Shown: positions 1-64,000 of the stretch, piece after piece | Numbering within the stretch: the stretch's first letter is position 1 | Layout of the letters: the number at the start of each line of letters is the position of its first letter | IMG/VR virus record: IMGVR_UViG_3300017605_000140 | Span: 46,390 to 110,389 of that record | DNA length: 64,000 bases | Source of the DNA: a virus | Strand: one strand, 5' to 3' | Notes under the pieces: generated by a model | Databases searched by the model: none | What the model was told of the DNA's origin: nothing | Seen by the model: the letters and a program-made list of their open reading frames with translations, nothing else | Made by a program: the position numbers and the translations under genes

Positions 1-246
1 AGGTATGTTGGACCGGCGTTTGGTAGACTGGGGTGCGGTACGTACAGAGACTACCAGCATCTGTATAAGCATAATAACCCCAGTAATCCCTAACACATAT
101 CTATAAGGTTCCGGAATTATCCAGGATAAATAACTGATACTAGGTACTATACCCAGATGAACCAGCCAATCAGGAGCTTGGTTTATCCGGTTTCTTATAA
201 ATTCCCAAGCCCATAATGTGATAAATACAGAAACAATGAAATGCAT
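1..246 (-). CDS. Small membrane protein, truncated at the window edge
   Basis: Hand-translated MHFIVSVFITLWAWEFIRNR...; hydrophobic segments; GAGGGAG RBS upstream; open to position 1. Confidence 0.6.
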   Translation of the reverse strand, partial: MHFIVSVFITLWAWEFIRNRINQAPDWLVHLGIVPSISYLSWIIPEPYRYVLGITGVIMLIQMLVVSVRTAPQSTKRRSNIP

Positions 247-285
247 GAAACTCCCTCGTTGTTGGAAGTTCCACTCTACCACACC

Positions 286-314
286 TTGACAGATCGTGGT
301 ACCTTTGGTATACT
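286..314 (+). promoter_or_regulatory. Sigma70/HrdB-type promoter-like site
   Basis: TTGACA-17 bp-TATACT followed by an AT-rich tract. Confidence 0.5.
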
Positions 315-379
315 TTCTTTTATAAAGAAAAGAAGAGATATATAGATTATCTATATATCTCTTCTTTATATACTTTCTT

Positions 380-2779
380 TTATTTTATAGGTAAAGCAAA
401 TTCTAATTTATAGTATTCTCCTACAGGTAATACAGATTTTATAGAATTATTTAAATTAAATAATTTATCTGCATACTTTTTATAATAGTAAGATCTACAC
501 ATATTAGGAGTTCCACCAAATTCCCAGTGGTAATCAGGAGAAGCAAAACCACCATCAAAGTATCCGCTATACATATCTGTTTCTTCTACAAGAATAGAGT
601 CTATCCAGAAAGAATAAGGAGCATGAGAGATATCTGTGAACTTGGTAAAGAAATAAAAATTGTAATCCTGTAACCCTGTTGGAGGAACAGTATAAGTAGT
701 CTGTACTCTAACCCAATTACCATCTATATTCTCTGGATTAGAGGCTTTTGTAGTATTTGCACTTATACCTTGTACACCCAAAAAGTTACCGTCATAGAAG
801 TTCATATATACATCTGGACAGTTAGGACCCTGCATAATCCAGGCACTTATAGTGTAAGTATGTCCCGACTTAAGTCCTTGTACTATAGGATAGGAACCGC
901 CACTTATCTGAAAATTGTTGGAAGCACCTAACATGGCGTTAGACGTACCAGTAAAGGTACCGCTAGGTGCTGCAACAGAAACACGCATAGATCCCGTGGA
1001 TTTATATCCAATAGCACCGTCCCAAGACATTGTTACTGGATTAGGAGTACCAGAAGTTCCTGTGTTAGTCTGGAACCATTGGTCAGTTCCTGTGTTAAAG
1101 CCACTATTGATAGCGTAGTTAACACGATCAGCTTTCACATTTATATTAGCTGTTTTTGGATGATTGTATTCTGTATAAACTTCAGTACCATACAATGAAG
1201 CACCAGTTATTGAATGGTTGCTAGTGTACACTACTTCCCCGGTAAAACCTCCCGGAGTATTTACTACTGGAACTACTGCTGCCCATACAGCGTCATTAGG
1301 TACCGCAATTTCATATACATTACCTATTTGCCAAACATTGCCACCAGGATGTGTGTTCTTGTTAGTAATAGGATTCTGAAGATAAGTACTTTCAGAAAGT
1401 ATATTATAATCCTCATCATAAAAAATAAAACTAGCGAACCAACTGGTGTTAGCTCTAGAAGTAGATAAGTACACACTTCCGAATAGATTCTCCGCTGCTG
1501 CAAAAGTGTATTTTACTGGCATGAGAGCAGAGAATTGTGGAAGGATAAAATATCCAGAAGTTCCATCACCTAAGGTAGTGACAGAAGAATTACTGACAAT
1601 CTTACCTGAATACTGACCAGTCAACGCTAAATCCGTACTTTTAATTACTGAGGTAACCCCTATTCCTGGTGAATAACAGCAGATATCTGAATAGATGGAT
1701 GCAGTAAGAGAAAGTCGGTTGTTAAGACCAGAAGTTTCTTCTACTTGAGCATTAGTAAATATATTCTGGCTTCCGTCAGGAACATTACTTACCCGGTATT
1801 GAACGTCTGCATAGGTGGCAGGTTGCCAATAAGTTCCATCTCTGTAAGCCATGGGAACAGTCTGTGGGAATGAATCGTTAGACCAATCCGCCATAGAAAT
1901 AACGGTAGCTCCCATAAAATCAACATTGGCAGCGCTATTCCATGACGTGGTAATCAAAGGGTCTACTGCTCGTATAGTAGCCGGGACAAAAGAAAAATCA
2001 GTAAGTCCACCTTCGGGAAGAGTGGATATAGCTCCGAAATTTGCACGTATATTAGTTTCCGCATTTATACTAGCAGACAAAGCATTAGGATCACTTAAGT
2101 TAACTTGACCATTGGAGGCTGTAGTAGCACTAGCCCTACCAGATAAAGCTAAGGTATTTCCCGGTAAATTTATGTTAGATATGAAAGCTTTATTCCCTGG
2201 AGAATCAAAACCTGTAAACCCTGAGAAAAAAGTGACAACTACAGAAGAAGCATCCCAGGTATAGGGAACACTTCCTAGTTCTGTCCAGGTAAATCCGTCT
2301 GGTGAAGTATCAAAACGAAATACTAAACGGTTATCATTACGTATTCTCCAGTAAGCATGCGATACAGAATTATAGATCGGTAATGCTGGGCTCGCTAATG
2401 TTATATTCCGGTTGTCAGATACATACGCTTTAAATTGTCCAGCCGGACCGATAGACATTTCTACATAATTATGTTCGTCTTGTTTGATAACTAATGCTGT
2501 TTGTACTGAATCTCCACCAATTAAGGCAGGAGTAATTTTAGCAAAGAAAGAGCTGTATTCAATAGTGTAAAGAGAAGCACCTACATAGCTGGGAGTAGAG
2601 GTTGCTTCTACAAAAGTGAGCCCGGTAGCTGGATCAATTCCAAAACTTCCACTGTTAGTATTCCACTGTGGATTAAGTAGTTCAGAGCTTCCTCCGTAAC
2701 CCCCGTCGCCAAACCCAAAAGCACCAAAGCCGTCAGGGAGAAAAATATCCGTAAGTGTGTTGATATTAGGATTTGCCAT
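380..2779 (-). CDS. Tail fibre/baseplate-associated protein with C-terminal carbohydrate-binding-like domain
   Basis: 799 aa, beta-rich; C-terminal 'GHTYTISAW...WVRV...IDSILVEE...YFDG' CBM-like jelly roll; lies at the end of the baseplate operon. Confidence 0.6.
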   Translation of the reverse strand: MANPNINTLTDIFLPDGFGAFGFGDGGYGGSSELLNPQWNTNSGSFGIDPATGLTFVEATSTPSYVGASLYTIEYSSFFAKITPALIGGDSVQTALVIKQDEHNYVEMSIGPAGQFKAYVSDNRNITLASPALPIYNSVSHAYWRIRNDNRLVFRFDTSPDGFTWTELGSVPYTWDASSVVVTFFSGFTGFDSPGNKAFISNINLPGNTLALSGRASATTASNGQVNLSDPNALSASINAETNIRANFGAISTLPEGGLTDFSFVPATIRAVDPLITTSWNSAANVDFMGATVISMADWSNDSFPQTVPMAYRDGTYWQPATYADVQYRVSNVPDGSQNIFTNAQVEETSGLNNRLSLTASIYSDICCYSPGIGVTSVIKSTDLALTGQYSGKIVSNSSVTTLGDGTSGYFILPQFSALMPVKYTFAAAENLFGSVYLSTSRANTSWFASFIFYDEDYNILSESTYLQNPITNKNTHPGGNVWQIGNVYEIAVPNDAVWAAVVPVVNTPGGFTGEVVYTSNHSITGASLYGTEVYTEYNHPKTANINVKADRVNYAINSGFNTGTDQWFQTNTGTSGTPNPVTMSWDGAIGYKSTGSMRVSVAAPSGTFTGTSNAMLGASNNFQISGGSYPIVQGLKSGHTYTISAWIMQGPNCPDVYMNFYDGNFLGVQGISANTTKASNPENIDGNWVRVQTTYTVPPTGLQDYNFYFFTKFTDISHAPYSFWIDSILVEETDMYSGYFDGGFASPDYHWEFGGTPNMCRSYYYKKYADKLFNLNNSIKSVLPVGEYYKLEFALPIK

Positions 2780-5173
2780 TTATAGTGCTCCAGTTGCTGA
2801 GTATTTTTGTATAAGACCAACTTTTCCAGCACCTGAAGTACCTGGTCCTGTTCCTGATGACAACGCTAAACGTGTGAGATTTCCATCACCAGTACGCGCA
2901 TACTTATAAACAGTTATATTAGTTTCAGCATCTACCACAATACGATCTCCATTAGACAAGCGTGTCCAAGAAGACAATAACGAGTCTACTCCAGCCGTAA
3001 CTTTACGTAAACTTGTTCTAGTAACATAATAGAAATTATTAGCGTTTATCCACGCAAAAACTACTCCATGAGTTTTATGCGCTGAGTCTGCATAATCAGT
3101 AGAAAAAGTCACGCATACACGGCCGTTAGGTACGTCTGGATCAATTAACGCATATACATAAGTGGTAGTTCCCGCTAGCGTCTGATTAACAGATGCCATG
3201 CCATAACTACTTCTCCACAGATTAGCTGTCCCAGGAGTAGCTACCCAATTGCCACTGATAATAGTTCCATCTGTCTGTGCATTAGCTAAACTAGACTCAG
3301 AGGTACCGTTAAGATTAGTATAGTCATTTACAAAGCGCGCAGTGAAACCTTCTGATCCAGCATTATATCCTGTGTAGTCTATAGCAGTATTATTTATCAA
3401 ATTCCCTAATTTATCGTAGAAATATACCAATGATTCCGCATTCGCGGCATTAACATTATTAGAAAGTCTTGACCAGAATCCTGAAGATACTACAGTTTTC
3501 TGTGCGGGTGATATAAAAGCCCAGGAAGAGTTTGAAGAATAAAAACCTGAAGGTGCCATATTCACATTATCAAGTACAGATACATACACTATCCCTAGGT
3601 ACTGGACTTGTTGTCCAGAAGAATACTGTTCAGCCGGATTCCAGTACGGTATCTGTGGAATAACTATACCGTCTTTAATAATATTTGGTCTGTCGGAAGT
3701 AGTGTAATAAAAGGGCTGCCAGAATGTTTGGTTACGCCCGGGAGTAATAGCGCCATAAGGTGTTCCTGGTCCTGATGGTTTTACTGCTCTGTAGTAGTAA
3801 CCATCTGTATATAAAACATTATTGTTGATAACGTAGTTTACTGCCGCAGAATAATTAGGAGTAACTATAGGAGCAGTTGAATCAAGATTCCATACCCCAG
3901 TTCCTATATTATTTGTCTGCGTTATACTTAGCGCATGCCAATTGTGCACAGAACTATCTGTAGGGTGAGGTAATCCAGATACTGTGCCACCAGCGGCAGC
4001 AGTAGTCCCAGATATTCCAGCGACACCCCAGGAAGATATTTGTGATGTTGCTGGATTTCTATAAGTAACCGAATTAAGCGCTCCTGAAATTAGGGTCCAC
4101 CAGGTATTACTGCTAGTTGTCCCAGATGGAGCCTGTGAAAGACCTGAAGTTTGCACATTAGCGCGATAGTCATAACCGTTATACTGCACTAAATCTGGTG
4201 GACCTATGCTGTTAAAGTAAGTAGAAAATTGACTCCACTGGTCAAGCACAGGATGAACAAAAGCAGTTTGATCAGCAGTATTGTACATATTAGAACTATA
4301 AGTAATCTCGGAATCCCAACCAGTTAACTCAGCTATAAGATTATGAATACTCTGAGATTGGCCTTTCATTCTATAGTTTACTGTTGCATTTTTTATTCTT
4401 TGACGACGTTGTTGAGGTGTTGACAGATAATTAGTAGCTATACCTAGTTGCTGACCCAGCATATCTAAATTAGCAGCAGATACAGTATCAGGGTTGTTAT
4501 TCTGTAAGTAGCTATCATAACTAGCTTTCGCTGTATCCAAGCCAAAACCGAATACTGACAGATAATGCTGAAGTGCTGGATTATCTATGGAGGCGCTATT
4601 AAAAGTATCCGACGTAGAGATCTTATAAGGTTGTGGTGTTCTGTCATACAGCATAAAGCCATAACCCTGATCTCCCAGGGCAAGAGTGGCAGTATTACCT
4701 GCCGGTAACCAGGTAGGGACATAATTAGTAGATGCCCAAAAGGATGATCCAGCAGTGGGAGTATGATTCAGATTAGAATTTTGAGTACTCGACCAGTACA
4801 TACCGTTATAAAGTACTTGGCTGTTAGCCAAATAAGCAGTACTTGAGTTCCAGTCAGGCGCCTCTAAGGTAATAAACATAGAGTAGTAATAGATAGTGCC
4901 AGGAATTAAATTGGTGTCTGCATAAGTGCGAGACATAGTGGATGGAGTAATTTCCTGTATTAAAATACCTTCTTCTGCCGTTGTAGGAAATCCGTACACA
5001 CTTCGTACAAGGTGCATTAATTTCCAGGCAGTGACATTAGGAGATGCCCACGTTAAAGATATTTCACTATAGTTACTTTGCGAAGCTACAAAAGGAGAGA
5101 CACTGTAATCTTCTTGCTGTGAGTATCCATAGGTATCTACACCATAAATATCTATTCCAAAACCCTTGCTCAT
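2780..5173 (-). CDS. Baseplate wedge/tail protein with repeated CBM5/12-like modules
   Basis: 'LDMLGQQLG...RQRIKNA...YRMKG..SI..LI..LTGW' resembles the tail protein I family; repeated 'W...Y....V.YNG..Y...P....W' modules. Confidence 0.65.
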   Translation of the reverse strand: MSKGFGIDIYGVDTYGYSQQEDYSVSPFVASQSNYSEISLTWASPNVTAWKLMHLVRSVYGFPTTAEEGILIQEITPSTMSRTYADTNLIPGTIYYYSMFITLEAPDWNSSTAYLANSQVLYNGMYWSSTQNSNLNHTPTAGSSFWASTNYVPTWLPAGNTATLALGDQGYGFMLYDRTPQPYKISTSDTFNSASIDNPALQHYLSVFGFGLDTAKASYDSYLQNNNPDTVSAANLDMLGQQLGIATNYLSTPQQRRQRIKNATVNYRMKGQSQSIHNLIAELTGWDSEITYSSNMYNTADQTAFVHPVLDQWSQFSTYFNSIGPPDLVQYNGYDYRANVQTSGLSQAPSGTTSSNTWWTLISGALNSVTYRNPATSQISSWGVAGISGTTAAAGGTVSGLPHPTDSSVHNWHALSITQTNNIGTGVWNLDSTAPIVTPNYSAAVNYVINNNVLYTDGYYYRAVKPSGPGTPYGAITPGRNQTFWQPFYYTTSDRPNIIKDGIVIPQIPYWNPAEQYSSGQQVQYLGIVYVSVLDNVNMAPSGFYSSNSSWAFISPAQKTVVSSGFWSRLSNNVNAANAESLVYFYDKLGNLINNTAIDYTGYNAGSEGFTARFVNDYTNLNGTSESSLANAQTDGTIISGNWVATPGTANLWRSSYGMASVNQTLAGTTTYVYALIDPDVPNGRVCVTFSTDYADSAHKTHGVVFAWINANNFYYVTRTSLRKVTAGVDSLLSSWTRLSNGDRIVVDAETNITVYKYARTGDGNLTRLALSSGTGPGTSGAGKVGLIQKYSATGAL

Positions 5174-5192
5174 TTACTCTCCTATTGTTGAA

Positions 5193-5894
5193 CTATAAAC
5201 CAATTATTGTATTTGGATTAAAAGGTAAAGCTGGTGGATCACGATGATATGTAACAGAACAAAAAGCGCTACCTACTAGAGGAGATGTGTAACAATCTTG
5301 TCGCACGTACATTCTTACTCCTGTACCTTTTGTCCAAGGAGCGGTGAAGGACGCTGATTGGTAAGCGGCTTTCTGCCAGCCAATAGGAAAAAATCCAGCT
5401 TGCGCTACCAGGTATGGGGCGCTCCCTATGGCAGTAAGACCAATTTTTAATTCACCGTTTCTATTGAATACTGGTTGCTCGTTATCATGAGGAAGACTAT
5501 CAGAACGCCATCTCATAAAAATGTCAAAAGTGTATACTCCTGAACGTGGGCACGTTATAGTGGCTCCTCCACCCCACATTTGACTAGTATCCATAGATCG
5601 TGTTGTCCAAGTTACTGGAGCATCATCACCTGCGTAGGCAATTTCAAAATTATGAGCTGCTACGCTGACAAAAGGATTAGCAAGTCCTTGTCTTACAGAA
5701 GAAATTCTAGTACTTACATCAGACCAAGAATAAGACCTGTTATCTATAGTTTCTTTATTAGGATTTATACCTAGTGTGTTCTGCACTGCTTGAATTTCAT
5801 CATAGGATACGTTTACATCAGCAGCTTCTACAAGTTCAGTAAAGTCCTGTCTGTATGTAAATTTTTTAACAGCGGATGGATATACAGCTACCAT
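5193..5894 (-). CDS. Putative virion structural protein
   Basis: 233 aa ORF inside the baseplate operon. Confidence 0.5.
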   Translation of the reverse strand: MVAVYPSAVKKFTYRQDFTELVEAADVNVSYDEIQAVQNTLGINPNKETIDNRSYSWSDVSTRISSVRQGLANPFVSVAAHNFEIAYAGDDAPVTWTTRSMDTSQMWGGGATITCPRSGVYTFDIFMRWRSDSLPHDNEQPVFNRNGELKIGLTAIGSAPYLVAQAGFFPIGWQKAAYQSASFTAPWTKGTGVRMYVRQDCYTSPLVGSAFCSVTYHRDPPALPFNPNTIIGL

Positions 5895-5906
5895 ATTTAC
5901 TCCCTA

Positions 5907-7433
5907 TCAGGTTGCCGTTACATTGATTATTATATTTCCAGCAGTAGGTAGCTCAAATACTCTCATGAGAATATCAGCAGCTCCGGATTGTATAGCGTCA
6001 CTGCGGACAAATAGTGGAATACTTACGTACTGTACTCCAGGAATATTATACAGGGCTGAATAAACTGCGCTTAATGATATTCTTCCACCAAGAGAAACAT
6101 TACTTGGAGCAAATAGATTCTGTATGGCCTGTGTGGCTAAAGTTTGTATAGACAACGGACTATAACGAGAGCTGCAACCTATAATAACAGGACTGGACAC
6201 AGATCCCACATTTATAGGTACCAATGTCGCAGCAGTACAGGTTACTACTGTTCCTGCTAAGGCGAGAGGTTGCAGATACGCTGTTACAGTGTCTAGCGTA
6301 GCTTGGTTTGGCAAAGTATTTCCGGAGCCAGTTATATACACTGTTATATTAGTGTATAGATTGGCTACAGCTTTTGCTTGGGAAACAATGGGAAGTGACA
6401 TGGCTAAGTTACCAAAATCTTCTAAAGTAACCGCACGTTGCTGAGTAGTAAACGCTCTTGGAGCGTTTACGCGTATCTGGTCAATAGTCTCTGCTGCTGT
6501 GCCACCTGTTGTAGCGGATGAACCTGAAATAGTTACACCCAGTATAGGAGATGCTATATCTACTATAGAGTTAGCAGACAGATTACCTATAATTCCCCCA
6601 CCTACACGGTAATTAGCATAAATATTTAATCCTGAAGAAGGAACCGCACCATTTATATTATCTCCAAAGTGAATACTTACTACTCCGGAAGCATCAACAC
6701 TTTCTGACCAAGAAAGGCTAGAAGAATTAGCTTGCTGTAAAGAATCGACTTTATTCCAGGCGAGTACAGGATCAATTCCACTGGTACCTGGAAACGCAGG
6801 GTTTTGTACATATACAGTTATAGAGCCACTTACTACAGGATTATTGGTTAACGAAAAAGTTTGTAAATCAGAACCATCTGAAGTACCTAAGAGTTCAGTA
6901 GTAATATCATAAGGTGCTGCTGTAGAGTTTCCTATTGTAAATACCGAAGATCCTTGTGTAGCCCCTTGAACTACTGGAACGGTTACAGTGCCACCGTTAG
7001 CAGGAACAGTAGCTGCTTGAGTCGTTTCAAATATAATGGGACCATTAATACTGGATACGTAGTTAGTAGTTACTTGGGTGGCCGCTGGAACCTCTACAGC
7101 GGGACCAGGATTAGCACTTTGAAAAGTAGTTGTACCCGTAGAAGCTAATGCTTGTCCAGGTGTGTACCCCAGTAGAGCTGCTAACTGAATAACAGAAGAT
7201 AATTGTGTAGCAGTACCTATATAGGCTTCTCCTACTATACGATCTCCATAATAAGATAGTACATCCAATTCCCTGGCTAAAGATTCCAAAAGCATAACTT
7301 CAAGACTACCAGGATTTTGGTTAGTCCATTCAGGGAATGCTGTTGTAGCAAAGGTTAACATAGAATTAATAAAACCTGTGTAATCTTTGCTCGTATAGTC
7401 TATAGCTGGTACACCATTATTAACTACCGCCAT
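5907..7433 (-). CDS. Baseplate J-like wedge protein
   Basis: 'IDYTSKDY...PEWT...LSYYGDR', 'FGDNINGAVP', 'YRVGGG..GN', 'GG..AET', 'RAVTLEDF'. Confidence 0.9.
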   Translation of the reverse strand: MAVVNNGVPAIDYTSKDYTGFINSMLTFATTAFPEWTNQNPGSLEVMLLESLARELDVLSYYGDRIVGEAYIGTATQLSSVIQLAALLGYTPGQALASTGTTTFQSANPGPAVEVPAATQVTTNYVSSINGPIIFETTQAATVPANGGTVTVPVVQGATQGSSVFTIGNSTAAPYDITTELLGTSDGSDLQTFSLTNNPVVSGSITVYVQNPAFPGTSGIDPVLAWNKVDSLQQANSSSLSWSESVDASGVVSIHFGDNINGAVPSSGLNIYANYRVGGGIIGNLSANSIVDIASPILGVTISGSSATTGGTAAETIDQIRVNAPRAFTTQQRAVTLEDFGNLAMSLPIVSQAKAVANLYTNITVYITGSGNTLPNQATLDTVTAYLQPLALAGTVVTCTAATLVPINVGSVSSPVIIGCSSRYSPLSIQTLATQAIQNLFAPSNVSLGGRISLSAVYSALYNIPGVQYVSIPLFVRSDAIQSGAADILMRVFELPTAGNIIINVTAT

Positions 7434-7839
7434 TAGAAGTCACCTCTGTTATCGTTCCTCCGATTTGAATGGTTACAACATCTGCTATAGCTCTAACAGT
7501 GGAAGCTTGTAGAACTGGAGCGTAATTCACCTTTACTTTTGCTACACCATTATTTGATTCATTAGTTTCAGGAGTAACAGATAAAGTTTGTATACCTGGT
7601 TCATACGTATTTAGCTGCTGTGTAACTAAACCACTTAGTTCAGTAGCTATAAATTTATTATTGGGATCAAACAATATTCGTGATAATGGTAGGCCCATTG
7701 TGGCACGCATGGCTCTCTGTCCCACTTCAGTAGATACAATTGCGTCTACCCGTTGCTGTACTTGAATACTAAGGTCAGTTTCTACAGCTACTGCACCATT
7801 TTGTAGAACAGTAAAAGGAATACTTAGTTGTGAGCCCAT
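7420..7839 (-). CDS. gp25/GPW-like baseplate protein
   Basis: 'LSIPF...T..GQR.MR..MG...F...YEP'. Confidence 0.8.
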   Translation of the reverse strand: MGSQLSIPFTVLQNGAVAVETDLSIQVQQRVDAIVSTEVGQRAMRATMGLPLSRILFDPNNKFIATELSGLVTQQLNTYEPGIQTLSVTPETNESNNGVAKVKVNYAPVLQASTVRAIADVVTIQIGGTITEVTSNGGS

Positions 7840-7862
7840 AAAATTATCCCATATCGTAGTGG

Positions 7863-8093
7863 CTAAACGCTATTTGCAAAATAAAAAGGTTTGGTAATAT
7901 CTCCGCCGCTAAAGCCTATCCATACTGTAGAACCAACTAAGGGTGTAGGCATTGCTGGATTAACTGGTTCAGCTTGTCTTATTTCAGCTATCCCGGCTAT
8001 CTGAGGACATTGAACTCTTATTTTTCCTGAACCTGAAAGATCTGTAGTTGATGTTACTAAGGATCTATATAAAGCATCGTATCTATGTTGCAT
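7863..8093 (-). CDS. gp5/gpV-type OB-fold spike protein (very short)
   Basis: 'YRSLV...D....GKIRVQCP...P.VGSTVWIGF.GGD..KP'. Confidence 0.75.
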   Translation of the reverse strand: MQHRYDALYRSLVTSTTDLSGSGKIRVQCPQIAGIAEIRQAEPVNPAMPTPLVGSTVWIGFSGGDITKPFYFANSV

Positions 8094-9324
8094 ATACCGT
8101 AGCTCCCGTGTTCGAAGAACGCCAGCGTCCTCCTATTAAAGCTGCTGGAATGTTCTGTGTTATTACGGATGTATCAGAAAATGTGGTGGTATTTGCTGTG
8201 TATATTTGATCACGCACTAACTCTACATTAGTAGCGTAAGTAACGTCTATCTGGCTACCAGTAGGGGCAGCCTTAGTTAAAGTATGTGTAGCACACTGCA
8301 CTAACCATATTCCCGCATCATTCACTGGGATAGTAGTTCCTACGAGATTCACTAAAGTATTAGGACGAACTCTGGCATCTCCTCGTAGATCTGCGTTAGC
8401 AGTATTCCAGTATAGATTTCTAAAGTAATCCCCGGTAACTTTTTGTGTAGCTTCATAATATGATTCAGCCGGTGCTTCATTATAATACTTAGTTATTGAA
8501 GGAGCTAATGGAACTGAAGAATTTTCTGAAGAAGGCGTTACTGGTTGAATAGTAGACTGTATTAATGTATTAGTATAAGGATTTAGTCCTACAATATTTC
8601 TATTAGCGACAATTCCTCCATCAGGAGTTATAGTACCTACTACAGGAGTGAAGCTTCTTATAGTGTCCCACAACCCTGGTTGATTATATGACCAGAACTG
8701 TGGGACATTTCTTGTATTACTTTTATCCAGAATTTGCTTGGGATTAATAAAGTATAAGTCTGTGTTATCTATATAAAATCTAAAACCTATTTCTGATGCT
8801 AACTGTGAAATAAATTTAAAGTCACTAGTATTTTGAAGTCGGTAGTCAATTGCTGATACATACTTATGGATAATACCTCTAAAACCATTCTTATTTGCTA
8901 TACTACCTGCCATAGTGGAAGGGCTTGTATGCTTCCATGCAGTGTTATTAGTGGATTGCATTACTTGAGATGTTCCAGTAATCGTATACTGAACAGTTGT
9001 AGTAACTATATTATTATATCCGGGATCAGTACCGCTTCGTAAAAGTTTATAAGAAGCTACATACCCTAGAAAAGGAGAAATATAATGAGGTCTTTGGCCA
9101 TAGTTAATTTGAACAGGTGTCTGTTCTTTTAAATACTGCCAAGTGTTACTAGCACCTGGAGTATTAGTGCCTATATTCTTCCCCACATATACTACATCAA
9201 GTAGAGCTATCGGGTGCGCATTAGTTTCCTGGATAATTTTAACACAAGGAGTGTACTGAGGTAACGGTATATTACCATTAGTAATTACTTCAAAATACGG
9301 CAAGGAGGGTGAGGAATTAAGCAT
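8083..9324 (-). CDS. Baseplate hub (late control D/VgrG gp27-like)
   Basis: 'Q.TSDFKFISQLA..IGF', 'GDARVRP..V...G.....G.WLV....H'. Confidence 0.75.
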   Translation of the reverse strand: MLNSSPSLPYFEVITNGNIPLPQYTPCVKIIQETNAHPIALLDVVYVGKNIGTNTPGASNTWQYLKEQTPVQINYGQRPHYISPFLGYVASYKLLRSGTDPGYNNIVTTTVQYTITGTSQVMQSTNNTAWKHTSPSTMAGSIANKNGFRGIIHKYVSAIDYRLQNTSDFKFISQLASEIGFRFYIDNTDLYFINPKQILDKSNTRNVPQFWSYNQPGLWDTIRSFTPVVGTITPDGGIVANRNIVGLNPYTNTLIQSTIQPVTPSSENSSVPLAPSITKYYNEAPAESYYEATQKVTGDYFRNLYWNTANADLRGDARVRPNTLVNLVGTTIPVNDAGIWLVQCATHTLTKAAPTGSQIDVTYATNVELVRDQIYTANTTTFSDTSVITQNIPAALIGGRWRSSNTGATVYAT

Positions 9325-9598
9325 TAGGTACTCTTATCTGAGTACCATTTTTTAATGTACTCCAAAATAATATCTCAGGATTAACATCTGCTATTCTCCA
9401 CCACTGAGTTTCATCGCCATATGCTGAGTGAGCTAGATAATCTATACGGTCCCCATTTTGCCAAGTATAGGTACTTATACTATAAGTTGTTGCTTTATCT
9501 GGAGGAGAAATTAATATAGTAGCTCGCACAGTTCCAGTAGGATCAATAATAGGAGTTACTAAATTATCTGCATAACGGCTGAACTGACTTATAGACAT
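9317..9598 (-). CDS. LysM/tail-X-like baseplate protein
   Basis: 'GDRIDYLA...YGD..QWWRIADVNP...GTQIRVP'. Confidence 0.85.
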   Translation of the reverse strand: MSISQFSRYADNLVTPIIDPTGTVRATILISPPDKATTYSISTYTWQNGDRIDYLAHSAYGDETQWWRIADVNPEILFWSTLKNGTQIRVPNA

Positions 9599-9607
9599 AA
9601 TAACTCC

Positions 9608-10399
9608 TTAAGAAAGCGGTGTCCCAATACTGCTAGCTATACTACTAGTAGCTACTTGAGACATTACAGTGAATGATACATCTACGGCACAACGTGATGG
9701 AACCATATTTGAAGCAAAATGGGTCCATGTCACATTTTGTCCGCTTATATATCCAAAGTAAGATAGTGCACCCTTGGAACTCTCTCCGAAATAAAGATTA
9801 GCTGGTACTAATTGCATAGGTCCCTGAACAACATTAGTAACTTTAGCAGGATTTATAGCTGGAGGGGCTGCTTGTCTTTGTGTATTAGTCTGTACTTGAG
9901 TTATATTTATACCCAATAAATTATAGAAAGCTTCCACATCAACACGTGCCCCATATGTTCCTGCTAACGTTCCCACATAACCAGAATCCCATAATTCAAA
10001 AGTACGATCAAATAACAAAGAAAAAGAGATAGTAGTATTTAAGCTAGTAGCATATGACCCCGGGTCATCTGGTCTTCTGGCGTAAGCTGGAAGAACTCCG
10101 CTGTTTAAGTCAATAGATCTACTTTCAGAAATAGTGGAGGGATTATAGAGAAAATTAACCTTATACTGTATATTCCCACTAACCCCTCCAACACCTGCGC
10201 CAGCTACAATTATTCCCCTGTATATATTTCCTACTTTAGAGCTAAAGTTTTTCCTAATTGTGGGATTAGTAGCAGTATTAGCTCCACCTACTGTAAGAAT
10301 ATTAGGATGGAATGTTGGATTCTCAAAAACTGTTATTCCTGGTTTCCCGCTGAGTGTGGGATATATAGTACCATTTATAGGCTCAATAGGAAAAGTCAT
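9608..10399 (-). CDS. Tube initiator/contractile tail tube-like protein
   Basis: 'FLYNP..I', 'F.LLFDRT', 'THF...MVP.R..V'; follows the tape measure gene. Confidence 0.65.
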   Translation of the reverse strand: MTFPIEPINGTIYPTLSGKPGITVFENPTFHPNILTVGGANTATNPTIRKNFSSKVGNIYRGIIVAGAGVGGVSGNIQYKVNFLYNPSTISESRSIDLNSGVLPAYARRPDDPGSYATSLNTTISFSLLFDRTFELWDSGYVGTLAGTYGARVDVEAFYNLLGINITQVQTNTQRQAAPPAINPAKVTNVVQGPMQLVPANLYFGESSKGALSYFGYISGQNVTWTHFASNMVPSRCAVDVSFTVMSQVATSSIASSIGTPLS

Positions 10400-13386
10400 T
10401 ACTGTCCTATCTGTAGATTTTTAATACGAAGTTGTTCATTCATAGAGTCTACTATCAGCTTACCAGTTAACTTAGCATCAATAGAAGAACCAGAATATCC
10501 AGACGGAAGATTAACATTTATATCTCCGAACTGAACAGTAGTACCTGATGAACCTTTAAGGTTAGGATTAAAGGTATTATTCAAAAGAGTCTGGCGAATT
10601 GTTTCCGCTTGTTGAGCAGGAATAATCATTTCACCTTGGTGAACTGTGGCCTTTTGATCCTTGTCAATATTCCAAGCACCAGCCGCATACCAATTATTTC
10701 TCTGGTGGAAAGACCAAGCAGCATTAGGACTATGGTATCTGTTGTCAATATAATCCATCATCCAACGAAGTTGGGTTTCTCCGTTGGTCTTCCAGTCCGA
10801 TCCCGCACTAGCGTATTTACCAGGTGGAAGAGCCTGTGCCAATCCGTAAGCACCTGAGCTAGGATTAGTAGCTTTAGGATTCCACCCCGCTTCGGACATT
10901 TCCAGAGAGTTAAACGCTCCCCATTGACCTGCCCACCCTCTTTGTGCTAATAATTTTTTAGCATAAGCTTGTAGGGAAGATACCTTGTTACTACCAGTTC
11001 CTTTTACATTTCCCGTAGGATTAGGGTTTCCGGATGTATTGGCAGCACCACTAGAAGCGGCTGTAAGACCTACCGACCCACCACCAGTGGCCCCACTTAG
11101 TGAACTCATCAGAGCCTCTAATTCAGAAGTTCCTTTATAGCTACCAATATCCCCACCAGATTTAGACTGTTGGTTATTAAGTGTGTCAGTGTTTGAACTA
11201 TTCTCATTTAACAAAGAATTCATATTACCTACAGATCCCAGAATTCTTCGAGCGTTAGTAAACTCTCCAGGCTTAAATGACCGGATACGAACATTAGCCC
11301 CCGTATGGGGAGCCTCAATAACTTTTCCACCACCTATAGCCATAACAACATGATGTGCGGGGTTACCGTTGAACAGTAGATCTCCTGGCTGTACTTGGTC
11401 GGTAGGTACTGGCTTTCCCTGCTTTTGCTGATCAGCAGCAGTACGAGGGAGTTTTACACCCGCTTTGCCATAGGCCCATTGTATAAGACCAGAACAATCC
11501 CACCCATTAGGGCCAGTGCCTCCCCACACATAAGGATCACCTAGTTCTTTTTCTGCAAAACTAATTACTTGAGCAGCATTCGCACCACTGTTAGTACCCG
11601 TAGCTCTTATAGATCCACCACTACCACCACCAGTAGCACTATTACTAGAACCTCCGAATATACTGGTTAACTTATTAAGACCCTTTTTACCCCATTTTGC
11701 CCCAGTAGCAATTTGTCCAAATGGGTTGAGCACGTTCATTGGAGAAGTAAGAGCTTTACCAGCAGCTTTTCTATATATATCAAATTGAGACATATTAGCT
11801 GTTACTTTATCATCAGCATGTAAGCCTAGATAAGCTGCACCCGCCGCAGCAGTAACACCTAGTCCAGCTAATCCAGTAGTAGCCGCACCGCTTATTCCGG
11901 TAGCACCAGTTCCTGGTACACTCCATACACCATTAGCGCCTTGTGTGGCGGATAACAATCCATTAGTAGCGCCTGTACGAGCAGCACCTCCGCCGCCCCC
12001 GCTGAATAGCCCACCTAAACCGCTTAGAAGGCTGCCTCCGCCCCTGAAAAGTCTAGCAGCACCAAAGAGACCTACCCCAGCTCCAAAGGCGTTACCGAAG
12101 CCACTGAGGGCATTTGAGAAGGGTGCTGCCCAACCGGCTCCGGTACCAATAGCCTGATCCAAATGTGTTGTCTTTAAGAAGGCTGTAAGAGCATTGCTGA
12201 ATTTATTCACTGCTTTGGTAGCACTGTCAAACGCAGGAGCAAGACTATTAAGAATATCATTCTGACGTGTAAGTCTTGTGGCATTCAAATTTCTCTGATT
12301 TTCAAACATAGAAGAGCCCATACCAGTAGTTTTAGCTAACTGATTTATAGCACTTTTATCTCCTGTACCAGCTTTTTCTAATAAATTATAATATCTGGAA
12401 GAAGAAATACCCTTATTCTGGGAGACTACTTGTCCCCTAATAATATTCTGATATTCCTGAATAGTATTCTGGTTCCACCCCATAGCCTGACCAAAATACT
12501 GAAGATTTACATTAAGACTTCCACCCTGAGATAAAGAAGCATCTAATTGTTGGGGATTAATACGTTGATTACCAAAAGTTCTGGAATATATAGACTGAGC
12601 AATATTGCTCATAGTGTTTTTCTTACCACCAGCAAGAATAGGACTTGCCAAACCTAAAGCAGGGGCTACCATGGTAGCTCTGGCACTGAAGGTTTGCTGT
12701 GCTGCGGTTGCTCCGCCTGTAGCTCCCAAGGTAGGACTAGCATAAGCAAAGGCATTAGCTTGACGCATACCTGAAACAAAGGCAGGATTAGCTTGTCCAT
12801 TAAACTGGGAGTTTCCAAAAGTATATTGGTTAACATACGCGGCTCTGGCAGCATCTGTAGCATTTAGTGCTGCATAGTTATTATTGAATGCTAAAGCTCT
12901 AGCTGTCTCAGCCGGTCCTCGAAAACCACCAGTAAATCCACCAGCAATAGCAGACTGAGTACCATAAAAATCCATCTGCATATTTGTGGACATATTCTTA
13001 TTGGCGTAACCCGTCAGTCCGGAAAGAACCGCCGCAGTAGCTCCCAATCCAGCAGAGAGTCTAGAGTTTCTTCCTAAGGGACCAAAAGCTCCGTTACCTC
13101 CATTAGGAGACATACCACCGAAACTGCCACCACTGAAGTTTCCGCCACCGCCGTTAGTAGAGTAGCTGGATCTATTAGAACCAGAATTCCAGAGAATACC
13201 CATGGTACTTCCACTAGAACCCGCAGCTCTGTTAGCAGCACCTGTCATATTACCAAAACCGGTGGACAATCTTCCTACATCAGAAGTAAGTCTTCCAATA
13301 TTGGTAGTTAAAGAATCAACCGCTTGTTGAAGACCATTGGTCCCAAGCAAGCGGCTGGCTCCTATATTATTCTCATCAGCCATCAA
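10399..13386 (-). CDS. Tape measure protein with NlpC/P60 peptidase and lytic transglycosylase domains
   Basis: Gly/Ala-rich body; 'PYVWGG.GP.GWDCSGL...LPRTA..Q...PGDLLF...HHV'; 'EAGWNPKATNPSSGAYGLAQALP...YIDNRY..P..AW'. Confidence 0.9.
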   Translation of the reverse strand: MMADENNIGASRLLGTNGLQQAVDSLTTNIGRLTSDVGRLSTGFGNMTGAANRAAGSSGSTMGILWNSGSNRSSYSTNGGGGNFSGGSFGGMSPNGGNGAFGPLGRNSRLSAGLGATAAVLSGLTGYANKNMSTNMQMDFYGTQSAIAGGFTGGFRGPAETARALAFNNNYAALNATDAARAAYVNQYTFGNSQFNGQANPAFVSGMRQANAFAYASPTLGATGGATAAQQTFSARATMVAPALGLASPILAGGKKNTMSNIAQSIYSRTFGNQRINPQQLDASLSQGGSLNVNLQYFGQAMGWNQNTIQEYQNIIRGQVVSQNKGISSSRYYNLLEKAGTGDKSAINQLAKTTGMGSSMFENQRNLNATRLTRQNDILNSLAPAFDSATKAVNKFSNALTAFLKTTHLDQAIGTGAGWAAPFSNALSGFGNAFGAGVGLFGAARLFRGGGSLLSGLGGLFSGGGGGAARTGATNGLLSATQGANGVWSVPGTGATGISGAATTGLAGLGVTAAAGAAYLGLHADDKVTANMSQFDIYRKAAGKALTSPMNVLNPFGQIATGAKWGKKGLNKLTSIFGGSSNSATGGGSGGSIRATGTNSGANAAQVISFAEKELGDPYVWGGTGPNGWDCSGLIQWAYGKAGVKLPRTAADQQKQGKPVPTDQVQPGDLLFNGNPAHHVVMAIGGGKVIEAPHTGANVRIRSFKPGEFTNARRILGSVGNMNSLLNENSSNTDTLNNQQSKSGGDIGSYKGTSELEALMSSLSGATGGGSVGLTAASSGAANTSGNPNPTGNVKGTGSNKVSSLQAYAKKLLAQRGWAGQWGAFNSLEMSEAGWNPKATNPSSGAYGLAQALPPGKYASAGSDWKTNGETQLRWMMDYIDNRYHSPNAAWSFHQRNNWYAAGAWNIDKDQKATVHQGEMIIPAQQAETIRQTLLNNTFNPNLKGSSGTTVQFGDINVNLPSGYSGSSIDAKLTGKLIVDSMNEQLRIKNLQIGQ

Positions 13387-13420
13387 TATCTCCTAAGTTA
13401 CTTTATTACTTTTAATTATA

Positions 13421-13675
13421 TTACCTATAAGGCATTCCACCAAAAGTAACCCCTTCACCAATGGATCTAGTAATGACTTGATTTGAATTGTTGAGTTGGT
13501 GCACTCTTTCGTATTCTTGTTCTAGCTTATAGACGTATCTATTAACCCAGTGTTTACGCTCTCTGTAGGTTAATTTTTTAGATTCAGAAATAGGCCAATT
13601 AAAAGCTTCTACTAACTGTTCATAATCTTTATACAGAATTTGGTAATCAGAGTTCCTGAAATAGGATACCCACGT
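13421..13675 (-). CDS. Start-less ORF overlapping the chaperone stop; probable frameshift extension of the tail assembly chaperone
   Basis: Reads ...YFRNSDYQILYKDYEQLVEAFNWPISESKKLTYRERKHWV...GGMPYR*; no ATG/GTG/TTG near its 5' end; +1 frame relative to 13647..14510. Confidence 0.6.
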   Translation of the reverse strand, partial: TWVSYFRNSDYQILYKDYEQLVEAFNWPISESKKLTYRERKHWVNRYVYKLEQEYERVHQLNNSNQVITRSIGEGVTFGGMPYR

Positions 13676-14510
13676 TTAGTGGGACAAGAACCTCACCCTC
13701 GCAAGAAGAGCATTGTGCAACTACTTTATCGTATCTGGGACCAGGCTGATTATTATAAATGTAATCCTGTAAAGTCTTACGGTCAGCAAGTCCTAGTTTC
13801 TTAACATCACTTAAACCTTTAGAAAGTCTTTCAGTACCATCAGGTTCTATAAATGACAGTACACAAAAAGCTAACGTTAAGCTATTCATCTCTGGAATAG
13901 TCAATTGACTTTTGAATATGTCATTCTGAACTGCACCAGTAGGGAACTGTACACGGGCTTTACGTCCCTTACGTATATCCACAAGAAAATCGCGTACTTC
14001 TGGATCAGCTAATTCCTGTACAGGAATATCTTTCAGATTAAGTGTTAAATCATTAGATTCCCCACAACTCTCACAAGCTACACCAAACAGTTCGAACTCA
14101 TCCCCGAAAGTTGCACGTCTTATACCTAGCATTAACATATCCAGGTCACCCTGTAATAAGGAATCTAAGATATCAGTAGATATTTCAGTATCCCCAATAG
14201 CCACAGTACCGCATTGTAAAAGAGTGCTTACATACTTTGCAGGATTATTAGAGGTTCTAGCCTTGGCAAGTTTTTCCTCATGTTCCCCAGTTAGTTCCTG
14301 AATTTCTGCTTCACGTACTACCCTGTTATCAAGTAATAATCCTGCGGGAAGTTTTATAAAGGTATCAGGTAGCTCACCTATTACTGGCACAGGATTAAGA
14401 GAATGAAGAACTTTCTTAGTAAGAGCATTTAAATCTGATGATGCGGCGTTTACAACTTGACCCTCAACATCATCAAAAGTCATAGAATATTCGGGCTGCT
14501 CGTAATCCAT
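13647..14510 (-). CDS. Tail assembly chaperone/baseplate hub assembly protein (T4 gp26-like)
   Basis: 'ELTGEHEE.L', 'GD...L.LGIR..TFG', CxxC pairs; lies between tube and tape measure. Confidence 0.75.
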   Translation of the reverse strand: MDYEQPEYSMTFDDVEGQVVNAASSDLNALTKKVLHSLNPVPVIGELPDTFIKLPAGLLLDNRVVREAEIQELTGEHEEKLAKARTSNNPAKYVSTLLQCGTVAIGDTEISTDILDSLLQGDLDMLMLGIRRATFGDEFELFGVACESCGESNDLTLNLKDIPVQELADPEVRDFLVDIRKGRKARVQFPTGAVQNDIFKSQLTIPEMNSLTLAFCVLSFIEPDGTERLSKGLSDVKKLGLADRKTLQDYIYNNQPGPRYDKVVAQCSSCEGEVLVPLNVGILFQEL

Positions 14511-14589
14511 ATTAGGTTTCCTTTAGTAGTTCGGGTTCGTTCTATCTTAACTATTCTACAACATGGGGATATATAACTCTAATTAGAAC

Positions 14590-15165
14590 TCAAAAAGAAA
14601 CCCCGTTTAAGCCAATAGAGCTAGCTAATTTGAAATCAAAACCTTCATGAGCAAGACTTAGCTGCTGCATAAGAACAGCATTCGCACCAGCGTCTAAATC
14701 AGAGAATGCTATGGAAGTTGGCCATGCATTGTAAATTCTGTAAATAGCCTTTACAGGAACTTGCTTGGTAGTTACCGGGTGGTCTAATACCATAACATCA
14801 ATAGTTGCGCGGAAATCCTGTCCAGGAGATCCTGTACCTGTTCCCTGCATAACAGTGAATAGTTCTCTCATCCACTGCCACATTGGGCCAGAACCTACAG
14901 CAACACCCTGAGATAGGGTAATAGGTGCAAAATCACTCTGACCAGGCATCTTCTGAGTAGTGGTATTCATTCCACCCTCACGATATGGAATTACTTCAGT
15001 GGTTATATTCAGCCCACTAACAGTCATGAATCCCATAGTGGCAAAACCACGAATATGCGGATGCATGATATTAACATTGAACTTAAAGTTTCTTAATGGG
15101 TCTGTAGCTAAATGGGCAATAGAGGGAGTTGCCTTAGCTATAGGTGCTGCGATTGATGTAGCCAT
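14590..15165 (-). CDS. Tail tube protein (T4 gp19-like)
   Basis: 'DPLRNFKF', 'GF..VSGL', 'YREGG...K.PG', 'NAWP...SDLDA'. Confidence 0.92.
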   Translation of the reverse strand: MATSIAAPIAKATPSIAHLATDPLRNFKFNVNIMHPHIRGFATMGFMTVSGLNITTEVIPYREGGMNTTTQKMPGQSDFAPITLSQGVAVGSGPMWQWMRELFTVMQGTGTGSPGQDFRATIDVMVLDHPVTTKQVPVKAIYRIYNAWPTSIAFSDLDAGANAVLMQQLSLAHEGFDFKLASSIGLNGVSF

Positions 15166-15178
15166 TTAATTAATCTCC

Positions 15179-17077
15179 TTAGGCTGTAGTTGTTGTAGAA
15201 GCAGCCATCTGGTTAATATCAATTACTACGAACTCAGCGGGACTATTAAGAGCTAATCCTACTTGTACGTGAACTTCTCCAGCGGCGATTGTAGTTGGCG
15301 TGTTATTTCCAGAATCACATTGCACAAAGTATGCTTGATCAGCAGTATCACCTTGAAGAATTCCTTGTTGCCAAGCTCCTTGTAGATATTGCGTAACTAC
15401 TGCGCTAAGTGTAGCCCATAGCGTTGGATTATTATTTTCAAATACCGCGAATTGGGTAAGCCCAGTAAGTGTGAATTGAATATTCATTAAGGTACGCTCA
15501 ACTGGAACGTAGCGGCTAGGCAGATTAGTCAGTAATGTTCTAGCACCCATAACACAGAAACCATAGCTGGAAATATTACGAATAATATTTACACCATTAG
15601 AGTTAAGAGAATCAAGATTACTATTCTGGAAAGCTAGTTCAGTTCCCGCTACCCTCTGCAAAGGAATAGTTACTCCAGCCGGGGCCTTCTGTACACCGTA
15701 TAAACCATCAGTACTGGAGTACAAACCTAGTACCGCTCCGCCTGGAGGAAGAGTTCTGGTAGCTCCAGGAGTTGTAGAAATAGGATCTGGTACTTGTACC
15801 CAAGGACCATATAGAGCTACTGAAGAAGAAGGAGTTAGCTGGGAATTTCCTACTACCATACGTAGGTAAGTATCCACAGTAGCTGCCTCATTAGGGGTAA
15901 CTCCATCAGCACCTATAGTAGCTCTTGGAACGTCTACTACAGCAAAGAGATTAGGCTGAGCTTCTGTGTATGCAAGAATAGGATTAAGAATAGACGTATC
16001 TGAAACACCGGGAAGATTTAAATCAATATTTCCCTGGATAGTAGATAGTTTCTGTGTAGCAGTAAGAAGGCTAGGCGTCGCTACTCCGTCTGATCCCCCA
16101 GACAAAGCTGTAGGAGCTTGAGTCTGTGGAGTAATAGCAGTATTCCACGTTGAGTAAGAACCTAGATCCACTGCCTGAATATACTTAGATCCAAGTAATG
16201 TTGAGTTAAGCATAGATACGGCATACCGCTGGTCTGTACGATTCATTGTTACGTCGAGGAATCTCTCAACGATATTAGAATCTGCTGTTCCCCCATAACG
16301 TACTGTAAGATTAAATCTTCCTGTACCAGTTACGCTGTCAGTAATATCTACATACACATTATTACCCCAGGTACCAACAGATACACAGCTAAGCTTAAGT
16401 ATTGGTGTAGGTGTTCCTGTGGTGTTGTACAGAGGAATAGGAGTCATAGGAGTATAACTACCGTTATCAGTAAAAGTAACAGTAGGGGCAGTAACAGATG
16501 CAAGTAGCAGAGGTGTACCTAGTACGCCATCAACTGTTAGATTACGTCTATATACTCTATAAGAAGTAGCAGTGGCTACCGCTGTCCAGTTAAGAACAAC
16601 GTTATTTGTAACTGTAAGAGTTTGATTTGCGATTGCTTGTACTGGAATACCACCATTAGTTTCACCAGGGGATTTAACAGCGGTTACTGTGTACTCGTAA
16701 GTGTACGAAGGAGTTGTAGTTCCTCCAGGAGTAGCGGTAACACCAGTAGGAGGAAGAATTCCACCAGTACCAATCTCACGGTCATTTAATGTTTGAGTAG
16801 CTGTTATAGCATCAGCAGCAGCAGCTCTTACTACATAGCACTGATTACCGTTATTAGTAAAGTATTGCCATACCGCGAAAGGTAGCAAATTGGCTGCTGT
16901 ACCAAATCCCCCGTAAATATTGAGAAAGTCATTCCAGCTTTGAATAAGAGTAGGCTGTGTAGGTCCTTGAGTATGGACACCTATAAAAGCAGCCGTAGAT
17001 TGTCCCGGACTAGTTTGTCCTGTAGACAGGGGAGTCAAGGATGTATTTACATATACACCAGGACGCTGATAGGTCAT
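15179..17077 (-). CDS. Tail sheath protein
   Basis: 'Y.RPGVYV', 'PP.GAV.G', 'GV.KAPA', 'GART', 'FAVFE.N..LW', 'AYFV.CD..NN', 'PAEFV'. Confidence 0.95.
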   Translation of the reverse strand: MTYQRPGVYVNTSLTPLSTGQTSPGQSTAAFIGVHTQGPTQPTLIQSWNDFLNIYGGFGTAANLLPFAVWQYFTNNGNQCYVVRAAAADAITATQTLNDREIGTGGILPPTGVTATPGGTTTPSYTYEYTVTAVKSPGETNGGIPVQAIANQTLTVTNNVVLNWTAVATATSYRVYRRNLTVDGVLGTPLLLASVTAPTVTFTDNGSYTPMTPIPLYNTTGTPTPILKLSCVSVGTWGNNVYVDITDSVTGTGRFNLTVRYGGTADSNIVERFLDVTMNRTDQRYAVSMLNSTLLGSKYIQAVDLGSYSTWNTAITPQTQAPTALSGGSDGVATPSLLTATQKLSTIQGNIDLNLPGVSDTSILNPILAYTEAQPNLFAVVDVPRATIGADGVTPNEAATVDTYLRMVVGNSQLTPSSSVALYGPWVQVPDPISTTPGATRTLPPGGAVLGLYSSTDGLYGVQKAPAGVTIPLQRVAGTELAFQNSNLDSLNSNGVNIIRNISSYGFCVMGARTLLTNLPSRYVPVERTLMNIQFTLTGLTQFAVFENNNPTLWATLSAVVTQYLQGAWQQGILQGDTADQAYFVQCDSGNNTPTTIAAGEVHVQVGLALNSPAEFVVIDINQMAASTTTTA

Positions 17078-17111
17078 TAATATCTCCTAGCTAACTTATA
17101 ATTATGGATAA

Positions 17112-17732
17112 CTATACTACAGGTGGAAGAATAGCAATAGAATCCACAACTTTAGTAACCTTTGAATAGGCATCAATTTCAACAGGTAGTAATTCTGTTG
17201 AAACTCTTACAGTATAAATTGTGTGAAAAATTCTTTTTCCATCCGTATCATGTGTACTTTGTCTTTCAGGACCAGATAAAAGATCTAGTCTGCGTACTGT
17301 GCCATCTTCTGGAATAGCTAGATATCCATGTCTGACATTAAGAAAATCTGGTCCAGATAATACCGCAGAAAGAAAAGTAGAATGTTTATTATTTCTGGAT
17401 AATACTTCTATCTGATAATCAATATTATACGGTATAGGAGTAAAAGCCCAATAAGGACTTTGTGTAACATCTTCCATGGTATCAGTTATCCATTGATTAA
17501 AATTCTCTGGAGTATACGGAAGCTGGAACCATCCCGAGTGCGCTCTTTCAGGATCAAAAGATAAACCTACATTAGCTATGACAATAGATGGATAAGTAAG
17601 ATTAGTAGTTTCTACATCCGCATCTAGCCATATAACCTGTACAGGTCTTCCAGTATCCGGGGCATTAACATCCTGGACAACTAAATTTTCAAATTTAGTT
17701 TTCATAGCTCTGTCTTCATTAAAGATGAACAT
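17112..17732 (-). CDS. Putative tail terminator/completion protein
   Basis: Immediately upstream of sheath; 'YPSI', 'P.PYNIDYQI'. Confidence 0.55.
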   Translation of the reverse strand: MFIFNEDRAMKTKFENLVVQDVNAPDTGRPVQVIWLDADVETTNLTYPSIVIANVGLSFDPERAHSGWFQLPYTPENFNQWITDTMEDVTQSPYWAFTPIPYNIDYQIEVLSRNNKHSTFLSAVLSGPDFLNVRHGYLAIPEDGTVRRLDLLSGPERQSTHDTDGKRIFHTIYTVRVSTELLPVEIDAYSKVTKVVDSIAILPPVV

Positions 17733-17743
17733 CTGTTCTCCTA

Positions 17744-18640
17744 TTAAGCTGTTTCAAATACTCCATGAAAACGTATAGTTTGTCCTGCTGTTGCGGCTGT
17801 CCAAGAAGAACCAGCTATACCAGATGAACTTAGTTGGGTTAATCTTGGATCGGAAGATGAGGTAGCGCCGAATAATGTCATAGTATTCGCTCCTTGGCCA
17901 TAACTTGCTACAAGAGCTGACCGCACTGTTCCAGCTATTACCACTTGTCCCGATCCTCCAGAACGTGTTACTCCAGCAGTGTTATTAAAGGGCATAGTAA
18001 ATGTATAATTACCTGAGCCATAAGTAGTAGTTGTACCACTAGTAATAGTTATTTGAAAAGTACAAGTTTTACCGATTAGTGAGTAACTACTACTTATTGA
18101 TCCATTGCCTATATCTGGGTCAGTAACCGCACCTGTCCAAAGTACTGGATAACTTGTCCAAGCTCCTGTAGAAATATTATTAAATGTCGGAGAACCAGTA
18201 AAGTTTTTAATACCCGCCACTGTCTGATTTGTTGTAAGATCAACAAAATTTTTAGTAGTACTTCCTGTACCACCTTGAGCAATTGTTATTGGAAAAGCTG
18301 GTATCTGACTCCATACCGCAGCACCGGTTGCTGCATCCGCGCATACGTACACTACGTTTGTTGTGGTATTAAACCATGTGGAACCTACGGAATATCCCTG
18401 AGTTTGATCACTGTTTACAGTAGGATTAGTAGTAGCTGTCATATTAGAAAAAGCATTAGCTAAACCTGTCAAATTTAATGCCGCTCTAGCTGCCGGGACA
18501 TTTGTAAGATCCGACAGGTTATTAGCCTTTTGTAATGATGAAGCTGACGCATTAGTAGTATTATTATCTAGTTGTGTTAATGCGAGATTTAAAGGACTAT
18601 CCCAATTAGGAGTGCCCTTAGCAATAGGTACATAAGTCAT
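17744..18640 (-). CDS. Fibre-like structural protein
   Basis: Shares 'GGTGSTT.NFVDLTT.QT.AG.K.F' and 'QKA.NLSDL' motifs with the neighbouring fibre genes. Confidence 0.6.
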   Translation of the reverse strand: MTYVPIAKGTPNWDSPLNLALTQLDNNTTNASASSLQKANNLSDLTNVPAARAALNLTGLANAFSNMTATTNPTVNSDQTQGYSVGSTWFNTTTNVVYVCADAATGAAVWSQIPAFPITIAQGGTGSTTKNFVDLTTNQTVAGIKNFTGSPTFNNISTGAWTSYPVLWTGAVTDPDIGNGSISSSYSLIGKTCTFQITITSGTTTTYGSGNYTFTMPFNNTAGVTRSGGSGQVVIAGTVRSALVASYGQGANTMTLFGATSSSDPRLTQLSSSGIAGSSWTAATAGQTIRFHGVFETA

Positions 18641-18649
18641 TTAATATCC

Positions 18650-21508
18650 TTAAGGTTCAATTAACATCCACGCAACACTACTAGTGTCAGTCGCAGAAGA
18701 GCTAGTAATAGTAAAGCTCGTACCATTAACTCTAGAACTTACGCGAAGGAATCCGACAGTGCCTCCACCATCAAGTTGAGAGGTTAAAAAGATTCTACTG
18801 TTTGATGTAACTGCTGCGACTGACACAGTAGCGGTTCCCGCTACCAGCGCAACCGATCCTGATAGACGTGTAGCTCTCCATGTTCCTCCGTGTCGTACAT
18901 AGAGATTGTTGCTAGTAGTATCTACGGCTAAAGTTCCGTTTAATTGTCCGTGAGAGAACGAAGCATCAGATGGTACGCCAGCTACAGAGGCTGTTACAGG
19001 ATTACCGGCGAATCTGGTAGGAAGAGTTCCACCAAACTGTGAACCATTTCCAGAAGTACAATTTCGGATATTAAAATCTGCGGTACTGGAAGAAGAAAAG
19101 AAGATATGGCTTCCAGTTGGGGCTGTAACATAATTACCTGTTACGCCGCTAAGATCTGCTGTACTTCCCGCACCACTGAATAGTAGAACACCAGAGTTAA
19201 TAGTGGCTACACTTCCGTTGGATATTAGTACATCATGTAAACCAGACATCTGAGCAGACCACGTTATTATTGTCTGTGGTGTAGAGTATCCAGAAAAGAA
19301 GTTTCCTGCATAGCAATATAGATTATTTACCCAAATAGCTTTTGCAGAGTCATGAACAAATAGGTGAGAACCACCACGGAGAAGAGAAGATTCCATCTTA
19401 CAGTTTGTTATATAAATACCATTAGGATTATTAGTGTTTCCGGTACCCTGCTCTATTCTTAAGGCACCGTTACTGAAGTTTTCCCAACGACAAGAATCAA
19501 ATACAATTTGATTAGTAGTATCAGCACTGAAACCGAAACCTGAAGCGGCAGCCGAGTTTCTTAGCCAAACTGCTGGAGTCACAGAATCTGCGGCACCGAA
19601 AGAAGATTCAAACTGGCAGTTGTAAAATCTTGAATCCCAGAACTCTACAGCATCAATCAATACATCATTATTAGAAGTAAAGAAAACTTCTCGGAACATA
19701 TTATTGTCCGAGTAGTATGTTCTCAGTACAGCGCCAGTTTGGTTATTACCATTAAGAGTAATTGCTTGAATACCAGCGTATCTATTGTGTGTAGCACCAC
19801 TAGGATCAGTAGAAGGACCTGACATATCAATTAAGATACCGTTACCATTCTTTCTGATCTGACTTACTCTTCTACCATCTCCAGTAAGACGTACATTACT
19901 AGGAAGTGTTAGACATACACCAGATACAGGTGTCACTGCGTATGTGCCGGGTGGTAAGTAAACCTCTCCACCACCAGCAGCACTGGCCGCATTAATGGCA
20001 GCCTGTATGGCAGCTTGGTCATTCGTGCTGTTGTTACCTACAGCCCCATATACCGGGTCCTTAACATTGTATACTCCCAGAGATTTTATAACATCTCCAG
20101 AAGCTACTGTGCCAGAAATTGTTCCTACGTTGAGTACTGCGGCTCCGCCTAGACCTAGGTTAGTTCTGGCAGTAGTTGAAGAAGCCAAATCAGAAAGGTT
20201 AGAAGCCTTTTGTGCAGCCCCAGTAATTCTGCTGTCATCTCCTGCGGCTACTGTACCAGAAGTAGTTCCTATATTAGCGGTGGCTGCCGTTCCTAATGCT
20301 CCACCCGGGATTACCGGAGTAGCGGAGAAAGTCTTCACACCCGCGATAGTCTGTGCTGTAGTAAGATCAACAAAATTCTGTGTAGTTGACCCTGTTCCAC
20401 CTTGGTTTACTGGTAAAGCGGATGCTAGGTGTGTAGATACAACAGTCGGACTTGTGGCTGTTCCTGCTAGATCCCCGGCTAGTTGTACAATTCCTGTACT
20501 AGAACTTGTGGCTGCTACAGGAATTTGTCCGAATGCAGCAGCGTCTGTTGAAGCTGTACCGTTTGCTACATTGATAAGTTTTTGAGTATTCATATCTACT
20601 GAAGCTGTTGGAGCACTCATCTGATCTAAACGATTTGCACGAATAACAGAGTTTACGTTAGAAGTACTAGCGAGAGTAGGAGAAGGGTATGAGCCTGTTA
20701 GATCACCTGAGGCTGAACCACTGGGCGGCAGAGTGGCAGGAATCTGCCCGAAAGCTGCTGCATCTGTTGCTACAGTTCCATCAGCCAGTGAAGTTAATTT
20801 TTGACTGTTCATGCTAACTGAAGCTGTAGGCACAGCCATCTGGTCTAGTCTATTAGCGCGAATAATTGAATTTACGTTAGCTGTAGCAGATAAAGTAGGT
20901 CCGGGATATGTTCCTGTTAAATCTCCAGACGCAGAACCAGTAGGGGGAAGTGTAGTAGGAATCTGCCCAAATGCCGCCACATCGTTAGAAGCACTGCCAT
21001 TAGCCACTGCTAGAATCTTGTGGTTATTCATATTAATATCAGTAGTAGGAATATTAATCTGATTCAAAGAAGGCATAGCATGTACGTGACCAGCATCTGT
21101 AGCTAGTCCTGTAGTACCAGCCGCTCTAACACCTAAAGGCTGTATATCAGTAGCAGTACCGTCAAGTTGCACTATTCCCGGAATACTAGTAGAAGCTACT
21201 GGCAAAGTTGGTGTACCGTGAGTGTGATCTGCTCTGGCGTAGCTATTACTAGTTCCTACTGTTGGTGTTTCATCAAATAAAGTTTCTGGAACTACAGAAG
21301 AAGCTGGAGGTATAACTACAGGAGTTTGCCATGTAGCAGTGGCAGGACTAGTAGCTGTAAGGGCATCACCAGAAACAGGAGTACCAGAGACTGTAACCCC
21401 GTTTATCTGCACAGATGCCGCAGTTATAGCGCTTTGTAAATAAAGTAGCGCATCGTTATTTGTTATATCCCAATTCGCTTGTCCGCGTATAGGTAATACT
21501 AGTGCCAT
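18650..21508 (-). CDS. Fibre/tailspike with pectin-lyase-like beta-helix
   Basis: 'YNVKD..YGAVGN...ND.AAIQAAINAA....GG.VYLP.GTY' beta-helix start; repeated stalk motifs N-terminal to it. Confidence 0.8.
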   Translation of the reverse strand: MALVLPIRGQANWDITNNDALLYLQSAITAASVQINGVTVSGTPVSGDALTATSPATATWQTPVVIPPASSVVPETLFDETPTVGTSNSYARADHTHGTPTLPVASTSIPGIVQLDGTATDIQPLGVRAAGTTGLATDAGHVHAMPSLNQINIPTTDINMNNHKILAVANGSASNDVAAFGQIPTTLPPTGSASGDLTGTYPGPTLSATANVNSIIRANRLDQMAVPTASVSMNSQKLTSLADGTVATDAAAFGQIPATLPPSGSASGDLTGSYPSPTLASTSNVNSVIRANRLDQMSAPTASVDMNTQKLINVANGTASTDAAAFGQIPVAATSSSTGIVQLAGDLAGTATSPTVVSTHLASALPVNQGGTGSTTQNFVDLTTAQTIAGVKTFSATPVIPGGALGTAATANIGTTSGTVAAGDDSRITGAAQKASNLSDLASSTTARTNLGLGGAAVLNVGTISGTVASGDVIKSLGVYNVKDPVYGAVGNNSTNDQAAIQAAINAASAAGGGEVYLPPGTYAVTPVSGVCLTLPSNVRLTGDGRRVSQIRKNGNGILIDMSGPSTDPSGATHNRYAGIQAITLNGNNQTGAVLRTYYSDNNMFREVFFTSNNDVLIDAVEFWDSRFYNCQFESSFGAADSVTPAVWLRNSAAASGFGFSADTTNQIVFDSCRWENFSNGALRIEQGTGNTNNPNGIYITNCKMESSLLRGGSHLFVHDSAKAIWVNNLYCYAGNFFSGYSTPQTIITWSAQMSGLHDVLISNGSVATINSGVLLFSGAGSTADLSGVTGNYVTAPTGSHIFFSSSSTADFNIRNCTSGNGSQFGGTLPTRFAGNPVTASVAGVPSDASFSHGQLNGTLAVDTTSNNLYVRHGGTWRATRLSGSVALVAGTATVSVAAVTSNSRIFLTSQLDGGGTVGFLRVSSRVNGTSFTITSSSATDTSSVAWMLIEP

Positions 21509-21520
21509 GAGGTACCTTTT

Positions 21521-22342
21521 CTAAGATGTAATAATTCCGCCGCCATAACCGTCTTCTCCATAAAATCCTTCTCCATAACCAGTAACGCTAGGTCTTCCAC
21601 CATATTCACCTTCTCCATAACCGCCTTCACCATAGCCTGATCCTGTTGGTGGGGCATACACTGTACTACGTAAAGTAGGAGATATTTGTTGAAGCTCTTT
21701 GCTCATCGCACTAGCAGGTGATGACTGAGTGTAGGTAAGAGGATAAACTCCTCTACCACTATTATACGGATCATACGTTGCATCATTAAGACTAAGTCTT
21801 TGAGAGAATCGTTTATCATTTGGTATCGCGTATTGTGCAAACTGAACGTCATTTACCATTTCATCTGGTTTTACCTGTGTAGCATCTACCGCCACAATTA
21901 TATCCTTCTGCTGAATTTGTCCTAAAATTTGAACGCTGGTTACTCTGAATACCTTAGTGTCATACACAAATCTGTCTTTAAGGTAATTCTGAGTATTTAA
22001 GTCCATACGGTCTAAACCAGCACGTTTTAACTGATCAAAGGATAATGTAATATGTGCGCGGTCATTATAGTAAAAACCGTTCTCGGTATTATCATTATCT
22101 CCTTCTATATGAATAACATGAAGAGCGGGCAGAATATTGGGACCGAAATATACTCTGCCTAATGGTGAGTCTGCCTCACCGTACGTAGGATCAACGCTAG
22201 ATTGATCATAAGCAAATCGAAAATAGTAAACACTGTCGCCAGTCCATCTCTGCCAATCACGAAGACCCTTATAGATTTCGGCTGTTTCAAAATCGACGGA
22301 GAAGCGTCCACCCTTCCACCCTATACGTCCGATTTGAACCAC
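21521..22342 (-). CDS. Putative head completion/neck protein
   Basis: Position between head and tail genes; 'DPTYGE' motif; Gly/Tyr-rich C-terminus. Confidence 0.5.
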   Translation of the reverse strand: MVQIGRIGWKGGRFSVDFETAEIYKGLRDWQRWTGDSVYYFRFAYDQSSVDPTYGEADSPLGRVYFGPNILPALHVIHIEGDNDNTENGFYYNDRAHITLSFDQLKRAGLDRMDLNTQNYLKDRFVYDTKVFRVTSVQILGQIQQKDIIVAVDATQVKPDEMVNDVQFAQYAIPNDKRFSQRLSLNDATYDPYNSGRGVYPLTYTQSSPASAMSKELQQISPTLRSTVYAPPTGSGYGEGGYGEGEYGGRPSVTGYGEGFYGEDGYGGGIITS

Positions 22343-22378
22343 ATCCTTTTTCTATAAGGGTCTTCATTAATGATAAGA

Positions 22379-23203
22379 CTATAAGCCCCATTGGCCCCCG
22401 AAAATCTGACTTTGAAGATTACTTTCATCCTCATCACGACTATTGATGGGAGGCAATTGACGACGAGGAAAGTCATAGTCATCATATTCTCTGTCTTCAA
22501 AGATAGGAACAAGACGATTAGTTGTCTTGGATACTCTTCTGATCTTAGACATTTCAATACTGTTAAGTCCGATATTAAGCATGGCGCAAAGTTGATTATA
22601 TCTTTCCGTCATAGCGTCTATTTGCGAACGTAATTGTTGGTAACGCTGACTACGAGGCACTGTAGTCCCGTCTGCGCTCGAAATATCAATGTCGGTACTT
22701 GCATCCGTAGCTAGTGCCCAAAGGGCGTCTACAGTGGCTCTGAGGGCCACCAAGGTACCTTCTATATCTGGCAGGTTAGATAGATCTATAGGTACCGTTA
22801 CATACTTGACAAAACCGTTGGAATCCTTGAATCTAGTTTTTAGTGTTCTACCATTAGTGTGCTGAAGAACTGCGTCACTGATAAAAGCACTTAATTCTTC
22901 ATCAGAGAACATTCCACTAGCTTGACCGGATATTACTAAAGTATCTCCTTGAGGAAGAGGAGAAGGAGCACCAGTAAGAAATATACGGCCTTCCTGGTAA
23001 TTCATAGCATAGTCAGTTCCTTTAACCAAAAGTACCGGAACTTGATTTTTGATCCATGTTACTGTTTCATTCCAGATATTAAAATCTGTAAGGTCATAAG
23101 TGGATACCATACCTGTACCTAGAAATGTATCGGAAAACGGCGCACCAGTATCTCCCAGCTCTACCCGGACTCTGCTAATAATATCTTGCATAGTAAATGC
23201 CAT
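22379..23203 (-). CDS. Putative head-tail adaptor
   Basis: 'I.RVR.ELGD', 'FSDEEL..F'. Confidence 0.55.
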   Translation of the reverse strand: MAFTMQDIISRVRVELGDTGAPFSDTFLGTGMVSTYDLTDFNIWNETVTWIKNQVPVLLVKGTDYAMNYQEGRIFLTGAPSPLPQGDTLVISGQASGMFSDEELSAFISDAVLQHTNGRTLKTRFKDSNGFVKYVTVPIDLSNLPDIEGTLVALRATVDALWALATDASTDIDISSADGTTVPRSQRYQQLRSQIDAMTERYNQLCAMLNIGLNSIEMSKIRRVSKTTNRLVPIFEDREYDDYDFPRRQLPPINSRDEDESNLQSQIFGGQWGL

Positions 23204-23209
23204 AAGAGC

Positions 23210-23662
23210 CTACTGTTGAGTAAAGGTGATATTAGCAACTGGTACAGTAATAGCCTGATTCTGAGCAGCTAGCACCGGGACATCCCATTGCCATACTGAA
23301 ATTACTTCTCCAGTTGTCCCTGTAGCTGTTGTTACTAGCGCACCAAAGGTTGTGGGAGTTCCCGAACCATTAGTTGCAGTAAACGGACCAAAAGTTACTA
23401 AATTATTATTCTGGATCTGGCTTACACCATTTGAAGGTGAAGAAGCCGCAGTAAACGTTACTACTTGACGAGAATAGCCGGTAGCAGCTAATTCAGTTAA
23501 TTCCGACATCTGAGGATCGGTGGGAATTGCTGCCGTAGTGCTTGGATCTACAGTAAGAAGAGCTACATAACTAGTTGTGGGAGGAGTCCAACCACCAAGA
23601 GCTGTTCCAGTAATCCAGTTTAAAATAGCACGGTCAGTAGTATCTGTTAGGTTACCTGACAT
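23210..23662 (-). CDS. Conserved phage structural protein
   Basis: 'YVAL.T.DP...E....Y.RQ.VTF...N...VTF' pattern. Confidence 0.55.
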   Translation of the reverse strand: MSGNLTDTTDRAILNWITGTALGGWTPPTTSYVALLTVDPSTTAAIPTDPQMSELTELAATGYSRQVVTFTAASSPSNGVSQIQNNNLVTFGPFTATNGSGTPTTFGALVTTATGTTGEVISVWQWDVPVLAAQNQAITVPVANITFTQQ

Positions 23663-23677
23663 ATATTATTCCTTTTC

Positions 23678-24055
23678 TTAACGGTAACTGCCTTCCCATA
23701 GAAGGCCCTTACTTGCTAGGTGACGTGCTAGATCTAATGGAACTGAATACTTACGACCCTCTTCAAACGTATAATGTTGCCCGGCACCAAAAGTCATCTG
23801 CTCTAAGGTGGTATTAGGAATAATAGTCTTATTAGAAGCCTCTAATTCAATTTCTTCCTCAACGTCTAGATCGTTATTCTGAACAGAAGTTATGGGTCCC
23901 TTAGTGTAATCTACTGGAATATCATTTATTTCTGTTTCAATTTCAGCCATTAAAGAAATTTCTTGGGCACGCTTCTTAAGTTCGGCAGCATTTTCTTTCT
24001 GAAGACGCTCAGTCTCAATACCTGTAAGGTCTCCGACACGCTTGCGAGGGGGCAT
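23678..24055 (-). CDS. Hypothetical protein (head region)
   Basis: 125 aa ORF with TAGGAG RBS. Confidence 0.6.
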   Translation of the reverse strand: MPPRKRVGDLTGIETERLQKENAAELKKRAQEISLMAEIETEINDIPVDYTKGPITSVQNNDLDVEEEIELEASNKTIIPNTTLEQMTFGAGQHYTFEEGRKYSVPLDLARHLASKGLLWEGSYR

Positions 24056-24147
24056 TGTATTCTCCTAGTTATTATCTCAATTATTACTTAAATTATATCT
24101 TAATAGATTTGGGGTTTGGGATTGGTAGTTGTTATGAGGGCTAGGAC

Positions 24148-24177
24148 TTGACAACCCCTATCAGTCTTTGCTACTAT
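24148..24177 (+). promoter_or_regulatory. Promoter for the endonuclease gene
   Basis: TTGACA-18 bp-TACTAT upstream of GGAAGG RBS and ATG 24205. Confidence 0.6.
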
Positions 24178-24204
24178 GTACCTAACAACAACGGAAGGTA
24201 CAAC

Positions 24205-24972
24205 ATGTTTGAGTGTGGAAATGAATCCTGTAAGAAAGAAGTAAAACAACTACGTAAGGGTCTCTGCCAAGCTTGTTATCGTAGACATATGCGTAATGGG
24301 ACCACTGATTACCAGACTGTTCCTCCTCTAAGTCCTGATCTCATCATTGAAAAAACTATACCTGAAAACGGCTGTCTTATTTGGCAAGGATCTGTGGATA
24401 AGGATGGATACCCCAGGTATTATGATCCTACTGTGCGAGAAGCTACAGGAGATGGAATTGTAAATGTCCGCCGATGGGTAGCGCAAGCAGAGAAAGGAAA
24501 GATTGTAGAAGATAGTTGTGATAATCGTCTATGCGTAAATGTTCATCATTTACGCATTGCTACTGTTGCCACCGGAAGGAAAACAATGGCAGGAGTAAAT
24601 TCAGTTAAGACACACTGCGATAGTATGCACGAACTTACTGATGACAACGTATACCTACGAAAGAACGGGGCACGATCTTGTCGTAAATGCGCATCCATAG
24701 CCTCCCGACGAAATTTCTTTAAGAGTACATATGGCATTACCGTGGAAGCATTTGAACAGAAAATTATCGATCAAAATTATCTTTGCCCTATTTGCTCAAG
24801 GGAACTTGAGTACGGGCGCCAATCCATGGGAGCAGTTATGGACCATGATCATCTTACACTGAAAAACCGCGATGTTCTGCATTCAAAGTGTAATATTGGC
24901 CTTGGCCATTTCGAAGAAAATATTGAGTTTCTTCTCGGAGCTATCGAATACCTAAAGAAGCATAGTAGCTAG
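24205..24972 (+). CDS. Free-standing HNH/endonuclease VII-type homing endonuclease
   Basis: 'CLIWQG..DKDGY', 'C.NRLCVN..HL', 'KTHC...H', 'YGIT...Q...C.IC...DHDH.....R..L...CN..LG'; antisense to the structural operon. Confidence 0.85.
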   Translation: MFECGNESCKKEVKQLRKGLCQACYRRHMRNGTTDYQTVPPLSPDLIIEKTIPENGCLIWQGSVDKDGYPRYYDPTVREATGDGIVNVRRWVAQAEKGKIVEDSCDNRLCVNVHHLRIATVATGRKTMAGVNSVKTHCDSMHELTDDNVYLRKNGARSCRKCASIASRRNFFKSTYGITVEAFEQKIIDQNYLCPICSRELEYGRQSMGAVMDHDHLTLKNRDVLHSKCNIGLGHFEENIEFLLGAIEYLKKHSS

Positions 24973-24974
24973 TT

Positions 24975-25020
24975 TAGAAAATCCCCTAGGGTCTAGTAAT
25001 AGATTCTAGGGGATTTTCTA
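24975..25020. terminator. Hairpin between the convergent capsid and endonuclease genes
   Basis: TAGAAAATCCCCTAG...CTAGGGGATTTTCTA inverted repeat. Confidence 0.75.
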
Positions 25021-25049
25021 TTCCTAAACTACGGTATACTTTATTAGGA

Positions 25050-26087
25050 TTAGTTCGTAGAAGCGATAACCACACTTATGTCCGTTATAAGCCCTAAGCC
25101 CCATATAGCGTACCACGCTAATGCATGCTCTCTTCCAAAGTCGAGAATACCGCCGTCACGTAATTCAACAGGAAGAGAAATAGCGTGACCGAATGCATTG
25201 TCTCCAATAAAGATAGAGTCATAACGGTTAGCATTTCCATTACCAGTAGTAACACCACCAGTTGTAGTATCGGTTGTCCAACCAGTTCCCGCGCCACCTA
25301 CAACATTACGAACCTGAGTAGTTTCGATGAATACTACGTCGTTTAGGCGTCCGATTTCGCCCAAAAGGAAGTTACCTGGACTGGCATACTTAGTCATTTC
25401 GATAAACTGAGGATCGTTACGTAGCCAACGGCTTTGATGAGGATGGACAAAACAGACATAAGTCTCTCCTAATCTGGGGACGTTTTTTGTCGCAAGTGTT
25501 TCGACTGCGTCGTATACAGTCTGAGAAGTCAAATTGAAATCTCCAGTCATAGAAGCATTAGAGCTTCCTACTGTACCTACGTTGTAGTAGACCTGGTTGT
25601 TAAGTGGCCCAGCATCCTTCTGGTAACCAAATAGCTGAGAAGAAGCTTGTAGCAAGGTGTTTCTTGCACTAATGTCAAGGTATGTTGCCATGTTACGGCC
25701 TAGAAGACGTGAGGCAGATGCCATTACGTCATCAAAGGAAGCATTCAGAAGAAGCTCAGAAACAGCTACAGCGAAACCTTGTTCAGCTACAGTGATACTG
25801 AACTGAGAAGCTGTAAGAGGAGCTGTCTGCATACGGATACCTTCAACAAGCTGACTAGCCTGTCCTAGGTTGTTATAACGCATAAAGTTAATAGTAAGAC
25901 CAGGAGTAACGCCTAGCTCTGTCTTCTTTACAGCAAATTGCTCAAAACGTAAAATAGGCATTGCTTGGAACAAAATTTCTTTTGACCAGATTGTTTGGAT
26001 AGCTGGAGAAAGAGCCGAACTACCTCCAGGATACGATGTTGGAGCACCTGAGATATTCGGTGTGCCCGTAATTGCTGAACCAGCCAT
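25050..26087 (-). CDS. Major capsid protein (N4-gp56-like family)
   Basis: 'LRFEQFA', 'G.TINF.RY..L', 'Y..FVHP.Q...LR.DP', 'GEIG...V.FIET'; order portal-scaffold-capsid. Confidence 0.9.
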   Translation of the reverse strand: MAGSAITGTPNISGAPTSYPGGSSALSPAIQTIWSKEILFQAMPILRFEQFAVKKTELGVTPGLTINFMRYNNLGQASQLVEGIRMQTAPLTASQFSITVAEQGFAVAVSELLLNASFDDVMASASRLLGRNMATYLDISARNTLLQASSQLFGYQKDAGPLNNQVYYNVGTVGSSNASMTGDFNLTSQTVYDAVETLATKNVPRLGETYVCFVHPHQSRWLRNDPQFIEMTKYASPGNFLLGEIGRLNDVVFIETTQVRNVVGGAGTGWTTDTTTGGVTTGNGNANRYDSIFIGDNAFGHAISLPVELRDGGILDFGREHALAWYAIWGLGLITDISVVIASTN

Positions 26088-26147
26088 ATTTATTCCTTAA
26101 GTATTGTATGGGTTCGGGCACTAGCCGTACCCAGTGTGTTATTAAAC

Positions 26148-26966
26148 TTAACCGAGGATTCCTCGGCTTCTTTGTGCTTCACCTGACGCTATACCATATT
26201 CCTGACGAAACTTCATATACTCTGGCATAGACATATTGTCTATGTCTTCTTTAGTATATTGCTTCTGACCCATGGCACCATCAAGAGGACCTAGAGCTGT
26301 ATAACCAGTAGGTGAAACTCCTGGTGTTCTCAATGTCTGCTGCTGTCTTGCTTGCGCTACTTCTTCTGCAATAGACTGAGTAGCAATTTTTGCTTGTGCT
26401 ATAGCATTATCGATTTGTTCTTTAGTTTCCCCAGAAATAAAGTTGTGAAACTGGGGAGCAATATCAGCAGCATTACTCTGTAATTGGACACTTCTATATT
26501 CCAGAAGCTCATTGTATGCTCGCTCTTTATCAGCTATAGCACGCTCGGCTTCTCTTTCAGACTGTAGCTGTGCGAAACGGGATTCCCAAGTATCATTGGT
26601 TTCCTTTAGCTTACTCTCCAGAAGAGCCTTAGCAGACATCTCTTCTTCGCGCTTCGCTTGTATTGCAGCGTCCTTTTCAGCTTGCTTACGTTCGACTTCA
26701 GCAAGTTCCTGTGCCTTTTGATCCTGAATTTCTTGAAGAGTCTTCTGCGCAGAAGACCACTGAGTCTTTAATGACTGAATTTCAGTATAAAGCTTGTCCT
26801 TTTCTTCCTTACGTGCTCTAGCAATATCTTCCGCAGAAAATATTTGTTCTCCAGTAGCACCATGCTGAAAAGCTGCTGGGGAAGGAATAGGACTTTGAGC
26901 ACCATTACCTTCAGGATTTGGGGACTCAATTGATGTCACCAAACCAGGTTGTGTCGGAGTTGCCAT
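26148..26966 (-). CDS. Capsid scaffolding protein
   Basis: Coiled-coil, E/K/A-rich; C-terminal 'I..MSM.EY.K.R'; lies between portal and capsid. Confidence 0.75.
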   Translation of the reverse strand: MATPTQPGLVTSIESPNPEGNGAQSPIPSPAAFQHGATGEQIFSAEDIARARKEEKDKLYTEIQSLKTQWSSAQKTLQEIQDQKAQELAEVERKQAEKDAAIQAKREEEMSAKALLESKLKETNDTWESRFAQLQSEREAERAIADKERAYNELLEYRSVQLQSNAADIAPQFHNFISGETKEQIDNAIAQAKIATQSIAEEVAQARQQQTLRTPGVSPTGYTALGPLDGAMGQKQYTKEDIDNMSMPEYMKFRQEYGIASGEAQRSRGILG

Positions 26967-27037
26967 TTTTATATCTCCTAAAATTTAACTTGATGTTTTC
27001 CGAATATGTCCCGAATAAATTAACTTGAATATTTACA

Positions 27038-28747
27038 TTAATTGTCGTCTGTAGGAAGCTGTCTTGTACCTAACTTTGTACCGTACGCATTTACTACTGC
27101 CTCGCGTAACGCATCCATAGAACCAGCACCATCAAGACTTTGTAGATCTATTTTATTGATAGTACCTGGTCCACCTGAAGGTGCCTTAGTATTTCCTTCA
27201 GCATCTTGTTCAGGTTCTACTGGAACTGAAGTGCCATCAGGTTGTGGAACCATTCCAGTAAGTTCAGCGGTCACAGAATCAATCTGTGTTCGCAGCATTC
27301 GAAGAGCCCCATCACGAATAGCATCTTCGTGTAGCTCATCATAGATTTCTTGCAACTTATCGTCTGGGAACTGTTCTCCCATTTCTTTCAAAGCACCTCT
27401 GCGGCTTTCTAGATCCATGTTCATCATTGCAGCAATCTCATTCAGCTTTACTAGCTTATCTACTGGCAGAGGTGACGGCCAATCAATATCACTGAAATAA
27501 ACTAACGGATCTGCTGGATCAACCACTAAGGGCTGTCCTTCTTTAAAAACACCCTCAGTAGAAGGATCGTATAAAGTGGCTTCTGGTTCAAAAATAAATA
27601 AAGTACGTAAAGCTAGTTCATTTATTTTTTGTAATCCCTTACCATATTGTATCTTCTTTAGCTCAAACTTTTGCATAAGGGGGTAAAACTGAATAGCAAG
27701 AGCCACACCAGATGTATTAGAAATAGGTTGTGATTGTCCTAAAGCTGATTCCGGAACTCCTGTCATTTCATGCATGGCTACCTTAAGAGTATTAAGAACT
27801 TCAAGGGGACCCTCTAGCTCTACACCATTCTCAAGGTTATGAATGTCTACATCTTTATTGCCTATACTCCATACGCGGTTGGTTCCTTTCTCAAGCTGAG
27901 AAGGCTTCGCACCAATAACTACTGTAATGGGAGCTGCGTGATAATTAACAATATCAGCAATATCAGTAGCAGTTTCATTATACTGACGATTAAGAGTAAT
28001 TAAGTCCTGTACATCCGACATTCCCCAAGGAGAACCAGAAGCGGGATGATTAGCGATATGCACAATAGGTATAACACCTAAAGCATTGGGTCGCTCATCT
28101 ATTAGCTCATCATTAACAAATTCTCTAATAGTATCAGAACGAATTAACTCGGTGTAAGTATACACACTTCGAGTACCTTCAGTATTAGTTCCCCAAAAGC
28201 GATATTTAAGTTTGAATTCTAGCAACCTATCCCTATCATGTGGATGCCAGGTTGGAAAACAATATGCTGAATTAAGGGGAATAATACGTACACGTCCAGG
28301 ATGATTATTACCGGCCGAATCTACCCATGCTGGTTCATAAGCCACTTTAACAAAAGAATCTCCAGAGACGCCCCCTTGTTGACCCATTTCCCAAGTTACG
28401 GCTTTCATATTATTATCCTGTTGCCATATTCTTTTCAATAAGGCAGGAATAATATGATCGTACTCTTTTATGGTGTCAAAGGAGATACCTCTGGAGAAAC
28501 AAAAGTTATTAATATAATCAGCAAAAGCTTTAACGTAATTAAAGGTTAATTGAGGATCGCCAAATTCACGACGAGTTCCCCAATGATGCCCTAGGTACCA
28601 TGCCCAGTACTCTGCGTATCTGTTAAGGCGGGGACCATGCATCTCAAACTCTTCATCGGAAAGCTCTACTAAACCTAGCGGCGAAATCGCAATAGCTAAG
28701 TCTGAGGCAGCAGCTCTCATTGAAGGGTTGTAGAACGTCATTGACAT
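27038..28747 (-). CDS. Portal protein (SPP1 gp6-like)
   Basis: 'FNYVKAF', 'N.LG.IPIVH..N', 'G.SD..D.I.LN', 'SGVAL'. Confidence 0.9.
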   Translation of the reverse strand: MSMTFYNPSMRAAASDLAIAISPLGLVELSDEEFEMHGPRLNRYAEYWAWYLGHHWGTRREFGDPQLTFNYVKAFADYINNFCFSRGISFDTIKEYDHIIPALLKRIWQQDNNMKAVTWEMGQQGGVSGDSFVKVAYEPAWVDSAGNNHPGRVRIIPLNSAYCFPTWHPHDRDRLLEFKLKYRFWGTNTEGTRSVYTYTELIRSDTIREFVNDELIDERPNALGVIPIVHIANHPASGSPWGMSDVQDLITLNRQYNETATDIADIVNYHAAPITVVIGAKPSQLEKGTNRVWSIGNKDVDIHNLENGVELEGPLEVLNTLKVAMHEMTGVPESALGQSQPISNTSGVALAIQFYPLMQKFELKKIQYGKGLQKINELALRTLFIFEPEATLYDPSTEGVFKEGQPLVVDPADPLVYFSDIDWPSPLPVDKLVKLNEIAAMMNMDLESRRGALKEMGEQFPDDKLQEIYDELHEDAIRDGALRMLRTQIDSVTAELTGMVPQPDGTSVPVEPEQDAEGNTKAPSGGPGTINKIDLQSLDGAGSMDALREAVVNAYGTKLGTRQLPTDDN

Positions 28748-28809
28748 TTAGTTACATCCTATAAATTCACCGAATTAATATCTTTGTATATAGACTACCA
28801 TAATTTATA

Positions 28810-29142
28810 CTATATTACGTCACCTACCACAGTGATATAAACTGTACGGCCTGCTCCTACCGCAGCAATACCCAGTACTCCCAATACAGCCAGGGTATTG
28901 GAATATGCTATACCCGCTACGGTAGAGGTAGTAAATGTAGATATAGAAGTACTTGCAGCATTTGACAAAGTGTTATTTGGTGCTATTACTGTTGCATGTA
29001 CGGTATGTACATGGGTTAATCCTGCATCGCTTATATCAACACTAAAAGTTCCGTCAGATGCAGTAGTAGCCGTAGTATGAAGTAAAATAGGTTCCATTGT
29101 AAGATTTCCAGACTGGTCACTTACATAGAAATTAAAAGCCAT
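28810..29142 (-). CDS. Small beta-rich hypothetical/virion protein
   Basis: 110 aa ORF with RBS. Confidence 0.55.
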   Translation of the reverse strand: MAFNFYVSDQSGNLTMEPILLHTTATTASDGTFSVDISDAGLTHVHTVHATVIAPNNTLSNAASTSISTFTTSTVAGIAYSNTLAVLGVLGIAAVGAGRTVYITVVGDVI

Positions 29143-29151
29143 CTTGTATCC

Positions 29152-31197
29152 TTACAGAGTAGCAAATTTATACGCAGGAACAAATGTAGCCTGAGATACG
29201 TTATTTAATGCTGTAGCATTCTTTAATGCAATTATATAACCTATTAATGCTGCTCTACTATCTACATCAGGATTAACAAGAAATTGTTCTGTCTCTATAC
29301 CAGATAATCCGCCAGCTAAACCACTTGTATAGTCTGCTTGCCCATACTGAATGATAACCTGAGTTCCAGTGGAACCTGTTGGCAGTAAAAACACTCTATG
29401 TACCGCAGCATGGTTATTAGCACTTAACGCAGTTATAGTACCTGCATTATCCCAGTTAGCAACATCAATAGTAGTTCTTGTAGCGGATTGCGAATTTGTA
29501 AGTTGAGTTACGTATCTAAAGGTAACCGTAGTTTCAGAAGGAGTAGTTAATCTATTTGGATCATCTGCACCGTTTATAGCATAGCCAATACCCTGACCGA
29601 ATAAATTCCCAGCACTCTTATTGATATTTAAATTTGCGCCATTAGGGGTAATTATATTTCCTGATACAGTGAATATTCCTAAAGCATCTATTAATCCTGT
29701 AAGTGCTACAGTTGGCTGATTAAGAGGAATTGGTGCCGTAAAAATATTATATAAAGCTCCTGTACCAGTTGTGGACCAAGTAATGCCTAATTGAATATTT
29801 TGTCTACGCTGCACTCCTGTAAGGGCAGTTGCCTGTGAACTTATTACTCCCGAGCTGTTGGCAAACCAGTAGTTAACTACACGAGTAAGAGCAGCACCAG
29901 ATAAAGTTACTGTTTGTGCTGCAATAGTAACAGGAAGTATGGTAGGAGTTCCTGGTACAGTTACATAATCAACTATGTAACAGGTAGCTTGTGTAATATC
30001 AAATGCTGCAACATTACCACCATTCTGAGTCATTACGCCACCAGTTAATACTCCCGTACTAGCAAAGTATGGAAGAACTCCCCACGATGATGCAGAAGAA
30101 GACGAGGCAGTAATTTGTTGCCCAAAAGCCGGTGTTCCCGTAACAGTTACGCCATTTACCTTAGATACTGTAGGCCCAGGATATGTTCCGCTCAAATCTC
30201 CTGAGGCTGAACCACTTGGTGAGAAAGTAGTAGGAATCTGCCCAAAGGCAGCAGCATCTGTTGCGGACGATCCATTAGCAAGGTTAGTAATTTTTTGGCT
30301 ATTAAGATTTACTGATGTAGTAGGTGCATTAACCTGGTTAAGCGTTGGCATTGTATGTACATGCCCGGCATCCGCTACTTGTCCTACACTTCCGGCTGCT
30401 TGGGTTCCTAGCGGCGCCACGTTGCCCGCTGTGACGTTAACATTCTCGGTAGCTGATGTACCTAGTTCTAAGCTTGTTCGGGCTCCAGAAGCTGTTGTAG
30501 CCGCTGTACCTCCGTTGGCTAGAGATACTGGAGTAGTCAAACTAATAGTATTACCTACGGCTGTTAATCCAGTACTTACAGCAGTAAAACCAGGATTTGA
30601 GAACTGTGTCCAGGTGATAGGAGTAGTACCTATAGTATAAGGTCCACCAGCTATTACCGCCCAGCCTGATCCAAAATTAGTATTACCAAAATTTGTAAAG
30701 GTAGCAGAACCTGATATTTCTGTTGCTTGATCCATATCAGTAGCTCTAGTAAGTACGTATGCTACAGATACTGTTCCTAAAGTAGTCACAGTATAAATAC
30801 CGTTATTAGCTGTAGCTGTTTCATTCTTAACAAGAATACGATCATTAAGAAGAACTGTATAACCATCAACAACTAATACCCCGGGAGCTGTAGCTGTTAA
30901 AGTAGCACCTACTCCTAAAGTACCGTTGTTATATGTATTAGTAGGTAGGGATGCGGCAGTAGTAGCTGCTACAGACAGCCTTACCACAAATCCGGCAGAA
31001 ATACCATCAGCATATAATTTAGTTACTGCATGATTACTGTTTGTTGGGGAAGGCACTGTTAAAGTACCCGTAAATGTCTTGTCACCGCCAACAGATTGAT
31101 TAGTAGTAGTGTCTACAAAATTCTGAGTAGAACTTCCAGTGCCACCTTGATTTACTGGCAAAGGATTAGGAATTGAATTAAAAGAACCTCTAGCCAT
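29152..31197 (-). CDS. Fibre-like protein located in the head module
   Basis: 'DRILVKN.....NGIY....L.RA.D' fibre motif; shares stalk repeats with 18650..21508. Confidence 0.7.
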   Translation of the reverse strand: MARGSFNSIPNPLPVNQGGTGSSTQNFVDTTTNQSVGGDKTFTGTLTVPSPTNSNHAVTKLYADGISAGFVVRLSVAATTAASLPTNTYNNGTLGVGATLTATAPGVLVVDGYTVLLNDRILVKNETATANNGIYTVTTLGTVSVAYVLTRATDMDQATEISGSATFTNFGNTNFGSGWAVIAGGPYTIGTTPITWTQFSNPGFTAVSTGLTAVGNTISLTTPVSLANGGTAATTASGARTSLELGTSATENVNVTAGNVAPLGTQAAGSVGQVADAGHVHTMPTLNQVNAPTTSVNLNSQKITNLANGSSATDAAAFGQIPTTFSPSGSASGDLSGTYPGPTVSKVNGVTVTGTPAFGQQITASSSSASSWGVLPYFASTGVLTGGVMTQNGGNVAAFDITQATCYIVDYVTVPGTPTILPVTIAAQTVTLSGAALTRVVNYWFANSSGVISSQATALTGVQRRQNIQLGITWSTTGTGALYNIFTAPIPLNQPTVALTGLIDALGIFTVSGNIITPNGANLNINKSAGNLFGQGIGYAINGADDPNRLTTPSETTVTFRYVTQLTNSQSATRTTIDVANWDNAGTITALSANNHAAVHRVFLLPTGSTGTQVIIQYGQADYTSGLAGGLSGIETEQFLVNPDVDSRAALIGYIIALKNATALNNVSQATFVPAYKFATL

Positions 31198-31499
31198 TAT
31201 TGCTGCACCTCAATTGTAAAAGGACAGTTAGCTGAAGATATTAATCTTATCTCAGTAGTAGAAACTACGCCAGAGCCTGGCTGAGTAGCTGGTTGTAGAT
31301 TTTTAACAGCATCCTGCCAGCTCATAGGAGCTACAAAATGACAATCATCTGCGCCTATTACAGGATCTACCTTATCAGTTCTAAACCAAAGATCAGTAGA
31401 CCCACGATTAATCACCTCAACGGTTGAATGCCAGGAGGTAAATATTACAGTAGTGACTGTACTAGCCGTAATAGTTCCACTTTGTGTGTGAACGGCCAT
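31197..31499 (-). CDS. Small protein, paralogue family A
   Basis: 'MAVHT.SGT.TA...TSW...V.NRG..DLWFRTD..DP..GADD'. Confidence 0.65.
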   Translation of the reverse strand: MAVHTQSGTITASTVTTVIFTSWHSTVEVINRGSTDLWFRTDKVDPVIGADDCHFVAPMSWQDAVKNLQPATQPGSGVVSTTEIRLISSANCPFTIEVQQ

Positions 31500-31577
31500 A
31501 CTAATTCCGCCTTATATGTGGGGTACTTCTGACACTACGCGGATTATTGTTACTTCAGTCAGAAGTGTAAATATTAT

Positions 31578-31880
31578 TTAAGATGCATATACTGTAAAAG
31601 GTATAGCAGTATCTGAAACTAACTGAACACTTGTTCCACTAATAGATCTAGTAACGGGTTCTTGAGAAAGTATTCCGTTTGGAAAAGTAACTGCTTGCCC
31701 TGGTAATACTGGATAATTATCATCCGCTAGAATTACTGGCTCGACTCCATCAGTACGCAACCAGATAGTTCCGGAAGTACCCCGGTGAATAACTGTAATA
31801 TTTGCTAAATACTGAGGAAAGTTAACAAGAAACACCGTATTAATTGTTAGAGTACTTGATGTCGCTCTACTTGCAGCCAT
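31578..31880 (-). CDS. Small protein, paralogue family A
   Basis: 'TVIHRG.SGTIWLRTDGVEP...ADD'. Confidence 0.65.
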   Translation of the reverse strand: MAASRATSSTLTINTVFLVNFPQYLANITVIHRGTSGTIWLRTDGVEPVILADDNYPVLPGQAVTFPNGILSQEPVTRSISGTSVQLVSDTAIPFTVYAS

Positions 31881-31888
31881 AGTTATTC

Positions 31889-32074
31889 CTATCTCATATT
31901 AACGACCGCAGTAGTCTGATCTACCGGATACTGTTGTTTTATATCTGGGCGCGTTGGTATAGTCCCTCCGCTTAATCCAAATGTTCTTAAAGTATTCTTA
32001 TACTGTGGGTCGTACATAAAATTACTCGACAGTTCCTTAAAAGAAGAAGTTCGTCTATCGTGGAAAACTGTCAT
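31889..32074 (-). CDS. Hypothetical protein
   Basis: 61 aa ORF filling an operon gap. Confidence 0.5.
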   Translation of the reverse strand: MTVFHDRRTSSFKELSSNFMYDPQYKNTLRTFGLSGGTIPTRPDIKQQYPVDQTTAVVNMR

Positions 32075-32076
32075 TA

Positions 32077-32460
32077 TTAGTAAATTACGTTTGTTCCCGG
32101 ATCTTCAACTACAGACACATTATAAACTAGTGGCTGATCCGAAATAAGATTAACCTTAGTCTGGGAAGTAGCGAAAGCAGGAACAGCAGAAGGATCTGTA
32201 GCTAAAGGAGTTGTAGTTGTAAGATCAGGTAACGGTAGACGATTCTTCAAAGCCAGCGTTACAGTAGCGTTAGCTCCAACACTTACAGTTGTTGTGTCAG
32301 CTCCACCTAAAGTAGGAGTAGTTCCGTCAGTAGTTACGGATAGTCTACCTGCGGTAGCTCCGTTAGTTACAGTTACAACTACAAACTTTTCCCAAGATGT
32401 AAGTGTTAAAGGTGCAGCGGTATTAGCAGTAAGAGTACCGTTCACAGAATGTACAGCCAT
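32077..32460 (-). CDS. Small protein, paralogue family A
   Basis: 'MAVHSVNGTLTANT...LTSW...V.N....L..TTDG..PT.GGAD'. Confidence 0.65.
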   Translation of the reverse strand: MAVHSVNGTLTANTAAPLTLTSWEKFVVVTVTNGATAGRLSVTTDGTTPTLGGADTTTVSVGANATVTLALKNRLPLPDLTTTTPLATDPSAVPAFATSQTKVNLISDQPLVYNVSVVEDPGTNVIY

Positions 32461-32488
32461 AGTTCACGTCCAAAAATTATTAGTAGAA

Positions 32489-32749
32489 TTACTTAGTAGC
32501 TGTCTTAGGCTTAGTAACCTGAGATACAGCAGTGGTTACTTCAGAACGAAGTGTTTGTGCTACAAGCTCCACCTGTGAAGCCGCAGCGTGAATATCAGAA
32601 GCAACAGCTTCCTTAAACACATTCTCTACTGGTGCGAGATGTATATGTTGAAAAATAGATTCTAGCTTAGTTACAAGGACATGAAGATCTCCTTCAACTT
32701 TTCCCTTTATCTCAGCCAGCTTTGCTTCTAATTCAGTGAATACAGTCAT
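32489..32749 (-). CDS. Hypothetical helical protein
   Basis: 86 aa ORF in operon. Confidence 0.55.
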   Translation of the reverse strand: MTVFTELEAKLAEIKGKVEGDLHVLVTKLESIFQHIHLAPVENVFKEAVASDIHAAASQVELVAQTLRSEVTTAVSQVTKPKTATK

Positions 32750-32751
32750 TA

Positions 32752-33189
32752 TCAGTCCGTTACAATCGCGCCGTGTAATCTTTCATAACGCCCGCCGCTG
32801 CGGTCTACTTGCTCAAAACGTCTAGCAGCATTTGTATCAACATTCACACCATGCATAAAGTCTCCAGTCATACCCGCAGAGTCAATCCAGGCAGCGGAAC
32901 CTAAATGAGCACGCTCGCGCATAGTTTCAGCAGCGGGCTTCTCGAATACATTGAGGTTATGGTTTGGTCGTCCTGGAGCTGTACGATAACCCTGCATTGC
33001 TCCTAACTGAAAATCACTGGGAACATCAGTGTCAGTCGCAATACCCTCTTCAAAGCGCAAAGGGCCGCGTCTCTCTGGATTAGCGCCCATCTTAGCTTCG
33101 TAATTAACTGCGCCGCGATCTCTTTCCGCAAATCTTGGAGCAGGGGCAAGCTGTACAGCGCGACCTGCTTCCTGGTACATTTCAGCCAT
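32752..33189 (-). CDS. Conserved phage protein downstream of terminase
   Basis: 'RRGPLRFEEG.ATDTDVP', 'ETMRERAH.GSA.W'. Confidence 0.65.
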   Translation of the reverse strand: MAEMYQEAGRAVQLAPAPRFAERDRGAVNYEAKMGANPERRGPLRFEEGIATDTDVPSDFQLGAMQGYRTAPGRPNHNLNVFEKPAAETMRERAHLGSAAWIDSAGMTGDFMHGVNVDTNAARRFEQVDRSGGRYERLHGAIVTD

Positions 33190-33240
33190 ATTATATCCTT
33201 AATAGTAAGTCATTATATCTATATAATATCAGGTAATTTA

Positions 33241-34815
33241 CTAACTTCTTCTACGATCGTAAAAAGGGTTATTACTGACCTGTAGTTCTTCCTGAACACT
33301 TTCTGGAATTACACTTAATGCTATAGCTAAAGAATCACAATAATCATCATGTGCGTTAACTTCTTTAGGAGCTTCCGCCAGCATATAAGGTCCTTCAAAC
33401 TTTACCTGAAGATCTGACATCTGCTGAATAAAGTTTCTGTATGTTCTCAGCTTAGTAGTCTTAGCATGGGCAGGCCAGCCAATTTTTGGGGGATTTCTAT
33501 CCAGCATTTCCCGCAGATACTTCCACCTGTCCGATTGAGCTGGTCTCTGTGAAGATATATCCACAATATCTATATGGGGTAATAGTACACGTAGCCGGGA
33601 TATGAAAAGATCTCCCATACCTCCTGAATCAACTCCTATAGCCCATACATTATATTTAGATACAAATTCCACAATGCGATAATACTGAGACTCCCAGTCA
33701 TGCCCCTGAAGATCCAGCCAGTTAAGTATTCTAGTGTTATAGTAGCCAAATTCATCTCTGCTATCCCAGTCAACAAATAGCGCTGTAACAACAGTACTGT
33801 CTATCTTTCTTGCTGGATCAATTCCCATAACAATAGGAGTAGTGTAATAACTCTTGACAGTTTCCATAGACTTATCCCCAAGCTGAGTTAATCGCTCGGA
33901 GGTCGTGAACATTCCTTTTTCCAGTAGCCACATCAGACGGAAAGAAAGCTTGAACTCATCAGATTCCTCTCCCATCTTAAGCATATCTCGCGCGGCACCC
34001 TTTTTATAGTCTTCAGACCATTTTCCTACTTCTTTATAGTCTGCCTGAAAATGGTTAGTTCTGGCACCTCGTTTTAAAGCCTCTCTTTTATTATCCTGAA
34101 TTTGCCGGTAGAAGACACCCTTCTGATAAGTAGGTGTACCAGTCATTACAAAAGTACCGAAAGTAGAGGCAAGCATGGGAGATATTGACTTATCTACTAC
34201 TTTTTGGTCCGCTACTTGTGCCTCATCTAAAAGAACAATATGATAAGTCTTTCCTTCAATAGAAGCTCTGGGGTGTGCGGTTTGTCTTCTTACCAGGGAA
34301 CCACACTTCTCCAGAGTAATTTCTGAACCTCTGCCTTTTATTTTTTCGTCAATATCAGAGAGGATGGCCTGCGCTCGTTCAGAGGTAAGCATAGAAACAA
34401 TTCGGGAAAATAGAGTTTTAGCCATATCATCTACCGGAGCAAAGGCGCCTACCCATACACCCTCTTTATATCTGTCCAACCACTCGTTAAAAGGAGACAC
34501 TTTTGCTAATCTTGGAAGCATTATCATCAAAGTGGCAACAGTAGCCGCTACGGCTTCAGTCTTTCCCGACTGTCGGCTGAATAGCGCAGTAACAGTAGCT
34601 CCATCATTAATAATGACAGATTCCATAAATCTAGCAGCAAATGGTTTTTGATAGGGGCGTAACGGGTGTCCTGATAATTCATCTGCAAATACAAGAAGTC
34701 TAGATACTAACTCATCAATCCATGCCTGAGAACTAGGATCTAAATCTATTTTAGTAGTGTTATATGCTTCTAACTCTTCCTCGGTTAATTCATCTAAATC
34801 AACATCAGTATTCAT
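33241..34815 (-). CDS. terL: Terminase large subunit
   Basis: Walker A 'SRQSGKT', Walker B 'VLLDEAQ', 'GTP', nuclease motifs 'GIDPAR' and 'HDDYCDSLA'. Confidence 0.95.
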   Translation of the reverse strand: MNTDVDLDELTEEELEAYNTTKIDLDPSSQAWIDELVSRLLVFADELSGHPLRPYQKPFAARFMESVIINDGATVTALFSRQSGKTEAVAATVATLMIMLPRLAKVSPFNEWLDRYKEGVWVGAFAPVDDMAKTLFSRIVSMLTSERAQAILSDIDEKIKGRGSEITLEKCGSLVRRQTAHPRASIEGKTYHIVLLDEAQVADQKVVDKSISPMLASTFGTFVMTGTPTYQKGVFYRQIQDNKREALKRGARTNHFQADYKEVGKWSEDYKKGAARDMLKMGEESDEFKLSFRLMWLLEKGMFTTSERLTQLGDKSMETVKSYYTTPIVMGIDPARKIDSTVVTALFVDWDSRDEFGYYNTRILNWLDLQGHDWESQYYRIVEFVSKYNVWAIGVDSGGMGDLFISRLRVLLPHIDIVDISSQRPAQSDRWKYLREMLDRNPPKIGWPAHAKTTKLRTYRNFIQQMSDLQVKFEGPYMLAEAPKEVNAHDDYCDSLAIALSVIPESVQEELQVSNNPFYDRRRS

Positions 34816-34859
34816 ATTATTCTCCTAATACATAGCGCGTATACCTTATTGTACCTAAG

Positions 34860-34888
34860 TTGACAGACGTAGTGACACGCGCTACTGT
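34860..34888 (+). promoter_or_regulatory. Promoter for the 34920 ORF
   Basis: TTGACA-17 bp-TACTGT, then AGGAGG RBS. Confidence 0.55.
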
Positions 34889-34919
34889 TAACTTCAACAG
34901 AACTTACTAGGAGGTAGCC

Positions 34920-35171
34920 ATGGATAACGATATGTTTGACCAAAACTCAGATAATAATCATTTTCAAGAATTTGCACGACCAGTCATAGCAGGTATCATA
35001 GGCAGTTATATAGGTCATAAACTAGATCAGACTAGATTTGGATACTGGTTTAATACTAATACTACAATTGGTATTATATGCTACTGGCTAAAAATACTTT
35101 TTCTTTTGGCAATTATAAGCGGAATTATATTGTTCTTCTATATTTATCTCACTACTCCGGAAGTCGGATAA
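34920..35171 (+). CDS. Small membrane protein, antisense to the operon
   Basis: AGGAGG RBS; two hydrophobic segments. Confidence 0.7.
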   Translation: MDNDMFDQNSDNNHFQEFARPVIAGIIGSYIGHKLDQTRFGYWFNTNTTIGIICYWLKILFLLAIISGIILFFYIYLTTPEVG

Positions 35172-35424
35172 ATCTTTCTTCCAAAACCTGTATAGCGGCT
35201 AATAAAGATACTGCACCAACTCGTATATCTTCGGTGTACATAAGGGTCTGATCCGTATTTCTATGGGTCAGACCCTTTCTCATTTCAGTAACATTTTTTC
35301 CTATACCTGTATGGATATTATCTATCCATCGTATTAGCTCAGCATCAGATGTGCTTCGTAACCTGTTGAGTAACCTAATTTTGATTCTTTCATTAGGTTT
35401 ATGTCTCTTAATACTGAACATCAC
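35152..35424 (-). CDS. Hypothetical protein
   Basis: 90 aa ORF coupled to the upstream gene. Confidence 0.55.
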   Translation of the reverse strand: MMFSIKRHKPNERIKIRLLNRLRSTSDAELIRWIDNIHTGIGKNVTEMRKGLTHRNTDQTLMYTEDIRVGAVSLLAAIQVLEERFIRLPE

Positions 35425-35771
35425 AAATCCAATACCTCTACTAGTAATTCTTGATCAGATGCCGAAATTTGCTTCTTTATCATATTACGCCGGATCTTAG
35501 CTTTCTCTTCCACAGCTAAAAAGCTCTCAGTGTCCATGTGCCGACCTTGCAGAGCTTCCAACAAGGTTTGCTCCTCTGTACGGTTCGTAGCTCGCCAGAG
35601 ACCCACTACAAAGCCATAGTGAGTGCCTGGCAGACGAACGATGAGTGAGTTGGACCATCTGTACGGTTCGTCAGGCTCATGTGACGGGAAACGGTGTACT
35701 ATTGGCGATTTTTTCTGTAATCGGATGCTGTGCACGAATAAGGGTCCTATTGAATGTACCGAATAATACAT
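35421..35771 (-). CDS. Hypothetical protein
   Basis: 116 aa ORF in operon. Confidence 0.55.
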   Translation of the reverse strand: MYYSVHSIGPLFVHSIRLQKKSPIVHRFPSHEPDEPYRWSNSLIVRLPGTHYGFVVGLWRATNRTEEQTLLEALQGRHMDTESFLAVEEKAKIRRNMIKKQISASDQELLVEVLDL

Positions 35772-35774
35772 ATC

Positions 35775-36239
35775 TTATGTTAATCCTCTCGAATACGGAT
35801 GGTTGTTCAGTGTGGTATTTATGTATCTACCAGGAGAATTAGTTCTCTGGAACTTCCACCAAACTGATGGCGGTACTTTGTAGTAAGTATAATACTCACC
35901 ATCCCTGAATTTTATTCTTAATGTCTGACTACGTTCATCATATCCCGCAGCTAATGTTCTAGGTCGTCCAGGATTAATAGTAGGTGTTGGCTGGTAAGGA
36001 AGTAACGGCTTGTCGTCTCCCTCTATAGCCATTTCAATTTCTTGGTAGACATGCAGGTCAGTCAGTCTGTCTGCCTGTGTCTTTGTAGCATTCAAATCTA
36101 ATACTGAACTTGCGGGATTTGGTGCGGATTGAGGATTATCCGAACCTAGAAAAGTTCTATCCCATGCTGAACCGGCTCTACGCTGCGACCGTACAGGAGT
36201 TATAGGGGGAACTCGGTTAACTGGTTTTCTTCTTACCAT
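35775..36239 (-). CDS. KTSC-domain protein
   Basis: 'GYD...QTL.I.F.DG..Y.Y..VP..VW..F....SPG.YIN'. Confidence 0.85.
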   Translation of the reverse strand: MVRRKPVNRVPPITPVRSQRRAGSAWDRTFLGSDNPQSAPNPASSVLDLNATKTQADRLTDLHVYQEIEMAIEGDDKPLLPYQPTPTINPGRPRTLAAGYDERSQTLRIKFRDGEYYTYYKVPPSVWWKFQRTNSPGRYINTTLNNHPYSRGLT

Positions 36240-36256
36240 ATTTTCTCCTAAAACAA

Positions 36257-36297
36257 AAATACCCTAACCATAGTTATCATACATGGTTAGGGTATTT
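36257..36297 (-). terminator. Intrinsic terminator-like hairpin
   Basis: AAATACCCTAACCAT...ATGGTTAGGGTATTT with a T-run on the minus strand. Confidence 0.7.
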
Positions 36298-36305
36298 ATT
36301 TTTAA

Positions 36306-36659
36306 TTATCGACGTCTACGTGTAGCCTTAGGCGCTGTTACTGTTTCTGGAATTTCGGTCTCTTCAACAGTAGTTGCCTCAGGAATAAAACTTTGAAAAG
36401 ACTGTACATGGCCGGTCTTTTCCAGTACTTCTTCTGGGGCATGCCCTGTTTCAGTACCTACAAATTGAGGCATTACACCTACTGCTGGTTCTACCCACAA
36501 ACCATGCTGGTTACGGTATTGTTCAGGATTTATGCCAGAAGCTCTCTGTACTTCAGGATGAGGAAGCTGGTCTTCTGTAAAAGTCTGACCAGGAACTCCC
36601 TCATCATGTACCCAACCATGTGTAGACTGAGCTGTCCAGCCTGTATTACCTTGTGTCAT
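36306..36659 (-). CDS. Hypothetical protein
   Basis: 117 aa ORF with AAGGA RBS. Confidence 0.6.
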   Translation of the reverse strand: MTQGNTGWTAQSTHGWVHDEGVPGQTFTEDQLPHPEVQRASGINPEQYRNQHGLWVEPAVGVMPQFVGTETGHAPEEVLEKTGHVQSFQSFIPEATTVEETEIPETVTAPKATRRRR

Positions 36660-36668
36660 ATTAGTCCT

Positions 36669-36926
36669 TTAATTATTAAGCACAGTCCAACCGGGCTCAA
36701 ATTCATCATTATCTATACCATTATAGCTATGCGGGCAGTCCATTCCTGGTTGAATATGTACCCCATCCACATAGGTACAAGTAGATACTATATAAGGTAA
36801 CTCGTCCCCTAGTTGTCCTAGCTCGCTATTAGGTGCTGCTTGTCCACCATGGAAAGTCCAACTTTCTTCTGCCCATACAGAACCCGCGTCTTGTACAGGT
36901 CGGAAGAAAGAAACACCATCAGTCAT
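36669..36926 (-). CDS. Hypothetical protein
   Basis: 85 aa ORF overlapping the MazG-like stop. Confidence 0.55.
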   Translation of the reverse strand: MTDGVSFFRPVQDAGSVWAEESWTFHGGQAAPNSELGQLGDELPYIVSTCTYVDGVHIQPGMDCPHSYNGIDNDEFEPGWTVLNN

Positions 36927-37329
36927 TAATAAAACTCAAATCTGGAATAGTATAGCTTGGAGGCTTTAAAACTTTACCGTGCCCGTTACGGTGAACTGTT
37001 CCATCAGGCCATACCTTGCCCATATTAGACTGATGCACCTTCTGAAAAACTTCCTCAAGAGGAATATTCAACTCATCTGCTGTACCGTATACAACATAAA
37101 GGAGATCTGCTAATTCCTTAGCCAGATGCTCTAGAGATTCTTCAACAGAATATGAAGTATAGCCAAAATGTGTTCGCTCTAGCCGCTGTAAAGCATCTTG
37201 AACTTCTTCGAACTCTTCAGCTATAAACAGACTTCTTCTGTCAATTTTATCTTCCAGGCTGTCAGAACTCTGATTTGATGCAAAAGTGCTGTGAAATTCT
37301 TTAAGATTTTCCATAGGTGTATAGGTCAT
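36919..37329 (-). CDS. MazG-like NTP pyrophosphohydrolase
   Basis: 'EEFEE', 'KELADLLYV.YG', 'VH.SNM.K', 'GKVLKP..Y..PDL'. Confidence 0.85.
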   Translation of the reverse strand: MTYTPMENLKEFHSTFASNQSSDSLEDKIDRRSLFIAEEFEEVQDALQRLERTHFGYTSYSVEESLEHLAKELADLLYVVYGTADELNIPLEEVFQKVHQSNMGKVWPDGTVHRNGHGKVLKPPSYTIPDLSFIND

Positions 37330-37414
37330 TCACTATCATCCTTCTTTTCTAGTTTACACCAACCAGTACCATCACAAGGACCTGGCCACTCTCCGCAGTC
37401 ACAATCACTGGCCA

Positions 37415-38509
37415 TCAGTATTGAACTCCATCCACTGAAAAATAACCGTCTTGGACTGTAATAAGCCGAGGATATACTCTGTCACCATGAATCTCAAGAA
37501 TACCGAATGCTTGCTGCCAATTAGCGGCTACACCCTTCTTCTTAAGATAATCTGCCTTAGTAAGGTCCATAAAATGACCTACTTCAAGACCTGTAACAGT
37601 ATTCCGTATCTTACCATTGTATCCTGTGCTCTCGGAAGTCATACCTGCCCTGTGAGTGTGCCCGCACACGGTACTGACACCGAACTTACTCTTAGCCAGT
37701 CCGAACGCTGTACGGCCTGCTACAGGGCTCAGAGCACCCTCATCTCCGTGTGCCATGACCCAACCAGGTGTAAGCTCCACAACTTCATCTCTGACGAACT
37801 CTACATCGAATTCATCAAAACCTACAAGATTCTCAATTGATAGGGCTCTAAGCGATTCAAGTCCTGGTGCACATCCTTGAATGTACAACTCAAGTCGGTC
37901 ATCATGATTAGACCGGACCACACGGAATCGTCCCTCGAATACTTCTCTTATACGTTCCAGTATGCCTCGGGAGGTATCAAATCCTGCTTGGAGATCTCCA
38001 GCAAATTCCCCCTTCTTTCCCCGCACCCATCTAGATATTTCTGTAGAATCAGTGAAATCTCCGACTTGTGCGAGTTCATCAGGCTTGTAATCTCCCAAAA
38101 AATCTATAAACTTATTTACCAGCGCAACGTCATGCAGAGGTGCCTGAACATCTGGCATTACGACAATTGTCCGTGCCTTCTTAGGTACAGCTTTATGAAT
38201 ACCCGCATTGTTAGCATATCTCGGTACTGTATGTACCATTCCGTGTACATCCGAATATTCAGGGGCGTGTATTTGCTTACTAAGAGTTCCGCTTTGCACA
38301 GACATTGGAATTGTGGACAAAGTCCCCTCAGAAATAAATCCGTCTGCTCGCCAAGTACGAATCAGCTTCTCGGATACAGAGAAACCCTTTTCCTCTAGTG
38401 CATAACGTACCCAAGTTCTACCTCCGTTCCTGTCATTCAGCAGATCAAAAACACTCTGATCTACTTTAGCCAAATTTCTCAGTTCAACAATACTGCGTAT
38501 ATGCTGCAA
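37415..38509 (-). CDS. Calcineurin-like metallophosphoesterase
   Basis: 'PDVQ.P.H', 'GDFTD', 'SNHD', 'HGD', 'GHTHR'. Confidence 0.85.
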   Translation of the reverse strand: MQHIRSIVELRNLAKVDQSVFDLLNDRNGGRTWVRYALEEKGFSVSEKLIRTWRADGFISEGTLSTIPMSVQSGTLSKQIHAPEYSDVHGMVHTVPRYANNAGIHKAVPKKARTIVVMPDVQAPLHDVALVNKFIDFLGDYKPDELAQVGDFTDSTEISRWVRGKKGEFAGDLQAGFDTSRGILERIREVFEGRFRVVRSNHDDRLELYIQGCAPGLESLRALSIENLVGFDEFDVEFVRDEVVELTPGWVMAHGDEGALSPVAGRTAFGLAKSKFGVSTVCGHTHRAGMTSESTGYNGKIRNTVTGLEVGHFMDLTKADYLKKKGVAANWQQAFGILEIHGDRVYPRLITVQDGYFSVDGVQY

Positions 38510-38587
38510 TTGTCCTCCTCGTATAGGAATCTGTGTAGTGTAGACTTACGTAACGTAGCACATACTACACTACACAGAGAACTCTGT

Positions 38588-39013
38588 CTACCGGCTGTTA
38601 AATAGTAAATCTATTACCGCTATAGTTATAGGAATCATAACCATAGATACCAACCATCTGAACTGAGATTGTCTGGACTTCAGATAATCTTGATGTTCTT
38701 TTTTTCTATCTTCAATTTCTTTTGCTAATTCAAACTGATAACGATTTCGTTCCACTGTGATATCTGATCGCAAGGATTCAAATGAGTGTCGGAGGTCAGT
38801 TTTTAAACTTTCTATATCGTCATCCGCGTTGTCGATTTTCTCATTAACAGTACTAAAACGCATATCTGTGTAATGTTCGGTCTGTACAAGCAGTCTGTCC
38901 AAGCGGCTAGAAAAATCTACAAACCGTGTATCCACGTTTCTCTGTAAACCGTCTAGCTCTCTCTGAACTGCTCCCGACCAATCTGGGGTACTTGATTGTG
39001 ATGTCATATACAA
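38588..39013 (-). CDS. Coiled-coil protein with a C-terminal transmembrane helix
   Basis: Helical body ending 'RWLVSMVMIPITIAVIDLLF'. Confidence 0.6.
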   Translation of the reverse strand: MYMTSQSSTPDWSGAVQRELDGLQRNVDTRFVDFSSRLDRLLVQTEHYTDMRFSTVNEKIDNADDDIESLKTDLRHSFESLRSDITVERNRYQFELAKEIEDRKKEHQDYLKSRQSQFRWLVSMVMIPITIAVIDLLFNSR

Positions 39014-39281
39014 CTCACTTGGGGCTAGATATTCAAAAAGGTATCATAGCCCTATACCACATATATCAATAATTTCTTCATATAAATAACTCAAATAGTC
39101 TAGATCTTCAGTGGTCTAGTGCTATTTAGATTATAAGGATAGCACTAGACTGGTAAGTAATATAACTACAGTCAGTTACTATTGAATATTAAATAGTATT
39201 TATAAACTCACAGGCATCAATAATACCTATGCTATCAATAGTTTCCTTAATTCCAATGTATGTGGTACAGTTTAGGACATG

Positions 39282-39333
39282 AAAAAGTCCTTGTCAACTG
39301 ACTGGCCTAACGGCACGGCTATGACAAGGACTT
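39282..39333 (-). terminator. Terminator at the end of the tRNA cluster
   Basis: AAGTCCTTGTCA...TGACAAGGACTT followed by a T-run on the minus strand. Confidence 0.65.
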
Positions 39334-39336
39334 AAG

Positions 39337-39420
39337 TGCGCAGAGAAGGACTTGAACCCCCAGACTCCGAAGAGGACGGCTTTACAGGCCGCAACGCTAC
39401 CAATTACGTGTTATCTACGC
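39337..39420 (-). tRNA. tRNA-Tyr(GTA)
   Basis: Cloverleaf; anticodon arm gcggc-ctGTAaa-gccgt; long variable arm. Confidence 0.9.
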
Positions 39421-39517
39421 ATTGACTCCGGAGACCACTCTCCGCCTCCACCCTTATCGGGAGTGCGCAAGCATCCGGTGCATTCCCGAAAGGTGGATTT
39501 TTCTATCCGGGACCTAA

Positions 39518-39591
39518 GGGTGAATGACGGGAATCGAACCCGCTAGTACTTGGACCACAACCAAGTGCCTGACCGTTTGGCTTCATCCACC
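39518..39591 (-). tRNA. tRNA-His(GTG)
   Basis: cttgg-ttGTGgt-ccaag; T-loop TTCGATT. Confidence 0.9.
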
Positions 39592-39597
39592 ATGAAA

Positions 39598-39768
39598 CTA
39601 CTTCTTAGCGTAATATCCCCAGCAGTTATTGGAATGGCTTTCCTCAAATTCAGAGATTCTTTCGCCTAACTTACTTTTATCCTTTAGTTTATATGTTTTT
39701 CTGTAACCGCAGGTGCATATAAACTTAATCTTGTTATCCCATATATCGTACACATATTTAGCATCCAT
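39598..39768 (-). CDS. 56-aa hypothetical protein
   Basis: AAGGAG RBS; MDAKYVYDIWDNKIKFICTCGY... Confidence 0.55.
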   Translation of the reverse strand: MDAKYVYDIWDNKIKFICTCGYRKTYKLKDKSKLGERISEFEESHSNNCWGYYAKK

Positions 39769-39783
39769 TTTTAACTCCTTAAG

Positions 39784-39857
39784 TCCGCCCGCCGAGATTT
39801 GAACTCGAAATAACTCGTTATCAGCGAGTCGTGATTACCAGATTTCACTACAGGCGA
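39784..39857 (-). tRNA. tRNA-Ile(GAT)
   Basis: actcg-ctGATaa-cgagt. Confidence 0.85.
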
Positions 39858-39868
39858 TTATTGGATAG

Positions 39869-39962
39869 CTGAATAATATTAGAGGAGTCGAACCTCAAAC
39901 TCTATCCATAGTTCACCAGATAATAATCTGGTAGCTGATACCGTCAGCTTTAACATATTCAG
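39869..39962 (-). ncRNA. Atypical tRNA-like RNA with no canonical anticodon loop
   Basis: T-arm gagg-TTCGACT-cctc; 6-bp D-like stem agctga/tcagct; accaga-ttatta-tctggt arm; extended terminal stem. Confidence 0.6.
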
Positions 39963-39966
39963 TACG

Positions 39967-40039
39967 TACGCCAAGTGGGATTTGAACCCACAACCGCCAC
40001 CTTATAAGAGTGGAACTCTGACCGTTGAGTTATTGGCGC
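39967..40039 (-). tRNA. tRNA-Ile(TAT)
   Basis: ccact-ctTATaa-ggtgg; full cloverleaf. Confidence 0.85.
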
Positions 40040-40158
40040 ATAAATAGAGAAATAATATTGTGTCGGGATATATGTCCAGCCATGTTACTGAATCCCCACG
40101 CTGGTTGTCTAATATACACAATCATACGCTGTCCTAGGAGCGTGCTGATTTCTCTAAG

Positions 40159-40246
40159 CGGAAGCTAGGAGGGTCGAACTCCTACGGGCATTACCCCCAA
40201 CGCTTTTCAAGAGCGCGGCCGTCGCCGTCTTTCGGCTGGAGCTTCC
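40159..40246 (-). tRNA. tRNA-Ser(TGA)
   Basis: gcgct-ctTGAaa-agcgt; long variable arm; G discriminator. Confidence 0.85.
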
Positions 40247-40382
40247 ATAGCACTACGTTAGCGTTCTCCTGCGGCGTTCGTGCAACCGATCACTTCCTAG
40301 GCTGACAGGCTAACGTTTTTCCCTCACATTGCAAATCTGGTTGCACGTGGATGGAAGGCAGGCATGTGCTATGCCTGTGCTG

Positions 40383-40466
40383 CGGAAGATGGAAGAATTG
40401 AACTTCCTCGGGCTTTAAACCCTTACCTCATTAGCAGTGAGGCTGCTAGCCATTCGCTTATCTTCC
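40383..40466 (-). tRNA. tRNA-Ser(GCT)
   Basis: cctca-ctGCTaa-tgagg; long variable arm. Confidence 0.85.
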
Positions 40467-40470
40467 AAAG

Positions 40471-40547
40471 AGCACACTGGCGGAATCGAACCGCTAACCA
40501 ACTGCTTTGCAGGCAGTCTCCGAACCACACAGATTAGGTCAATGTGC
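40471..40547 (-). tRNA. tRNA-Cys(GCA)
   Basis: actgc-ctGCAaa-gcagt; U discriminator. Confidence 0.8.
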
Positions 40548-40608
40548 AAGCGCCGGGCCTTTAACCGTTAGGCACGTAGGTACGGGGTATTTCCTACATC
40601 ACCGGCCG

Positions 40609-40686
40609 TGGATTTGTAGCGATTCGAACGCTAGTCCTGAGAAATTCCGCATGCGGTTTTAGTCTCAGTCGAAACCTTCCAAACCC
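40609..40686 (-). ncRNA. Mini-tmRNA: isolated tRNA-like domain without a tag ORF
   Basis: GGGTTTG-GAAGGTTTCGAC-TGAGA..20 nt..TCTCAG-GAC-TAGCG-TTCGAAT-CGCTA-CAAATCC-A; G3.U70 pair; stemless D-loop ending TTCGAC. Confidence 0.75.
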
Positions 40687-40776
40687 ATTTAATTTTAGTA
40701 AGGTGGTCTTGGACCACTGGGCGGTTTAGGATTATTAGGCCCTGGAAAGGGCTTCGGTGTTTTTGGTGTTGTCACG

Positions 40777-40848
40777 TACCCGCAGAGGGATTCGAACCCC
40801 CGACATTCGCCTTGTAAGGGCGGTGCTCTCCCGCTGAGCTATACGGGC
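40777..40848 (-). tRNA. tRNA-Val(TAC)
   Basis: ccgcc-ctTACaa-ggcga. Confidence 0.9.
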
Positions 40849-40870
40849 ATTGCCCCAAAGGGCTTTATAC

Positions 40871-41077
40871 TTACTTCTTACGGCCGAAGAAACCCTTCTT
40901 AGCCGGTTCTGGTGCTGGTGGAGTAGCAGGCTGAAGTTCACGACTACGATAAACTCCCACATCTCGCGGATCATCATTATCAGATACCGCAATACGGTCG
41001 GTAGATGTCTCTGTAGCTACTACAGTACCATCTTTACCCGTAACCGTCACTACTTGATCACCCTTACGCCATCCCAT
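40871..41077 (-). CDS. Small KOW/SH3-like protein
   Basis: AAGGAGG RBS; 'WRKGDQVVTVTGKDGTVV'. Confidence 0.65.
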   Translation of the reverse strand: MGWRKGDQVVTVTGKDGTVVATETSTDRIAVSDNDDPRDVGVYRSRELQPATPPAPEPAKKGFFGRKK

Positions 41078-41106
41078 AATATCCTCCTTAGTGATGTTAT
41101 ACAACG

Positions 41107-41179
41107 TACTCCCGGAGGGAATCGAACCCCCAACCTAGTGGGTAGAAGCCACTTGCACTGTCCGTTGTGCTACGAGAGC
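41107..41179 (-). tRNA. tRNA-Arg(TCT)
   Basis: agtgg-ctTCTac-ccact. Confidence 0.9.
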
Positions 41180-41301
41180 ATAATAGGATTTTGATCCGGA
41201 ATCCTAAAACCGACTAGCTTATATGTACGTGCTAGAACGCACTCTATGTTTACCGTGTTTATATAGGGACAACCCTCACATAGAAGAACCCTATGTCCCT
41301 G

Positions 41302-41374
41302 TGCACCTAGAGAGACTCGAACTCCCAACTTTTTCGTCCGTAGCGAAACGCTCTGTCCATTGAGCTATAGGTGC
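41302..41374 (-). tRNA. tRNA-Arg(ACG)
   Basis: tttcg-ctACGga-cgaaa. Confidence 0.9.
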
Positions 41375-41382
41375 ATATTTAC

Positions 41383-41922
41383 TTAGACTGTCTGCTGAAC
41401 CAACTTGCTTAACTTCCGCTTGTGTCTGAAGCTTATCAGATACTCTGCCAGGCGTCCAGGGGTTACTAGGTAGGGAGGATACTCTGTCAGAGGTGATCCT
41501 ACCTCGCTGTAGTCCAGTGCTACTAACTGTGAGCATATCAGATGATCAGAATCTTCTACGCGCTTTGCCACTCTAGGATATTTGATTCCTAAACGATATA
41601 GTGCTATCGCTAAATAATCAAGAAAACTATATGGGATACCTTCTTGAAGAATAGCTCTTGTTATGATGCTATTTCGTTGTATATGAGACAGATTAACTAT
41701 CCCTGTAGACCACAGTACAGGACGACCATCATACTTTGCAAGTTCGGATATGAGGGCACCACCCGGTTCAGCTTCAACTATTTTACCATTACCCACGTAA
41801 ATAAAGGCATGTTCATAGTTAGTGAATCCGTCACCATTAAGCCACTGACCAAAGCGTATTAGCTTACCTACGCCGCCTTCTATAGAAACTAAACCGAAGT
41901 CTCCAGGCTCAGGTAAAACCAT
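41383..41922 (-). CDS. Permuted papain-like (YiiX/YebB-type NlpC/P60) amidase
   Basis: 'PGD', 'HAFIYVG...VEA' (His first), 'G.PY.F', 'LICSQLV' (Cys second), 'TPG.L'. Confidence 0.85.
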   Translation of the reverse strand: MVLPEPGDFGLVSIEGGVGKLIRFGQWLNGDGFTNYEHAFIYVGNGKIVEAEPGGALISELAKYDGRPVLWSTGIVNLSHIQRNSIITRAILQEGIPYSFLDYLAIALYRLGIKYPRVAKRVEDSDHLICSQLVALDYSEVGSPLTEYPPYLVTPGRLAEYLISFRHKRKLSKLVQQTV

Positions 41923-41943
41923 AATACTCTCCTATTATTAAAG

Positions 41944-42016
41944 TGATCCGACTCGGACTCGAACCGAGGACTCTGAGTTTAAAAGACTCGCACTCTACCA
42001 ACTGAGTTACCGGATC
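41944..42016 (-). tRNA. tRNA-Lys(TTT)
   Basis: cgagt-ctTTTaa-actca. Confidence 0.9.
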
Positions 42017-42078
42017 ATATACTGTCAGTGTTCTGAGGCTGACCTAATGCATTAAGGTAACTGACACAGCCTTCCGCG

Positions 42079-42151
42079 TGCTCCGTGTCCGACTTGAACG
42101 GACGACCTGCGCTTTAAGAGAGCGCTACTCTACCAACTGAGTTAACGGAGC
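42079..42151 (-). tRNA. tRNA-Lys(CTT)
   Basis: gcgct-ctCTTaa-agcgc. Confidence 0.9.
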
Positions 42152-42286
42152 ATTAATAGATATGACCTGACCTACACCCGAGTTTCACGGTTAACAGGTA
42201 GTAATTGTAGCCTTTGCGCATCTAGGCTGCATAGCATATCTAAGTAGCACTTTCATCGCCTATAGCGAACCGGTATGCCAAACCCG

Positions 42287-42359
42287 TGGACCTAGGGGGA
42301 TTCGAACCCCCAACCTTCTGCGTGCAAAGCAGTTGCTCTTCCATTGGAGCTACAGGCCC
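42287..42359 (-). tRNA. tRNA-Ala(TGC)
   Basis: actgc-ttTGCac-gcaga; G3.U70. Confidence 0.9.
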
Positions 42360-42488
42360 ATAAATCTGAAGGATTCCCCCAACTCCCCGAATTTCACGGA
42401 TCTTAGCCGACGTGCACCTTCAGATCTACAGCTTAGCAGATGTGGCGGTTTTTTCCTAGCAGGCGGTCCGCCAACCGCTGTTAATACT

Positions 42489-42725
42489 TTACCACGTGGT
42501 AGCGAATCTTGCAACTTCTTCTTCAGTCAGCTTACGTCCTACATGCCAACCTTCACAGAAGGCGCAAGGATAGCCTTCCATATCTCTGCTGTACTTTATA
42601 CTTAATTTATCTGCTGATTTTTCCGCTGTAGCTTCTGACTTGTAGTCTACCTTATTACCACAAGTCGCATCAATGCCATAGTGGAGTCCCGCAGCTATGT
42701 GCATTGATATAGCTTCGGGTTCCAT
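42489..42725 (-). CDS. Small Cys/His (zinc-binding) phage protein coupled to the Ro60 gene
   Basis: 'C..K..Y....A...Y.C..C.GWH'; ATG 1 nt after the TROVE stop. Confidence 0.65.
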   Translation of the reverse strand: MEPEAISMHIAAGLHYGIDATCGNKVDYKSEATAEKSADKLSIKYSRDMEGYPCAFCEGWHVGRKLTEEEVARFATTW

Positions 42726-42726
42726 A

Positions 42727-44307
42727 TTACCTGTTCTCCCAAGGCCAAGTCTGTGATTCCCCAGCTTCAATCAATGGTATCATCTGAAATCCCTTGTCAG
42801 TCAATCCTCCGAAGGTATGACGCTTCTTCGAACCAGACTCACTGTGCGCTGCTGCGTATCCCTCTAGGTTCCAAGTATACACAGGAACCCTGGCCGGAAC
42901 AACAGCTAGTGGATCACCACCGTAACCATTGTACTGCTCATCGGTGATAATGATAATACGATCATGACCATTGAAGCTACCCCGAACCGCCACATCGGTA
43001 TCAGTGCCTCCCATATCACGGAACTTATTCAGCATAGGCAGAATAGAGTCACCCTTACGGAATGAAACCTTCTCAAATGCGGGACCATTATAAGCAGAAC
43101 CGAACTGAACCAAATCCGCATTCTCAGCACGAAGTGCAAGTGCTGAACCGAAGATAGCAGCCTTATCAGCCATCGTCAACTCAGTGTCAGTACGGTGGTA
43201 GCTGAACATAGAACCCGAACGGTCAACCAGGATAAGCGTACGACCAGTAAGAGACGGAATATTACTGAGAGAAGCATTCAAAGCATCTTCCAATGCCGAC
43301 CCTATCTTCAAGCTACCCTTAGTGGCCTGATAAGCCGCAAGGAATCGGAAAGGAAACTGCTTACTCTTAACAACTTGCTCAGGATCAGCAAGCTTACTAA
43401 GCACCCCATTCAGTACCCTAACACTAACACCGGCATCCTGGAAGTTACGCAGATTGCGAAGTAGTGCCATGTATCCCATATTAGGAATAATAGCTTCCCA
43501 AGCCTGCTTATCCATAGGACCCTGGAGCCATCCTGCCATCGCCTCCCATGTCATTCCGGCTTCACCCAGAAGATTGTTACCCTCGTTGCGCAAAAGCAGT
43601 TCTCTGCGCAGTTCGGGACGGAAACTCACAAGGGTCTCACGATTGCGTATCATCTTAAGAATCTCAGGAAGAACCTCTACATTTCCGTAGCGACGATCCA
43701 GAGCATACTTGAAAAGCTGATTCTGCTTAGAGGATTCCGCAGAAGGGTGTGTCAACTGAATAACATCCGCAAAACGGTATCCCTTAGAATCTGTATCATA
43801 CTTCAGCAGACTGTACTCATTATAGAGCTTCTTTGCTCCATCAGCAACACCCTTCTTCAGGTACGCAGGGAAGTTCTTACCGTACTTAGCCTCGTAGTAA
43901 GCCAGCACCTCTCCAGGCTCATCAGCACGAGCCTGAGAAGCCGCTACGATGGCCCTAGGAGTCCCATTCATGGCCCCAGAGTCGTAGAGTGCCTTAGAAC
44001 CCTCAACAGCCGCTACGATGGCCGCAGAGCGCATGAAGGCATCATTGCGAAGCCAGCCAACAAAGCCCTGGAACCACTTAGGGTCCTGAACAGCCACGGA
44101 AGCACACAGGTTGGTGAAACGATCATCACGGTTCTTGGCAGACTCATAGAAAGTATCCTGACCGACAAAATTGGATACTGCCAGCAAGAACAACTCTGAC
44201 TTGGTATCCCTCCCAAAAGCTGCGCGACCATCATGATTTACAGTCATACCTGTAGTCTTAATAGGAGACTGCACCCCTGTACGAACCGCCCTATTGAACT
44301 TGCTCAT
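42727..44307 (-). CDS. rsr: Ro60/Rsr TROVE + vWA domain RNA-binding protein
   Basis: 'ELFLLAV..F..QDTFYE', 'RADEPGE', 'DV..L.HP', 'MTWE', 'MGYMALLRNLRNF', 'SKQFPFRF..AY', MIDAS 'VDRSGSM', 'GGT', 'IITDEQ'. Confidence 0.95.
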   Translation of the reverse strand: MSKFNRAVRTGVQSPIKTTGMTVNHDGRAAFGRDTKSELFLLAVSNFVGQDTFYESAKNRDDRFTNLCASVAVQDPKWFQGFVGWLRNDAFMRSAAIVAAVEGSKALYDSGAMNGTPRAIVAASQARADEPGEVLAYYEAKYGKNFPAYLKKGVADGAKKLYNEYSLLKYDTDSKGYRFADVIQLTHPSAESSKQNQLFKYALDRRYGNVEVLPEILKMIRNRETLVSFRPELRRELLLRNEGNNLLGEAGMTWEAMAGWLQGPMDKQAWEAIIPNMGYMALLRNLRNFQDAGVSVRVLNGVLSKLADPEQVVKSKQFPFRFLAAYQATKGSLKIGSALEDALNASLSNIPSLTGRTLILVDRSGSMFSYHRTDTELTMADKAAIFGSALALRAENADLVQFGSAYNGPAFEKVSFRKGDSILPMLNKFRDMGGTDTDVAVRGSFNGHDRIIIITDEQYNGYGGDPLAVVPARVPVYTWNLEGYAAAHSESGSKKRHTFGGLTDKGFQMIPLIEAGESQTWPWENR

Positions 44308-44384
44308 CTTTCCTCCTATAATGTGGTACGTTATTTAGATAAAATAAAACCCCTCAAGTGCGCCAACGCGGACCAAGGGGAAGA

Positions 44385-44504
44385 TTAGTAAGTTCCTAGA
44401 AATAACAATCTCTGGTGTATAGGCACCGTGCCCTAGATGGATTCGAACCATATTATTTCATTTCCAGTGAAGTAACCAGTGATTTTCGCATCGGAATTTA
44501 CTAA
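44385..44504 (-). ncRNA. Y-RNA-like element 1 (T-loop plus hairpin insert)
   Basis: stem-GATGCGAA-stem2-TACTTCA-[atgg TTCGAAT ccat, hairpin]-stem2'-TTATTTCTA-stem'. Confidence 0.8.
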
Positions 44505-44605
44505 GATGAAAAATAGATGGGTCGCTCTGCTGAACACCTAGTAACCCATAGGGATGATAGGAATTTACATACTGCTGTCTCTCACTCTATTTGTCAATAT
44601 TGCTA

Positions 44606-44679
44606 TACCCTAGAAAAAGTCGCTCATGGTGTCTTTGATTACCATTAATGTGAAGTAACCATGAGCTGCGCATCGGGTA
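44606..44679 (-). ncRNA. Y-RNA-like element 2 (minimal, no tRNA domain)
   Basis: taccc-GATGCG-ca-gctcatggt-TACTTCA-loop-accatgagc-gacTTTTTCTA-gggta. Confidence 0.75.
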
Positions 44680-44699
44680 AAACTTATTAAATTATATTA

Positions 44700-44837
44700 A
44701 CAGCTAGAAATAATCAACTACGGCATTTCTATACCGATGCTCTGCCATTGAGCTATTTACCGATGAGTCGGTAACAGAGGATTCGAACCTCTTGTCTTCG
44801 GTTCCGGTTGAAGTATCCGTAATTTTCGCAACGCTGT
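44700..44837 (-). ncRNA. yrlA: YrlA-type Y RNA with a circularly permuted tRNA-like domain
   Basis: Scaffold encloses T-arm agagg-TTCGAAT-cctct, loop-closed acceptor ttaccga-ctca-tcggtaa, TA, D-arm gctc-aatggca-gagc and stem accga/tcggt; next to the Ro60 gene. Confidence 0.88.
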
Positions 44838-44944
44838 CAAAACTGAATGATAGAAGGGATAAGAACGTTCGTATCAAGATTACTGGGACGTTGTACTCGA
44901 TTACAGCCGCTAGCAGGCTACCCAAACCTTCTATCAAGTTTACG

Positions 44945-45031
44945 GTGACTAGAAATAATGATAAAAGTATTATAAACCCCATTTTCGGTGGAGTATTTTC
45001 ATTGAAGTATCTCTTATCTTCGCATCGTCAC
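44945..45031 (-). ncRNA. Y-RNA-like element 4 (single hairpin insert)
   Basis: gtgac-GATGCGAA-gataagag-aTACTTCA-...-cttttatc-aTTATTTCTA-gtcac. Confidence 0.75.
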
Positions 45032-45034
45032 AAG

Positions 45035-45107
45035 CTCGCCCACCTGGACTCGAACCAGGAACCGTCGCATTAACAGTGCGAAACTCTGCCAATTGAGTTA
45101 TAGGCGA
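45035..45107 (-). tRNA. tRNA-Asn(GTT)
   Basis: tcgca-ctGTTaa-tgcga. Confidence 0.9.
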
Positions 45108-45152
45108 ATACGGTCACTGTAGCTCTCGCGGTAATGACCTTGTGTACTACAT

Positions 45153-45182
45153 ATACTACCAGAGGTTGTTAGGCTCTGTCAA
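45153..45182 (-). promoter_or_regulatory. Internal promoter upstream of tRNA-Asn, the Y-RNA array and Ro60
   Basis: Minus strand TTGACA-18 bp-TAGTAT. Confidence 0.6.
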
Positions 45183-45183
45183 G

Positions 45184-45254
45184 CACGCCCTGTAGGAATC
45201 GGACCCACGCTTAGAGGTTTGGAATCTCTCGCACTACCATTATACTAAGGGCAT
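45184..45254 (-). tRNA. tRNA-Trp(CCA)
   Basis: agaga-ttCCAaa-cctct. Confidence 0.8.
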
Positions 45255-45267
45255 ATTATATTGGACG

Positions 45268-45350
45268 TACTCCCTGTCGGACTCGAACCGACACGTCATA
45301 AGACACGAGATCCTAAATCTCGCGCGGCTACCAGATTACGCCAAGGGAGC
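45268..45350 (-). tRNA. tRNA-Leu(TAG)
   Basis: cgaga-ttTAGga-tctcg; long variable arm. Confidence 0.9.
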
Positions 45351-45368
45351 ATAATAACCTGTATTACG

Positions 45369-45449
45369 TACCCACAGCCGGACTCGAACCGGCACGACCG
45401 AAGTCAACGGATTTTAAGTCCGTCGTGGCTGCCATTTCACCATGCGGGC
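45369..45449 (-). tRNA. tRNA-Leu(TAA), same isoacceptor as Streptomyces bldA
   Basis: acgga-ctTAAaa-tccgt; long variable arm. Confidence 0.9.
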
Positions 45450-45514
45450 ATTGCTGACTAGCTACGATTAAGTTGTATACCTGGAGCTTATCACACGTTA
45501 CAACGCTAGTCAAA

Positions 45515-45606
45515 CTAGATTCTAGTGAGGATCGAACTCACAAGCAGCCATCAGGATAAAGCGTACACCCTTACCCCACCTGTGTACAGGTTGCCACAGA
45601 ATCTAG
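45515..45606 (-). ncRNA. T-arm-containing tRNA-like ncRNA
   Basis: 9-bp terminal stem ctagattct/agaatctag next to gtgag-TTCGATC-ctcac; non-tRNA interior. Confidence 0.55.
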
Positions 45607-45608
45607 AG

Positions 45609-45681
45609 TACTCCAAGTCGGACTCGAACCGACAACTAGCGGTACTTGAAGCCGCTTCCTCTACCATTGGGATATTGGAGC
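45609..45681 (-). tRNA. tRNA with CAA anticodon (Leu), short variable loop
   Basis: gcggc-ttCAAgt-accgc with a 31-39 mismatch; 5-nt variable region. Confidence 0.7.
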
Positions 45682-45787
45682 ATTCTCGGTATTAACCGCT
45701 ACCGATGGGCGTAACCGTCACCGTCAGGTGTCTACGGTATTTCCGTAGGAACATTAGCACTATCAAAATAGACATCATAAACTAGAG

Positions 45788-45859
45788 AGCCTCTCCCCGG
45801 ATTCGAACCGAGCACTTGGCTTTACAAGAGCCGCGCTTTTCCCACTAAGCTAGAGAGGC
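45788..45859 (-). tRNA. tRNA-Thr(TGT)
   Basis: cggct-ctTGTaa-agcca. Confidence 0.9.
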
Positions 45860-46017
45860 ATTACCACTATACAAATTATACTGACACCAGTGGCCCATTT
45901 CAGTAACCCTATCCGAAATTTCTAAGCTTAGGGGGTATATGTGGTGAATAGTTTAAAGACATCACACCTGTCGGTCTTTAGAGAATTGCGGAAGGAGGAA
46001 CACAATTCTCTAGCTTA

Positions 46018-46317
46018 TTACGGCGCTGTTCCCGTAGCCTTAACGATAAAGTCGTTATTATCGTTAATTGTAAAATCAGTAGGAAGCGCAAATGGAGATG
46101 AATTGGTAAGCTGTACAAGGTACTGTCCGTCAGTAGCCCCAGCACCAGGAGTGTTGGCAGCTAAATTAAGAATAGAGCGTACTGTTGTTGGAAAAGTCGC
46201 CCCACTAGTTGTAGGTACTGGGAATACATAAGCATGCCCATCCTGCATAACTGCGGCACGTACTTGATCACCAACAGCTAAAGCGTCAGCCTTAACAATT
46301 GTATATGTGAATGCCAT
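46018..46317 (-). CDS. Hypothetical protein
   Basis: 99 aa ORF with GAAAGG RBS. Confidence 0.65.
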   Translation of the reverse strand: MAFTYTIVKADALAVGDQVRAAVMQDGHAYVFPVPTTSGATFPTTVRSILNLAANTPGAGATDGQYLVQLTNSSPFALPTDFTINDNNDFIVKATGTAP

Positions 46318-46560
46318 ATTTGAACCTTTCTAGAAAGAATTACTTTATGCTATAGCAATTCCTAATTGTACCCTAGAAAGATTATTTAGTGGACTGGTGG
46401 TCTCATCCCTCTGCCTGCTTCCGTAATCGTCCAAATACGGAGTATCTTCCACCACGGAGGCCCTACCCGTAACCGCGCCTCTTCTTGCTTGCCAAGCCGT
46501 CGAATAGGTGGCGACTTGAAGCACTCCTACCCAGGATTGGGTATCCTATTACGTGCTACG

Positions 46561-46632
46561 TACCCCCACGGAGAGTTGAACTCCGTCTTCAAGATTGAAA
46601 GTCTTGTGTACTAACCGATATACTATGGGGGC
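46561..46632 (-). tRNA. tRNA-Glu(TTC)
   Basis: caaga-ctTTCaa-tcttg. Confidence 0.9.
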
Positions 46633-46808
46633 AAAAACTACTGATACTTATATATGAAAAACGCGTCTATTCATATAGATCTGTATCAGTAGTATATGAG
46701 AAAGACTCACGCATCCTCTCTCATTGGATCAGCATCAAATAGGAGGGGGATTTTCGTCTTCACCCTAGCCCTTTATCTCAGGCCACGAAATCCTATAAGG
46801 CGTGTTGC

Positions 46809-46882
46809 TGGTGCCGCTACAGGGACTTGAACCCTGTCTATAAGCGTGAGAAGCTTACGTACTACCTATATACGATAGCGGC
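46809..46882 (-). tRNA. tRNA-Glu(CTC), CCA encoded
   Basis: taagc-ttCTCac-gctta. Confidence 0.85.
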
Positions 46883-47021
46883 ATAAGAGTGTAGATTTCC
46901 CGCACGGCCATCTACACTATATCCGGTGCTCGCGGACCGGTTTCTACCTTGGCTCTACATAACCCGGCCAAGTGGGTGATTATATTCCCCGTGCAGGTTT
47001 ATAATCTTTAAGTTTTTAAAG

Positions 47022-47094
47022 CGCCCCTGACCGGATTTGAACCGGCGACCTACGGCGTGACAAGCCGTTGCTCTCACCACTGAGCTACAGGAGC
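47022..47094 (-). tRNA. tRNA-Asp(GTC)
   Basis: acggc-ttGTCac-gccgt. Confidence 0.9.
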
Positions 47095-47125
47095 ATTGCC
47101 CTTGCGGGCTATTAGTGTTACTGTA

Positions 47126-47428
47126 TCACAGAACTTCTGGCCAGACAAGCTCTGGGGTAATCTCTGTTGCCCGACCATTCTTTACTACAACTCTGGAAAT
47201 ATCTAGCGAAGATTCACCAATACGTTCTATGACTAAGTAACTACTGGGGTACAGTGTAGCAAGTGTTTTTAGGTCTGTCAACCAATCGTACCATTTAACC
47301 GCACCCATAGTAACACCATTATAACTATCCACATACCAGCCTTCGTAGACTCCGGAATTATCATTTAAAACATCGACAATTCCAGTAATATCAGTGTCTA
47401 TCACTGTAAAAGTTGAATAATAACCCAT
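47126..47428 (-). CDS. Hypothetical phage protein
   Basis: AGGAGG RBS; 'MGYY', 'KWYDW..DL..L...YP...GE'. Confidence 0.7.
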   Translation of the reverse strand: MGYYSTFTVIDTDITGIVDVLNDNSGVYEGWYVDSYNGVTMGAVKWYDWLTDLKTLATLYPSSYLVIERIGESSLDISRVVVKNGRATEITPELVWPEVL

Positions 47429-47455
47429 ATTTCTATCCTCCTATAGATATTAAAG

Positions 47456-47528
47456 CTCCGGGAGCAGGAATCGGACCTGCGGAATTCTGATCCAAAGTCA
47501 GAGTGGCCTACCAGCAGACCATCCCGGA
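47456..47528 (-). tRNA. tRNA-Gln(TTG)
   Basis: tctga-ctTTGga-tcaga. Confidence 0.85.
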
Positions 47529-47642
47529 AAGTGGGTATGCGCGTTTGGATTCGGATTGCAGCCCTACCAAATCTTCAGGCATACCCTATCACACAGCTTT
47601 ACTAGTATCCGTGCGCTTACTCTTTGCCCTACTTACGCCCTG

Positions 47643-47713
47643 CTCCCGATCAAGGTTACGATCCTCGGTCATCCGCTCCAGAGGCGGAGGTAATTCCATT
47701 ATACGAATCGGGA
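47643..47713 (-). tRNA. tRNA-Gln(CTG), atypical T-loop
   Basis: tccgc-ctCTGga-gcgga; T-loop ATCGTAA. Confidence 0.75.
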
Positions 47714-47844
47714 ATAAGCACAGTCCCGCCATTCTGGTCCTGTCCTAGATTTTGTCAGTCTAGGAGTTGCGGGTTCTGAGGTGACTAATCTCAGCGATTT
47801 CTTCTGCTGTGCACAGACAGGAGATATCCTTGGATATCTCCTTG

Positions 47845-47915
47845 AGCGATATGGGAGATTCGAACTCCCTCGAACAACTTGGAAGGATGTCATGCAGCCT
47901 ATACATCAATATCGC
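47845..47915 (-). tRNA. tRNA-Gly(TCC)
   Basis: acatc-ctTCCaa-gttgt; U discriminator. Confidence 0.85.
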
Positions 47916-48019
47916 ATTGGTGGAAAGTCGCGTAGCTGTCTTCAAACCCCTGACATTGCTACCACTTACCTCTCGCGGGGAACGAGCAAAGGTTCCTCAA
48001 TAAAGGCCGGAACATGTGC

Positions 48020-48403
48020 CTAATCTGGTAGTGGACGACCGCAGCCGCCACAAATATTATATGGATTTTTAGGGATGTTAGCCCAGGTATACGGATATCC
48101 CTTTAACGTAACTTTTGAAGGTTCACCATACCCTACATTGGTGTCTATGTCAACTATACGATTTTCACCATCTAATGGGTAGAGAGACAACGCATAACCC
48201 TTATCATTACCCGGATCTTCATCGAAGATATCCTCAAAGATAACATGCGCTAAATACTCAGCATCATTGTAATTACGCTTCGCTCTTTCGGTATCCATAG
48301 ACCTCTTTACTACGGATGGTAATTCTGTTCCATCCCAGTGACTGTATAGATAAATACCTGGATTGTCACCATGATGAATATAAACGTTCGCTCTGTCTCC
48401 CAT
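48020..48403 (-). CDS. Hypothetical phage protein
   Basis: AAGGAGG RBS; 'MGDRAN....YLYSHWDG'. Confidence 0.7.
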   Translation of the reverse strand: MGDRANVYIHHGDNPGIYLYSHWDGTELPSVVKRSMDTERAKRNYNDAEYLAHVIFEDIFDEDPGNDKGYALSLYPLDGENRIVDIDTNVGYGEPSKVTLKGYPYTWANIPKNPYNICGGCGRPLPD

Positions 48404-48459
48404 AGTGCCTCCTTGTTGTTGAGGACTAAATAGTACCACGAAAGTTAAGGCTTGTAAAG

Positions 48460-48535
48460 TGGGGGCGCAGGTGGGAGTCAAACCCACTACTTTCCAGCTT
48501 ATGAGGCTGACGAGACATCGTTTCTCCATCCGCGC
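48460..48535 (-). tRNA. tRNA-Met(CAT), possibly initiator-like
   Basis: tcagc-ctCATaa-gctgg; 1:72 mismatch; CCA encoded. Confidence 0.7.
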
Positions 48536-48537
48536 AG

Positions 48538-48608
48538 TGGCTGTACAGAGGTTCGAACTCTGCCAAATACCTTATGAGAGTATTCCGGTCACCAGACCAT
48601 CTACAGCC
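48538..48608 (-). tRNA. tRNA-Met/Ile2(CAT)
   Basis: atact-ctCATaa-ggtat; short D-loop. Confidence 0.75.
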
Positions 48609-48618
48609 ATTATAAATG

Positions 48619-48689
48619 TGCCGCCCCACAGACTCGAACTGTGATAATCTGGGCTTCAACCAGAGGCTCTACCTTTGAGCTAAAGCGGC
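48619..48689 (-). tRNA. tRNA-Phe(GAA)
   Basis: tctgg-ttGAAgc-ccaga. Confidence 0.9.
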
Positions 48690-48760
48690 ATAATGAGTTA
48701 TTAAAATGTTGAGCACTAATATCTATTTATATTGTGAGTGTATACATTTGTGCTAACTCA

Positions 48761-48837
48761 TGGTCGGGATGACACGATTCGAACGTGCGACTTTCCGGTC
48801 CCAAACCGGAAGCTCTACCAAGCTGAGCTACATCCCG
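48761..48837 (-). tRNA. tRNA-Pro(TGG), CCA encoded
   Basis: tccgg-ttTGGga-ccgga. Confidence 0.92.
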
Positions 48838-48902
48838 TAGCGGGAATATCCAGTAAGAACCAGATACACCCTGTTGAAGGTAAGTTCATTCTACCAGGTT
48901 AC

Positions 48903-49148
48903 TTACTCACTGTCTACTGTACTTCCCAGTGGTTCTGGAGTATCCGCATTCCTGGATTCTACTGTTAACATGATAACTTCATTACTTATCACAGCCAGAG
49001 TGATGTATTCCGGCTGTGATGTTGAATCCCACACTAGTCTAGTGGGAGGCATGTTGTCAAGATCTTCTTTGGATATTTTAAGATATCCACCAAGAGTTCT
49101 GACTGCTGATGCGAGAAATCTAGCAAGTTCCTGTTCAGTTGTCAACAT
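48903..49148 (-). CDS. Hypothetical protein
   Basis: 81 aa ORF with GAGG RBS. Confidence 0.6.
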   Translation of the reverse strand: MLTTEQELARFLASAVRTLGGYLKISKEDLDNMPPTRLVWDSTSQPEYITLAVISNEVIMLTVESRNADTPEPLGSTVDSE

Positions 49149-49335
49149 AGGACAACCTCTTCACAGTTTCCTGGAGATGTACTACTGCTTCCTCTAAATC
49201 AGTAATATACACCTTTGCTCCTTCTAAAGCTTCCAGAGTAAGTTCATGAACAAAAAGTTTGTCTTCTTCTGTTTCTACTTGTCTGTGCTTTATAAAAGAA
49301 GAATATATAGAATCATATAATTCATCTGTATTCAT
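49135..49335 (-). CDS. Hypothetical protein
   Basis: 66 aa ORF in operon. Confidence 0.55.
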   Translation of the reverse strand: MNTDELYDSIYSSFIKHRQVETEEDKLFVHELTLEALEGAKVYITDLEEAVVHLQETVKRLSYVDN

Positions 49336-49339
49336 ATAA

Positions 49340-49507
49340 TTACTCTGCTACATCTATAATCTTTGAATTTTCCACTACTGCTTCTAATACTCTTCTAATA
49401 TAAACAGTAATACCAAGATCCAAGTTATCTGCTAACTTTTTAAGTTCTTCCAAAGTATCTTTTTCCAAACGGATACTTCTGGATAACTTAGGTGACTTCT
49501 TTTCCAT
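49340..49507 (-). CDS. Ribbon-helix-helix (CopG-like) DNA-binding protein
   Basis: Hand-translated MEKKSPKLSRSIRLEKDTLEELKKLADNLDLGITVYIRRVLE...; strand-helix-helix pattern. Confidence 0.65.
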   Translation of the reverse strand: MEKKSPKLSRSIRLEKDTLEELKKLADNLDLGITVYIRRVLEAVVENSKIIDVAE

Positions 49508-49571
49508 CTATTTCCCCTTATAAAAAGAATATACATATCTATATTCTTACAAATTGTTTTCTATAAAAAAC

Positions 49572-49600
49572 AGTGTAACAGATATGTACCACTCTGTCAA
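49572..49600 (-). promoter_or_regulatory. Promoter heading the leftward tRNA/ncRNA cluster
   Basis: Minus strand TTGACA-17 bp-TACACT. Confidence 0.65.
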
Positions 49601-49937
49601 ACACAAGTGGTTTGTATATGCTTTTTCGTGGTAGTGCTTCGTCATACACTATGGTACCAAATTTTATTCCTCTGGTCAACAAGATCTACTGGTTGTCAGG
49701 GGGTACATTTTCTGGTAGAGTAGACCCTAGGGTGGAACCAGTGGGGGTACTACTAACAGAAAACTTTAACATGAACTATAGAAGTGTAAACGATATCAAA
49801 GACAGAGGTCCATGTCTTGTTCCCGGTCATCCGAAGGAACATGATTTGGAACTGGAGTGCTGGACAACTATGAGAAGATTCCTCTTCACAAAGACTTTCC
49901 AACAGTACCTGGAGGCTGTACGAAACAAAGGATAATC

Positions 49938-50345
49938 ATGGGAAACAAAAATCAGAGTTCTTACTATTCCAAACCATTAGTACGGATACACTCGGATTTC
50001 GATGGTATATGTGCTCTGTGCGGTAAGTATGTGGAACTCAGTGACGCTTCCCGTGATCATATAGTACCACGAGCTTCTGGTGGTGGAAACGAAAGATCCA
50101 ATATTCAGTTAACCCATAAAAGCTGTAATAATCTGAAAAGTGATTCTTTGTACCCTCTGGACTGGAAAAAACGATTAGATATCGGTATTAACATGCCAGA
50201 GGGATACAGATGTATGTACTGTAATTTATTGATTACCCAAGAGCACAAAGACTATCAGTATGTGGATATGATCATACACAAACGAAATGTAGTAGCTTTA
50301 CATTCCTGGTGCAATGAGGAGAGAGTTAAATATGGAAGCTTCTGA
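49938..50345 (+). CDS. HNH endonuclease
   Basis: 'C.LCG....DHIVP...GG.N...N....H..CN..K'. Confidence 0.85.
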   Translation: MGNKNQSSYYSKPLVRIHSDFDGICALCGKYVELSDASRDHIVPRASGGGNERSNIQLTHKSCNNLKSDSLYPLDWKKRLDIGINMPEGYRCMYCNLLITQEHKDYQYVDMIIHKRNVVALHSWCNEERVKYGSF

Positions 50346-50890
50346 GCATGTATGGATGCAGATATCCGAAGGACCCGATATGACAATCGGAGATGTCTGT
50401 ATGGGTTGTAGTGACCCCGCTATCGGTAAATGGGTTCCCGTTTCGTTTTGTGATATCTCTAAAGCGAATATGGAGAGTTATTATACTTATGAGTCAGTCT
50501 AGAATGCTGGGAAAGCAGCAGCCTTCCTGGTGTCCGATATGTAGAGGTATACCAGGTCCTGACTGTCCCGATTATGGCAGGAATACCAGATCTCGTAAAG
50601 TATATGAAAAAAGGATGTCATATAGGGAGATAGCAGAAATAATTGGTGAAGACCTTGAGAACAGCAGCAGAGATTAATAATATGTCCGTAGCAGAATACA
50701 CAATTTTCAGGGAAAAAGCTATCAGATCCGGAATAATTCTGTATACGGAGCCAGAAACTGACCCCTATACATATAACCGGCAAAGATATATAGAAACCGG
50801 GATACACTCTTATCTGGAAAATATGGTTGACGCTATGGAGATGAGTTGAGTGGTGCAGAAATGCTAGTCAAAGAAAGTAAGGTGATGCCA

Positions 50891-51408
50891 ATGTCTAGGC
50901 CGATTATTCTCCTAGACGTAGATTAGGTGGACCCCTGAACCCGTGGAGTGCCCGTAAAGGGCTTCCAGAGGGGTTTACGACGCATCTGATGCGGCCTAGG
51001 GGCTGGGAGATGGGTAAGCCCTTGAAAGTCCGTCTGAGAGCCACTGACGGACTTCGGCTGATGGAACTGGGGTGTGAGATAATCTGGGCTACAGCATGGG
51101 AAGAAGAAGCTAACGACTGGATTGGTCCACATATAGGTCTCCCAGAATTACCATATATCGACTGGAAAGACCGAGATCCCTGGAATACAGAACGTTTACA
51201 CTGGAAAACTAAAAGAATTACCCAGTGGATGAAGGAAAATCGTCCAGGAATTCCTTTTAAGTGGATAGACGATGAAGTTACCAGGAGAGACAGGGACTGG
51301 ATTGAGGAAACTTGCGCCCCTGGTAGTGGAATTCTTCTGGTAAGCCCCAAATATGGATTAGAAGAAGCACATTTCGAAATATTGAAGGAATGGTGTGAAA
51401 ATGCATAA
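50891..51408 (+). pseudogene. HAD-superfamily phosphatase (RNA-repair-associated type) interrupted after the DxD motif
   Basis: MSRPIILLDVD-TAG-GT-then GPLNPW... in another frame; downstream 'WATAW...AN', 'WK', 'F.WIDD', 'V.P..GL' intact. Confidence 0.7.
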
Positions 51409-51626
51409 GGCTTTATTCGATTATCTCGACGGAACTGACATAACGTTGGTTGCTGCGGGTGCCAGAGTACTGGATAAGCAAGCTTTTGCATCTGGTCAGA
51501 TAAGCAAAGAAGCTCTACAGAAGACACTTAACGCATCTGACATAGAGCTTTTCAACCAAAGGAACGAATACAGAGCTAAGGAAGCCAGATGAGCATATAC
51601 TTCGGAAGGTGTGTACAGGTGGTAGT

Positions 51627-51965
51627 ATGAGCTGGGTAAGTAATGCGATAGTTCTTTTCGGATATGAAAAGAACATACGTGAAAAACTAGAAACAGTAAA
51701 TAATAAACTGGAAGAACTAGACCACAGAAAGCAGCAATTCGTAGAATCCACTGATACTCATAACTGGTACGGCGGCTCCAAATTCATGGAAGCTACAGTA
51801 TGGGCAGCAGCATTCAACCATATATATCTGGAATCTGTATACGAGGCTCTTTTATCCGTTGAATGGACATCGCCAGAAGAACTAAAACTTCTGTGGAAAG
51901 ACGAAGAAGACGACGGGTGGAAAGTGATTACCCAGTCAGATATGAGTATCTATGACAGAACATGA
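51627..51965 (+). CDS. Hypothetical phage protein
   Basis: 'W.GG.K..E......AFN....V.W..PE' pattern; start approximate. Confidence 0.6.
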   Translation: MSWVSNAIVLFGYEKNIREKLETVNNKLEELDHRKQQFVESTDTHNWYGGSKFMEATVWAAAFNHIYLESVYEALLSVEWTSPEELKLLWKDEEDDGWKVITQSDMSIYDRT

Positions 51966-52187
51966 GGTAAGACCAATAAAAGAACCGAACAGACCGATAA
52001 GAAAATGCCCTAGCTGCAATATACGCACATCTTTACAGACCTGCCCCAGTATCCGCTGCCATATGCGGAAAACCATAATAGTAAAAGACGAAGGAAGAAT
52101 ATAAAATGGCCATGTCAATATATACATGTTCTAAGTGCGGTTCCCAGAGCAGCAGAGGTACCTGCCCTAACCCGCAGTGCGAGTAAA

Positions 52188-52225
52188 AATACCCCCTCTT
52201 TCCTTAAAAAGATCGAGGGGGTATT
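52188..52225. terminator. Hairpin between convergent units
   Basis: AATACCCCCTC...GAGGGGGTATT. Confidence 0.7.
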
Positions 52226-52420
52226 CTATTTATTCCTCATTGCAGCTTCAGCTCTCTTAGCCTGATAATTACTTTCATTAAAACCGGCTGCCCATAACTG
52301 TGCTACCCGTTTATTCGGCGCCTCACCTATTAACTTCTTCTGTGGTGTATACCATATCTCCTTACCCCTTACAACATAGTCCTTACCATACTGAAACAAC
52401 TGCTGTCTCCTATTTATATC

Positions 52421-52594
52421 CTAACGTCTGTCTATAGCTATAATCCACCACTGCCCTTTGTACTTCTCCACAGTAAGAGTAAGACCACTCCCTATAAATC
52501 CAAAGGATTTCATACCCTTACTGTACTGTTCCAGCGCATTTATAGCGGCTTCTTTAGTTGGATAGCTCTGCATATACTGTTTCTTCTTAGCCAT
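52421..52594 (-). CDS. 57-aa leaderless hypothetical protein
   Basis: MAKKKQYMQSYPTKEAA...; ATG lies 6 nt after the -10 of TTGACA-17-TACTAT (52629-52601). Confidence 0.6.
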   Translation of the reverse strand: MAKKKQYMQSYPTKEAAINALEQYSKGMKSFGFIGSGLTLTVEKYKGQWWIIAIDRR

Positions 52595-53723
52595 AAGACT
52601 ATAGTAGAGGATCTTTTATTGCCTGTCAATACTTATTATACTAATATTTATTACGCTGAGTTACTAAAGTCTATACTTTTACTAGGGAAAAAATGGCTAT
52701 AAACCCTATTTTCGTTACTCTGTGTAGATACTGGCCCAATTTATAGGATACTGTTTTAGAAGAATAAGCATTATCATATTCAGAAAACTAGGCCCACTAT
52801 ATCCCTATATGTCCTTTTTAAAGGTGGGGGGTCCCTATATATGCCTCTATGTCCGATTTCAACCTCTATGTCCCTGTGTGTCCCAGTATAGGCAGATATA
52901 CCTGATATGACATACTATTACCCGCTATTACCCTTATTTCCCCTATGACCTATTGGAGATATATAAGATATTTGCGAAGTATGCACTATATATGGTAGTA
53001 AAGCATAGAAAAGGGCACAATATGTGGATACGAGGGCATATAAGGGGCTATATGAGAGAATGTGGTGCCTAGTTGGGGTATATTATGCCTTTCTCTATAG
53101 TTACCTATGTGTACAGATATAGCCTATTTAGTCAGGGTATATATTCATAGAAGATAGAGTTAGTGGTGTTGTCATAATAATCAATGAATAGTTAGAGTAT
53201 ATATTGGCTTTTCCTATAGTTACCTGTGTTATCCAGATAAGCGATAACTAGTCAGGGTATATATCTGAATGTACACTGATGAGTATTATAGTATGCCATA
53301 GTATATTTACCTTGTATTTATATACTTCGCGCGAAATTTCCCGAAATCTGCCTATACTACGCTGCGCAATGGCATAACGGACATAAGGGGTAGAGCAGTA
53401 TACATACGTTGGTAGTATATGGTTTGCGGGTCTAAGGTATATGTGACTGTGCATAGGGAAGACCATTGCAGGTCAGAAAGTATACCTGTAGTGGTCTACT
53501 CCAATTGGTCTAGTGGTCTAGACATCGACGGAGAGTGAAAATCGCGTGTAAGAGGCTGGGAGAGTAGGGGTGGAGTGGTTGGACACTGGAGAGTCTGGGA
53601 GGCTCTCAGGGAGGCTTGTACGGCTTTCTTGGGTATACGTGTGAGTAGTGTTGACATCCGAAGAGATTTATGGTCCGCCGCGATTTCCCGGAAATTTTAC
53701 CTGGTCTTGGGGTGCTGGGAGTC

Positions 53724-53752
53724 TTGACACGATGCTGGAGTCTTGAGACAGT
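53724..53752 (+). promoter_or_regulatory. Putative early promoter
   Basis: TTGACA-17 bp-GACAGT; similar sites at 56375 (GACGTT) and 60507 (GAGACT). Confidence 0.45.
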
Positions 53753-53929
53753 CGTGGCAGCAGGAAGAACGGCGCGGGAGAGGGTGGCGAGAGCGGCCCT
53801 TGAACGGAGCTTAAGGACATTGACAACTGAATGGGTCTCTCGCCTCCGCAAGAGTCACCCACGGGCTGTACACAGTCCTTGGATGGCTCAGAGCGCATAC
53901 ACTGTGTGCGCTGGAGTAGAGGAGAAACC

Positions 53930-54097
53930 ATGGAATACACCAAAGAGCAGATCACCGAAGCGCGTGACTGGTTGTCGGACGTAGTGGGAGAGAGAATCAG
54001 TCAGGCTGACTACACGCTGCCCCACTGGATCGACAAGCTGTACCCTGGTGGCTGGCAGGCGTTCGTAGAAGAGTGCTGCACCTTCATACAGCTCTGA
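53930..54097 (+). CDS. Small early protein
   Basis: AGGAG RBS; 'EAR.W..D...I...Y.GGW.AF'. Confidence 0.7.
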   Translation: MEYTKEQITEARDWLSDVVGERISQADYTLPHWIDKLYPGGWQAFVEECCTFIQL

Positions 54098-54114
54098 TAG
54101 AAAGAGAGATGATC

Positions 54115-54279
54115 ATGACGTACAAGATCACTTACCTGGTTGAGGTACTGCGGGCATGCGGAGACCATGACACGGTTCGTGTGGGTGCGTGGAGTGAGGC
54201 CGACGCCAAAGACGTGGCAGAAAGGAACGTACCCGGCTCTAGGGCCATCGCAGTGACAAAGCCTGCCTACAACTACTGA
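54115..54279 (+). CDS. Small early protein
   Basis: MTYKITYLVEV...V.A.SE.DA. Confidence 0.55.
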   Translation: MTYKITYLVEVLRACGDHDTVRVGAWSEADAKDVAERNVPGSRAIAVTKPAYNY

Positions 54280-54345
54280 CAAGAGCCGAAACGCCCTCAA
54301 GGGCGTCATGGGGGTAGTTCCCCCGTCTGATGATGGCTCATCAGT
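54271..54345 (+). ncRNA. Type II hammerhead ribozyme
   Basis: gagcc-GAAA-cgccc tcaa gggcg-TC-atgggg gtagtt ccccgt-CTGATGA-t-ggctc; loop gtagtt complementary to upstream aactac. Confidence 0.88.
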
Positions 54346-54361
54346 GAACAAGGGAGAAACC

Positions 54362-54715
54362 ATGAACATGCACGACGCTGAGTGGACGGTTACGCCGATG
54401 GGCGCGGGAACCATGTACATGACGGAAGGCGAGGTATTCAGCGCGACTGTCTTCTACAACGGTCCCGACGACTTCGCGGAGATCATCTGGAACAACGACA
54501 ACTCGTACGCGGAGACCATACACAGCACGTCCGTATCTCCGTGGTTCAAGGGCTCCGGTGTGTGGCAGGTACTCATGACCGCACTGGAGAACCTTCACTA
54601 CGCGGAAGAGGAAGAGAGTGACGAGTACGGGGACATGTTCGATGACCCGGCGGATGAGCCCGAGTACGCCGACGACTACATGAGGGCGGACAGTGATCTT
54701 ATGTACGAATGGTGA
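54362..54715 (+). CDS. Acidic early protein
   Basis: AAGGGAG RBS; D/E-rich C-terminus. Confidence 0.7.
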   Translation: MNMHDAEWTVTPMGAGTMYMTEGEVFSATVFYNGPDDFAEIIWNNDNSYAETIHSTSVSPWFKGSGVWQVLMTALENLHYAEEEESDEYGDMFDDPADEPEYADDYMRADSDLMYEW

Positions 54716-54810
54716 GACCCTTACCGCTTTATTCGTCCCCGATTAGTTTCGGGGGCGGGTATGGGGGTATGGTTACCTCAGTGGGATTCAACAGGAAACG
54801 AGGAGTGATC

Positions 54811-56250
54811 ATGCGTAAGGTCAAGCTCACAAAGGTCATGGTCGCGGCGCTCCGTGGCGTCACGTACTTGGAGGATGGGCGGATGATCCTCCCCGCAAAC
54901 ATCGGTGTCAGTACGGCTGTGGCACTAATCAACCGGGGTATCTGCTTGCCGCTCAGTCCCCGCAACGACGACGGAGTACACGCGCTCACTGTCCAGGGTG
55001 TCAGTGCATGGGCGACAGCCAGCGAGGAAGACTCGTGGAACGGCTGTACGGTGTCTGTGGACGACGAACCCGAGCACATGGCGGAGTTTGTCCCTAGCCT
55101 GTCCGGCGTGACGGTAGAGGGCGACGCGGACGTTCCTGCGGTCATCACCACGGCAGACGGGCCGGTCGAGGGTGAATTCGACTACGACGCTTACCGTGCT
55201 GGACTGAAGCTTGATCCGGAGGTACTGGCCATGTACACGGCATACGACGCTCACAAGATCATCACGGAGGCTTCCAAGTTGACAGCCAGCAAGGACGCTC
55301 ACGCCATGCGGCTGAGTGAGAGCGAGGCTTTGGAAGAGGCGTACAGCCACACCGACGACATCACCGACCATGAGAGCGTGTCTTCCTCGCTTGCCCTTGT
55401 GCGGGCGATTCAGGGCGGAGCCATTCCGGTTACTGGAGTTATTCAGGGGCTTCCGGGAATCAGCGGGCTTACTCGCTACCACAACCCTGCATGTGCAGAT
55501 GTCAAGCGGGAAATGAGCAGGTGGGGCCAGGAAATCGGGGATGACCACGATGACGCTATTCATATCGTGGTTTCCTCGGTCATGGATATCCTGGCATTCG
55601 AATTCGGGGATATCGCCAGCTCTACGGCCACGGAGGGCACTCCCGAATGGTGGGAGGAGATCGTGTACGAAGCCAATGGAGAAGAATGGTCCGGAGTCAG
55701 GATCATGCCGTGCCTTTCCCTTCCGATGGGCATGGCTGGTGTGCGGGAACTCGCTGTCAGGAACGGCAGGTTCGAACTCGTCAACGTGCTGGAGAGTGCA
55801 CGGTGTGTCCGGTGCAACGTGCATGGAGACGTGAGCATGCCTGGTAAGACGATCGAAGCGGAGGGGCACGTGTGCGGATTCTGCCTTGCGGTAGAAAAGG
55901 ATGACAGTCAGACATACGCGCCTATGATCCTGTGTGTCCCGTGCGGCACGTCCATTCACGACACTGCGGAATCCCGCAAGGGACACGAGGACTACTGGCA
56001 CAGTGAGAAGATTCCCGCCATCTACAGCACTGGTGAAACCCTGGTCACCAAGGAATACCTCTTGGAGATCATTGTCGATGACATCACGGGTGCGACTGTG
56101 GATCTCGGATGGCACACCTTCACTGTCACCCTTGACCAGGTCCATGACTACAGCATGATCGCTGAGCTGTATGGCGCCCTCAACGGTTCGGGCAAGCCTC
56201 GCCACGGTTGGGGAAGCCTGATCCGTGTCATAGACGTAGACGACGTCTAG
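54811..56250 (+). CDS. Large hypothetical early protein with CxxC motifs
   Basis: GAGGAG RBS before MRKVKL; GC3-rich codon use. Confidence 0.7.
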   Translation: MRKVKLTKVMVAALRGVTYLEDGRMILPANIGVSTAVALINRGICLPLSPRNDDGVHALTVQGVSAWATASEEDSWNGCTVSVDDEPEHMAEFVPSLSGVTVEGDADVPAVITTADGPVEGEFDYDAYRAGLKLDPEVLAMYTAYDAHKIITEASKLTASKDAHAMRLSESEALEEAYSHTDDITDHESVSSSLALVRAIQGGAIPVTGVIQGLPGISGLTRYHNPACADVKREMSRWGQEIGDDHDDAIHIVVSSVMDILAFEFGDIASSTATEGTPEWWEEIVYEANGEEWSGVRIMPCLSLPMGMAGVRELAVRNGRFELVNVLESARCVRCNVHGDVSMPGKTIEAEGHVCGFCLAVEKDDSQTYAPMILCVPCGTSIHDTAESRKGHEDYWHSEKIPAIYSTGETLVTKEYLLEIIVDDITGATVDLGWHTFTVTLDQVHDYSMIAELYGALNGSGKPRHGWGSLIRVIDVDDV

Positions 56251-56432
56251 AACCCTCGTGGGTTCCCCTGTAAGGGCTTAGGGGTACGGGGTAGGTATCT
56301 TCTCCCACCCCTGCTCTGAAAGGCTCTTAGACAGCCACTGGGAGATTTTACCCAAGCTTTACCCGTCAAGGGTATTGACACTCCCACCCCTCTAAGAGAC
56401 GTTGGAGTCTCCACACGAGAGAGGCGCACACG

Positions 56433-57413
56433 ATGATCACAGCGGCTGAGATGGTTCGGGTCACCCGTAAGGGCGGCAGTGTCACCCATCTTGCTCTGAG
56501 TGATGGTGTGCCCTCTCTGTGCGGCCGTGTCGCCTATGGCTCCGCTGGTGACTCCCGTCTGTGCAAGACGTGCTCGAAAATAGGGAAGGTGGGAGAGGTT
56601 ATGGGGGAATGGACAGACACCGAAAAGGTATTCATATCCCTGCCCCGTACAAGTGAGCAATGGGAAATGCTTTCTGACGTAATCTCTGATTACGAGGGTG
56701 GAGAGGAAAACAGCGTAAAGCGTATTGCGCTTTACCGTGCCGCTTTGGCTACTCGCAACTACAAGACAACCATTATCACCAATCACAGTGATGCCCATGT
56801 GCATAATGGCGATGGAAGTGTGATAGGTGGAGGAAAAGCAAAACGTCTGACCGGAGCCACAGAAAACCAGCGCATTGCATTGCGCAAAATGGCTGCTTTC
56901 GTTGATTCCCTTTTCTCGCAGCTTTTCGAATTGCAGGGAAAGCCGAAGGACGACGGATCTACGCTGGCCGAAATGACCGACGAATGGTTTGATGGATTGA
57001 AGCGTGATGCCATTGACCAACAATTCAAGATGCTTTCTTCTCTGATTGAGCGTCTTAAGCAAGAGGTTTACACGCTCAAGAATGCCGAAAGGCAGTCTGC
57101 TGTAAAGGAAAGCGGCATTCAGGAAGACGAAATCTTTGTCTTGGATGGTGAGTATTACAAGACAAAGAAGTCCAAGGCTGATAACCTCTACGCAATGCGT
57201 TGGGATGGTGGGGCATGGGACTACGCTTCTGCCAAGGGTGTCATCCGCAAGCTTACCCCTGAAATGCGCGCTACCGCCGAGCAGGCTGCCAAATTCGGGC
57301 ATACATACCATTGCTGTGTCTATTGCTCTCGTGGTCTGACGGACAGTCGCAGTGAGACCGTTGGGTACGGCCCCCGATGCGCGGAGAATTACGGACTCCC
57401 CTGGGGAGAGTAG
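56433..57413 (+). CDS. DUF6011-like zinc-finger protein
   Basis: C-terminal 'CVYCSRGLTD.RS..VGYGP.CA'. Confidence 0.75.
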   Translation: MITAAEMVRVTRKGGSVTHLALSDGVPSLCGRVAYGSAGDSRLCKTCSKIGKVGEVMGEWTDTEKVFISLPRTSEQWEMLSDVISDYEGGEENSVKRIALYRAALATRNYKTTIITNHSDAHVHNGDGSVIGGGKAKRLTGATENQRIALRKMAAFVDSLFSQLFELQGKPKDDGSTLAEMTDEWFDGLKRDAIDQQFKMLSSLIERLKQEVYTLKNAERQSAVKESGIQEDEIFVLDGEYYKTKKSKADNLYAMRWDGGAWDYASAKGVIRKLTPEMRATAEQAAKFGHTYHCCVYCSRGLTDSRSETVGYGPRCAENYGLPWGE

Positions 57414-57460
57414 GGGCATCGGTCCCGTGTGTGCTGACAAAATGGGTATCTGAAAGGCTG

Positions 57461-57664
57461 ATGGAAATGATTCTGAATGGATTCTTCAAATGCCCGTGCG
57501 GAAAGCTCCACACGCACGGGGGTCTGACTACCCTCTCTCGCTGCCCTACATGTGGTAGCGACTTGTGGGAGATTGCCGTCATGGGTAACCATTCCTACGC
57601 TACGCGTAAGTTTCACGACATCATGGGTCTTGCTCGGCAGATTGCGCGAGACCTGAACATCTAG
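57461..57664 (+). CDS. Small zinc-ribbon protein
   Basis: 'CPCG...CPTCG'; GAAAGG RBS. Confidence 0.6.
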   Translation: MEMILNGFFKCPCGKLHTHGGLTTLSRCPTCGSDLWEIAVMGNHSYATRKFHDIMGLARQIARDLNI

Positions 57665-57940
57665 CCTTACCGCTTTAGGCATCCTGGACGGCTCTCTACG
57701 GGCTTTCCAGGGTGTCTATGGCAGTAGGGACCACCTACAGCCTGAGAAGCTCTTAGAAAGGCATACAGAGCATGTTCAAGATCATAGTTCGTTGGATGCT
57801 CACCCGTAACAATGTCAGTTGGAACGATCCCCGTTGCGGGTGCCTGCGTTCCCCTGATGTGCCCTTCATGTCCCCGTGTCCTGAGGATGATGGACAGCAC
57901 GTATACGACCGGAATATCTGACTGAAAGGGGCGACAGACA

Positions 57941-58303
57941 GTGTCTAAGACTTTGAATGACATGATGGAAATTGACTACCCGGTAAGGGTGTCGGAGGAT
58001 GGGAGCCTTAGTTACGCTCCCGTGTATCCCCCTGATCTGTTCATCAATGCAACAAAAGAGGGGGATATTCTGCCAGAGCATGACACGGAAATGATGGCCT
58101 ACGCGGAAACCCAAGGATGGCATTTGCTTACCGGCTACTCTGGGCAGTATTCCTATTCCGGTCCGGTAATGCATCCTTGCGAATATATTGGGGGAGCACT
58201 GGAGGAATATATCATGTCCACCCCCGGAGTGTACGTTGTGGTTGTTCCTTACATGCTGGATAGTGAGGATGTCCCGGGATGGTGCATAGCTGAATTGATC
58301 TGA
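57941..58303 (+). CDS. Hypothetical early protein
   Basis: 'W.LL.GYSGQY.Y.GPVMH..E.IGG'. Confidence 0.7.
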   Translation: MSKTLNDMMEIDYPVRVSEDGSLSYAPVYPPDLFINATKEGDILPEHDTEMMAYAETQGWHLLTGYSGQYSYSGPVMHPCEYIGGALEEYIMSTPGVYVVVVPYMLDSEDVPGWCIAELI

Positions 58304-58395
58304 TTGTTGCTCAATATCATTTTGGAAGAAATTCCAAAGTGGTATTGTCCGCCAATCAATGAAGTGCATGATCCCAATGGAAAGGACAACTGAGA

Positions 58396-58725
58396 ATGCT
58401 TGAGTACAGCGACAACGAAATGAATGTATTCCGTAAAGTACTCGCGGCCGAGAAGTTCGATGAGGTGATCAGCACAACAACCGCTAGGGAGATTGCCTCA
58501 TGGTGGCACTCCCCGGCCTCCCTGAACTCGACTGCTCTTTCCACCAGGGGTATCGTGATGTGCAGTGCACGTCTGGGGGATTTCGCGGACCAGGATGAGT
58601 ACAACAAGGCCAGCAAAGAGCACAAGCGCGCTCTAGAAGCGCTGGACAGGTACCTCACGCACTGCCAGAGTCTCGGGATGGTCCGGCATCTTGCATGGTG
58701 TACCTGTGAGCACTTGGAAAACTGA
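58396..58725 (+). CDS. Hypothetical early protein
   Basis: 'AR.IASWWHSP....ALS..G'. Confidence 0.65.
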   Translation: MLEYSDNEMNVFRKVLAAEKFDEVISTTTAREIASWWHSPASLNSTALSTRGIVMCSARLGDFADQDEYNKASKEHKRALEALDRYLTHCQSLGMVRHLAWCTCEHLEN

Positions 58726-58741
58726 GAGGGGAGAAATCGAA

Positions 58742-59053
58742 ATGGCTATACCGGATGCCTGGTATAACGAAATCCATAAAGGCCATAAGATAATCTATTA
58801 CACGGTATTCCGTAAGAATGGAATTCCGTACCGCCGCTGTATCACTTGTACTCATAAAAATGAGTATATTGACGATTCAGTGATTGTGCGTGCAATTCGG
58901 GGAGAAAGAGGATTGTCTTTCAATTACCACGAAATGAGGGAAGTGGTGAAGAAGCTTTCCCCGAAAGAATCCGCAAGAGAGATATCCGAGATTCTGGGAT
59001 GCACAGAGCGAACCGTGTTCCGAATCAGAGCAGAACTCAGGAAGCCCCGCTAA
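58742..59053 (+). CDS. Helix-turn-helix DNA-binding protein
   Basis: 'SAREISEILGCTERTVFRIR'. Confidence 0.75.
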   Translation: MAIPDAWYNEIHKGHKIIYYTVFRKNGIPYRRCITCTHKNEYIDDSVIVRAIRGERGLSFNYHEMREVVKKLSPKESAREISEILGCTERTVFRIRAELRKPR

Positions 59054-59156
59054 GAGCCTTGCATGGCCTAGGTAGAGGAACTCCCCACCTAGCCCGTGTT
59101 GGACGCTTAGAGAGCCACACAGACCCCCTCTAGGCCCTAGTGAGAGGTACACCGAG

Positions 59157-59396
59157 ATGTATGCATGGTTCTACAACCAGGACGAAGACACCTACGAGTA
59201 CGGTTTCGAGGGATATCTTGCTCTGATATCCAAGGATTCCTTCGGCAATTGGGAGTTTGGTGTCTTCCTGGCCGGGCGTTGGATAGCGCGTGAGGGTGGG
59301 TTCCGCGTGCTGGAATCTGCTATGGTCGGAGCGTCTAACGCTATCTGGGATGATTACAATGACAGTGTGACTGTACTGGACTTCTGTGGAGCCTGA
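59157..59396 (+). CDS. Hypothetical protein
   Basis: GAGG RBS; 79 aa. Confidence 0.6.
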   Translation: MYAWFYNQDEDTYEYGFEGYLALISKDSFGNWEFGVFLAGRWIAREGGFRVLESAMVGASNAIWDDYNDSVTVLDFCGA

Positions 59397-59422
59397 CAGG
59401 CTGTAAGGGTTGACCAGGGAGA

Positions 59423-59451
59423 TTGACAGTTATGGTTTCCCTGGTTATACT
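59423..59451 (+). promoter_or_regulatory. Promoter followed by an AT-rich tract
   Basis: TTGACA-17 bp-TATACT. Confidence 0.65.
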
Positions 59452-59626
59452 CTTCTTTTATAAAGAAAAACATATATGCTTGTTTATAATTGAAATATAT
59501 ATATACTTTTTATTCTCCTTTATAAACAAGCATACATTATTTATGTATACCTCTTTATGTTTTTCTATGGAATACAAAAATATTTCTGTATTCTTTAGTT
59601 ATACACAATAGAGGAGAATATGTGTA

Positions 59627-59812
59627 ATGGAATACACAGAAATAACCATACGGTTTATTGATGGAACATATCTCACATGTAAAGTAACAGAAGAAAGCAT
59701 ATACACTCTTATTGATAACGTAAACACTGGAAATACTTACGTACTACTGGCTAATAATAAAACTGTGGTAATCAATACTAGAAATATCACTACTATTTCA
59801 TACACTGCGTAA
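59627..59812 (+). CDS. Hypothetical protein
   Basis: GAGGAG RBS; 61 aa. Confidence 0.6.
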   Translation: MEYTEITIRFIDGTYLTCKVTEESIYTLIDNVNTGNTYVLLANNKTVVINTRNITTISYTA

Positions 59813-60619
59813 TGCCCGGAATTACTATTAATGACTTAATAGTTGTTTTAGGTATTCCCCTGGTTATCATTATTGGTTTTCTGTTCTGGATTCTTATTTA
59901 TGGAACAAAGGGAGATAAGTAATGCTCTCATATCCTATTTACGGTTGCGAAATTACCAGTGTTCATTCTCCTCACCTTTTGGTGCATAAAGGTGTTTGGG
60001 TCCGGTGTGAAGGACTGGACGCTCCCCTTATTACAAAGGAGGACACAGAAATGGCTTCTACAGGGGCTGTAGAGCTTCCTACGATACGGGCTACCGGAGT
60101 AGGTCAGTACATGCTCACAGGGCTCTCAGAGGCTCACCTAGAGCGCTTGCGCGAAGCTCTTGACAGGGTTGCACTAGAGGACACAGCAGGGATAGATCTA
60201 CAACGGGCAGTCTACGACTACTGACTGACCTAGGAACGGCCGTTAAGGGGTCTGTATGACTCTCTAGCGGCCGTTCTGGCATGTCAGGGTATCTGAGGCT
60301 GTGCCGACACAGCGAGGCTCTCAGACAGGCATACAGAGCTTGTCACAGAGAGTAGCTAAAGATCTTGAAATCACTACTCTGGGGTGGTAGACACAGCATC
60401 TAGGCAAAGGTAATGTTCTACCTGTCAGCAAGGAACGGCCAAGACGGACAGCCCCTAGGGCCTAAAACGAGTCGAGGCACCCGGAGTTGACCTAGCGAAA
60501 GCTAGTTTGACAAGCAAGACGGCAAGTGCGAGACTTCTACACGAAGCAATACTGTTACTTGATAATTGAATAGTGGGTCATGCTAACTAGGCAGTTTTAA
60601 AGCTACTGGAATTCCAGAA

Positions 60620-60928
60620 ATGGGAAAATCCATGTTTGAGCAATTGGTAAAGCGTTTCTCTACCCTTGATGGTGTAGTATTCGAGAATCTTTCGGATGAT
60701 TACACAACTCATTGTTGGGTGAGTTTTCCGAATGGTTATTTCTTTTCGGCTATTCGAAACCGTGGGGAATACGGGTCTGAATATGGGCTTATAGATATTG
60801 CTGTATACGACAGTGAAGATAAAAACATCACGCATAAGGTATTTCCCGAGTATCACTGGGGTCGCATGAGTTGGACTGACGTAGTGAGCTACGTCGAGAA
60901 AACCGCCGCACTTCCCAAAGTGCCCTGA
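60620..60928 (+). CDS. Hypothetical protein enclosed by an inverted repeat
   Basis: 'F.NGY..S.I....YG...GL..IAV'. Confidence 0.7.
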   Translation: MGKSMFEQLVKRFSTLDGVVFENLSDDYTTHCWVSFPNGYFFSAIRNRGEYGSEYGLIDIAVYDSEDKNITHKVFPEYHWGRMSWTDVVSYVEKTAALPKVP

Positions 60929-61025
60929 GGTAATTTAACAGGTATTCCAGTAACTTTATAACTGCCTAGTAAGTATTTCTCTCCATATTGGCTGATCCTA
61001 AAATCACTGAATCCTGAAAGGGTTC

Positions 61026-61325
61026 ATGATGGAAAAAGAAATGTATGAGCGCGTCAATAACGGAATCGAGTTTCTTAACTCGTACTTCGGAATCCTTGAC
61101 GCGTGGATTAACCGAGTTGATCTCGAAAAGTTGGATATGCACAGTCTGAGTGACTGTATTGTAGGCCAAATCTTTGGGTACTACAAGTATTCCCTGTGGT
61201 GCAGTGAAGAAGACATAGAGTATTGCTCTGGTCATCCTTACGGGTTCGATGATTCGTCTGGTCGGTACACGGAATTGACCGAAGCATGGATTGTTGTTCT
61301 GTCCAATCTCCGGACAACGCTGTAA
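61026..61325 (+). CDS. Hypothetical protein (paralogue of 62073..62483) enclosed by an inverted repeat
   Basis: 'RV..G...L.....W...VD...LD......C..GQ'. Confidence 0.7.
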   Translation: MMEKEMYERVNNGIEFLNSYFGILDAWINRVDLEKLDMHSLSDCIVGQIFGYYKYSLWCSEEDIEYCSGHPYGFDDSSGRYTELTEAWIVVLSNLRTTL

Positions 61326-61607
61326 CTAGGGAATAACTGACTGGATTCAGTGATTTTAAGGTCAACCAAAAGGAGGTAATAACGTGTGGATTCCGTTCGA
61401 AACCGAAGGTGTATTCGAGTACATCAGCGAAAGTGTGATGATTTATCGTTCTGGGGAGCACGCCATGTATTTGCTAAAGGATTGGGAGCTTTACACGATC
61501 CTAAAGCAATCAGGTGATGAGTTTTTCATCTGGGAAACGAATTTCAGGAATCATGCCGAAGCTCTGAAAGTATTCATATCCCTGTAAGTAGTATAAAAGG
61601 AGGAAAT

Positions 61608-62009
61608 ATGTCTATTGATCTCACGATAGAGAATGTCATTGAGGCTCTGAAGGAAGCTGTAGCGGAAAAGGGTGAGGAGTACGTATACGTCAATAAGTAC
61701 GGACAATCCGCCCTCGATGATGATGGATATCCCTCCGGAATTTCCTGCCATTACCTAGATTTGGACAGCAATCCCAGTTGTATTGTTGGGAATGTGCTGT
61801 ACCGTTTGGGAGTACCCTTTAATGAAATGTACGACAATGGCGAGGATTCATCTGCTCTGGTTAAAAGACTTCACCAAGAGGGTGTAATAAGTGCAGTGCA
61901 ATTGGGGGTTCTCCCTATTCTGTACACTGCCCAAGGTATGCAGGATATGGGGGCTACCTGGGGAGTAGTACTGGAAAAAGCCATAGCTTTCGATGGTAAC
62001 ACCGACTAG
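61608..62009 (+). CDS. Hypothetical phage protein
   Basis: AGGAGG RBS; 'YVY...C.Y...PSCIVG..L', 'AQ..QD.G.TWG'. Confidence 0.7.
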   Translation: MSIDLTIENVIEALKEAVAEKGEEYVYVNKYGQSALDDDGYPSGISCHYLDLDSNPSCIVGNVLYRLGVPFNEMYDNGEDSSALVKRLHQEGVISAVQLGVLPILYTAQGMQDMGATWGVVLEKAIAFDGNTD

Positions 62010-62072
62010 CAGGTTTGCATCATTCTCACTATGTGAGAGTGGTGTTATCCGACTAGTTGAGAGGGAAATAAA

Positions 62073-62483
62073 ATGATCGATTATACGCCGGGAATGATCG
62101 ACTACGCTGCCCGGGTGGCAAAGGGAATTGCCTTGTTTGACGAGAAGTGGCCTGAGTGGTGGGTTGAGGGAGTCGGCATTAACGTCGATATCCTGGATAT
62201 CTCCGATGGTGGGCGTTGCGCTACTGCCCAAGCGGCACAGCGTTTGGGAGTCGGCCACTACTGGTTGGATGGCGCTAGGTATCTCGGTTTGACTACTTCG
62301 GAGGAAGGCACCTACATACACCATGGTTTCAATGTGGAAAATGGTCCAGATGAGTATGACGGAGATAGGTATGTTTCCCCGATTGATTGGGAAAACTACC
62401 GTGCCAGTGAGGCTCTGGATTTGCTGAACTACTTGTGGCGAAATGCTGTTATGGAGCGACGGAACGCTGCGAATAACACGTAA
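62073..62483 (+). CDS. Hypothetical protein (paralogue of 61026..61325)
   Basis: 'RV.KG..L.DE..P.WW...I....LDI....C..AQ'. Confidence 0.7.
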   Translation: MIDYTPGMIDYAARVAKGIALFDEKWPEWWVEGVGINVDILDISDGGRCATAQAAQRLGVGHYWLDGARYLGLTTSEEGTYIHHGFNVENGPDEYDGDRYVSPIDWENYRASEALDLLNYLWRNAVMERRNAANNT

Positions 62484-63136
62484 TTCGATTTAAGTCATAG
62501 CCGGAAATCCTTTCCTTGATGGAAATGTGTTCCGGAAATGGCTTTGACCGAATTACTAGAAAGGAATCGGTTATGGTAATTGCTCGTGTTCTTATGCTGC
62601 CGTTTGTGTGGGCATTCTTGGCTATTATGGCAGTGCTCATGCTAGTTACTGGTGGACTCAACTGGGCTGTTTCTGGTAATCCTTACCAAATTCGCCTCAC
62701 AATAGGGAAGTGAGAACAGTAATGAATCCGTTTGCAGCAGTAGCTCTGACTTTTGGAATCTTTGGATTCTCTTTTCTCTTGGTCGCGGGAATTTACTGGT
62801 TGGTGTACAAAGTTTTTGTATAATACGTCAAGCCCTAGCGGGATTGCATGGAAGGGAAAATAATGAGTAATGAACCGACTGATTGCCGCTCCCCCGAAGG
62901 AATTACAGAGGGGTTGGTGGATTCCGCGATTGGGGTTGTATGGGCCCTAGCATCAGGATCGTATGACCTTACACTGGATAATGTGAAGGGTGCTTTGCAG
63001 GACCTTTTCGAATCTCCTGAACTTGAAAAACTTCGAGCAGCAGCATACGCGGACTAGTGGGATTGCATGGAACCTAGAGAGATGCTAGGTTCTGTGTTGT
63101 TCACCTAGACAGTGGTGACTGACGGAAGGAAGAACA

Positions 63137-63520
63137 ATGAGTGTCAAGGCTCTTAGCGTGTTCGCGGACAATGGCAAGATCACTGTTCACTCTAGCCAGT
63201 GCTCTCATGTCGTGCGTGACTGGCGTAAGTACGGAACTCCTGTTGTCCAGTACGCTGAGTCTCAGATGGGTGCTATCCGACAGCTCAAGAGCGCGGGAAT
63301 CCGCATCGACTCTCTCCGCATCATGGGCTGCACAGAGCTTCCTGAGGGTTTCTGGAGCCGTACGCCGAGCGGTGAGCCCCTTCGGCTCTTGAGCACTGAG
63401 ACAGGCGCTGTACGGGCCACACGTAGGCTCGAAAGGCTGGTTGTTGAGGAGATGCGTACCGCCATCAACGACATGTCTCCCTACCTGCGTGAGATGCTGG
63501 GGCTTACCCGGCAGAGCTAG
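63137..63520 (+). CDS. Hypothetical protein
   Basis: GAAGGA RBS; 127 aa. Confidence 0.65.
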   Translation: MSVKALSVFADNGKITVHSSQCSHVVRDWRKYGTPVVQYAESQMGAIRQLKSAGIRIDSLRIMGCTELPEGFWSRTPSGEPLRLLSTETGAVRATRRLERLVVEEMRTAINDMSPYLREMLGLTRQS

Positions 63521-63605
63521 AGGGGTTGTGTCGGGCCTAGGCAGTAGTCTAGACTCGGCACTGTCCACCTAGACAAGGTGGCGGAATGAGTAGGGATGTT
63601 GGGTA

Positions 63606-63860
63606 ATGGACTTTGACGTGAGCCGTGCAGCGTTGCGCGAATTTGCAAAAATGCGGGATGCTAGTAAGCACCTGAGTGTTGATGTGGGTGTAGAAGTAAG
63701 CTATCTCTTGGGTCAGTTCATGGACTACGAAACAGTCACACTTAATTCCGGCATTGTGGTTTCCGTAGCAAGCGATGACCATGTGATTGTTCTGGACGAC
63801 GTGACAAACAGCCTTTACCGCGTTTCCAAGCCTAGGATAACTGTCACCCCAAACAATTAA
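63606..63860 (+). CDS. Hypothetical protein
   Basis: 84 aa ORF. Confidence 0.55.
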   Translation: MDFDVSRAALREFAKMRDASKHLSVDVGVEVSYLLGQFMDYETVTLNSGIVVSVASDDHVIVLDDVTNSLYRVSKPRITVTPNN

Positions 63861-63881
63861 ATTTCATTATTAGGAGGAAAA

Positions 63882-64000
63882 ATGGACCCCATTATTGCTG
63901 AAGAACTGGCTACCCGACTGGAATCGGGCAAGTATCCTCAAGGAACATGTGCCTTGCGAAAGGATAACGATGAATTTTGCTGCCTCGGTGTTCTGAGTGA
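63882..64000 (+). CDS. Hypothetical phage protein, truncated at the window edge
   Basis: AGGAGG RBS; 'L.SGKY.QG...L......FCCLGVL'. Confidence 0.65.
   Translation, partial: MDPIIAEELATRLESGKYPQGTCALRKDNDEFCCLGVLS

What the first reader, a model, noticed from the sequence alone, without database searches (positions are those of the whole stretch)
39337..48837. Most inter-tRNA spacers hold their own stem-closed structured RNA
Seen: many spacers are bounded by terminal inverted repeats and contain internal helices. Examples are 39424-39513 (tccacc/ggtgga, tcgggagtgc/gcattcccga), 40045-40156 (tagagaaat/atttctcta), 42157-42242 (tagatatg/catatcta plus two hairpins), 45455-45512 (tgactagc/gctagtca), 45863-45945, 46637-46693 (actactgatac/gtatcagtagt) and 47718-47812. 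They are unrelated in sequence and non-coding. Inference: tRNA processing would release a library of small ncRNAs, so the cluster may be a polycistronic ncRNA arsenal (protein sponges, anti-defence decoys, Ro60 clients) rather than just tRNA genes.
Basis: partly seen in the sequence, partly recalled or inferred. Interest (0 to 1): 0.7.

Follow-up and report, generated by a model that had tools for sequence, protein, structure and literature searches.

The report
Structured RNAs between phage tRNA genes
In this Streptomyces-type phage, the DNA between the 29 tRNA genes is a mosaic of conserved structured RNAs (four Y RNAs for an embedded Ro60 gene, a tmRNA-like RNA, tRNA mimics, several unknown RNAs), small protein genes and promoters, which makes the array a good place to look for new phage RNAs.

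Summary
All seven named stems exist. As a set, the 21 non-coding intervals fold better than the rest of the genome: mean z -1.43 against -0.21, Mann-Whitney p 3e-4. Two of the seven examples fold no better than shuffles. Strict end-to-end closure of a whole spacer holds for only 4 of 15, which is near chance.

Comparison with about 10 related phages gives the stronger evidence. tRNA order is conserved, but spacers come and go (0-1 nt up to hundreds). Many spacers are conserved RNAs with compensatory base changes:
- Pro>Phe, Glu>Glu, His>Tyr, Arg>Arg and Ala>Lys
- a tmRNA-like tRNA-like-domain RNA
- a tRNA-Cys that ARAGORN missed
- four YrlA-like Y RNA modules directly upstream of the Ro60 gene

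Two further tRNA mimics and several hairpins are specific to this lineage, so covariation cannot be tested for them. Some intervals are coding: a 56-aa gene and a conserved 26-aa proline-rich ORF that abuts tRNA-Val.

A uniform U(-1) leader and the absence of encoded CCA fit excision by RNase P and RNase Z. Only the four Y modules carry the putative Ro-binding scaffold. Sponge, decoy or arsenal roles for the other RNAs remain untested.

Other first-stage notes of this scan had already flagged the Y modules, the mini-tmRNA and the tRNA mimic on this same stretch.

The parts
39336..48837 (-). Co-oriented tRNA array: 28 ARAGORN tRNAs plus tRNA-Cys, covering all 20 amino acids
   Evidence: The same tRNA order is found in about 10 related phages.
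42727..44307 (-). Ro60-like gene (TROVE plus vWA), 526 aa
   Evidence: Pfam TROVE E 2e-18 and VWA_2. phrog_850 E 2e-47. PDB TROVE-domain proteins E 2.5e-26. The homologue in phage pSt2308 is annotated as Ro-like.
44944..45031 (-). Y-RNA-like module U1
   Evidence: Shared scaffold: outer stem, GAUGCG(N)AG, inner helix, UACUUCA ... UUUUUCUAG, outer stem. Model R1 gives 50 bits, E 3.6e-10.
44699..44837 (-). Y-RNA-like module U2, YrlA-type, with T-arm, closed acceptor-like hairpin and D-arm in permuted order
   Evidence: Rfam YrlA 29.3 bits, E 4e-4, below the gathering score of 69. 37 pairs, 15 of them with changes on both sides against 5.4 +/- 1.5 in shuffles; 98% of cells paired.
44605..44679 (-). 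Y-RNA-like module U3 (short hairpin type)
   Evidence: R1 gives 43.6 bits. z -2.77.
44391..44497 (-). Y-RNA-like module U4 (carries a T-arm)
   Evidence: R1 gives 33.9 bits.
40471..40547 (-). tRNA-Cys(GCA) with an atypical D-arm, missed by ARAGORN
   Evidence: Rfam tRNA 31 bits, above the gathering score of 29. The anticodon loop CUGCAAA is invariant in 7 genomes, and 16 of 25 pairs show compensatory changes.
40609..40686 (-). tmRNA-like tRNA-like-domain RNA ('mini-tmRNA') without an mRNA-like domain
   Evidence: 22 pairs, 12 with changes on both sides against 6.4 +/- 1.3. The G3.U70 pair is invariant in 8 of 8 sequences. Weak truncated Rfam tmRNA hit of 12.7 bits. The same region matches unannotated DNA at 81-84% identity in Streptomyces phages LuckySocke and Alone3.
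40695..40775 (-). 26-aa proline-rich ORF whose GTG start abuts the 3' end of tRNA-Val
   Evidence: The frame is conserved in 5 genomes, always starting at +1 of tRNA-Val. Between the window and L004 there are 6 synonymous changes and 1 replacement, read from the sequences.
40550..40607 (-). Stem-closed hairpin module between the mini-tmRNA and tRNA-Cys
   Evidence: Fold (z -0.26). Contiguous sequence conservation in L002 and L003.
39866..39962 (-). Non-decoding tRNA mimic: about 12-bp acceptor-like stem, 6-bp D-like stem, anticodon-like hairpin with a 4-nt loop, variable hairpin and T-arm
   Evidence: z -4.09. Rfam tRNA-Sec 28.4 bits, below the gathering score of 47. Orphan T-arm. No homologue found.
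45514..45607 (-). tRNA-like RNA: 9-bp closing stem, a consensus T-arm and two other hairpins
   Evidence: z -2.70. Orphan T-arm. No Rfam hit at E 10 or below. Not conserved in sequence, although L003 has a different tRNA-like element in the same interval.
45455..45512 (-). Lineage-specific stem-closed hairpin (reader example)
   Evidence: z -2.73. No homologue in relatives.
48690..48760 (-). Pro>Phe spacer RNA, stem-closed, present in all relatives
   Evidence: 17 pairs. Covariation score 0.339 against 0.160 +/- 0.031. 95% of cells paired, against 26-53% when partners are slid. z -3.2.
46633..46808 (-). Glu>Glu spacer RNA with two domains; the 3' hairpin at 46637-46693 is a reader example
   Evidence: A homologue is present in all 10 genomes. 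44 pairs, 20 of them compensatory, in 5 sequences. The hairpin has z -5.07.
39421..39517 (-). His>Tyr spacer RNA with an invariant loop AAAAAUCCACCU; present in 5 genomes, and the spacer is 0 nt in 4
Evidence: 27 pairs, 12 with changes on both sides against 6.1 +/- 1.6. Presence and absence.
41180..41300 (-). Conserved structured RNA after tRNA-Arg(ACG)
   Evidence: 25 pairs, 8 with changes on both sides against 3.8 +/- 1.2; 99% of cells paired. Thermodynamic z is only -0.09.
42157..42242 (-). Ala>Lys stem-closed RNA (reader example)
   Evidence: z -0.14. Even so, 19 pairs, 6 of them compensatory, in 3 lineages, including 3 in the closing stem.
40247..40381 (-). 135-nt structured element between the two tRNA-Ser genes
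   Evidence: z -2.1. 75% identical to an element that sits between Ser-tga and Ile-tat in L008 and L009, which is a different slot.
47529..47641 (-). Gln>Gln spacer with a conserved core
   Evidence: 82% identity to L007 and 71% to L005. Only 4 compensatory pairs in 3 sequences. z -0.47.
47714..47843 (-). Gly>Gln spacer: a perfect 10-bp hairpin plus the stem-closed module 47718-47812
   Evidence: z -3.97 and -2.54. Lineage-specific. In the same slot relatives have 1-171 nt, and in L002 and L006 the spacer reads as a mini-ORF.
40040..40157 (-). Ser>Ile spacer, closed by a 9-bp stem
   Evidence: z -2.3 and -2.05. Closed end to end. No homologue found.
46883..47020 (-). Asp>Glu spacer with several hairpins
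   Evidence: z -2.47. The first 58 nt are conserved in L028 and L029.
45153..45182 (-). Promoter-like TTGACA-N18-TAGTAT in the Trp>Asn spacer, followed by a hairpin
   Evidence: The motif is conserved in L005 and L007, and the hairpin sequence differs between relatives.
39598..39768 (-). 56-aa ORF with an AAGGAG ribosome-binding site in the Ile>His interval

Best explanation
The 9.5-kb minus-strand block is a phage RNA island.

Shown here:
- It carries a full set of 29 tRNA genes and a Ro60 gene.
- Roughly half of the intervals between the tRNAs carry RNA structures maintained by selection. These are four YrlA/YrlB-like Y RNA modules directly upstream of Ro60, a tmRNA-like tRNA-like-domain RNA, and at least five further structured RNAs of no known family (Pro>Phe, Glu>Glu, His>Tyr, Arg>Arg, Ala>Lys).
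- There are also two non-decoding tRNA mimics and several lineage-specific hairpins. Energy supports these, but covariation cannot be tested for them.
- The remaining intervals hold small protein genes and promoter-like sites.

Inferred:
- The block is transcribed as a few long precursors.
- Host RNase P cuts at the uniform U(-1) leaders. RNase Z cuts after the discriminator, because no CCA is encoded. Each spacer would then be released as a discrete RNA whose terminal helices protect it from exonucleases.
- The conserved spacer RNAs are optional accessory modules that act in trans on host or phage RNA-binding factors. They are not elements needed for tRNA maturation. The reasons are that relatives join the same tRNAs with 0-5 nt, and that the RNAs keep invariant unpaired loops.
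- Only the four Y modules are Ro60 partners. Ro60 with its Y RNAs probably handles misfolded or structured RNA from this very dense RNA locus.
For: - Thermodynamics: window spacers have mean z -1.43 against -0.21 for the genome background, p 3e-4. Spacers in relatives have mean z -1.27.
- Covariation with shuffle and slide controls: YrlA-type, His>Tyr (54), Pro>Phe (55), mini-tmRNA (56), Arg>Arg (90), Ala>Lys (91), Glu>Glu (92), tRNA-Cys (76).
- Y scaffold: the motif occurs 4 times in the window against 0.54 expected, all upstream of Ro60. There are 2-5 motif copies in the same place in relatives and 1 in several distant Ro60 contigs. Model R1 finds exactly four full-length hits in the window and about 3-6 in most close relatives.
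- Processing signals: U at -1 in 89% of 270 tRNAs, G excluded from -1 to -4, and no encoded CCA. No strong minus-strand terminators lie inside the array.
- Modularity: tRNA order is fixed, but the same junction ranges from 0-1 nt to hundreds of nt among relatives. One element occupies a different slot in L008 and L009.
- Invariant unpaired loops are seen.
- Precedent: YrlA RNAs lie next to Ro60 in 254 bacteria and 22 phages, with at least two Y RNAs in each studied species (PMC4201824).
Against: - No expression or end-mapping data exist. Excision, stability and any trans function are inferred.
- Energy does not discriminate the strand.
- Strict end-to-end closure is near chance.
- Six of 21 intervals have whole-interval z at or above -0.1, i.e. 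no better than shuffles.
- The most stable elements (39866-39962, 45450-45607, 47714-47843, 40040-40157) have no homologues in about 20 related loci or in exact-match scans. They could therefore be recent, neutral or decaying sequence.
- The alignments hold only 3-10 sequences. The shuffle control does not correct for phylogeny.
- The YrlA hit is far below Rfam's gathering score.
Confidence: 0.62

Rival explanations
1. The spacers are cis-acting processing and insulation elements only. Self-contained hairpins keep neighbouring pre-tRNAs from mispairing, present single-stranded U-rich leaders to RNase P and block exonucleases. The excised pieces are waste with no function of their own.
For: - The leader is uniform: YYAU before the tRNA, with U at -1 in 89%.
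- Most spacers end in a helix 2-6 nt before the next tRNA.
- Many stable elements are lineage-specific with free sequence drift.
- In the Trp>Asn hairpin the stem sequence differs between relatives while a hairpin is kept.
Against: - Relatives join the same tRNA pairs with 0-5 nt, for example His|Tyr 0 nt and Gly|Gln 1 nt. The spacers are therefore not needed for processing.
- Several spacer RNAs keep long invariant unpaired sequences and multi-helix architectures. An insulator would not need these.
Confidence: 0.25
2. Many spacers are decaying or remodelled tRNA genes (pseudo-tRNAs) and other evolutionary debris of a fast-turnover array. Their structure is a leftover of cloverleaf ancestry, not a new function.
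For: - Orphan T-arms with consensus GTTCGA loops occur in four to seven non-tRNA places per genome.
- Relatives carry extra tRNAs (Thr-ggt, Thr-cgt, Ser-gga, a second Asn) where the window has spacers.
- L003 has a truncated tRNA-like element in the Leu>Leu slot.
Against: - The mimics have perfect, extended helices (12-bp and 9-bp closing stems, z -4.1 and -2.7) rather than eroded ones.
- BLAST finds no similarity between the window spacers and the extra tRNAs of relatives.
- The conserved spacer RNAs (Pro>Phe, Glu>Glu, His>Tyr, Arg>Arg) are not cloverleaf-like, and they covary.
Confidence: 0.1
3. The spacers are small mobile elements (MITE-like) with terminal inverted repeats that insert between tRNA genes.
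For: - Some elements have terminal inverted repeats.
- Presence and absence vary between relatives.
- One element sits in a different slot in L008 and L009.
Against: - No spacer has a second copy anywhere in the 110-kb genome.
- No target-site duplications are visible in the sequences.
- The elements are strand-consistent with the array and show RNA-type (G-U tolerant, compensatory) variation.
Confidence: 0.02

Closest known systems
YrlA/YrlB bacterial Y RNAs encoded next to Ro60 (Rsr) (Rfam RF02553; Chen et al. 2014, PMC4201824)
   Same: - They lie directly upstream of, and on the same strand as, a Ro60 gene, in several copies.
- One module has a T-arm, a closed acceptor-like hairpin and a D-arm in the YrlA order. 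Others are short hairpins or carry only a T-arm, like YrlB.
- The 5' strand carries a conserved motif related to GNCGAAN0-1G.
- ACUUCA also occurs in M. smegmatis YrlB and, interrupted, in YrlA. This was deduced from the published probe sequences.
   Different: - The score is far below Rfam's gathering threshold (29.3 against 69 bits).
- The scaffold motif is GAUGCG(N)AG ... UACUUCA ... UUUUUCUAG with two covarying helices.
- There are four copies here and about 3-6 in most close relatives, embedded in a tRNA array of a Streptomyces-type phage.
tmRNA tRNA-like domain; the domain-only mitochondrial tmRNAs of jakobids (Rfam RF00023 and RF02544). The comparison with jakobids is from my own knowledge.
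   Same: - The 7-bp acceptor has an invariant G3.U70 pair.
- A stemless D-loop analogue ends in UUCGAC.
- GAC precedes a consensus T-arm.
- There is no anticodon arm.
   Different: - It has no mRNA-like domain and no pseudoknots.
- The Rfam tmRNA score is 12.7 bits against a gathering score of 47, and there is no mt-tmRNA hit.
- ARAGORN does not call it.
- The phage encodes no SmpB.
Stable RNAs C and D (species 1 and 2) in the phage T4 tRNA cluster (my own knowledge; rnaC is mentioned in PMC9697503 and PMC10690425)
   Same: They are non-tRNA small stable RNAs encoded among phage tRNA genes, and they are released from the same precursors by tRNA-processing enzymes.
   Different: T4 has two such RNAs. 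Here a dozen or more candidate modules are spread over most junctions, and they have no sequence relation to the T4 RNAs.
GOLLD and ROOL large ornate RNAs near phage tRNA islands (PMC12286853; Morgado et al. 2020, cited there)
   Same: They are structured non-coding RNAs of unknown function that travel with phage and prophage tRNA arrays.
   Different: Those are single RNAs of 500-800 nt with Rfam models. No such hit occurs here, and the elements here are 60-180 nt and numerous.
tRNA-precursor spacers acting as sRNA sponges in E. coli (3'ETS-leuZ and ITS-metZW; Lalaouna et al. 2015, my own knowledge)
   Same: In both cases a spacer excised from a polycistronic tRNA transcript would act in trans.
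   Different: The E. coli spacers are short and work by base-pairing to known sRNAs. No target is known here, and no complementarity was tested.

Membership tests
YrlA / Y RNA (RF02553) | Score at or above Rfam's gathering threshold (69 bits) | tested here: not met
   29.3 bits, E 4e-4 to 5e-3, at 44714-44823.
YrlA / Y RNA (RF02553) | Encoded within 4 kb of a Ro60/TROVE gene and on the same strand | tested here: met
   The four modules at 44391-45031 end 84 nt upstream of the Ro60 start at 44307, on the same strand.
YrlA / Y RNA (RF02553) | tRNA-like module with T-arm and D-arm flanking a closed acceptor-like hairpin | tested here: met
   Met for module U2. The T-arm, a 7-bp hairpin and the D-arm are all supported by covariation in 7 genomes. 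U4 has only a T-arm. U1 and U3 have none.
YrlA / Y RNA (RF02553) | 5' motif GNCGAAN0-1G thought to contact Ro60 | tested here: inconclusive
   A related but not identical motif, (C)GAUGCG(A/N)AG, occurs in all modules and in distant Ro60 contigs.
YrlA / Y RNA (RF02553) | Bound and stabilised by Ro60 | not testable with these tools
   This needs Ro60 immunoprecipitation.
tRNA (RF00005), for 40471-40547 | Gathering score, cloverleaf and a 7-nt anticodon loop | tested here: met
   31 bits against a threshold of 29. The loop CUGCAAA is invariant, and the acceptor, anticodon and T stems covary. The D-arm is atypical.
tRNA (RF00005), for 39866-39962 and 45514-45607 | Gathering score and a decodable anticodon loop | tested here: not met
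   There is no tRNA hit at E 10 or below. The only hit is tRNA-Sec at 28.4 bits against a threshold of 47. The anticodon-like loops are 4 nt (or 8 nt in an alternative register) and GUGUACG. A T-arm is present in both.
tmRNA (RF00023) | Gathering score of 47 bits | tested here: not met
   12.7 bits in a 5'-truncated local hit that covers the T-arm and the 3' acceptor strand. ARAGORN finds no tmRNA in the genome.
tmRNA (RF00023) | tRNA-like domain with G3.U70, a D-loop analogue and a T-arm | tested here: met
   G.U is invariant in 8 of 8 sequences. The acceptor stem, helix 2 and T-arm covary.
tmRNA (RF00023) | mRNA-like domain with a resume codon and a tag reading frame | tested here: not met
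   Helix 2 is closed by a 20-nt loop with a 3-bp hairpin. The upstream block is a conserved proline-rich ORF in another frame, and the 'tag' frame has stops in L002 and L017.
MITE-like mobile element | Multiple copies in the genome | tested here: not met
   No second copy of any spacer in the 110-kb genome.
Intrinsic terminators | GC-rich hairpin followed by a U-run on the transcribed strand | tested here: not met
   9 terminator-like sites were found against 7.4 +/- 3.2 expected. The four on the minus strand are weak, and three of them lie inside ORFs or overlap a tRNA rather than in the spacers.

The most novel reading that the evidence does not exclude
The array is a tRNA-punctuated operon that uses the host's tRNA-processing enzymes to manufacture a changeable set of trans-acting RNAs and leaderless mini-mRNAs aimed at the translation and RNA-surveillance machinery. 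The set would include a domain-only tmRNA, non-decoding tRNA mimics, several new structured RNA families, Y RNAs for a phage Ro60, and a proline-rich peptide released as a leaderless message by cleavage of tRNA-Val. Modules would be swapped between related phages like accessory genes.
Probability: 0.25. Interest if true: 0.85.

Novelty: new variant of a known kind. Interest (0 to 1): 0.62.

Why it matters
Phage tRNA arrays are usually annotated as tRNA genes with filler between them. Here at least eight intervals hold RNAs kept by compensatory evolution, and most belong to no Rfam family. They sit beside a phage Ro60 with its own multi-copy Y RNAs and a tmRNA-like RNA.

If the spacer RNAs accumulate, tRNA punctuation would be a general way for phages to express many small RNAs from one transcript. 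The locus would then offer a compact, testable set of candidates for new phage RNAs acting on host translation, RNA quality control or tRNA-targeting defences. Natural presence and absence of each module among relatives provides ready-made controls.

Tried and rejected
- Rfam at gathering and permissive thresholds. Only tRNAs, one extra tRNA, and weak YrlA, tRNA-Sec and tmRNA hits appeared. No GOLLD, ROOL, riboswitch or sRNA family matched.
- Mobile-element idea. No repeated copies were found.
- Terminator idea. No enrichment was found.
- Decayed Thr-ggt or Ser-gga tRNAs as the origin of the Thr>Leu and Ser>Ser spacers. BLAST found no similarity.
- Reading the Y scaffold as a TTGACA-N17-GATACT promoter. 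I rejected this as the main reading because the outer stem covaries with its 3' partner in every module, and the -35-like hexamer is absent from most modules.
I rejected it in favour of a conserved proline-rich ORF in another frame.
- Exact-pattern scans of IMG/VR for the two lineage-specific tRNA mimics. They returned only chance matches or nothing.
- A metagenome scan for closer relatives. None exceeded 77% full-length Ro60 identity (one 36-residue fragment, L080, reached 89%), and none carried the lineage-specific spacers.
- Phage-encoded SmpB, CCA-adding enzyme and RtcB. All are absent.
- A strict 'whole spacer closed by one helix' statistic. It is not enriched.

Full report
**Setting.** The window lies in a 110,389-bp virus record with direct terminal repeats. 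The few DNA matches to isolated phages are all to Streptomyces phages. One of them is pSt2308, which has an annotated 'Ro-like RNA binding protein' inside a similar tRNA array. ARAGORN finds 28 tRNAs, all on the minus strand between 39336 and 48837, and none elsewhere in the genome. A 526-aa Ro60-type protein (TROVE plus vWA) is encoded at 42727-44307 in the middle of the array.

**Checking the observation: the seven examples.** The terminal stems of all seven named examples are recovered by MFE folding. Five fold better than dinucleotide shuffles, with z from -1.96 to -5.07. Two do not: 42157-42242 has z -0.14 and 45863-45945 has z -0.57. Boundaries chosen at inverted repeats bias such scores downwards, so I also folded whole intervals.

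**Checking the observation: whole intervals.**
- The 21 non-coding intervals have mean z -1.43, and 10 are at or below -2.
- 110 length-matched random segments of the same genome have mean z -0.21, and 5.5% are at or below -2 (Mann-Whitney p 3e-4).
- A first, smaller control gave -0.79.
- 69 spacers in seven related arrays have mean z -1.27.
- The antisense strand folds equally well.
- A single helix closing the whole spacer is seen in only 4 of 15 spacers. The chance rate is 11-16%.

The spacers are therefore enriched for stable local structure. 'Bounded by terminal inverted repeats' fits individual hairpin modules, not most whole spacers.

**Relatives.** The Ro60 protein retrieved about 10 related phage contigs with 65-77% protein identity, plus more distant ones. 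The tRNA order is the same in all of them: Pro-Phe-Met-Met-Gly-Gln-Gln-Asp-Glu-Glu-Thr-Leu-Leu-Leu-Trp-Asn-[Ro60]-Ala-Lys-Lys-Arg-Arg-Val-Ser-Ser-Ile-Ile-His-Tyr. The length of a given junction, however, ranges from 0-1 nt to several hundred. The spacers are therefore optional inserts, not something tRNA maturation requires.

**Y RNAs.** Between tRNA-Asn and Ro60 lie four modules: 44944-45031, 44699-44837, 44605-44679 and 44391-44497.
- They share one scaffold: a short outer stem, GAUGCG(N)AG, an inner helix and (A/U)UACUUCA on the 5' side, and UUUUUCUAG plus the outer stem on the 3' side.
- The motif pair occurs four times in the window against 0.54 expected, and only in this interval.
- It recurs 2-5 times upstream of Ro60 in the relatives and once in several distant Ro60 contigs. 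Both helices differ in sequence but stay paired.
- The second module gives a weak Rfam YrlA hit of 29.3 bits against a gathering score of 69. It has the YrlA order of T-arm, closed acceptor-like hairpin and D-arm.
- Over seven genomes, 15 of its 37 pairs change on both sides, against 5.4 +/- 1.5 in shuffles. 98% of cells are paired, against 38-54% when partners are slid.
- A covariance model built from it finds exactly four full-length matches in the window, all in this interval, and about 3-6 in most close relatives.
- This matches published knowledge. [quoted passage not shown]
- No other spacer carries this scaffold.

**tRNA-related modules.** Six consensus T-arms lie outside the ARAGORN tRNAs. 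Two belong to Y modules. The other four are as follows.
- 40471-40547 is a genuine tRNA-Cys(GCA) with an odd D-arm. Rfam gives 31 bits, the anticodon loop is invariant, and 16 of 25 pairs are compensatory. This completes a 20-amino-acid set.
- 40609-40686 has a 7-bp acceptor with G3.U70 invariant in 8 of 8 genomes, a D-loop analogue ending in UUCGAC, a covarying helix closed by a small conserved hairpin, and GAC plus a T-arm. This is a tmRNA tRNA-like domain with no mRNA-like part. 12 of 22 pairs are compensatory. The tmRNA hit is weak, at 12.7 bits. The phage has no SmpB.
- 39866-39962 (z -4.1) and 45514-45607 (z -2.7) are tRNA-shaped, but their long closing stems and loops cannot decode. They have no homologues, so selection on them cannot be tested.
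- Relatives also carry four to seven orphan T-arm elements each. Some of these are tRNAs that ARAGORN missed.

**Other conserved spacer RNAs.** Compensatory variation supports structure in the following.
- Pro>Phe, present in all relatives. The covariation score is 0.339 against 0.160.
- Glu>Glu, present in all relatives. Two domains; 20 of 44 pairs are compensatory.
- His>Tyr. 12 of 27 pairs are compensatory, and the loop AAAAAUCCACCU is invariant.
- The RNA after tRNA-Arg(ACG). 8 of 25 pairs are compensatory.
6 of 19 pairs are compensatory in three lineages, despite z near 0.
- The Ser>Ser element is conserved, but it sits in a different slot in L008 and L009.
- Gln>Gln has a conserved core with little covariation.

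**Ordinary contents.**
- 39598-39768 is a 56-aa ORF with a strong ribosome-binding site.
- Larger gaps hold ORFs of 77-179 aa, some with PHROG hits.
- The Trp>Asn spacer has a conserved promoter-like TTGACA-N18-TAGTAT.
- 40695-40775, directly after tRNA-Val, encodes a 26-aa proline-rich peptide. Its frame, and its start at +1 of the tRNA, are conserved in five genomes. Between the window and L004 there are six synonymous changes and one replacement.

**Mechanism.**
- Across 270 tRNAs in 11 loci, position -1 is U in 89%, -2 is A in 59%, and G is excluded from -1 to -4. CCA is not encoded.
- There are several promoter-like sites and no strong minus-strand terminators inside the array.
- From established knowledge of bacterial tRNA maturation, RNase P prefers U(-1) and RNase Z cleaves CCA-less precursors after the discriminator. 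I infer that each spacer is released as a discrete RNA with defined ends, and that its helices slow exonucleases.
- Relatives do without individual spacers, and several spacer RNAs keep invariant unpaired loops. I therefore favour accessory trans-acting roles over a pure processing or insulation role, but no function was tested.
- Ro60 with its Y RNAs may act on misfolded or structured RNA from this locus. That is speculation by analogy with the Rsr-Y RNA-PNPase complex.

**Comparison and novelty.** Non-tRNA RNAs in or near phage tRNA clusters are known. Examples are T4 RNAs C and D, GOLLD and ROOL near tRNA islands (PMC12286853), and YrlA next to phage Ro60 (PMC4201824). Large surveys report many unassigned structured RNAs and tRNA-like structures in phages (PMC10690425). 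What is new here is their density and variety within one array, and several RNA families with no Rfam match. I rate it a new variant of a known kind.

**Relation to earlier notes.** Other first-stage notes of this scan had already pointed to the four Y modules, the mini-tmRNA, the tRNA mimic and the Ser>Ser element on this same stretch. I had reached the Y modules and the orphan T-arms before reading those notes. The tmRNA reading of 40609-40686 came from them, and I then tested it.

Noticed in passing
window 40695-40775 (-): A 26-aa proline-rich ORF (VTTPKTPKPFPGPNNPKPPSGPRPPY) has its GTG or ATG start directly against the 3' end of tRNA-Val in five related genomes. Changes between relatives are mostly synonymous. 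RNase Z cleavage would leave a leaderless or nearly leaderless message. Its composition recalls proline-rich ribosome-targeting peptides, and it sits just upstream of the tmRNA-like RNA.
   Followed up: partly
L005 and L007, immediately after tRNA-Lys(ttt) (L005:7939-, L007:8172-): Cys/His-rich ORFs of 42-50 aa that start with ATG at +1 of the tRNA 3' end. This is a second possible case of tRNA-punctuated leaderless mini-genes. The Gly>Gln spacers of L002 and L006 read as mini-ORFs preceded by a GGAGG ribosome-binding site, in the slot where the window has hairpins.
   Followed up: no
window 13249-13386 (-): The first 138 nt of a 995-aa ORF (10399-13386, minus strand) fold into two long hairpins with z -5.5 (and -5.2 on the other strand). 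This was the strongest outlier among the random control segments.
   Followed up: partly
window 57961-58095: A random control segment had z -3.0. It lies in the GC-rich part of the window (54-58 kb, GC 0.53-0.58 against about 0.41 elsewhere).
   Followed up: no
L013:3596-3792: In this relative, the apical loop of the conserved 3' hairpin of the Glu>Glu RNA is replaced by an insert with a T-arm-like CAGGTTCGAAACTGG.
   Followed up: no
window 42190-42230 (-), inside the Ala>Lys RNA: The loop sequence GAUGCGCAAAGG ... UUACUAC resembles the Y scaffold motifs GAUGCG(N)AG and UUACUUCA. The covariance model does not match this element.
   Followed up: partly
window 39421-39517 (-) and relatives: The invariant unpaired AAAAAUCCACCU of the His>Tyr RNA can also pair with a downstream AAGGUG-type segment in several relatives. 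This suggests an alternative fold or a pseudoknot. UCCACC also resembles the 3' end of the tmRNA-like acceptor.
   Followed up: no
L002:5782-5852, L004:5782-5855: ARAGORN calls a 'tRNA-Asn' and a 'tRNA-Ser' upstream of Ro60 in these relatives. Both fall inside matches to the Y RNA model, so they are probably tRNA-like Y RNA domains and not tRNAs.
   Followed up: partly

Follow-up and report, generated by a model that had tools for sequence, protein, structure and literature searches.

Four putative Y RNA genes with one scaffold and different cores upstream of the Ro60 gene of a Streptomyces-type phage

The four structured elements that lie directly upstream of the Ro60 gene of a Streptomyces-type phage are most likely Y RNA genes, whose products would be partners of the phage's own Ro60; judged from the sequence, this identity, together with the mechanism proposed for it below, has a probability of about 0.85. 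Ro60/Y-RNA particles constitute a conserved RNA-surveillance system. The scaffold common to the elements shows CGAA and YUAY, the marks published for bacterial and phage Y RNAs, and the locus is therefore of the known Ro60/Y-RNA kind, expanded to four RNAs. What is new is a larger and unannotated Y RNA set, which conceptually falls within the known scheme.

The DNA analyzed (the window) is a stretch of 64,000 nt of IMGVR_UViG_3300017605_000140, a soil Streptomyces-type, BRock-like phage with a genome of 110 kb. On the minus strand a tRNA-Asn gene is followed by the four elements and then by the Ro60 gene; the elements (modules A, B, D and E) share the strand of the Ro60 gene and precede its start by 78-724 nt, and tRNA calls around them place the array within a 28-gene tRNA cluster. 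A preliminary description had reported four minus-strand, Y-RNA-like modules next to the phage Ro60 gene; all four are present, and their Y-RNA-like character is supported by synteny, covariation, linkage to Ro60 and the CGAA and YUAY marks. The features of the locus are listed here from 5' to 3' on the minus strand, with scores of the covariance model R1 described below:

45153..45182, minus strand: predicted promoter-like site of sigma-70 type, TTGACA-18-TAGTAT, TG-extended, 10/12 matches
45034..45107, minus strand: tRNA-Asn(GTT), directly abutting module A
44945..45031, minus strand: module A, scaffold with single-hairpin core and no T arm (R1 50.3 bits, E 1.7e-13)
44841..44944, minus strand: A-B spacer, 104 nt, a long hairpin with a closing stem of ~12 pairs, without the Y scaffold
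44697..44840, minus strand: module B, YrlA-like, a circularly permuted tRNA mimic on the scaffold (R1 84.5 bits)
44606..44679, minus strand: module D, 9-bp inner stem and loop of ~20 nt (R1 60.9 bits)
44505..44605, minus strand: D-E spacer, no scaffold and no significant fold (z -0.07)
44385..44504, minus strand: module E, extended outer stem, T arm plus 5-bp hairpin, no D arm (R1 72.8 bits)
44341..44380, minus strand: hairpin with U tract, resembling an intrinsic terminator, 3' of the array and 5' of the Ro60 ribosome-binding site
42727..44307, minus strand: Ro60 orthologue, 526 aa, TROVE and vWA domains (Pfam TROVE E 2e-18)

The scaffold and its four cores

All four modules are built on a common scaffold consisting of an outer stem, a GAUGCG-type loop, an inner stem, UACUUCA, a variable core and UUUCUA. 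The outer stems are gtgac/gtcac, (tt)gacagc/gctgt(taa) and taccc/gggta, and in the fourth module ttcc/ggaa with the extension ttagtaa/ttactaa; the inner stems are of 8-9 bp, with a 1x1 mismatch in the fourth module. The stems quoted in the preliminary description pair as it stated. The core pattern TGCG-N9-14-TACTTCA has four occurrences in the 64-kb window where 0.16 would be expected, a count reached in 0 of 100 shuffles.

The cores also correspond to the payloads originally described, namely a single hairpin in A, a permuted tRNA mimic in B, a short loop in D and a T arm plus hairpin in E. In the Rfam YrlA alignment the core of B runs in the order V region, T arm, 7-bp closed acceptor-like stem, D arm; among the traits of YrlA are tRNA tertiary pairs such as the 15:48 Levitt pair and modification by TruB/DusA, and the long V region of B leaves position 48 ambiguous. 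Short modules in other loci have UGGUGAAA loops, to which the loop of D is related; short-loop modules of the D type are present both in relatives and in bacterial loci. Modules of the E type, 112-113 nt in length, recur in four further loci (L024, L025, L026 and L032).

Comparison with published Y-RNA marks (PMC4201824; bioRxiv 10.1101/312249; PMC12135203) places CGAA inside the internal loop of A, B and E (3/4), with CGCA in D. The published motif GNCGAAN0-1G appears only as UGCGAA(N)G, and in D as UGCGCAG, its first G being U here. The YUAY mark follows the inner stem as UUAC or AUAC, the latter in B. The stem-internal loop-stem layout of bacterial and phage Y RNAs is present in 4/4 modules and is accompanied by covariation.

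A scan with the Rfam YrlA model, as the preliminary description had suggested, bears out the relationship in extent but not in score: module B and RF02553 can be aligned over their full length (model positions 1-114, with the T, acceptor-like and D arms all included), but at 29.3 bits (E 4.5e-4) it falls short of the gathering score of 69 bits. At gathering thresholds Rfam reports only tRNAs in the window, and YrlA is seen in a permissive search only. In other Actinobacteria, too, the modules 5' of Ro60, bacterial and phage alike, score only 36-44 bits against RF02553, and in these loci the sub-threshold YrlA match coincides with the best R1 module. The curated model appears insensitive for this clade, and B is therefore best called YrlA-like.

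Covariation and distribution of the module family

Folding energies of single modules are mixed (RNAfold z-scores of -3.1 for B, -3.3 for D, -0.6 for A and -0.7 for E, those of A and E not being significant); the structural support is covariation, not folding energy. Because a MAFFT alignment (A1) was out of register at the inner stem, owing to tail differences of 4-5 nt and bulges, the covariance model R1 was built from an approximate structure, with the window modules and relatives as training set, and the modules were then realigned with it (alignment A3). When this check by covariance model was carried out, R1 matched these four sites and no others, both in the window and across the complete 110-kb genome, the E-values being 1e-11 to 1e-21.

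In A3, with 79 model-aligned modules, 90.3% of cells at paired positions are paired, compared with 35-47% when partners are slid. These pair counts lean towards R1, as the alignment is fitted to the model; the controls are the slid partners and the non-training rows (n=51), and in the latter 91% are paired versus 41-48% slid. The outer stem is already 92% paired in the model-free MAFFT alignment. Changes on both sides are found at 14/14 pairs, and 0 of 500 shuffles attain the score, a control that overstates significance because the modules are mutually related. Among the 79 modules the outer stem has 40 different sequences and the inner stem 63, with more than 90% pairing; orthologous A modules of relatives have a compensatory change in the outer stem, gtgAc/gTcac versus gtgTc/gAcac. 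Both stems change sequence with pairing kept, a signature of selection on RNA. Covariation in homologous loci, on which the preliminary description had made its proposal depend, is accordingly strong in both stems.

This result makes it scarcely credible that the repeats serve as signals in the DNA (repeated promoters, operators or recombination sites) or are remnants of tRNA genes. The former would fit the internal promoter-like sequence TTGACA-17-GATACT in module B, which is conserved in 12/12 BRock-like phages, and the latter the tRNA annotations that GenBank places inside some orthologous modules; yet DNA signals are disfavored by stems that vary this widely among the 79 modules and still pair, and neither ARAGORN nor the Rfam tRNA model calls any of the four window modules as a tRNA gene, the 28 surrounding true tRNAs being called.

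Some orthologous modules are wrongly labelled in GenBank phage records, either as tRNAs or as small ORFs. The tRNA call in GiJojo and Alone3 arises because GAUGCG and the strand after the T arm can pair, giving a standard tRNA fold; BRock and the window do not retain this pairing, and the fold was rejected as a reading of the modules. For such mislabelled records R1 offers a practical annotation fix.

The Ro60 orthologue itself is 64-69% identical to the "Ro-like RNA binding protein" of Streptomyces phages among the tblastn matches listed, 46-54% identical to bacterial orthologues and 27.7% identical to the Ro60 of phage phiLo (PDB 9kop/9l5y; E 2.5e-26). Its vWA domain, which follows the TROVE (HEAT-repeat ring) domain, scores 21.9 bits with VWA_2, under the cut-off of 27, and the DxSxS metal-site motif is readable. 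Ro60 genes of Cluster C mycobacteriophages are absent among the 60 tblastn matches listed and the top host genera. The small ORF directly downstream has no Pfam family, and the neighboring ORFs, when scanned, yielded no partner of the RNA-repair or RNase type (RtcB, ligase, PNPase, kinase).

With R1, three to five tandem modules are found at the corresponding position upstream of Ro60 in GiJojo, pSt2308, BRock and Alone3 as well as in seven IMG/VR relatives; Gordonia phages have two or three, and Arthrobacter phage Atuin has five around its Ro60 gene, four of them downstream. Actinobacterial chromosomes carry two to four modules directly upstream of Ro60 orthologues, so that Ro loci often hold more Y RNAs than the two described, up to four. 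In a sample of one order R1 matches occur in 9/151 genomes, and in all nine loci a Ro60 orthologue (46-50% identity) immediately follows on the same strand. Of the 13 matches in five complete actinobacterial genomes, each of 5-10 Mb, 11 are at the Ro60 loci retrieved, and the remaining two are one pair at a second site in a single genome (G003). The four elements thus belong to one family of conserved structure, which is tied to Ro60 genes and in bacterial genomes is found almost only immediately upstream of them.

The roles that the preliminary description offered for the set, namely managing the tRNA pool, countering RNA-targeting defence or acting as decoys, are speculative. The tRNA features of the array could also be accounted for if the elements mimicked tRNAs so as to decoy or sponge up tRNA enzymes or the tRNA-targeting nucleases of the host, acting independently of Ro60 and merely residing in a tRNA operon. 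The position inside the 28-gene tRNA cluster, the T arms of B and E and the complete tRNA-like body of B are all in keeping with such a role, which we nevertheless consider highly improbable: A and D keep the full scaffold without tRNA features, the bacterial modules stand immediately 5' of Ro60 genes apart from the extra pair in G003, and the part that is conserved is the handle formed by the scaffold, not the tRNA-like core.

Transcription of the array and proposed mechanism

The preliminary description had a TTGACA-18-TAGTAT promoter heading the array. This sequence is present at 45182-45153, where it is the top promoter-like match of the region, but it lies 5' of the tRNA-Asn gene that abuts module A, and the unit it heads is therefore tRNA-Asn plus the four RNAs, not the array alone. 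A comparable TTGACA-17-TAAGAT stands upstream of tRNA-Asn in phage BRock, and the order of tRNA-Asn followed by the array is the same in GiJojo, pSt2308, BRock and Alone3. The tRNA and the array are probably co-transcribed.

Two spacers of ~100 nt interrupt the array, and a search of both for a degenerate fifth module (covariance model with filters off) found none. The A-B spacer folds with an MFE of -26.8 kcal/mol (z -2.1) and is 88% identical to L026:1869-1969, which occupies the same position between A and B in a phage whose Ro60 is only 65% identical; it has no match in Rfam or among GenBank phages, and it may be a further small RNA. The D-E spacer has no match in the compared loci or GenBank phages and is unique to this genome; in relatives the gap between D and E is only 3-8 nt.

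The terminator-like hairpin at 44341..44380 (-15.6 kcal/mol, z -2.4) has equivalents in GiJojo, BRock and L026 with altered stems that still pair (z -3.6, -5.2 and -2.1, respectively). As it stands between the array and the Ro60 ORF, co-expression of the two is uncertain. The same hairpin and U tract, conserved between array and ribosome-binding site, together with the same-strand position of the array directly 5' of the ORF and the finding of no promoter-like site between hairpin and ORF, are what would be seen if the Ro60 mRNA had the array as its structured 5' leader, in which Ro60 binds the repeated handles and controls termination at the downstream hairpin or its own translation. We regard this as very unlikely. 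Four of the Atuin modules are downstream of Ro60, Salmonella Y RNAs are located 3' of rsr, and tRNA-like cores would have no obvious purpose in a leader. In M. smegmatis, moreover, the upstream RNAs are processed into discrete Ro-bound species (PMC4201824).

If the elements are Y RNA genes, array and tRNA-Asn would be transcribed as a single precursor from the promoter-like site at 45182-45153, with a possible second start at the conserved site inside module B, and by analogy with M. smegmatis YrlA/YrlB the precursor would be cleaved into separate RNAs, the ends of each being closed by the short outer stem. The internal loop (5' side GAUGCG-N-A-G with the CGAA mark, 3' side UUUCUA), the inner stem and the invariant UACUUC would form a common Ro60-binding handle. 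The variable core would be the effector side, a permuted tRNA body of YrlA type in B, a T arm in E and simple loops or hairpins in D and A. Given a shared handle and differing cores, one Ro60 could therefore be loaded with alternative RNAs, which may gate the Ro60 cavity or tether Ro60 to different partners; Ro60 binding, processing and partners of the four RNAs are in this sense what we infer. Tethering by Y RNA has a precedent in PNPase in Deinococcus and Salmonella.

A wider proposal, which we hold to be doubtful, is that actinobacterial and actinophage Ro60 proteins use two to five classes of Y RNA instead of the published YrlA/YrlB pair, including a conserved short class with UGGUGAAA loops common to bacteria and phages and classes without tRNA mimicry; that the phage enlarged this repertoire and joined it to its tRNA operon, so that one Ro60 ring would be switched between several host effectors or substrates (e.g. 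PNPase or tRNA-processing or repair enzymes) during infection; and that the DNA of module B doubles as an internal promoter. The lytic Streptomyces phages BRock, GiJojo and Alone3, which can be grown in the laboratory and whose four or five compact Y RNAs share one handle but differ in their cores, are a convenient natural series for asking which partners the cores bring in and how Ro60 serves a phage.

Comparison with known Ro60 systems

The preliminary description was not aware of an earlier account of such a four-member modular set; in kind, however, the set has precedents: M. smegmatis has YrlA and YrlB, phage phiLo has Yrl1 and Yrl2, and there are two to four modules in bacterial loci and three to five in sibling phages. 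Vertebrate Y RNA sets (four in human) and Deinococcus Yrn1/Yrn2 likewise consist of paralogues with one Ro60-binding stem and a differing loop or effector domain. Their modular logic is identical to that of the phage array, with no detectable sequence relationship; their handles are bulged helices of GGUCCGA-type sequence, and they form no co-transcribed array with tRNAs.

Thermus phage phiLo encodes Yrl1 and Yrl2 upstream of its own Ro60, and its RNP bound and attenuated host PNPase in vitro (NAR 2025, PMC12135203; PDB 9kop, 9l5y). Both phages encode a homologous Ro60 with Y-like RNAs just upstream, in which a stem, an internal bulge with CGAA and a second stem follow one another. phiLo differs in having two RNAs, which have no described tRNA-like domains, and in its host phylum; the evidence for phiLo includes binding to Ro60 and host PNPase in vitro, that for the present phage being computational.

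A close likeness is to M. smegmatis, also in the phylum Actinobacteria, where YrlA and YrlB derive from one precursor upstream of rsr; mycobacteriophages also have YrlA-like RNAs (Chen et al. 2014, RNA 20:1715, PMC4201824; RF02553). In both systems the RNAs are in tandem on the same strand upstream of a Ro60 orthologue, one contains a tRNA-like domain in permuted order, with an acceptor-like stem of 7 bp, and another only a T arm, and the 5' strand carries a CGAA-type motif accompanied by the YUAY mark. The phage differs in having four RNAs (five in several relatives), in that A and D are without a tRNA-like part, in the fusion of the array to a phage tRNA operon, and in that its module stays below the Rfam threshold for the YrlA of RF02553. 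R1 ties the phage modules to the two to four modules of actinobacterial Ro loci, and in both groups the 3' strand of the handle is strongly conserved too, as UUUCUA in Streptomyces phages and GAUCUC in bacteria, whereas the literature describes conservation of the 5' strand only.

Architecture of the Ro60 locus

The window comes from a phage genome of 110 kb that is complete and carries direct terminal repeats; the named phages closest to it are GiJojo, pSt2308, BRock, Alone3 and LuckySocke, all of Streptomyces (Ro60 identity 64-69% among the matches listed). Its minus-strand cluster of 28 tRNA genes is broken by the Ro60 ORF, upstream of which four Y-RNA-like elements (modules A, B, D and E) lie exactly where the preliminary description had placed them.

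45107-45034, minus strand: tRNA-Asn; the four elements lie between it and the Ro60 ORF
45031-44945, minus strand: module A
44840-44697, minus strand: module B
44840-44812, minus strand: promoter-like TTGACA-17-GATACT, at the start of module B
44679-44606, minus strand: module D
44504-44385, minus strand: module E
44323-44331, minus strand: ACGUACCAC motif, just 5' of the Ro60 Shine-Dalgarno and after a terminator-like hairpin
44307-42727, minus strand: Ro60 ORF, 526 aa, with TROVE and vWA domains
42489-42725, minus strand: 78-aa ORF beginning at the Ro60 stop codon, with a C...CxxC pattern

The 526-aa product contains a TROVE domain (Pfam, E 2e-18) and shows homology to the Ro60 structure determined for Thermus phage phiLo (PDB 9kop/9l5y; E 2.5e-26); its vWA domain scores 21.9 bits with VWA_2, below the cut-off of 27, and has a readable DxSxS motif. 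The 78-aa ORF, for which a Pfam search returned no family, may encode a small zinc-binding protein that is translated together with Ro60 as its partner, and no RNA-repair or RNase genes were found among the neighbouring ORFs. Module E is followed, before the Ro60 ribosome-binding site, by a conserved hairpin with a U tract, which may terminate the RNA unit or control read-through into Ro60. The ACGUACCAC motif is kept in the window, GiJojo, pSt2308, BRock and Alone3. Downstream of Ro60 in BRock, between two tRNA-Lys genes, the manA RNA motif (RF01745) is matched at 49.7 bits, somewhat short of its gathering score of 55.2 (L007:4579-4742).

The common scaffold claimed for the four elements is present in each, with the same parts in the same order: an outer stem of 5-8 bp closed at its inner end by an invariant C-G pair, a 5' loop reading G(A/U)UGCG then N-A-(G/A), an inner stem of 8-10 bp, (U/A)UACUUCA and a variable core, followed by the inner-stem 3' strand, 4-5 nt, UUUCUA and the outer-stem 3' strand. 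Four copies of the pattern TGCG-N9-14-TACTTCA are present in the 64 kb, where 0.16 would be expected. The loop carries CGAA in every module except D, which has CGCA there, and UUAC or AUAC directly follows the inner stem. The cores are also as described: a hairpin in A, a permuted tRNA body in B, a loop of ~20 nt in D, and a T arm with a short hairpin in E. The 104-nt spacer between A and B (44841-44944, minus strand) folds as a long hairpin (z -2.1) and is 88% identical to its equivalent in an IMG/VR phage (L026:1869-1969) whose Ro60 protein is only 65% identical; the spacer yielded no Y scaffold, Rfam family or GenBank phage match, and may be an additional small RNA.

The TTGACA-18-TAGTAT site said to head the four RNAs is real as a consensus match but lies upstream of tRNA-Asn and does not head them alone, so that tRNA-Asn and the four RNAs would together make up the unit. 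The TTGACA of module B is invariant in 12 of 12 BRock-like phages (window, L005-L008, L021-L026, L032) and includes two T's left unpaired in most copies. The base before UACUUC, mostly U in other modules, is A in 11 of 12 B modules (the exception being L032), and thus supplies A2 of the -10. Bacterial modules and those of Arthrobacter phage Atuin are without this site, and the DNA of module B may double as an internal promoter.

Distribution and covariation of the modules

A covariance model (R1) was built from 25 aligned modules with the two stems written as structure. In the window and the whole 110-kb genome it matches only the four known sites, and the search, which the preliminary description had proposed, recovered further modules at phage and actinobacterial Ro60 loci. 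Between tRNA-Asn and Ro60, GiJojo, pSt2308 and Alone3 each have five modules (A-E), and BRock has four; the array in the window is without C. Seven further IMG/VR phages have 3-5 tandem modules before Ro60, Gordonia phages Neville and VanLee two or three, and the large Streptomyces phages JustBecause and Kradal one each. Of the five modules in Atuin, one precedes Ro60 and four follow it, and the 3' position of these four makes it unlikely that the modules serve only as an mRNA leader of Ro60.

Several modules coincide with GenBank tRNA calls, namely tRNA-Arg(cct) in GiJojo (L005:2269-2343), tRNA-Ser(gct) in Alone3 and LuckySocke (L008:2274-2347 and L009:2274-2347) and tRNA-Arg(tct) in VanLee (L011:2165-2236), and three small hypothetical ORFs overlie modules in Neville (genes 88-90, L012:1963-2373); these are probably misannotations.

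In five whole actinobacterial genomes of 5-10 Mb, 11 of 13 R1 matches lie at the fetched Ro60 loci; the remaining two form a pair in one Streptomyces sp. genome (G003:C1:1117745-1118141), far from its fetched locus and possibly marking a second one. Within a 151-genome sample of one order, R1 matches occur in 9 genomes (6%), and at all nine fetched loci a match lies immediately 5' of a same-strand Ro60 orthologue (46-50% identity). This concentration ties the module family to Ro60 genes. Under laxer filters these bacterial loci hold 2-4 modules, with four at a Streptosporangium locus and two others. The multi-member layout was therefore not invented by phages, although BRock-like phages hold the largest sets; as a novelty, the set of four exceeds published pairs but not the range of bacterial loci.

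Covariation is present in both stems at homologous loci. In a model-free alignment 92% of outer-stem cells are paired, and a single position may show as many as four types of pair. Among 79 modules realigned with R1, 90.3% of cells are paired versus 35-47% in slid controls, and double changes occur at 14 of 14 pairs; no shuffle of 500 reached the score, a count that is not a probability, since the alignment was fitted to R1 and is made up of related sequences. Pairing is 91% in the 51 non-training modules (41-48% slid) and 94% in 13 bacterial modules. There are 40 distinct outer stems and 63 distinct inner stems, and every one of the 79 modules retains UACUUC intact; the 5' loop has the consensus G(A/G)UGCG-N-A-G, and the 3' loop reads UUUCUA in Streptomyces phages and GAUCUC in bacteria. 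Covariation rules out a reading of the modules as DNA signals or pseudo-tRNAs.

One conserved handle, near-exclusively linked to Ro60, is thus common to the modules, and the cores fall into recurring classes (full tRNA mimic, T arm only, short UGGUGAAA-type loop, plain hairpin). Decoys acting independently of Ro are unlikely, because the handle is the conserved part and the family follows Ro60. As Ro60 ligands, the RNAs would be co-transcribed with tRNA-Asn and processed singly, each handle would bind phage Ro60, and the cores would gate it or serve as tethers between it and partners, for example PNPase.

Relation to known Y RNAs

Bacterial Y RNAs adjoin rsr, their ends pair in a stem, and both the 5'-strand motif GNCGAAN0-1G and a YUAY are conserved in them, with a permuted tRNA-like domain in at least one Y RNA per species; in M. 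smegmatis, YrlA and YrlB (a T arm only) lie upstream of rsr in a single precursor (PMC4201824; bioRxiv 10.1101/312249). In phiLo, two stem-bulge-stem RNAs upstream of the phage Ro60 carry CGAA in the bulge, bind Ro60 in a CGAA-dependent manner, and with the protein bind and attenuate host PNPase (PMC12135203). A Listeria phage has an Rsr-like gene preceded by three abundant RNAs, which have been speculated to be Y RNAs (PMC12282133). No published description of Y RNAs in Streptomyces phages was found in the literature, the sole mention in genome announcements being a 'Ro-like RNA binding protein'.

The Rfam comparison suggested in the preliminary description aligns module B over the full YrlA model (T, acceptor-like and D arms), but at 29.3 bits, below the gathering score of 69. 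Bacterial and phage modules at other actinobacterial Ro loci reach only 36-44 bits, coinciding with the best R1 matches, and B is therefore named YrlA-like. Short modules of 73-85 nt share a UGGUGAAA-type loop (window 44606-44679, minus strand; L016:2238-2311; L018:2238-2310; L010:1944-2017), which recurs in Streptomyces chromosomes, Atuin and the D modules of BRock-like phages.

Sequence comparison gives good support to the four RNAs being Y RNAs of the actinobacterial YrlA/YrlB kind: with published Y RNAs they share the CGAA-type loop, the YUAY-type mark and a YrlA-like member. Unlike the T-arm YrlB of M. smegmatis, the short-loop modules look like a separate, conserved second class. New here are the greater size of the set, the strong conservation of the 3' handle strand and the link to multi-member bacterial arrays.
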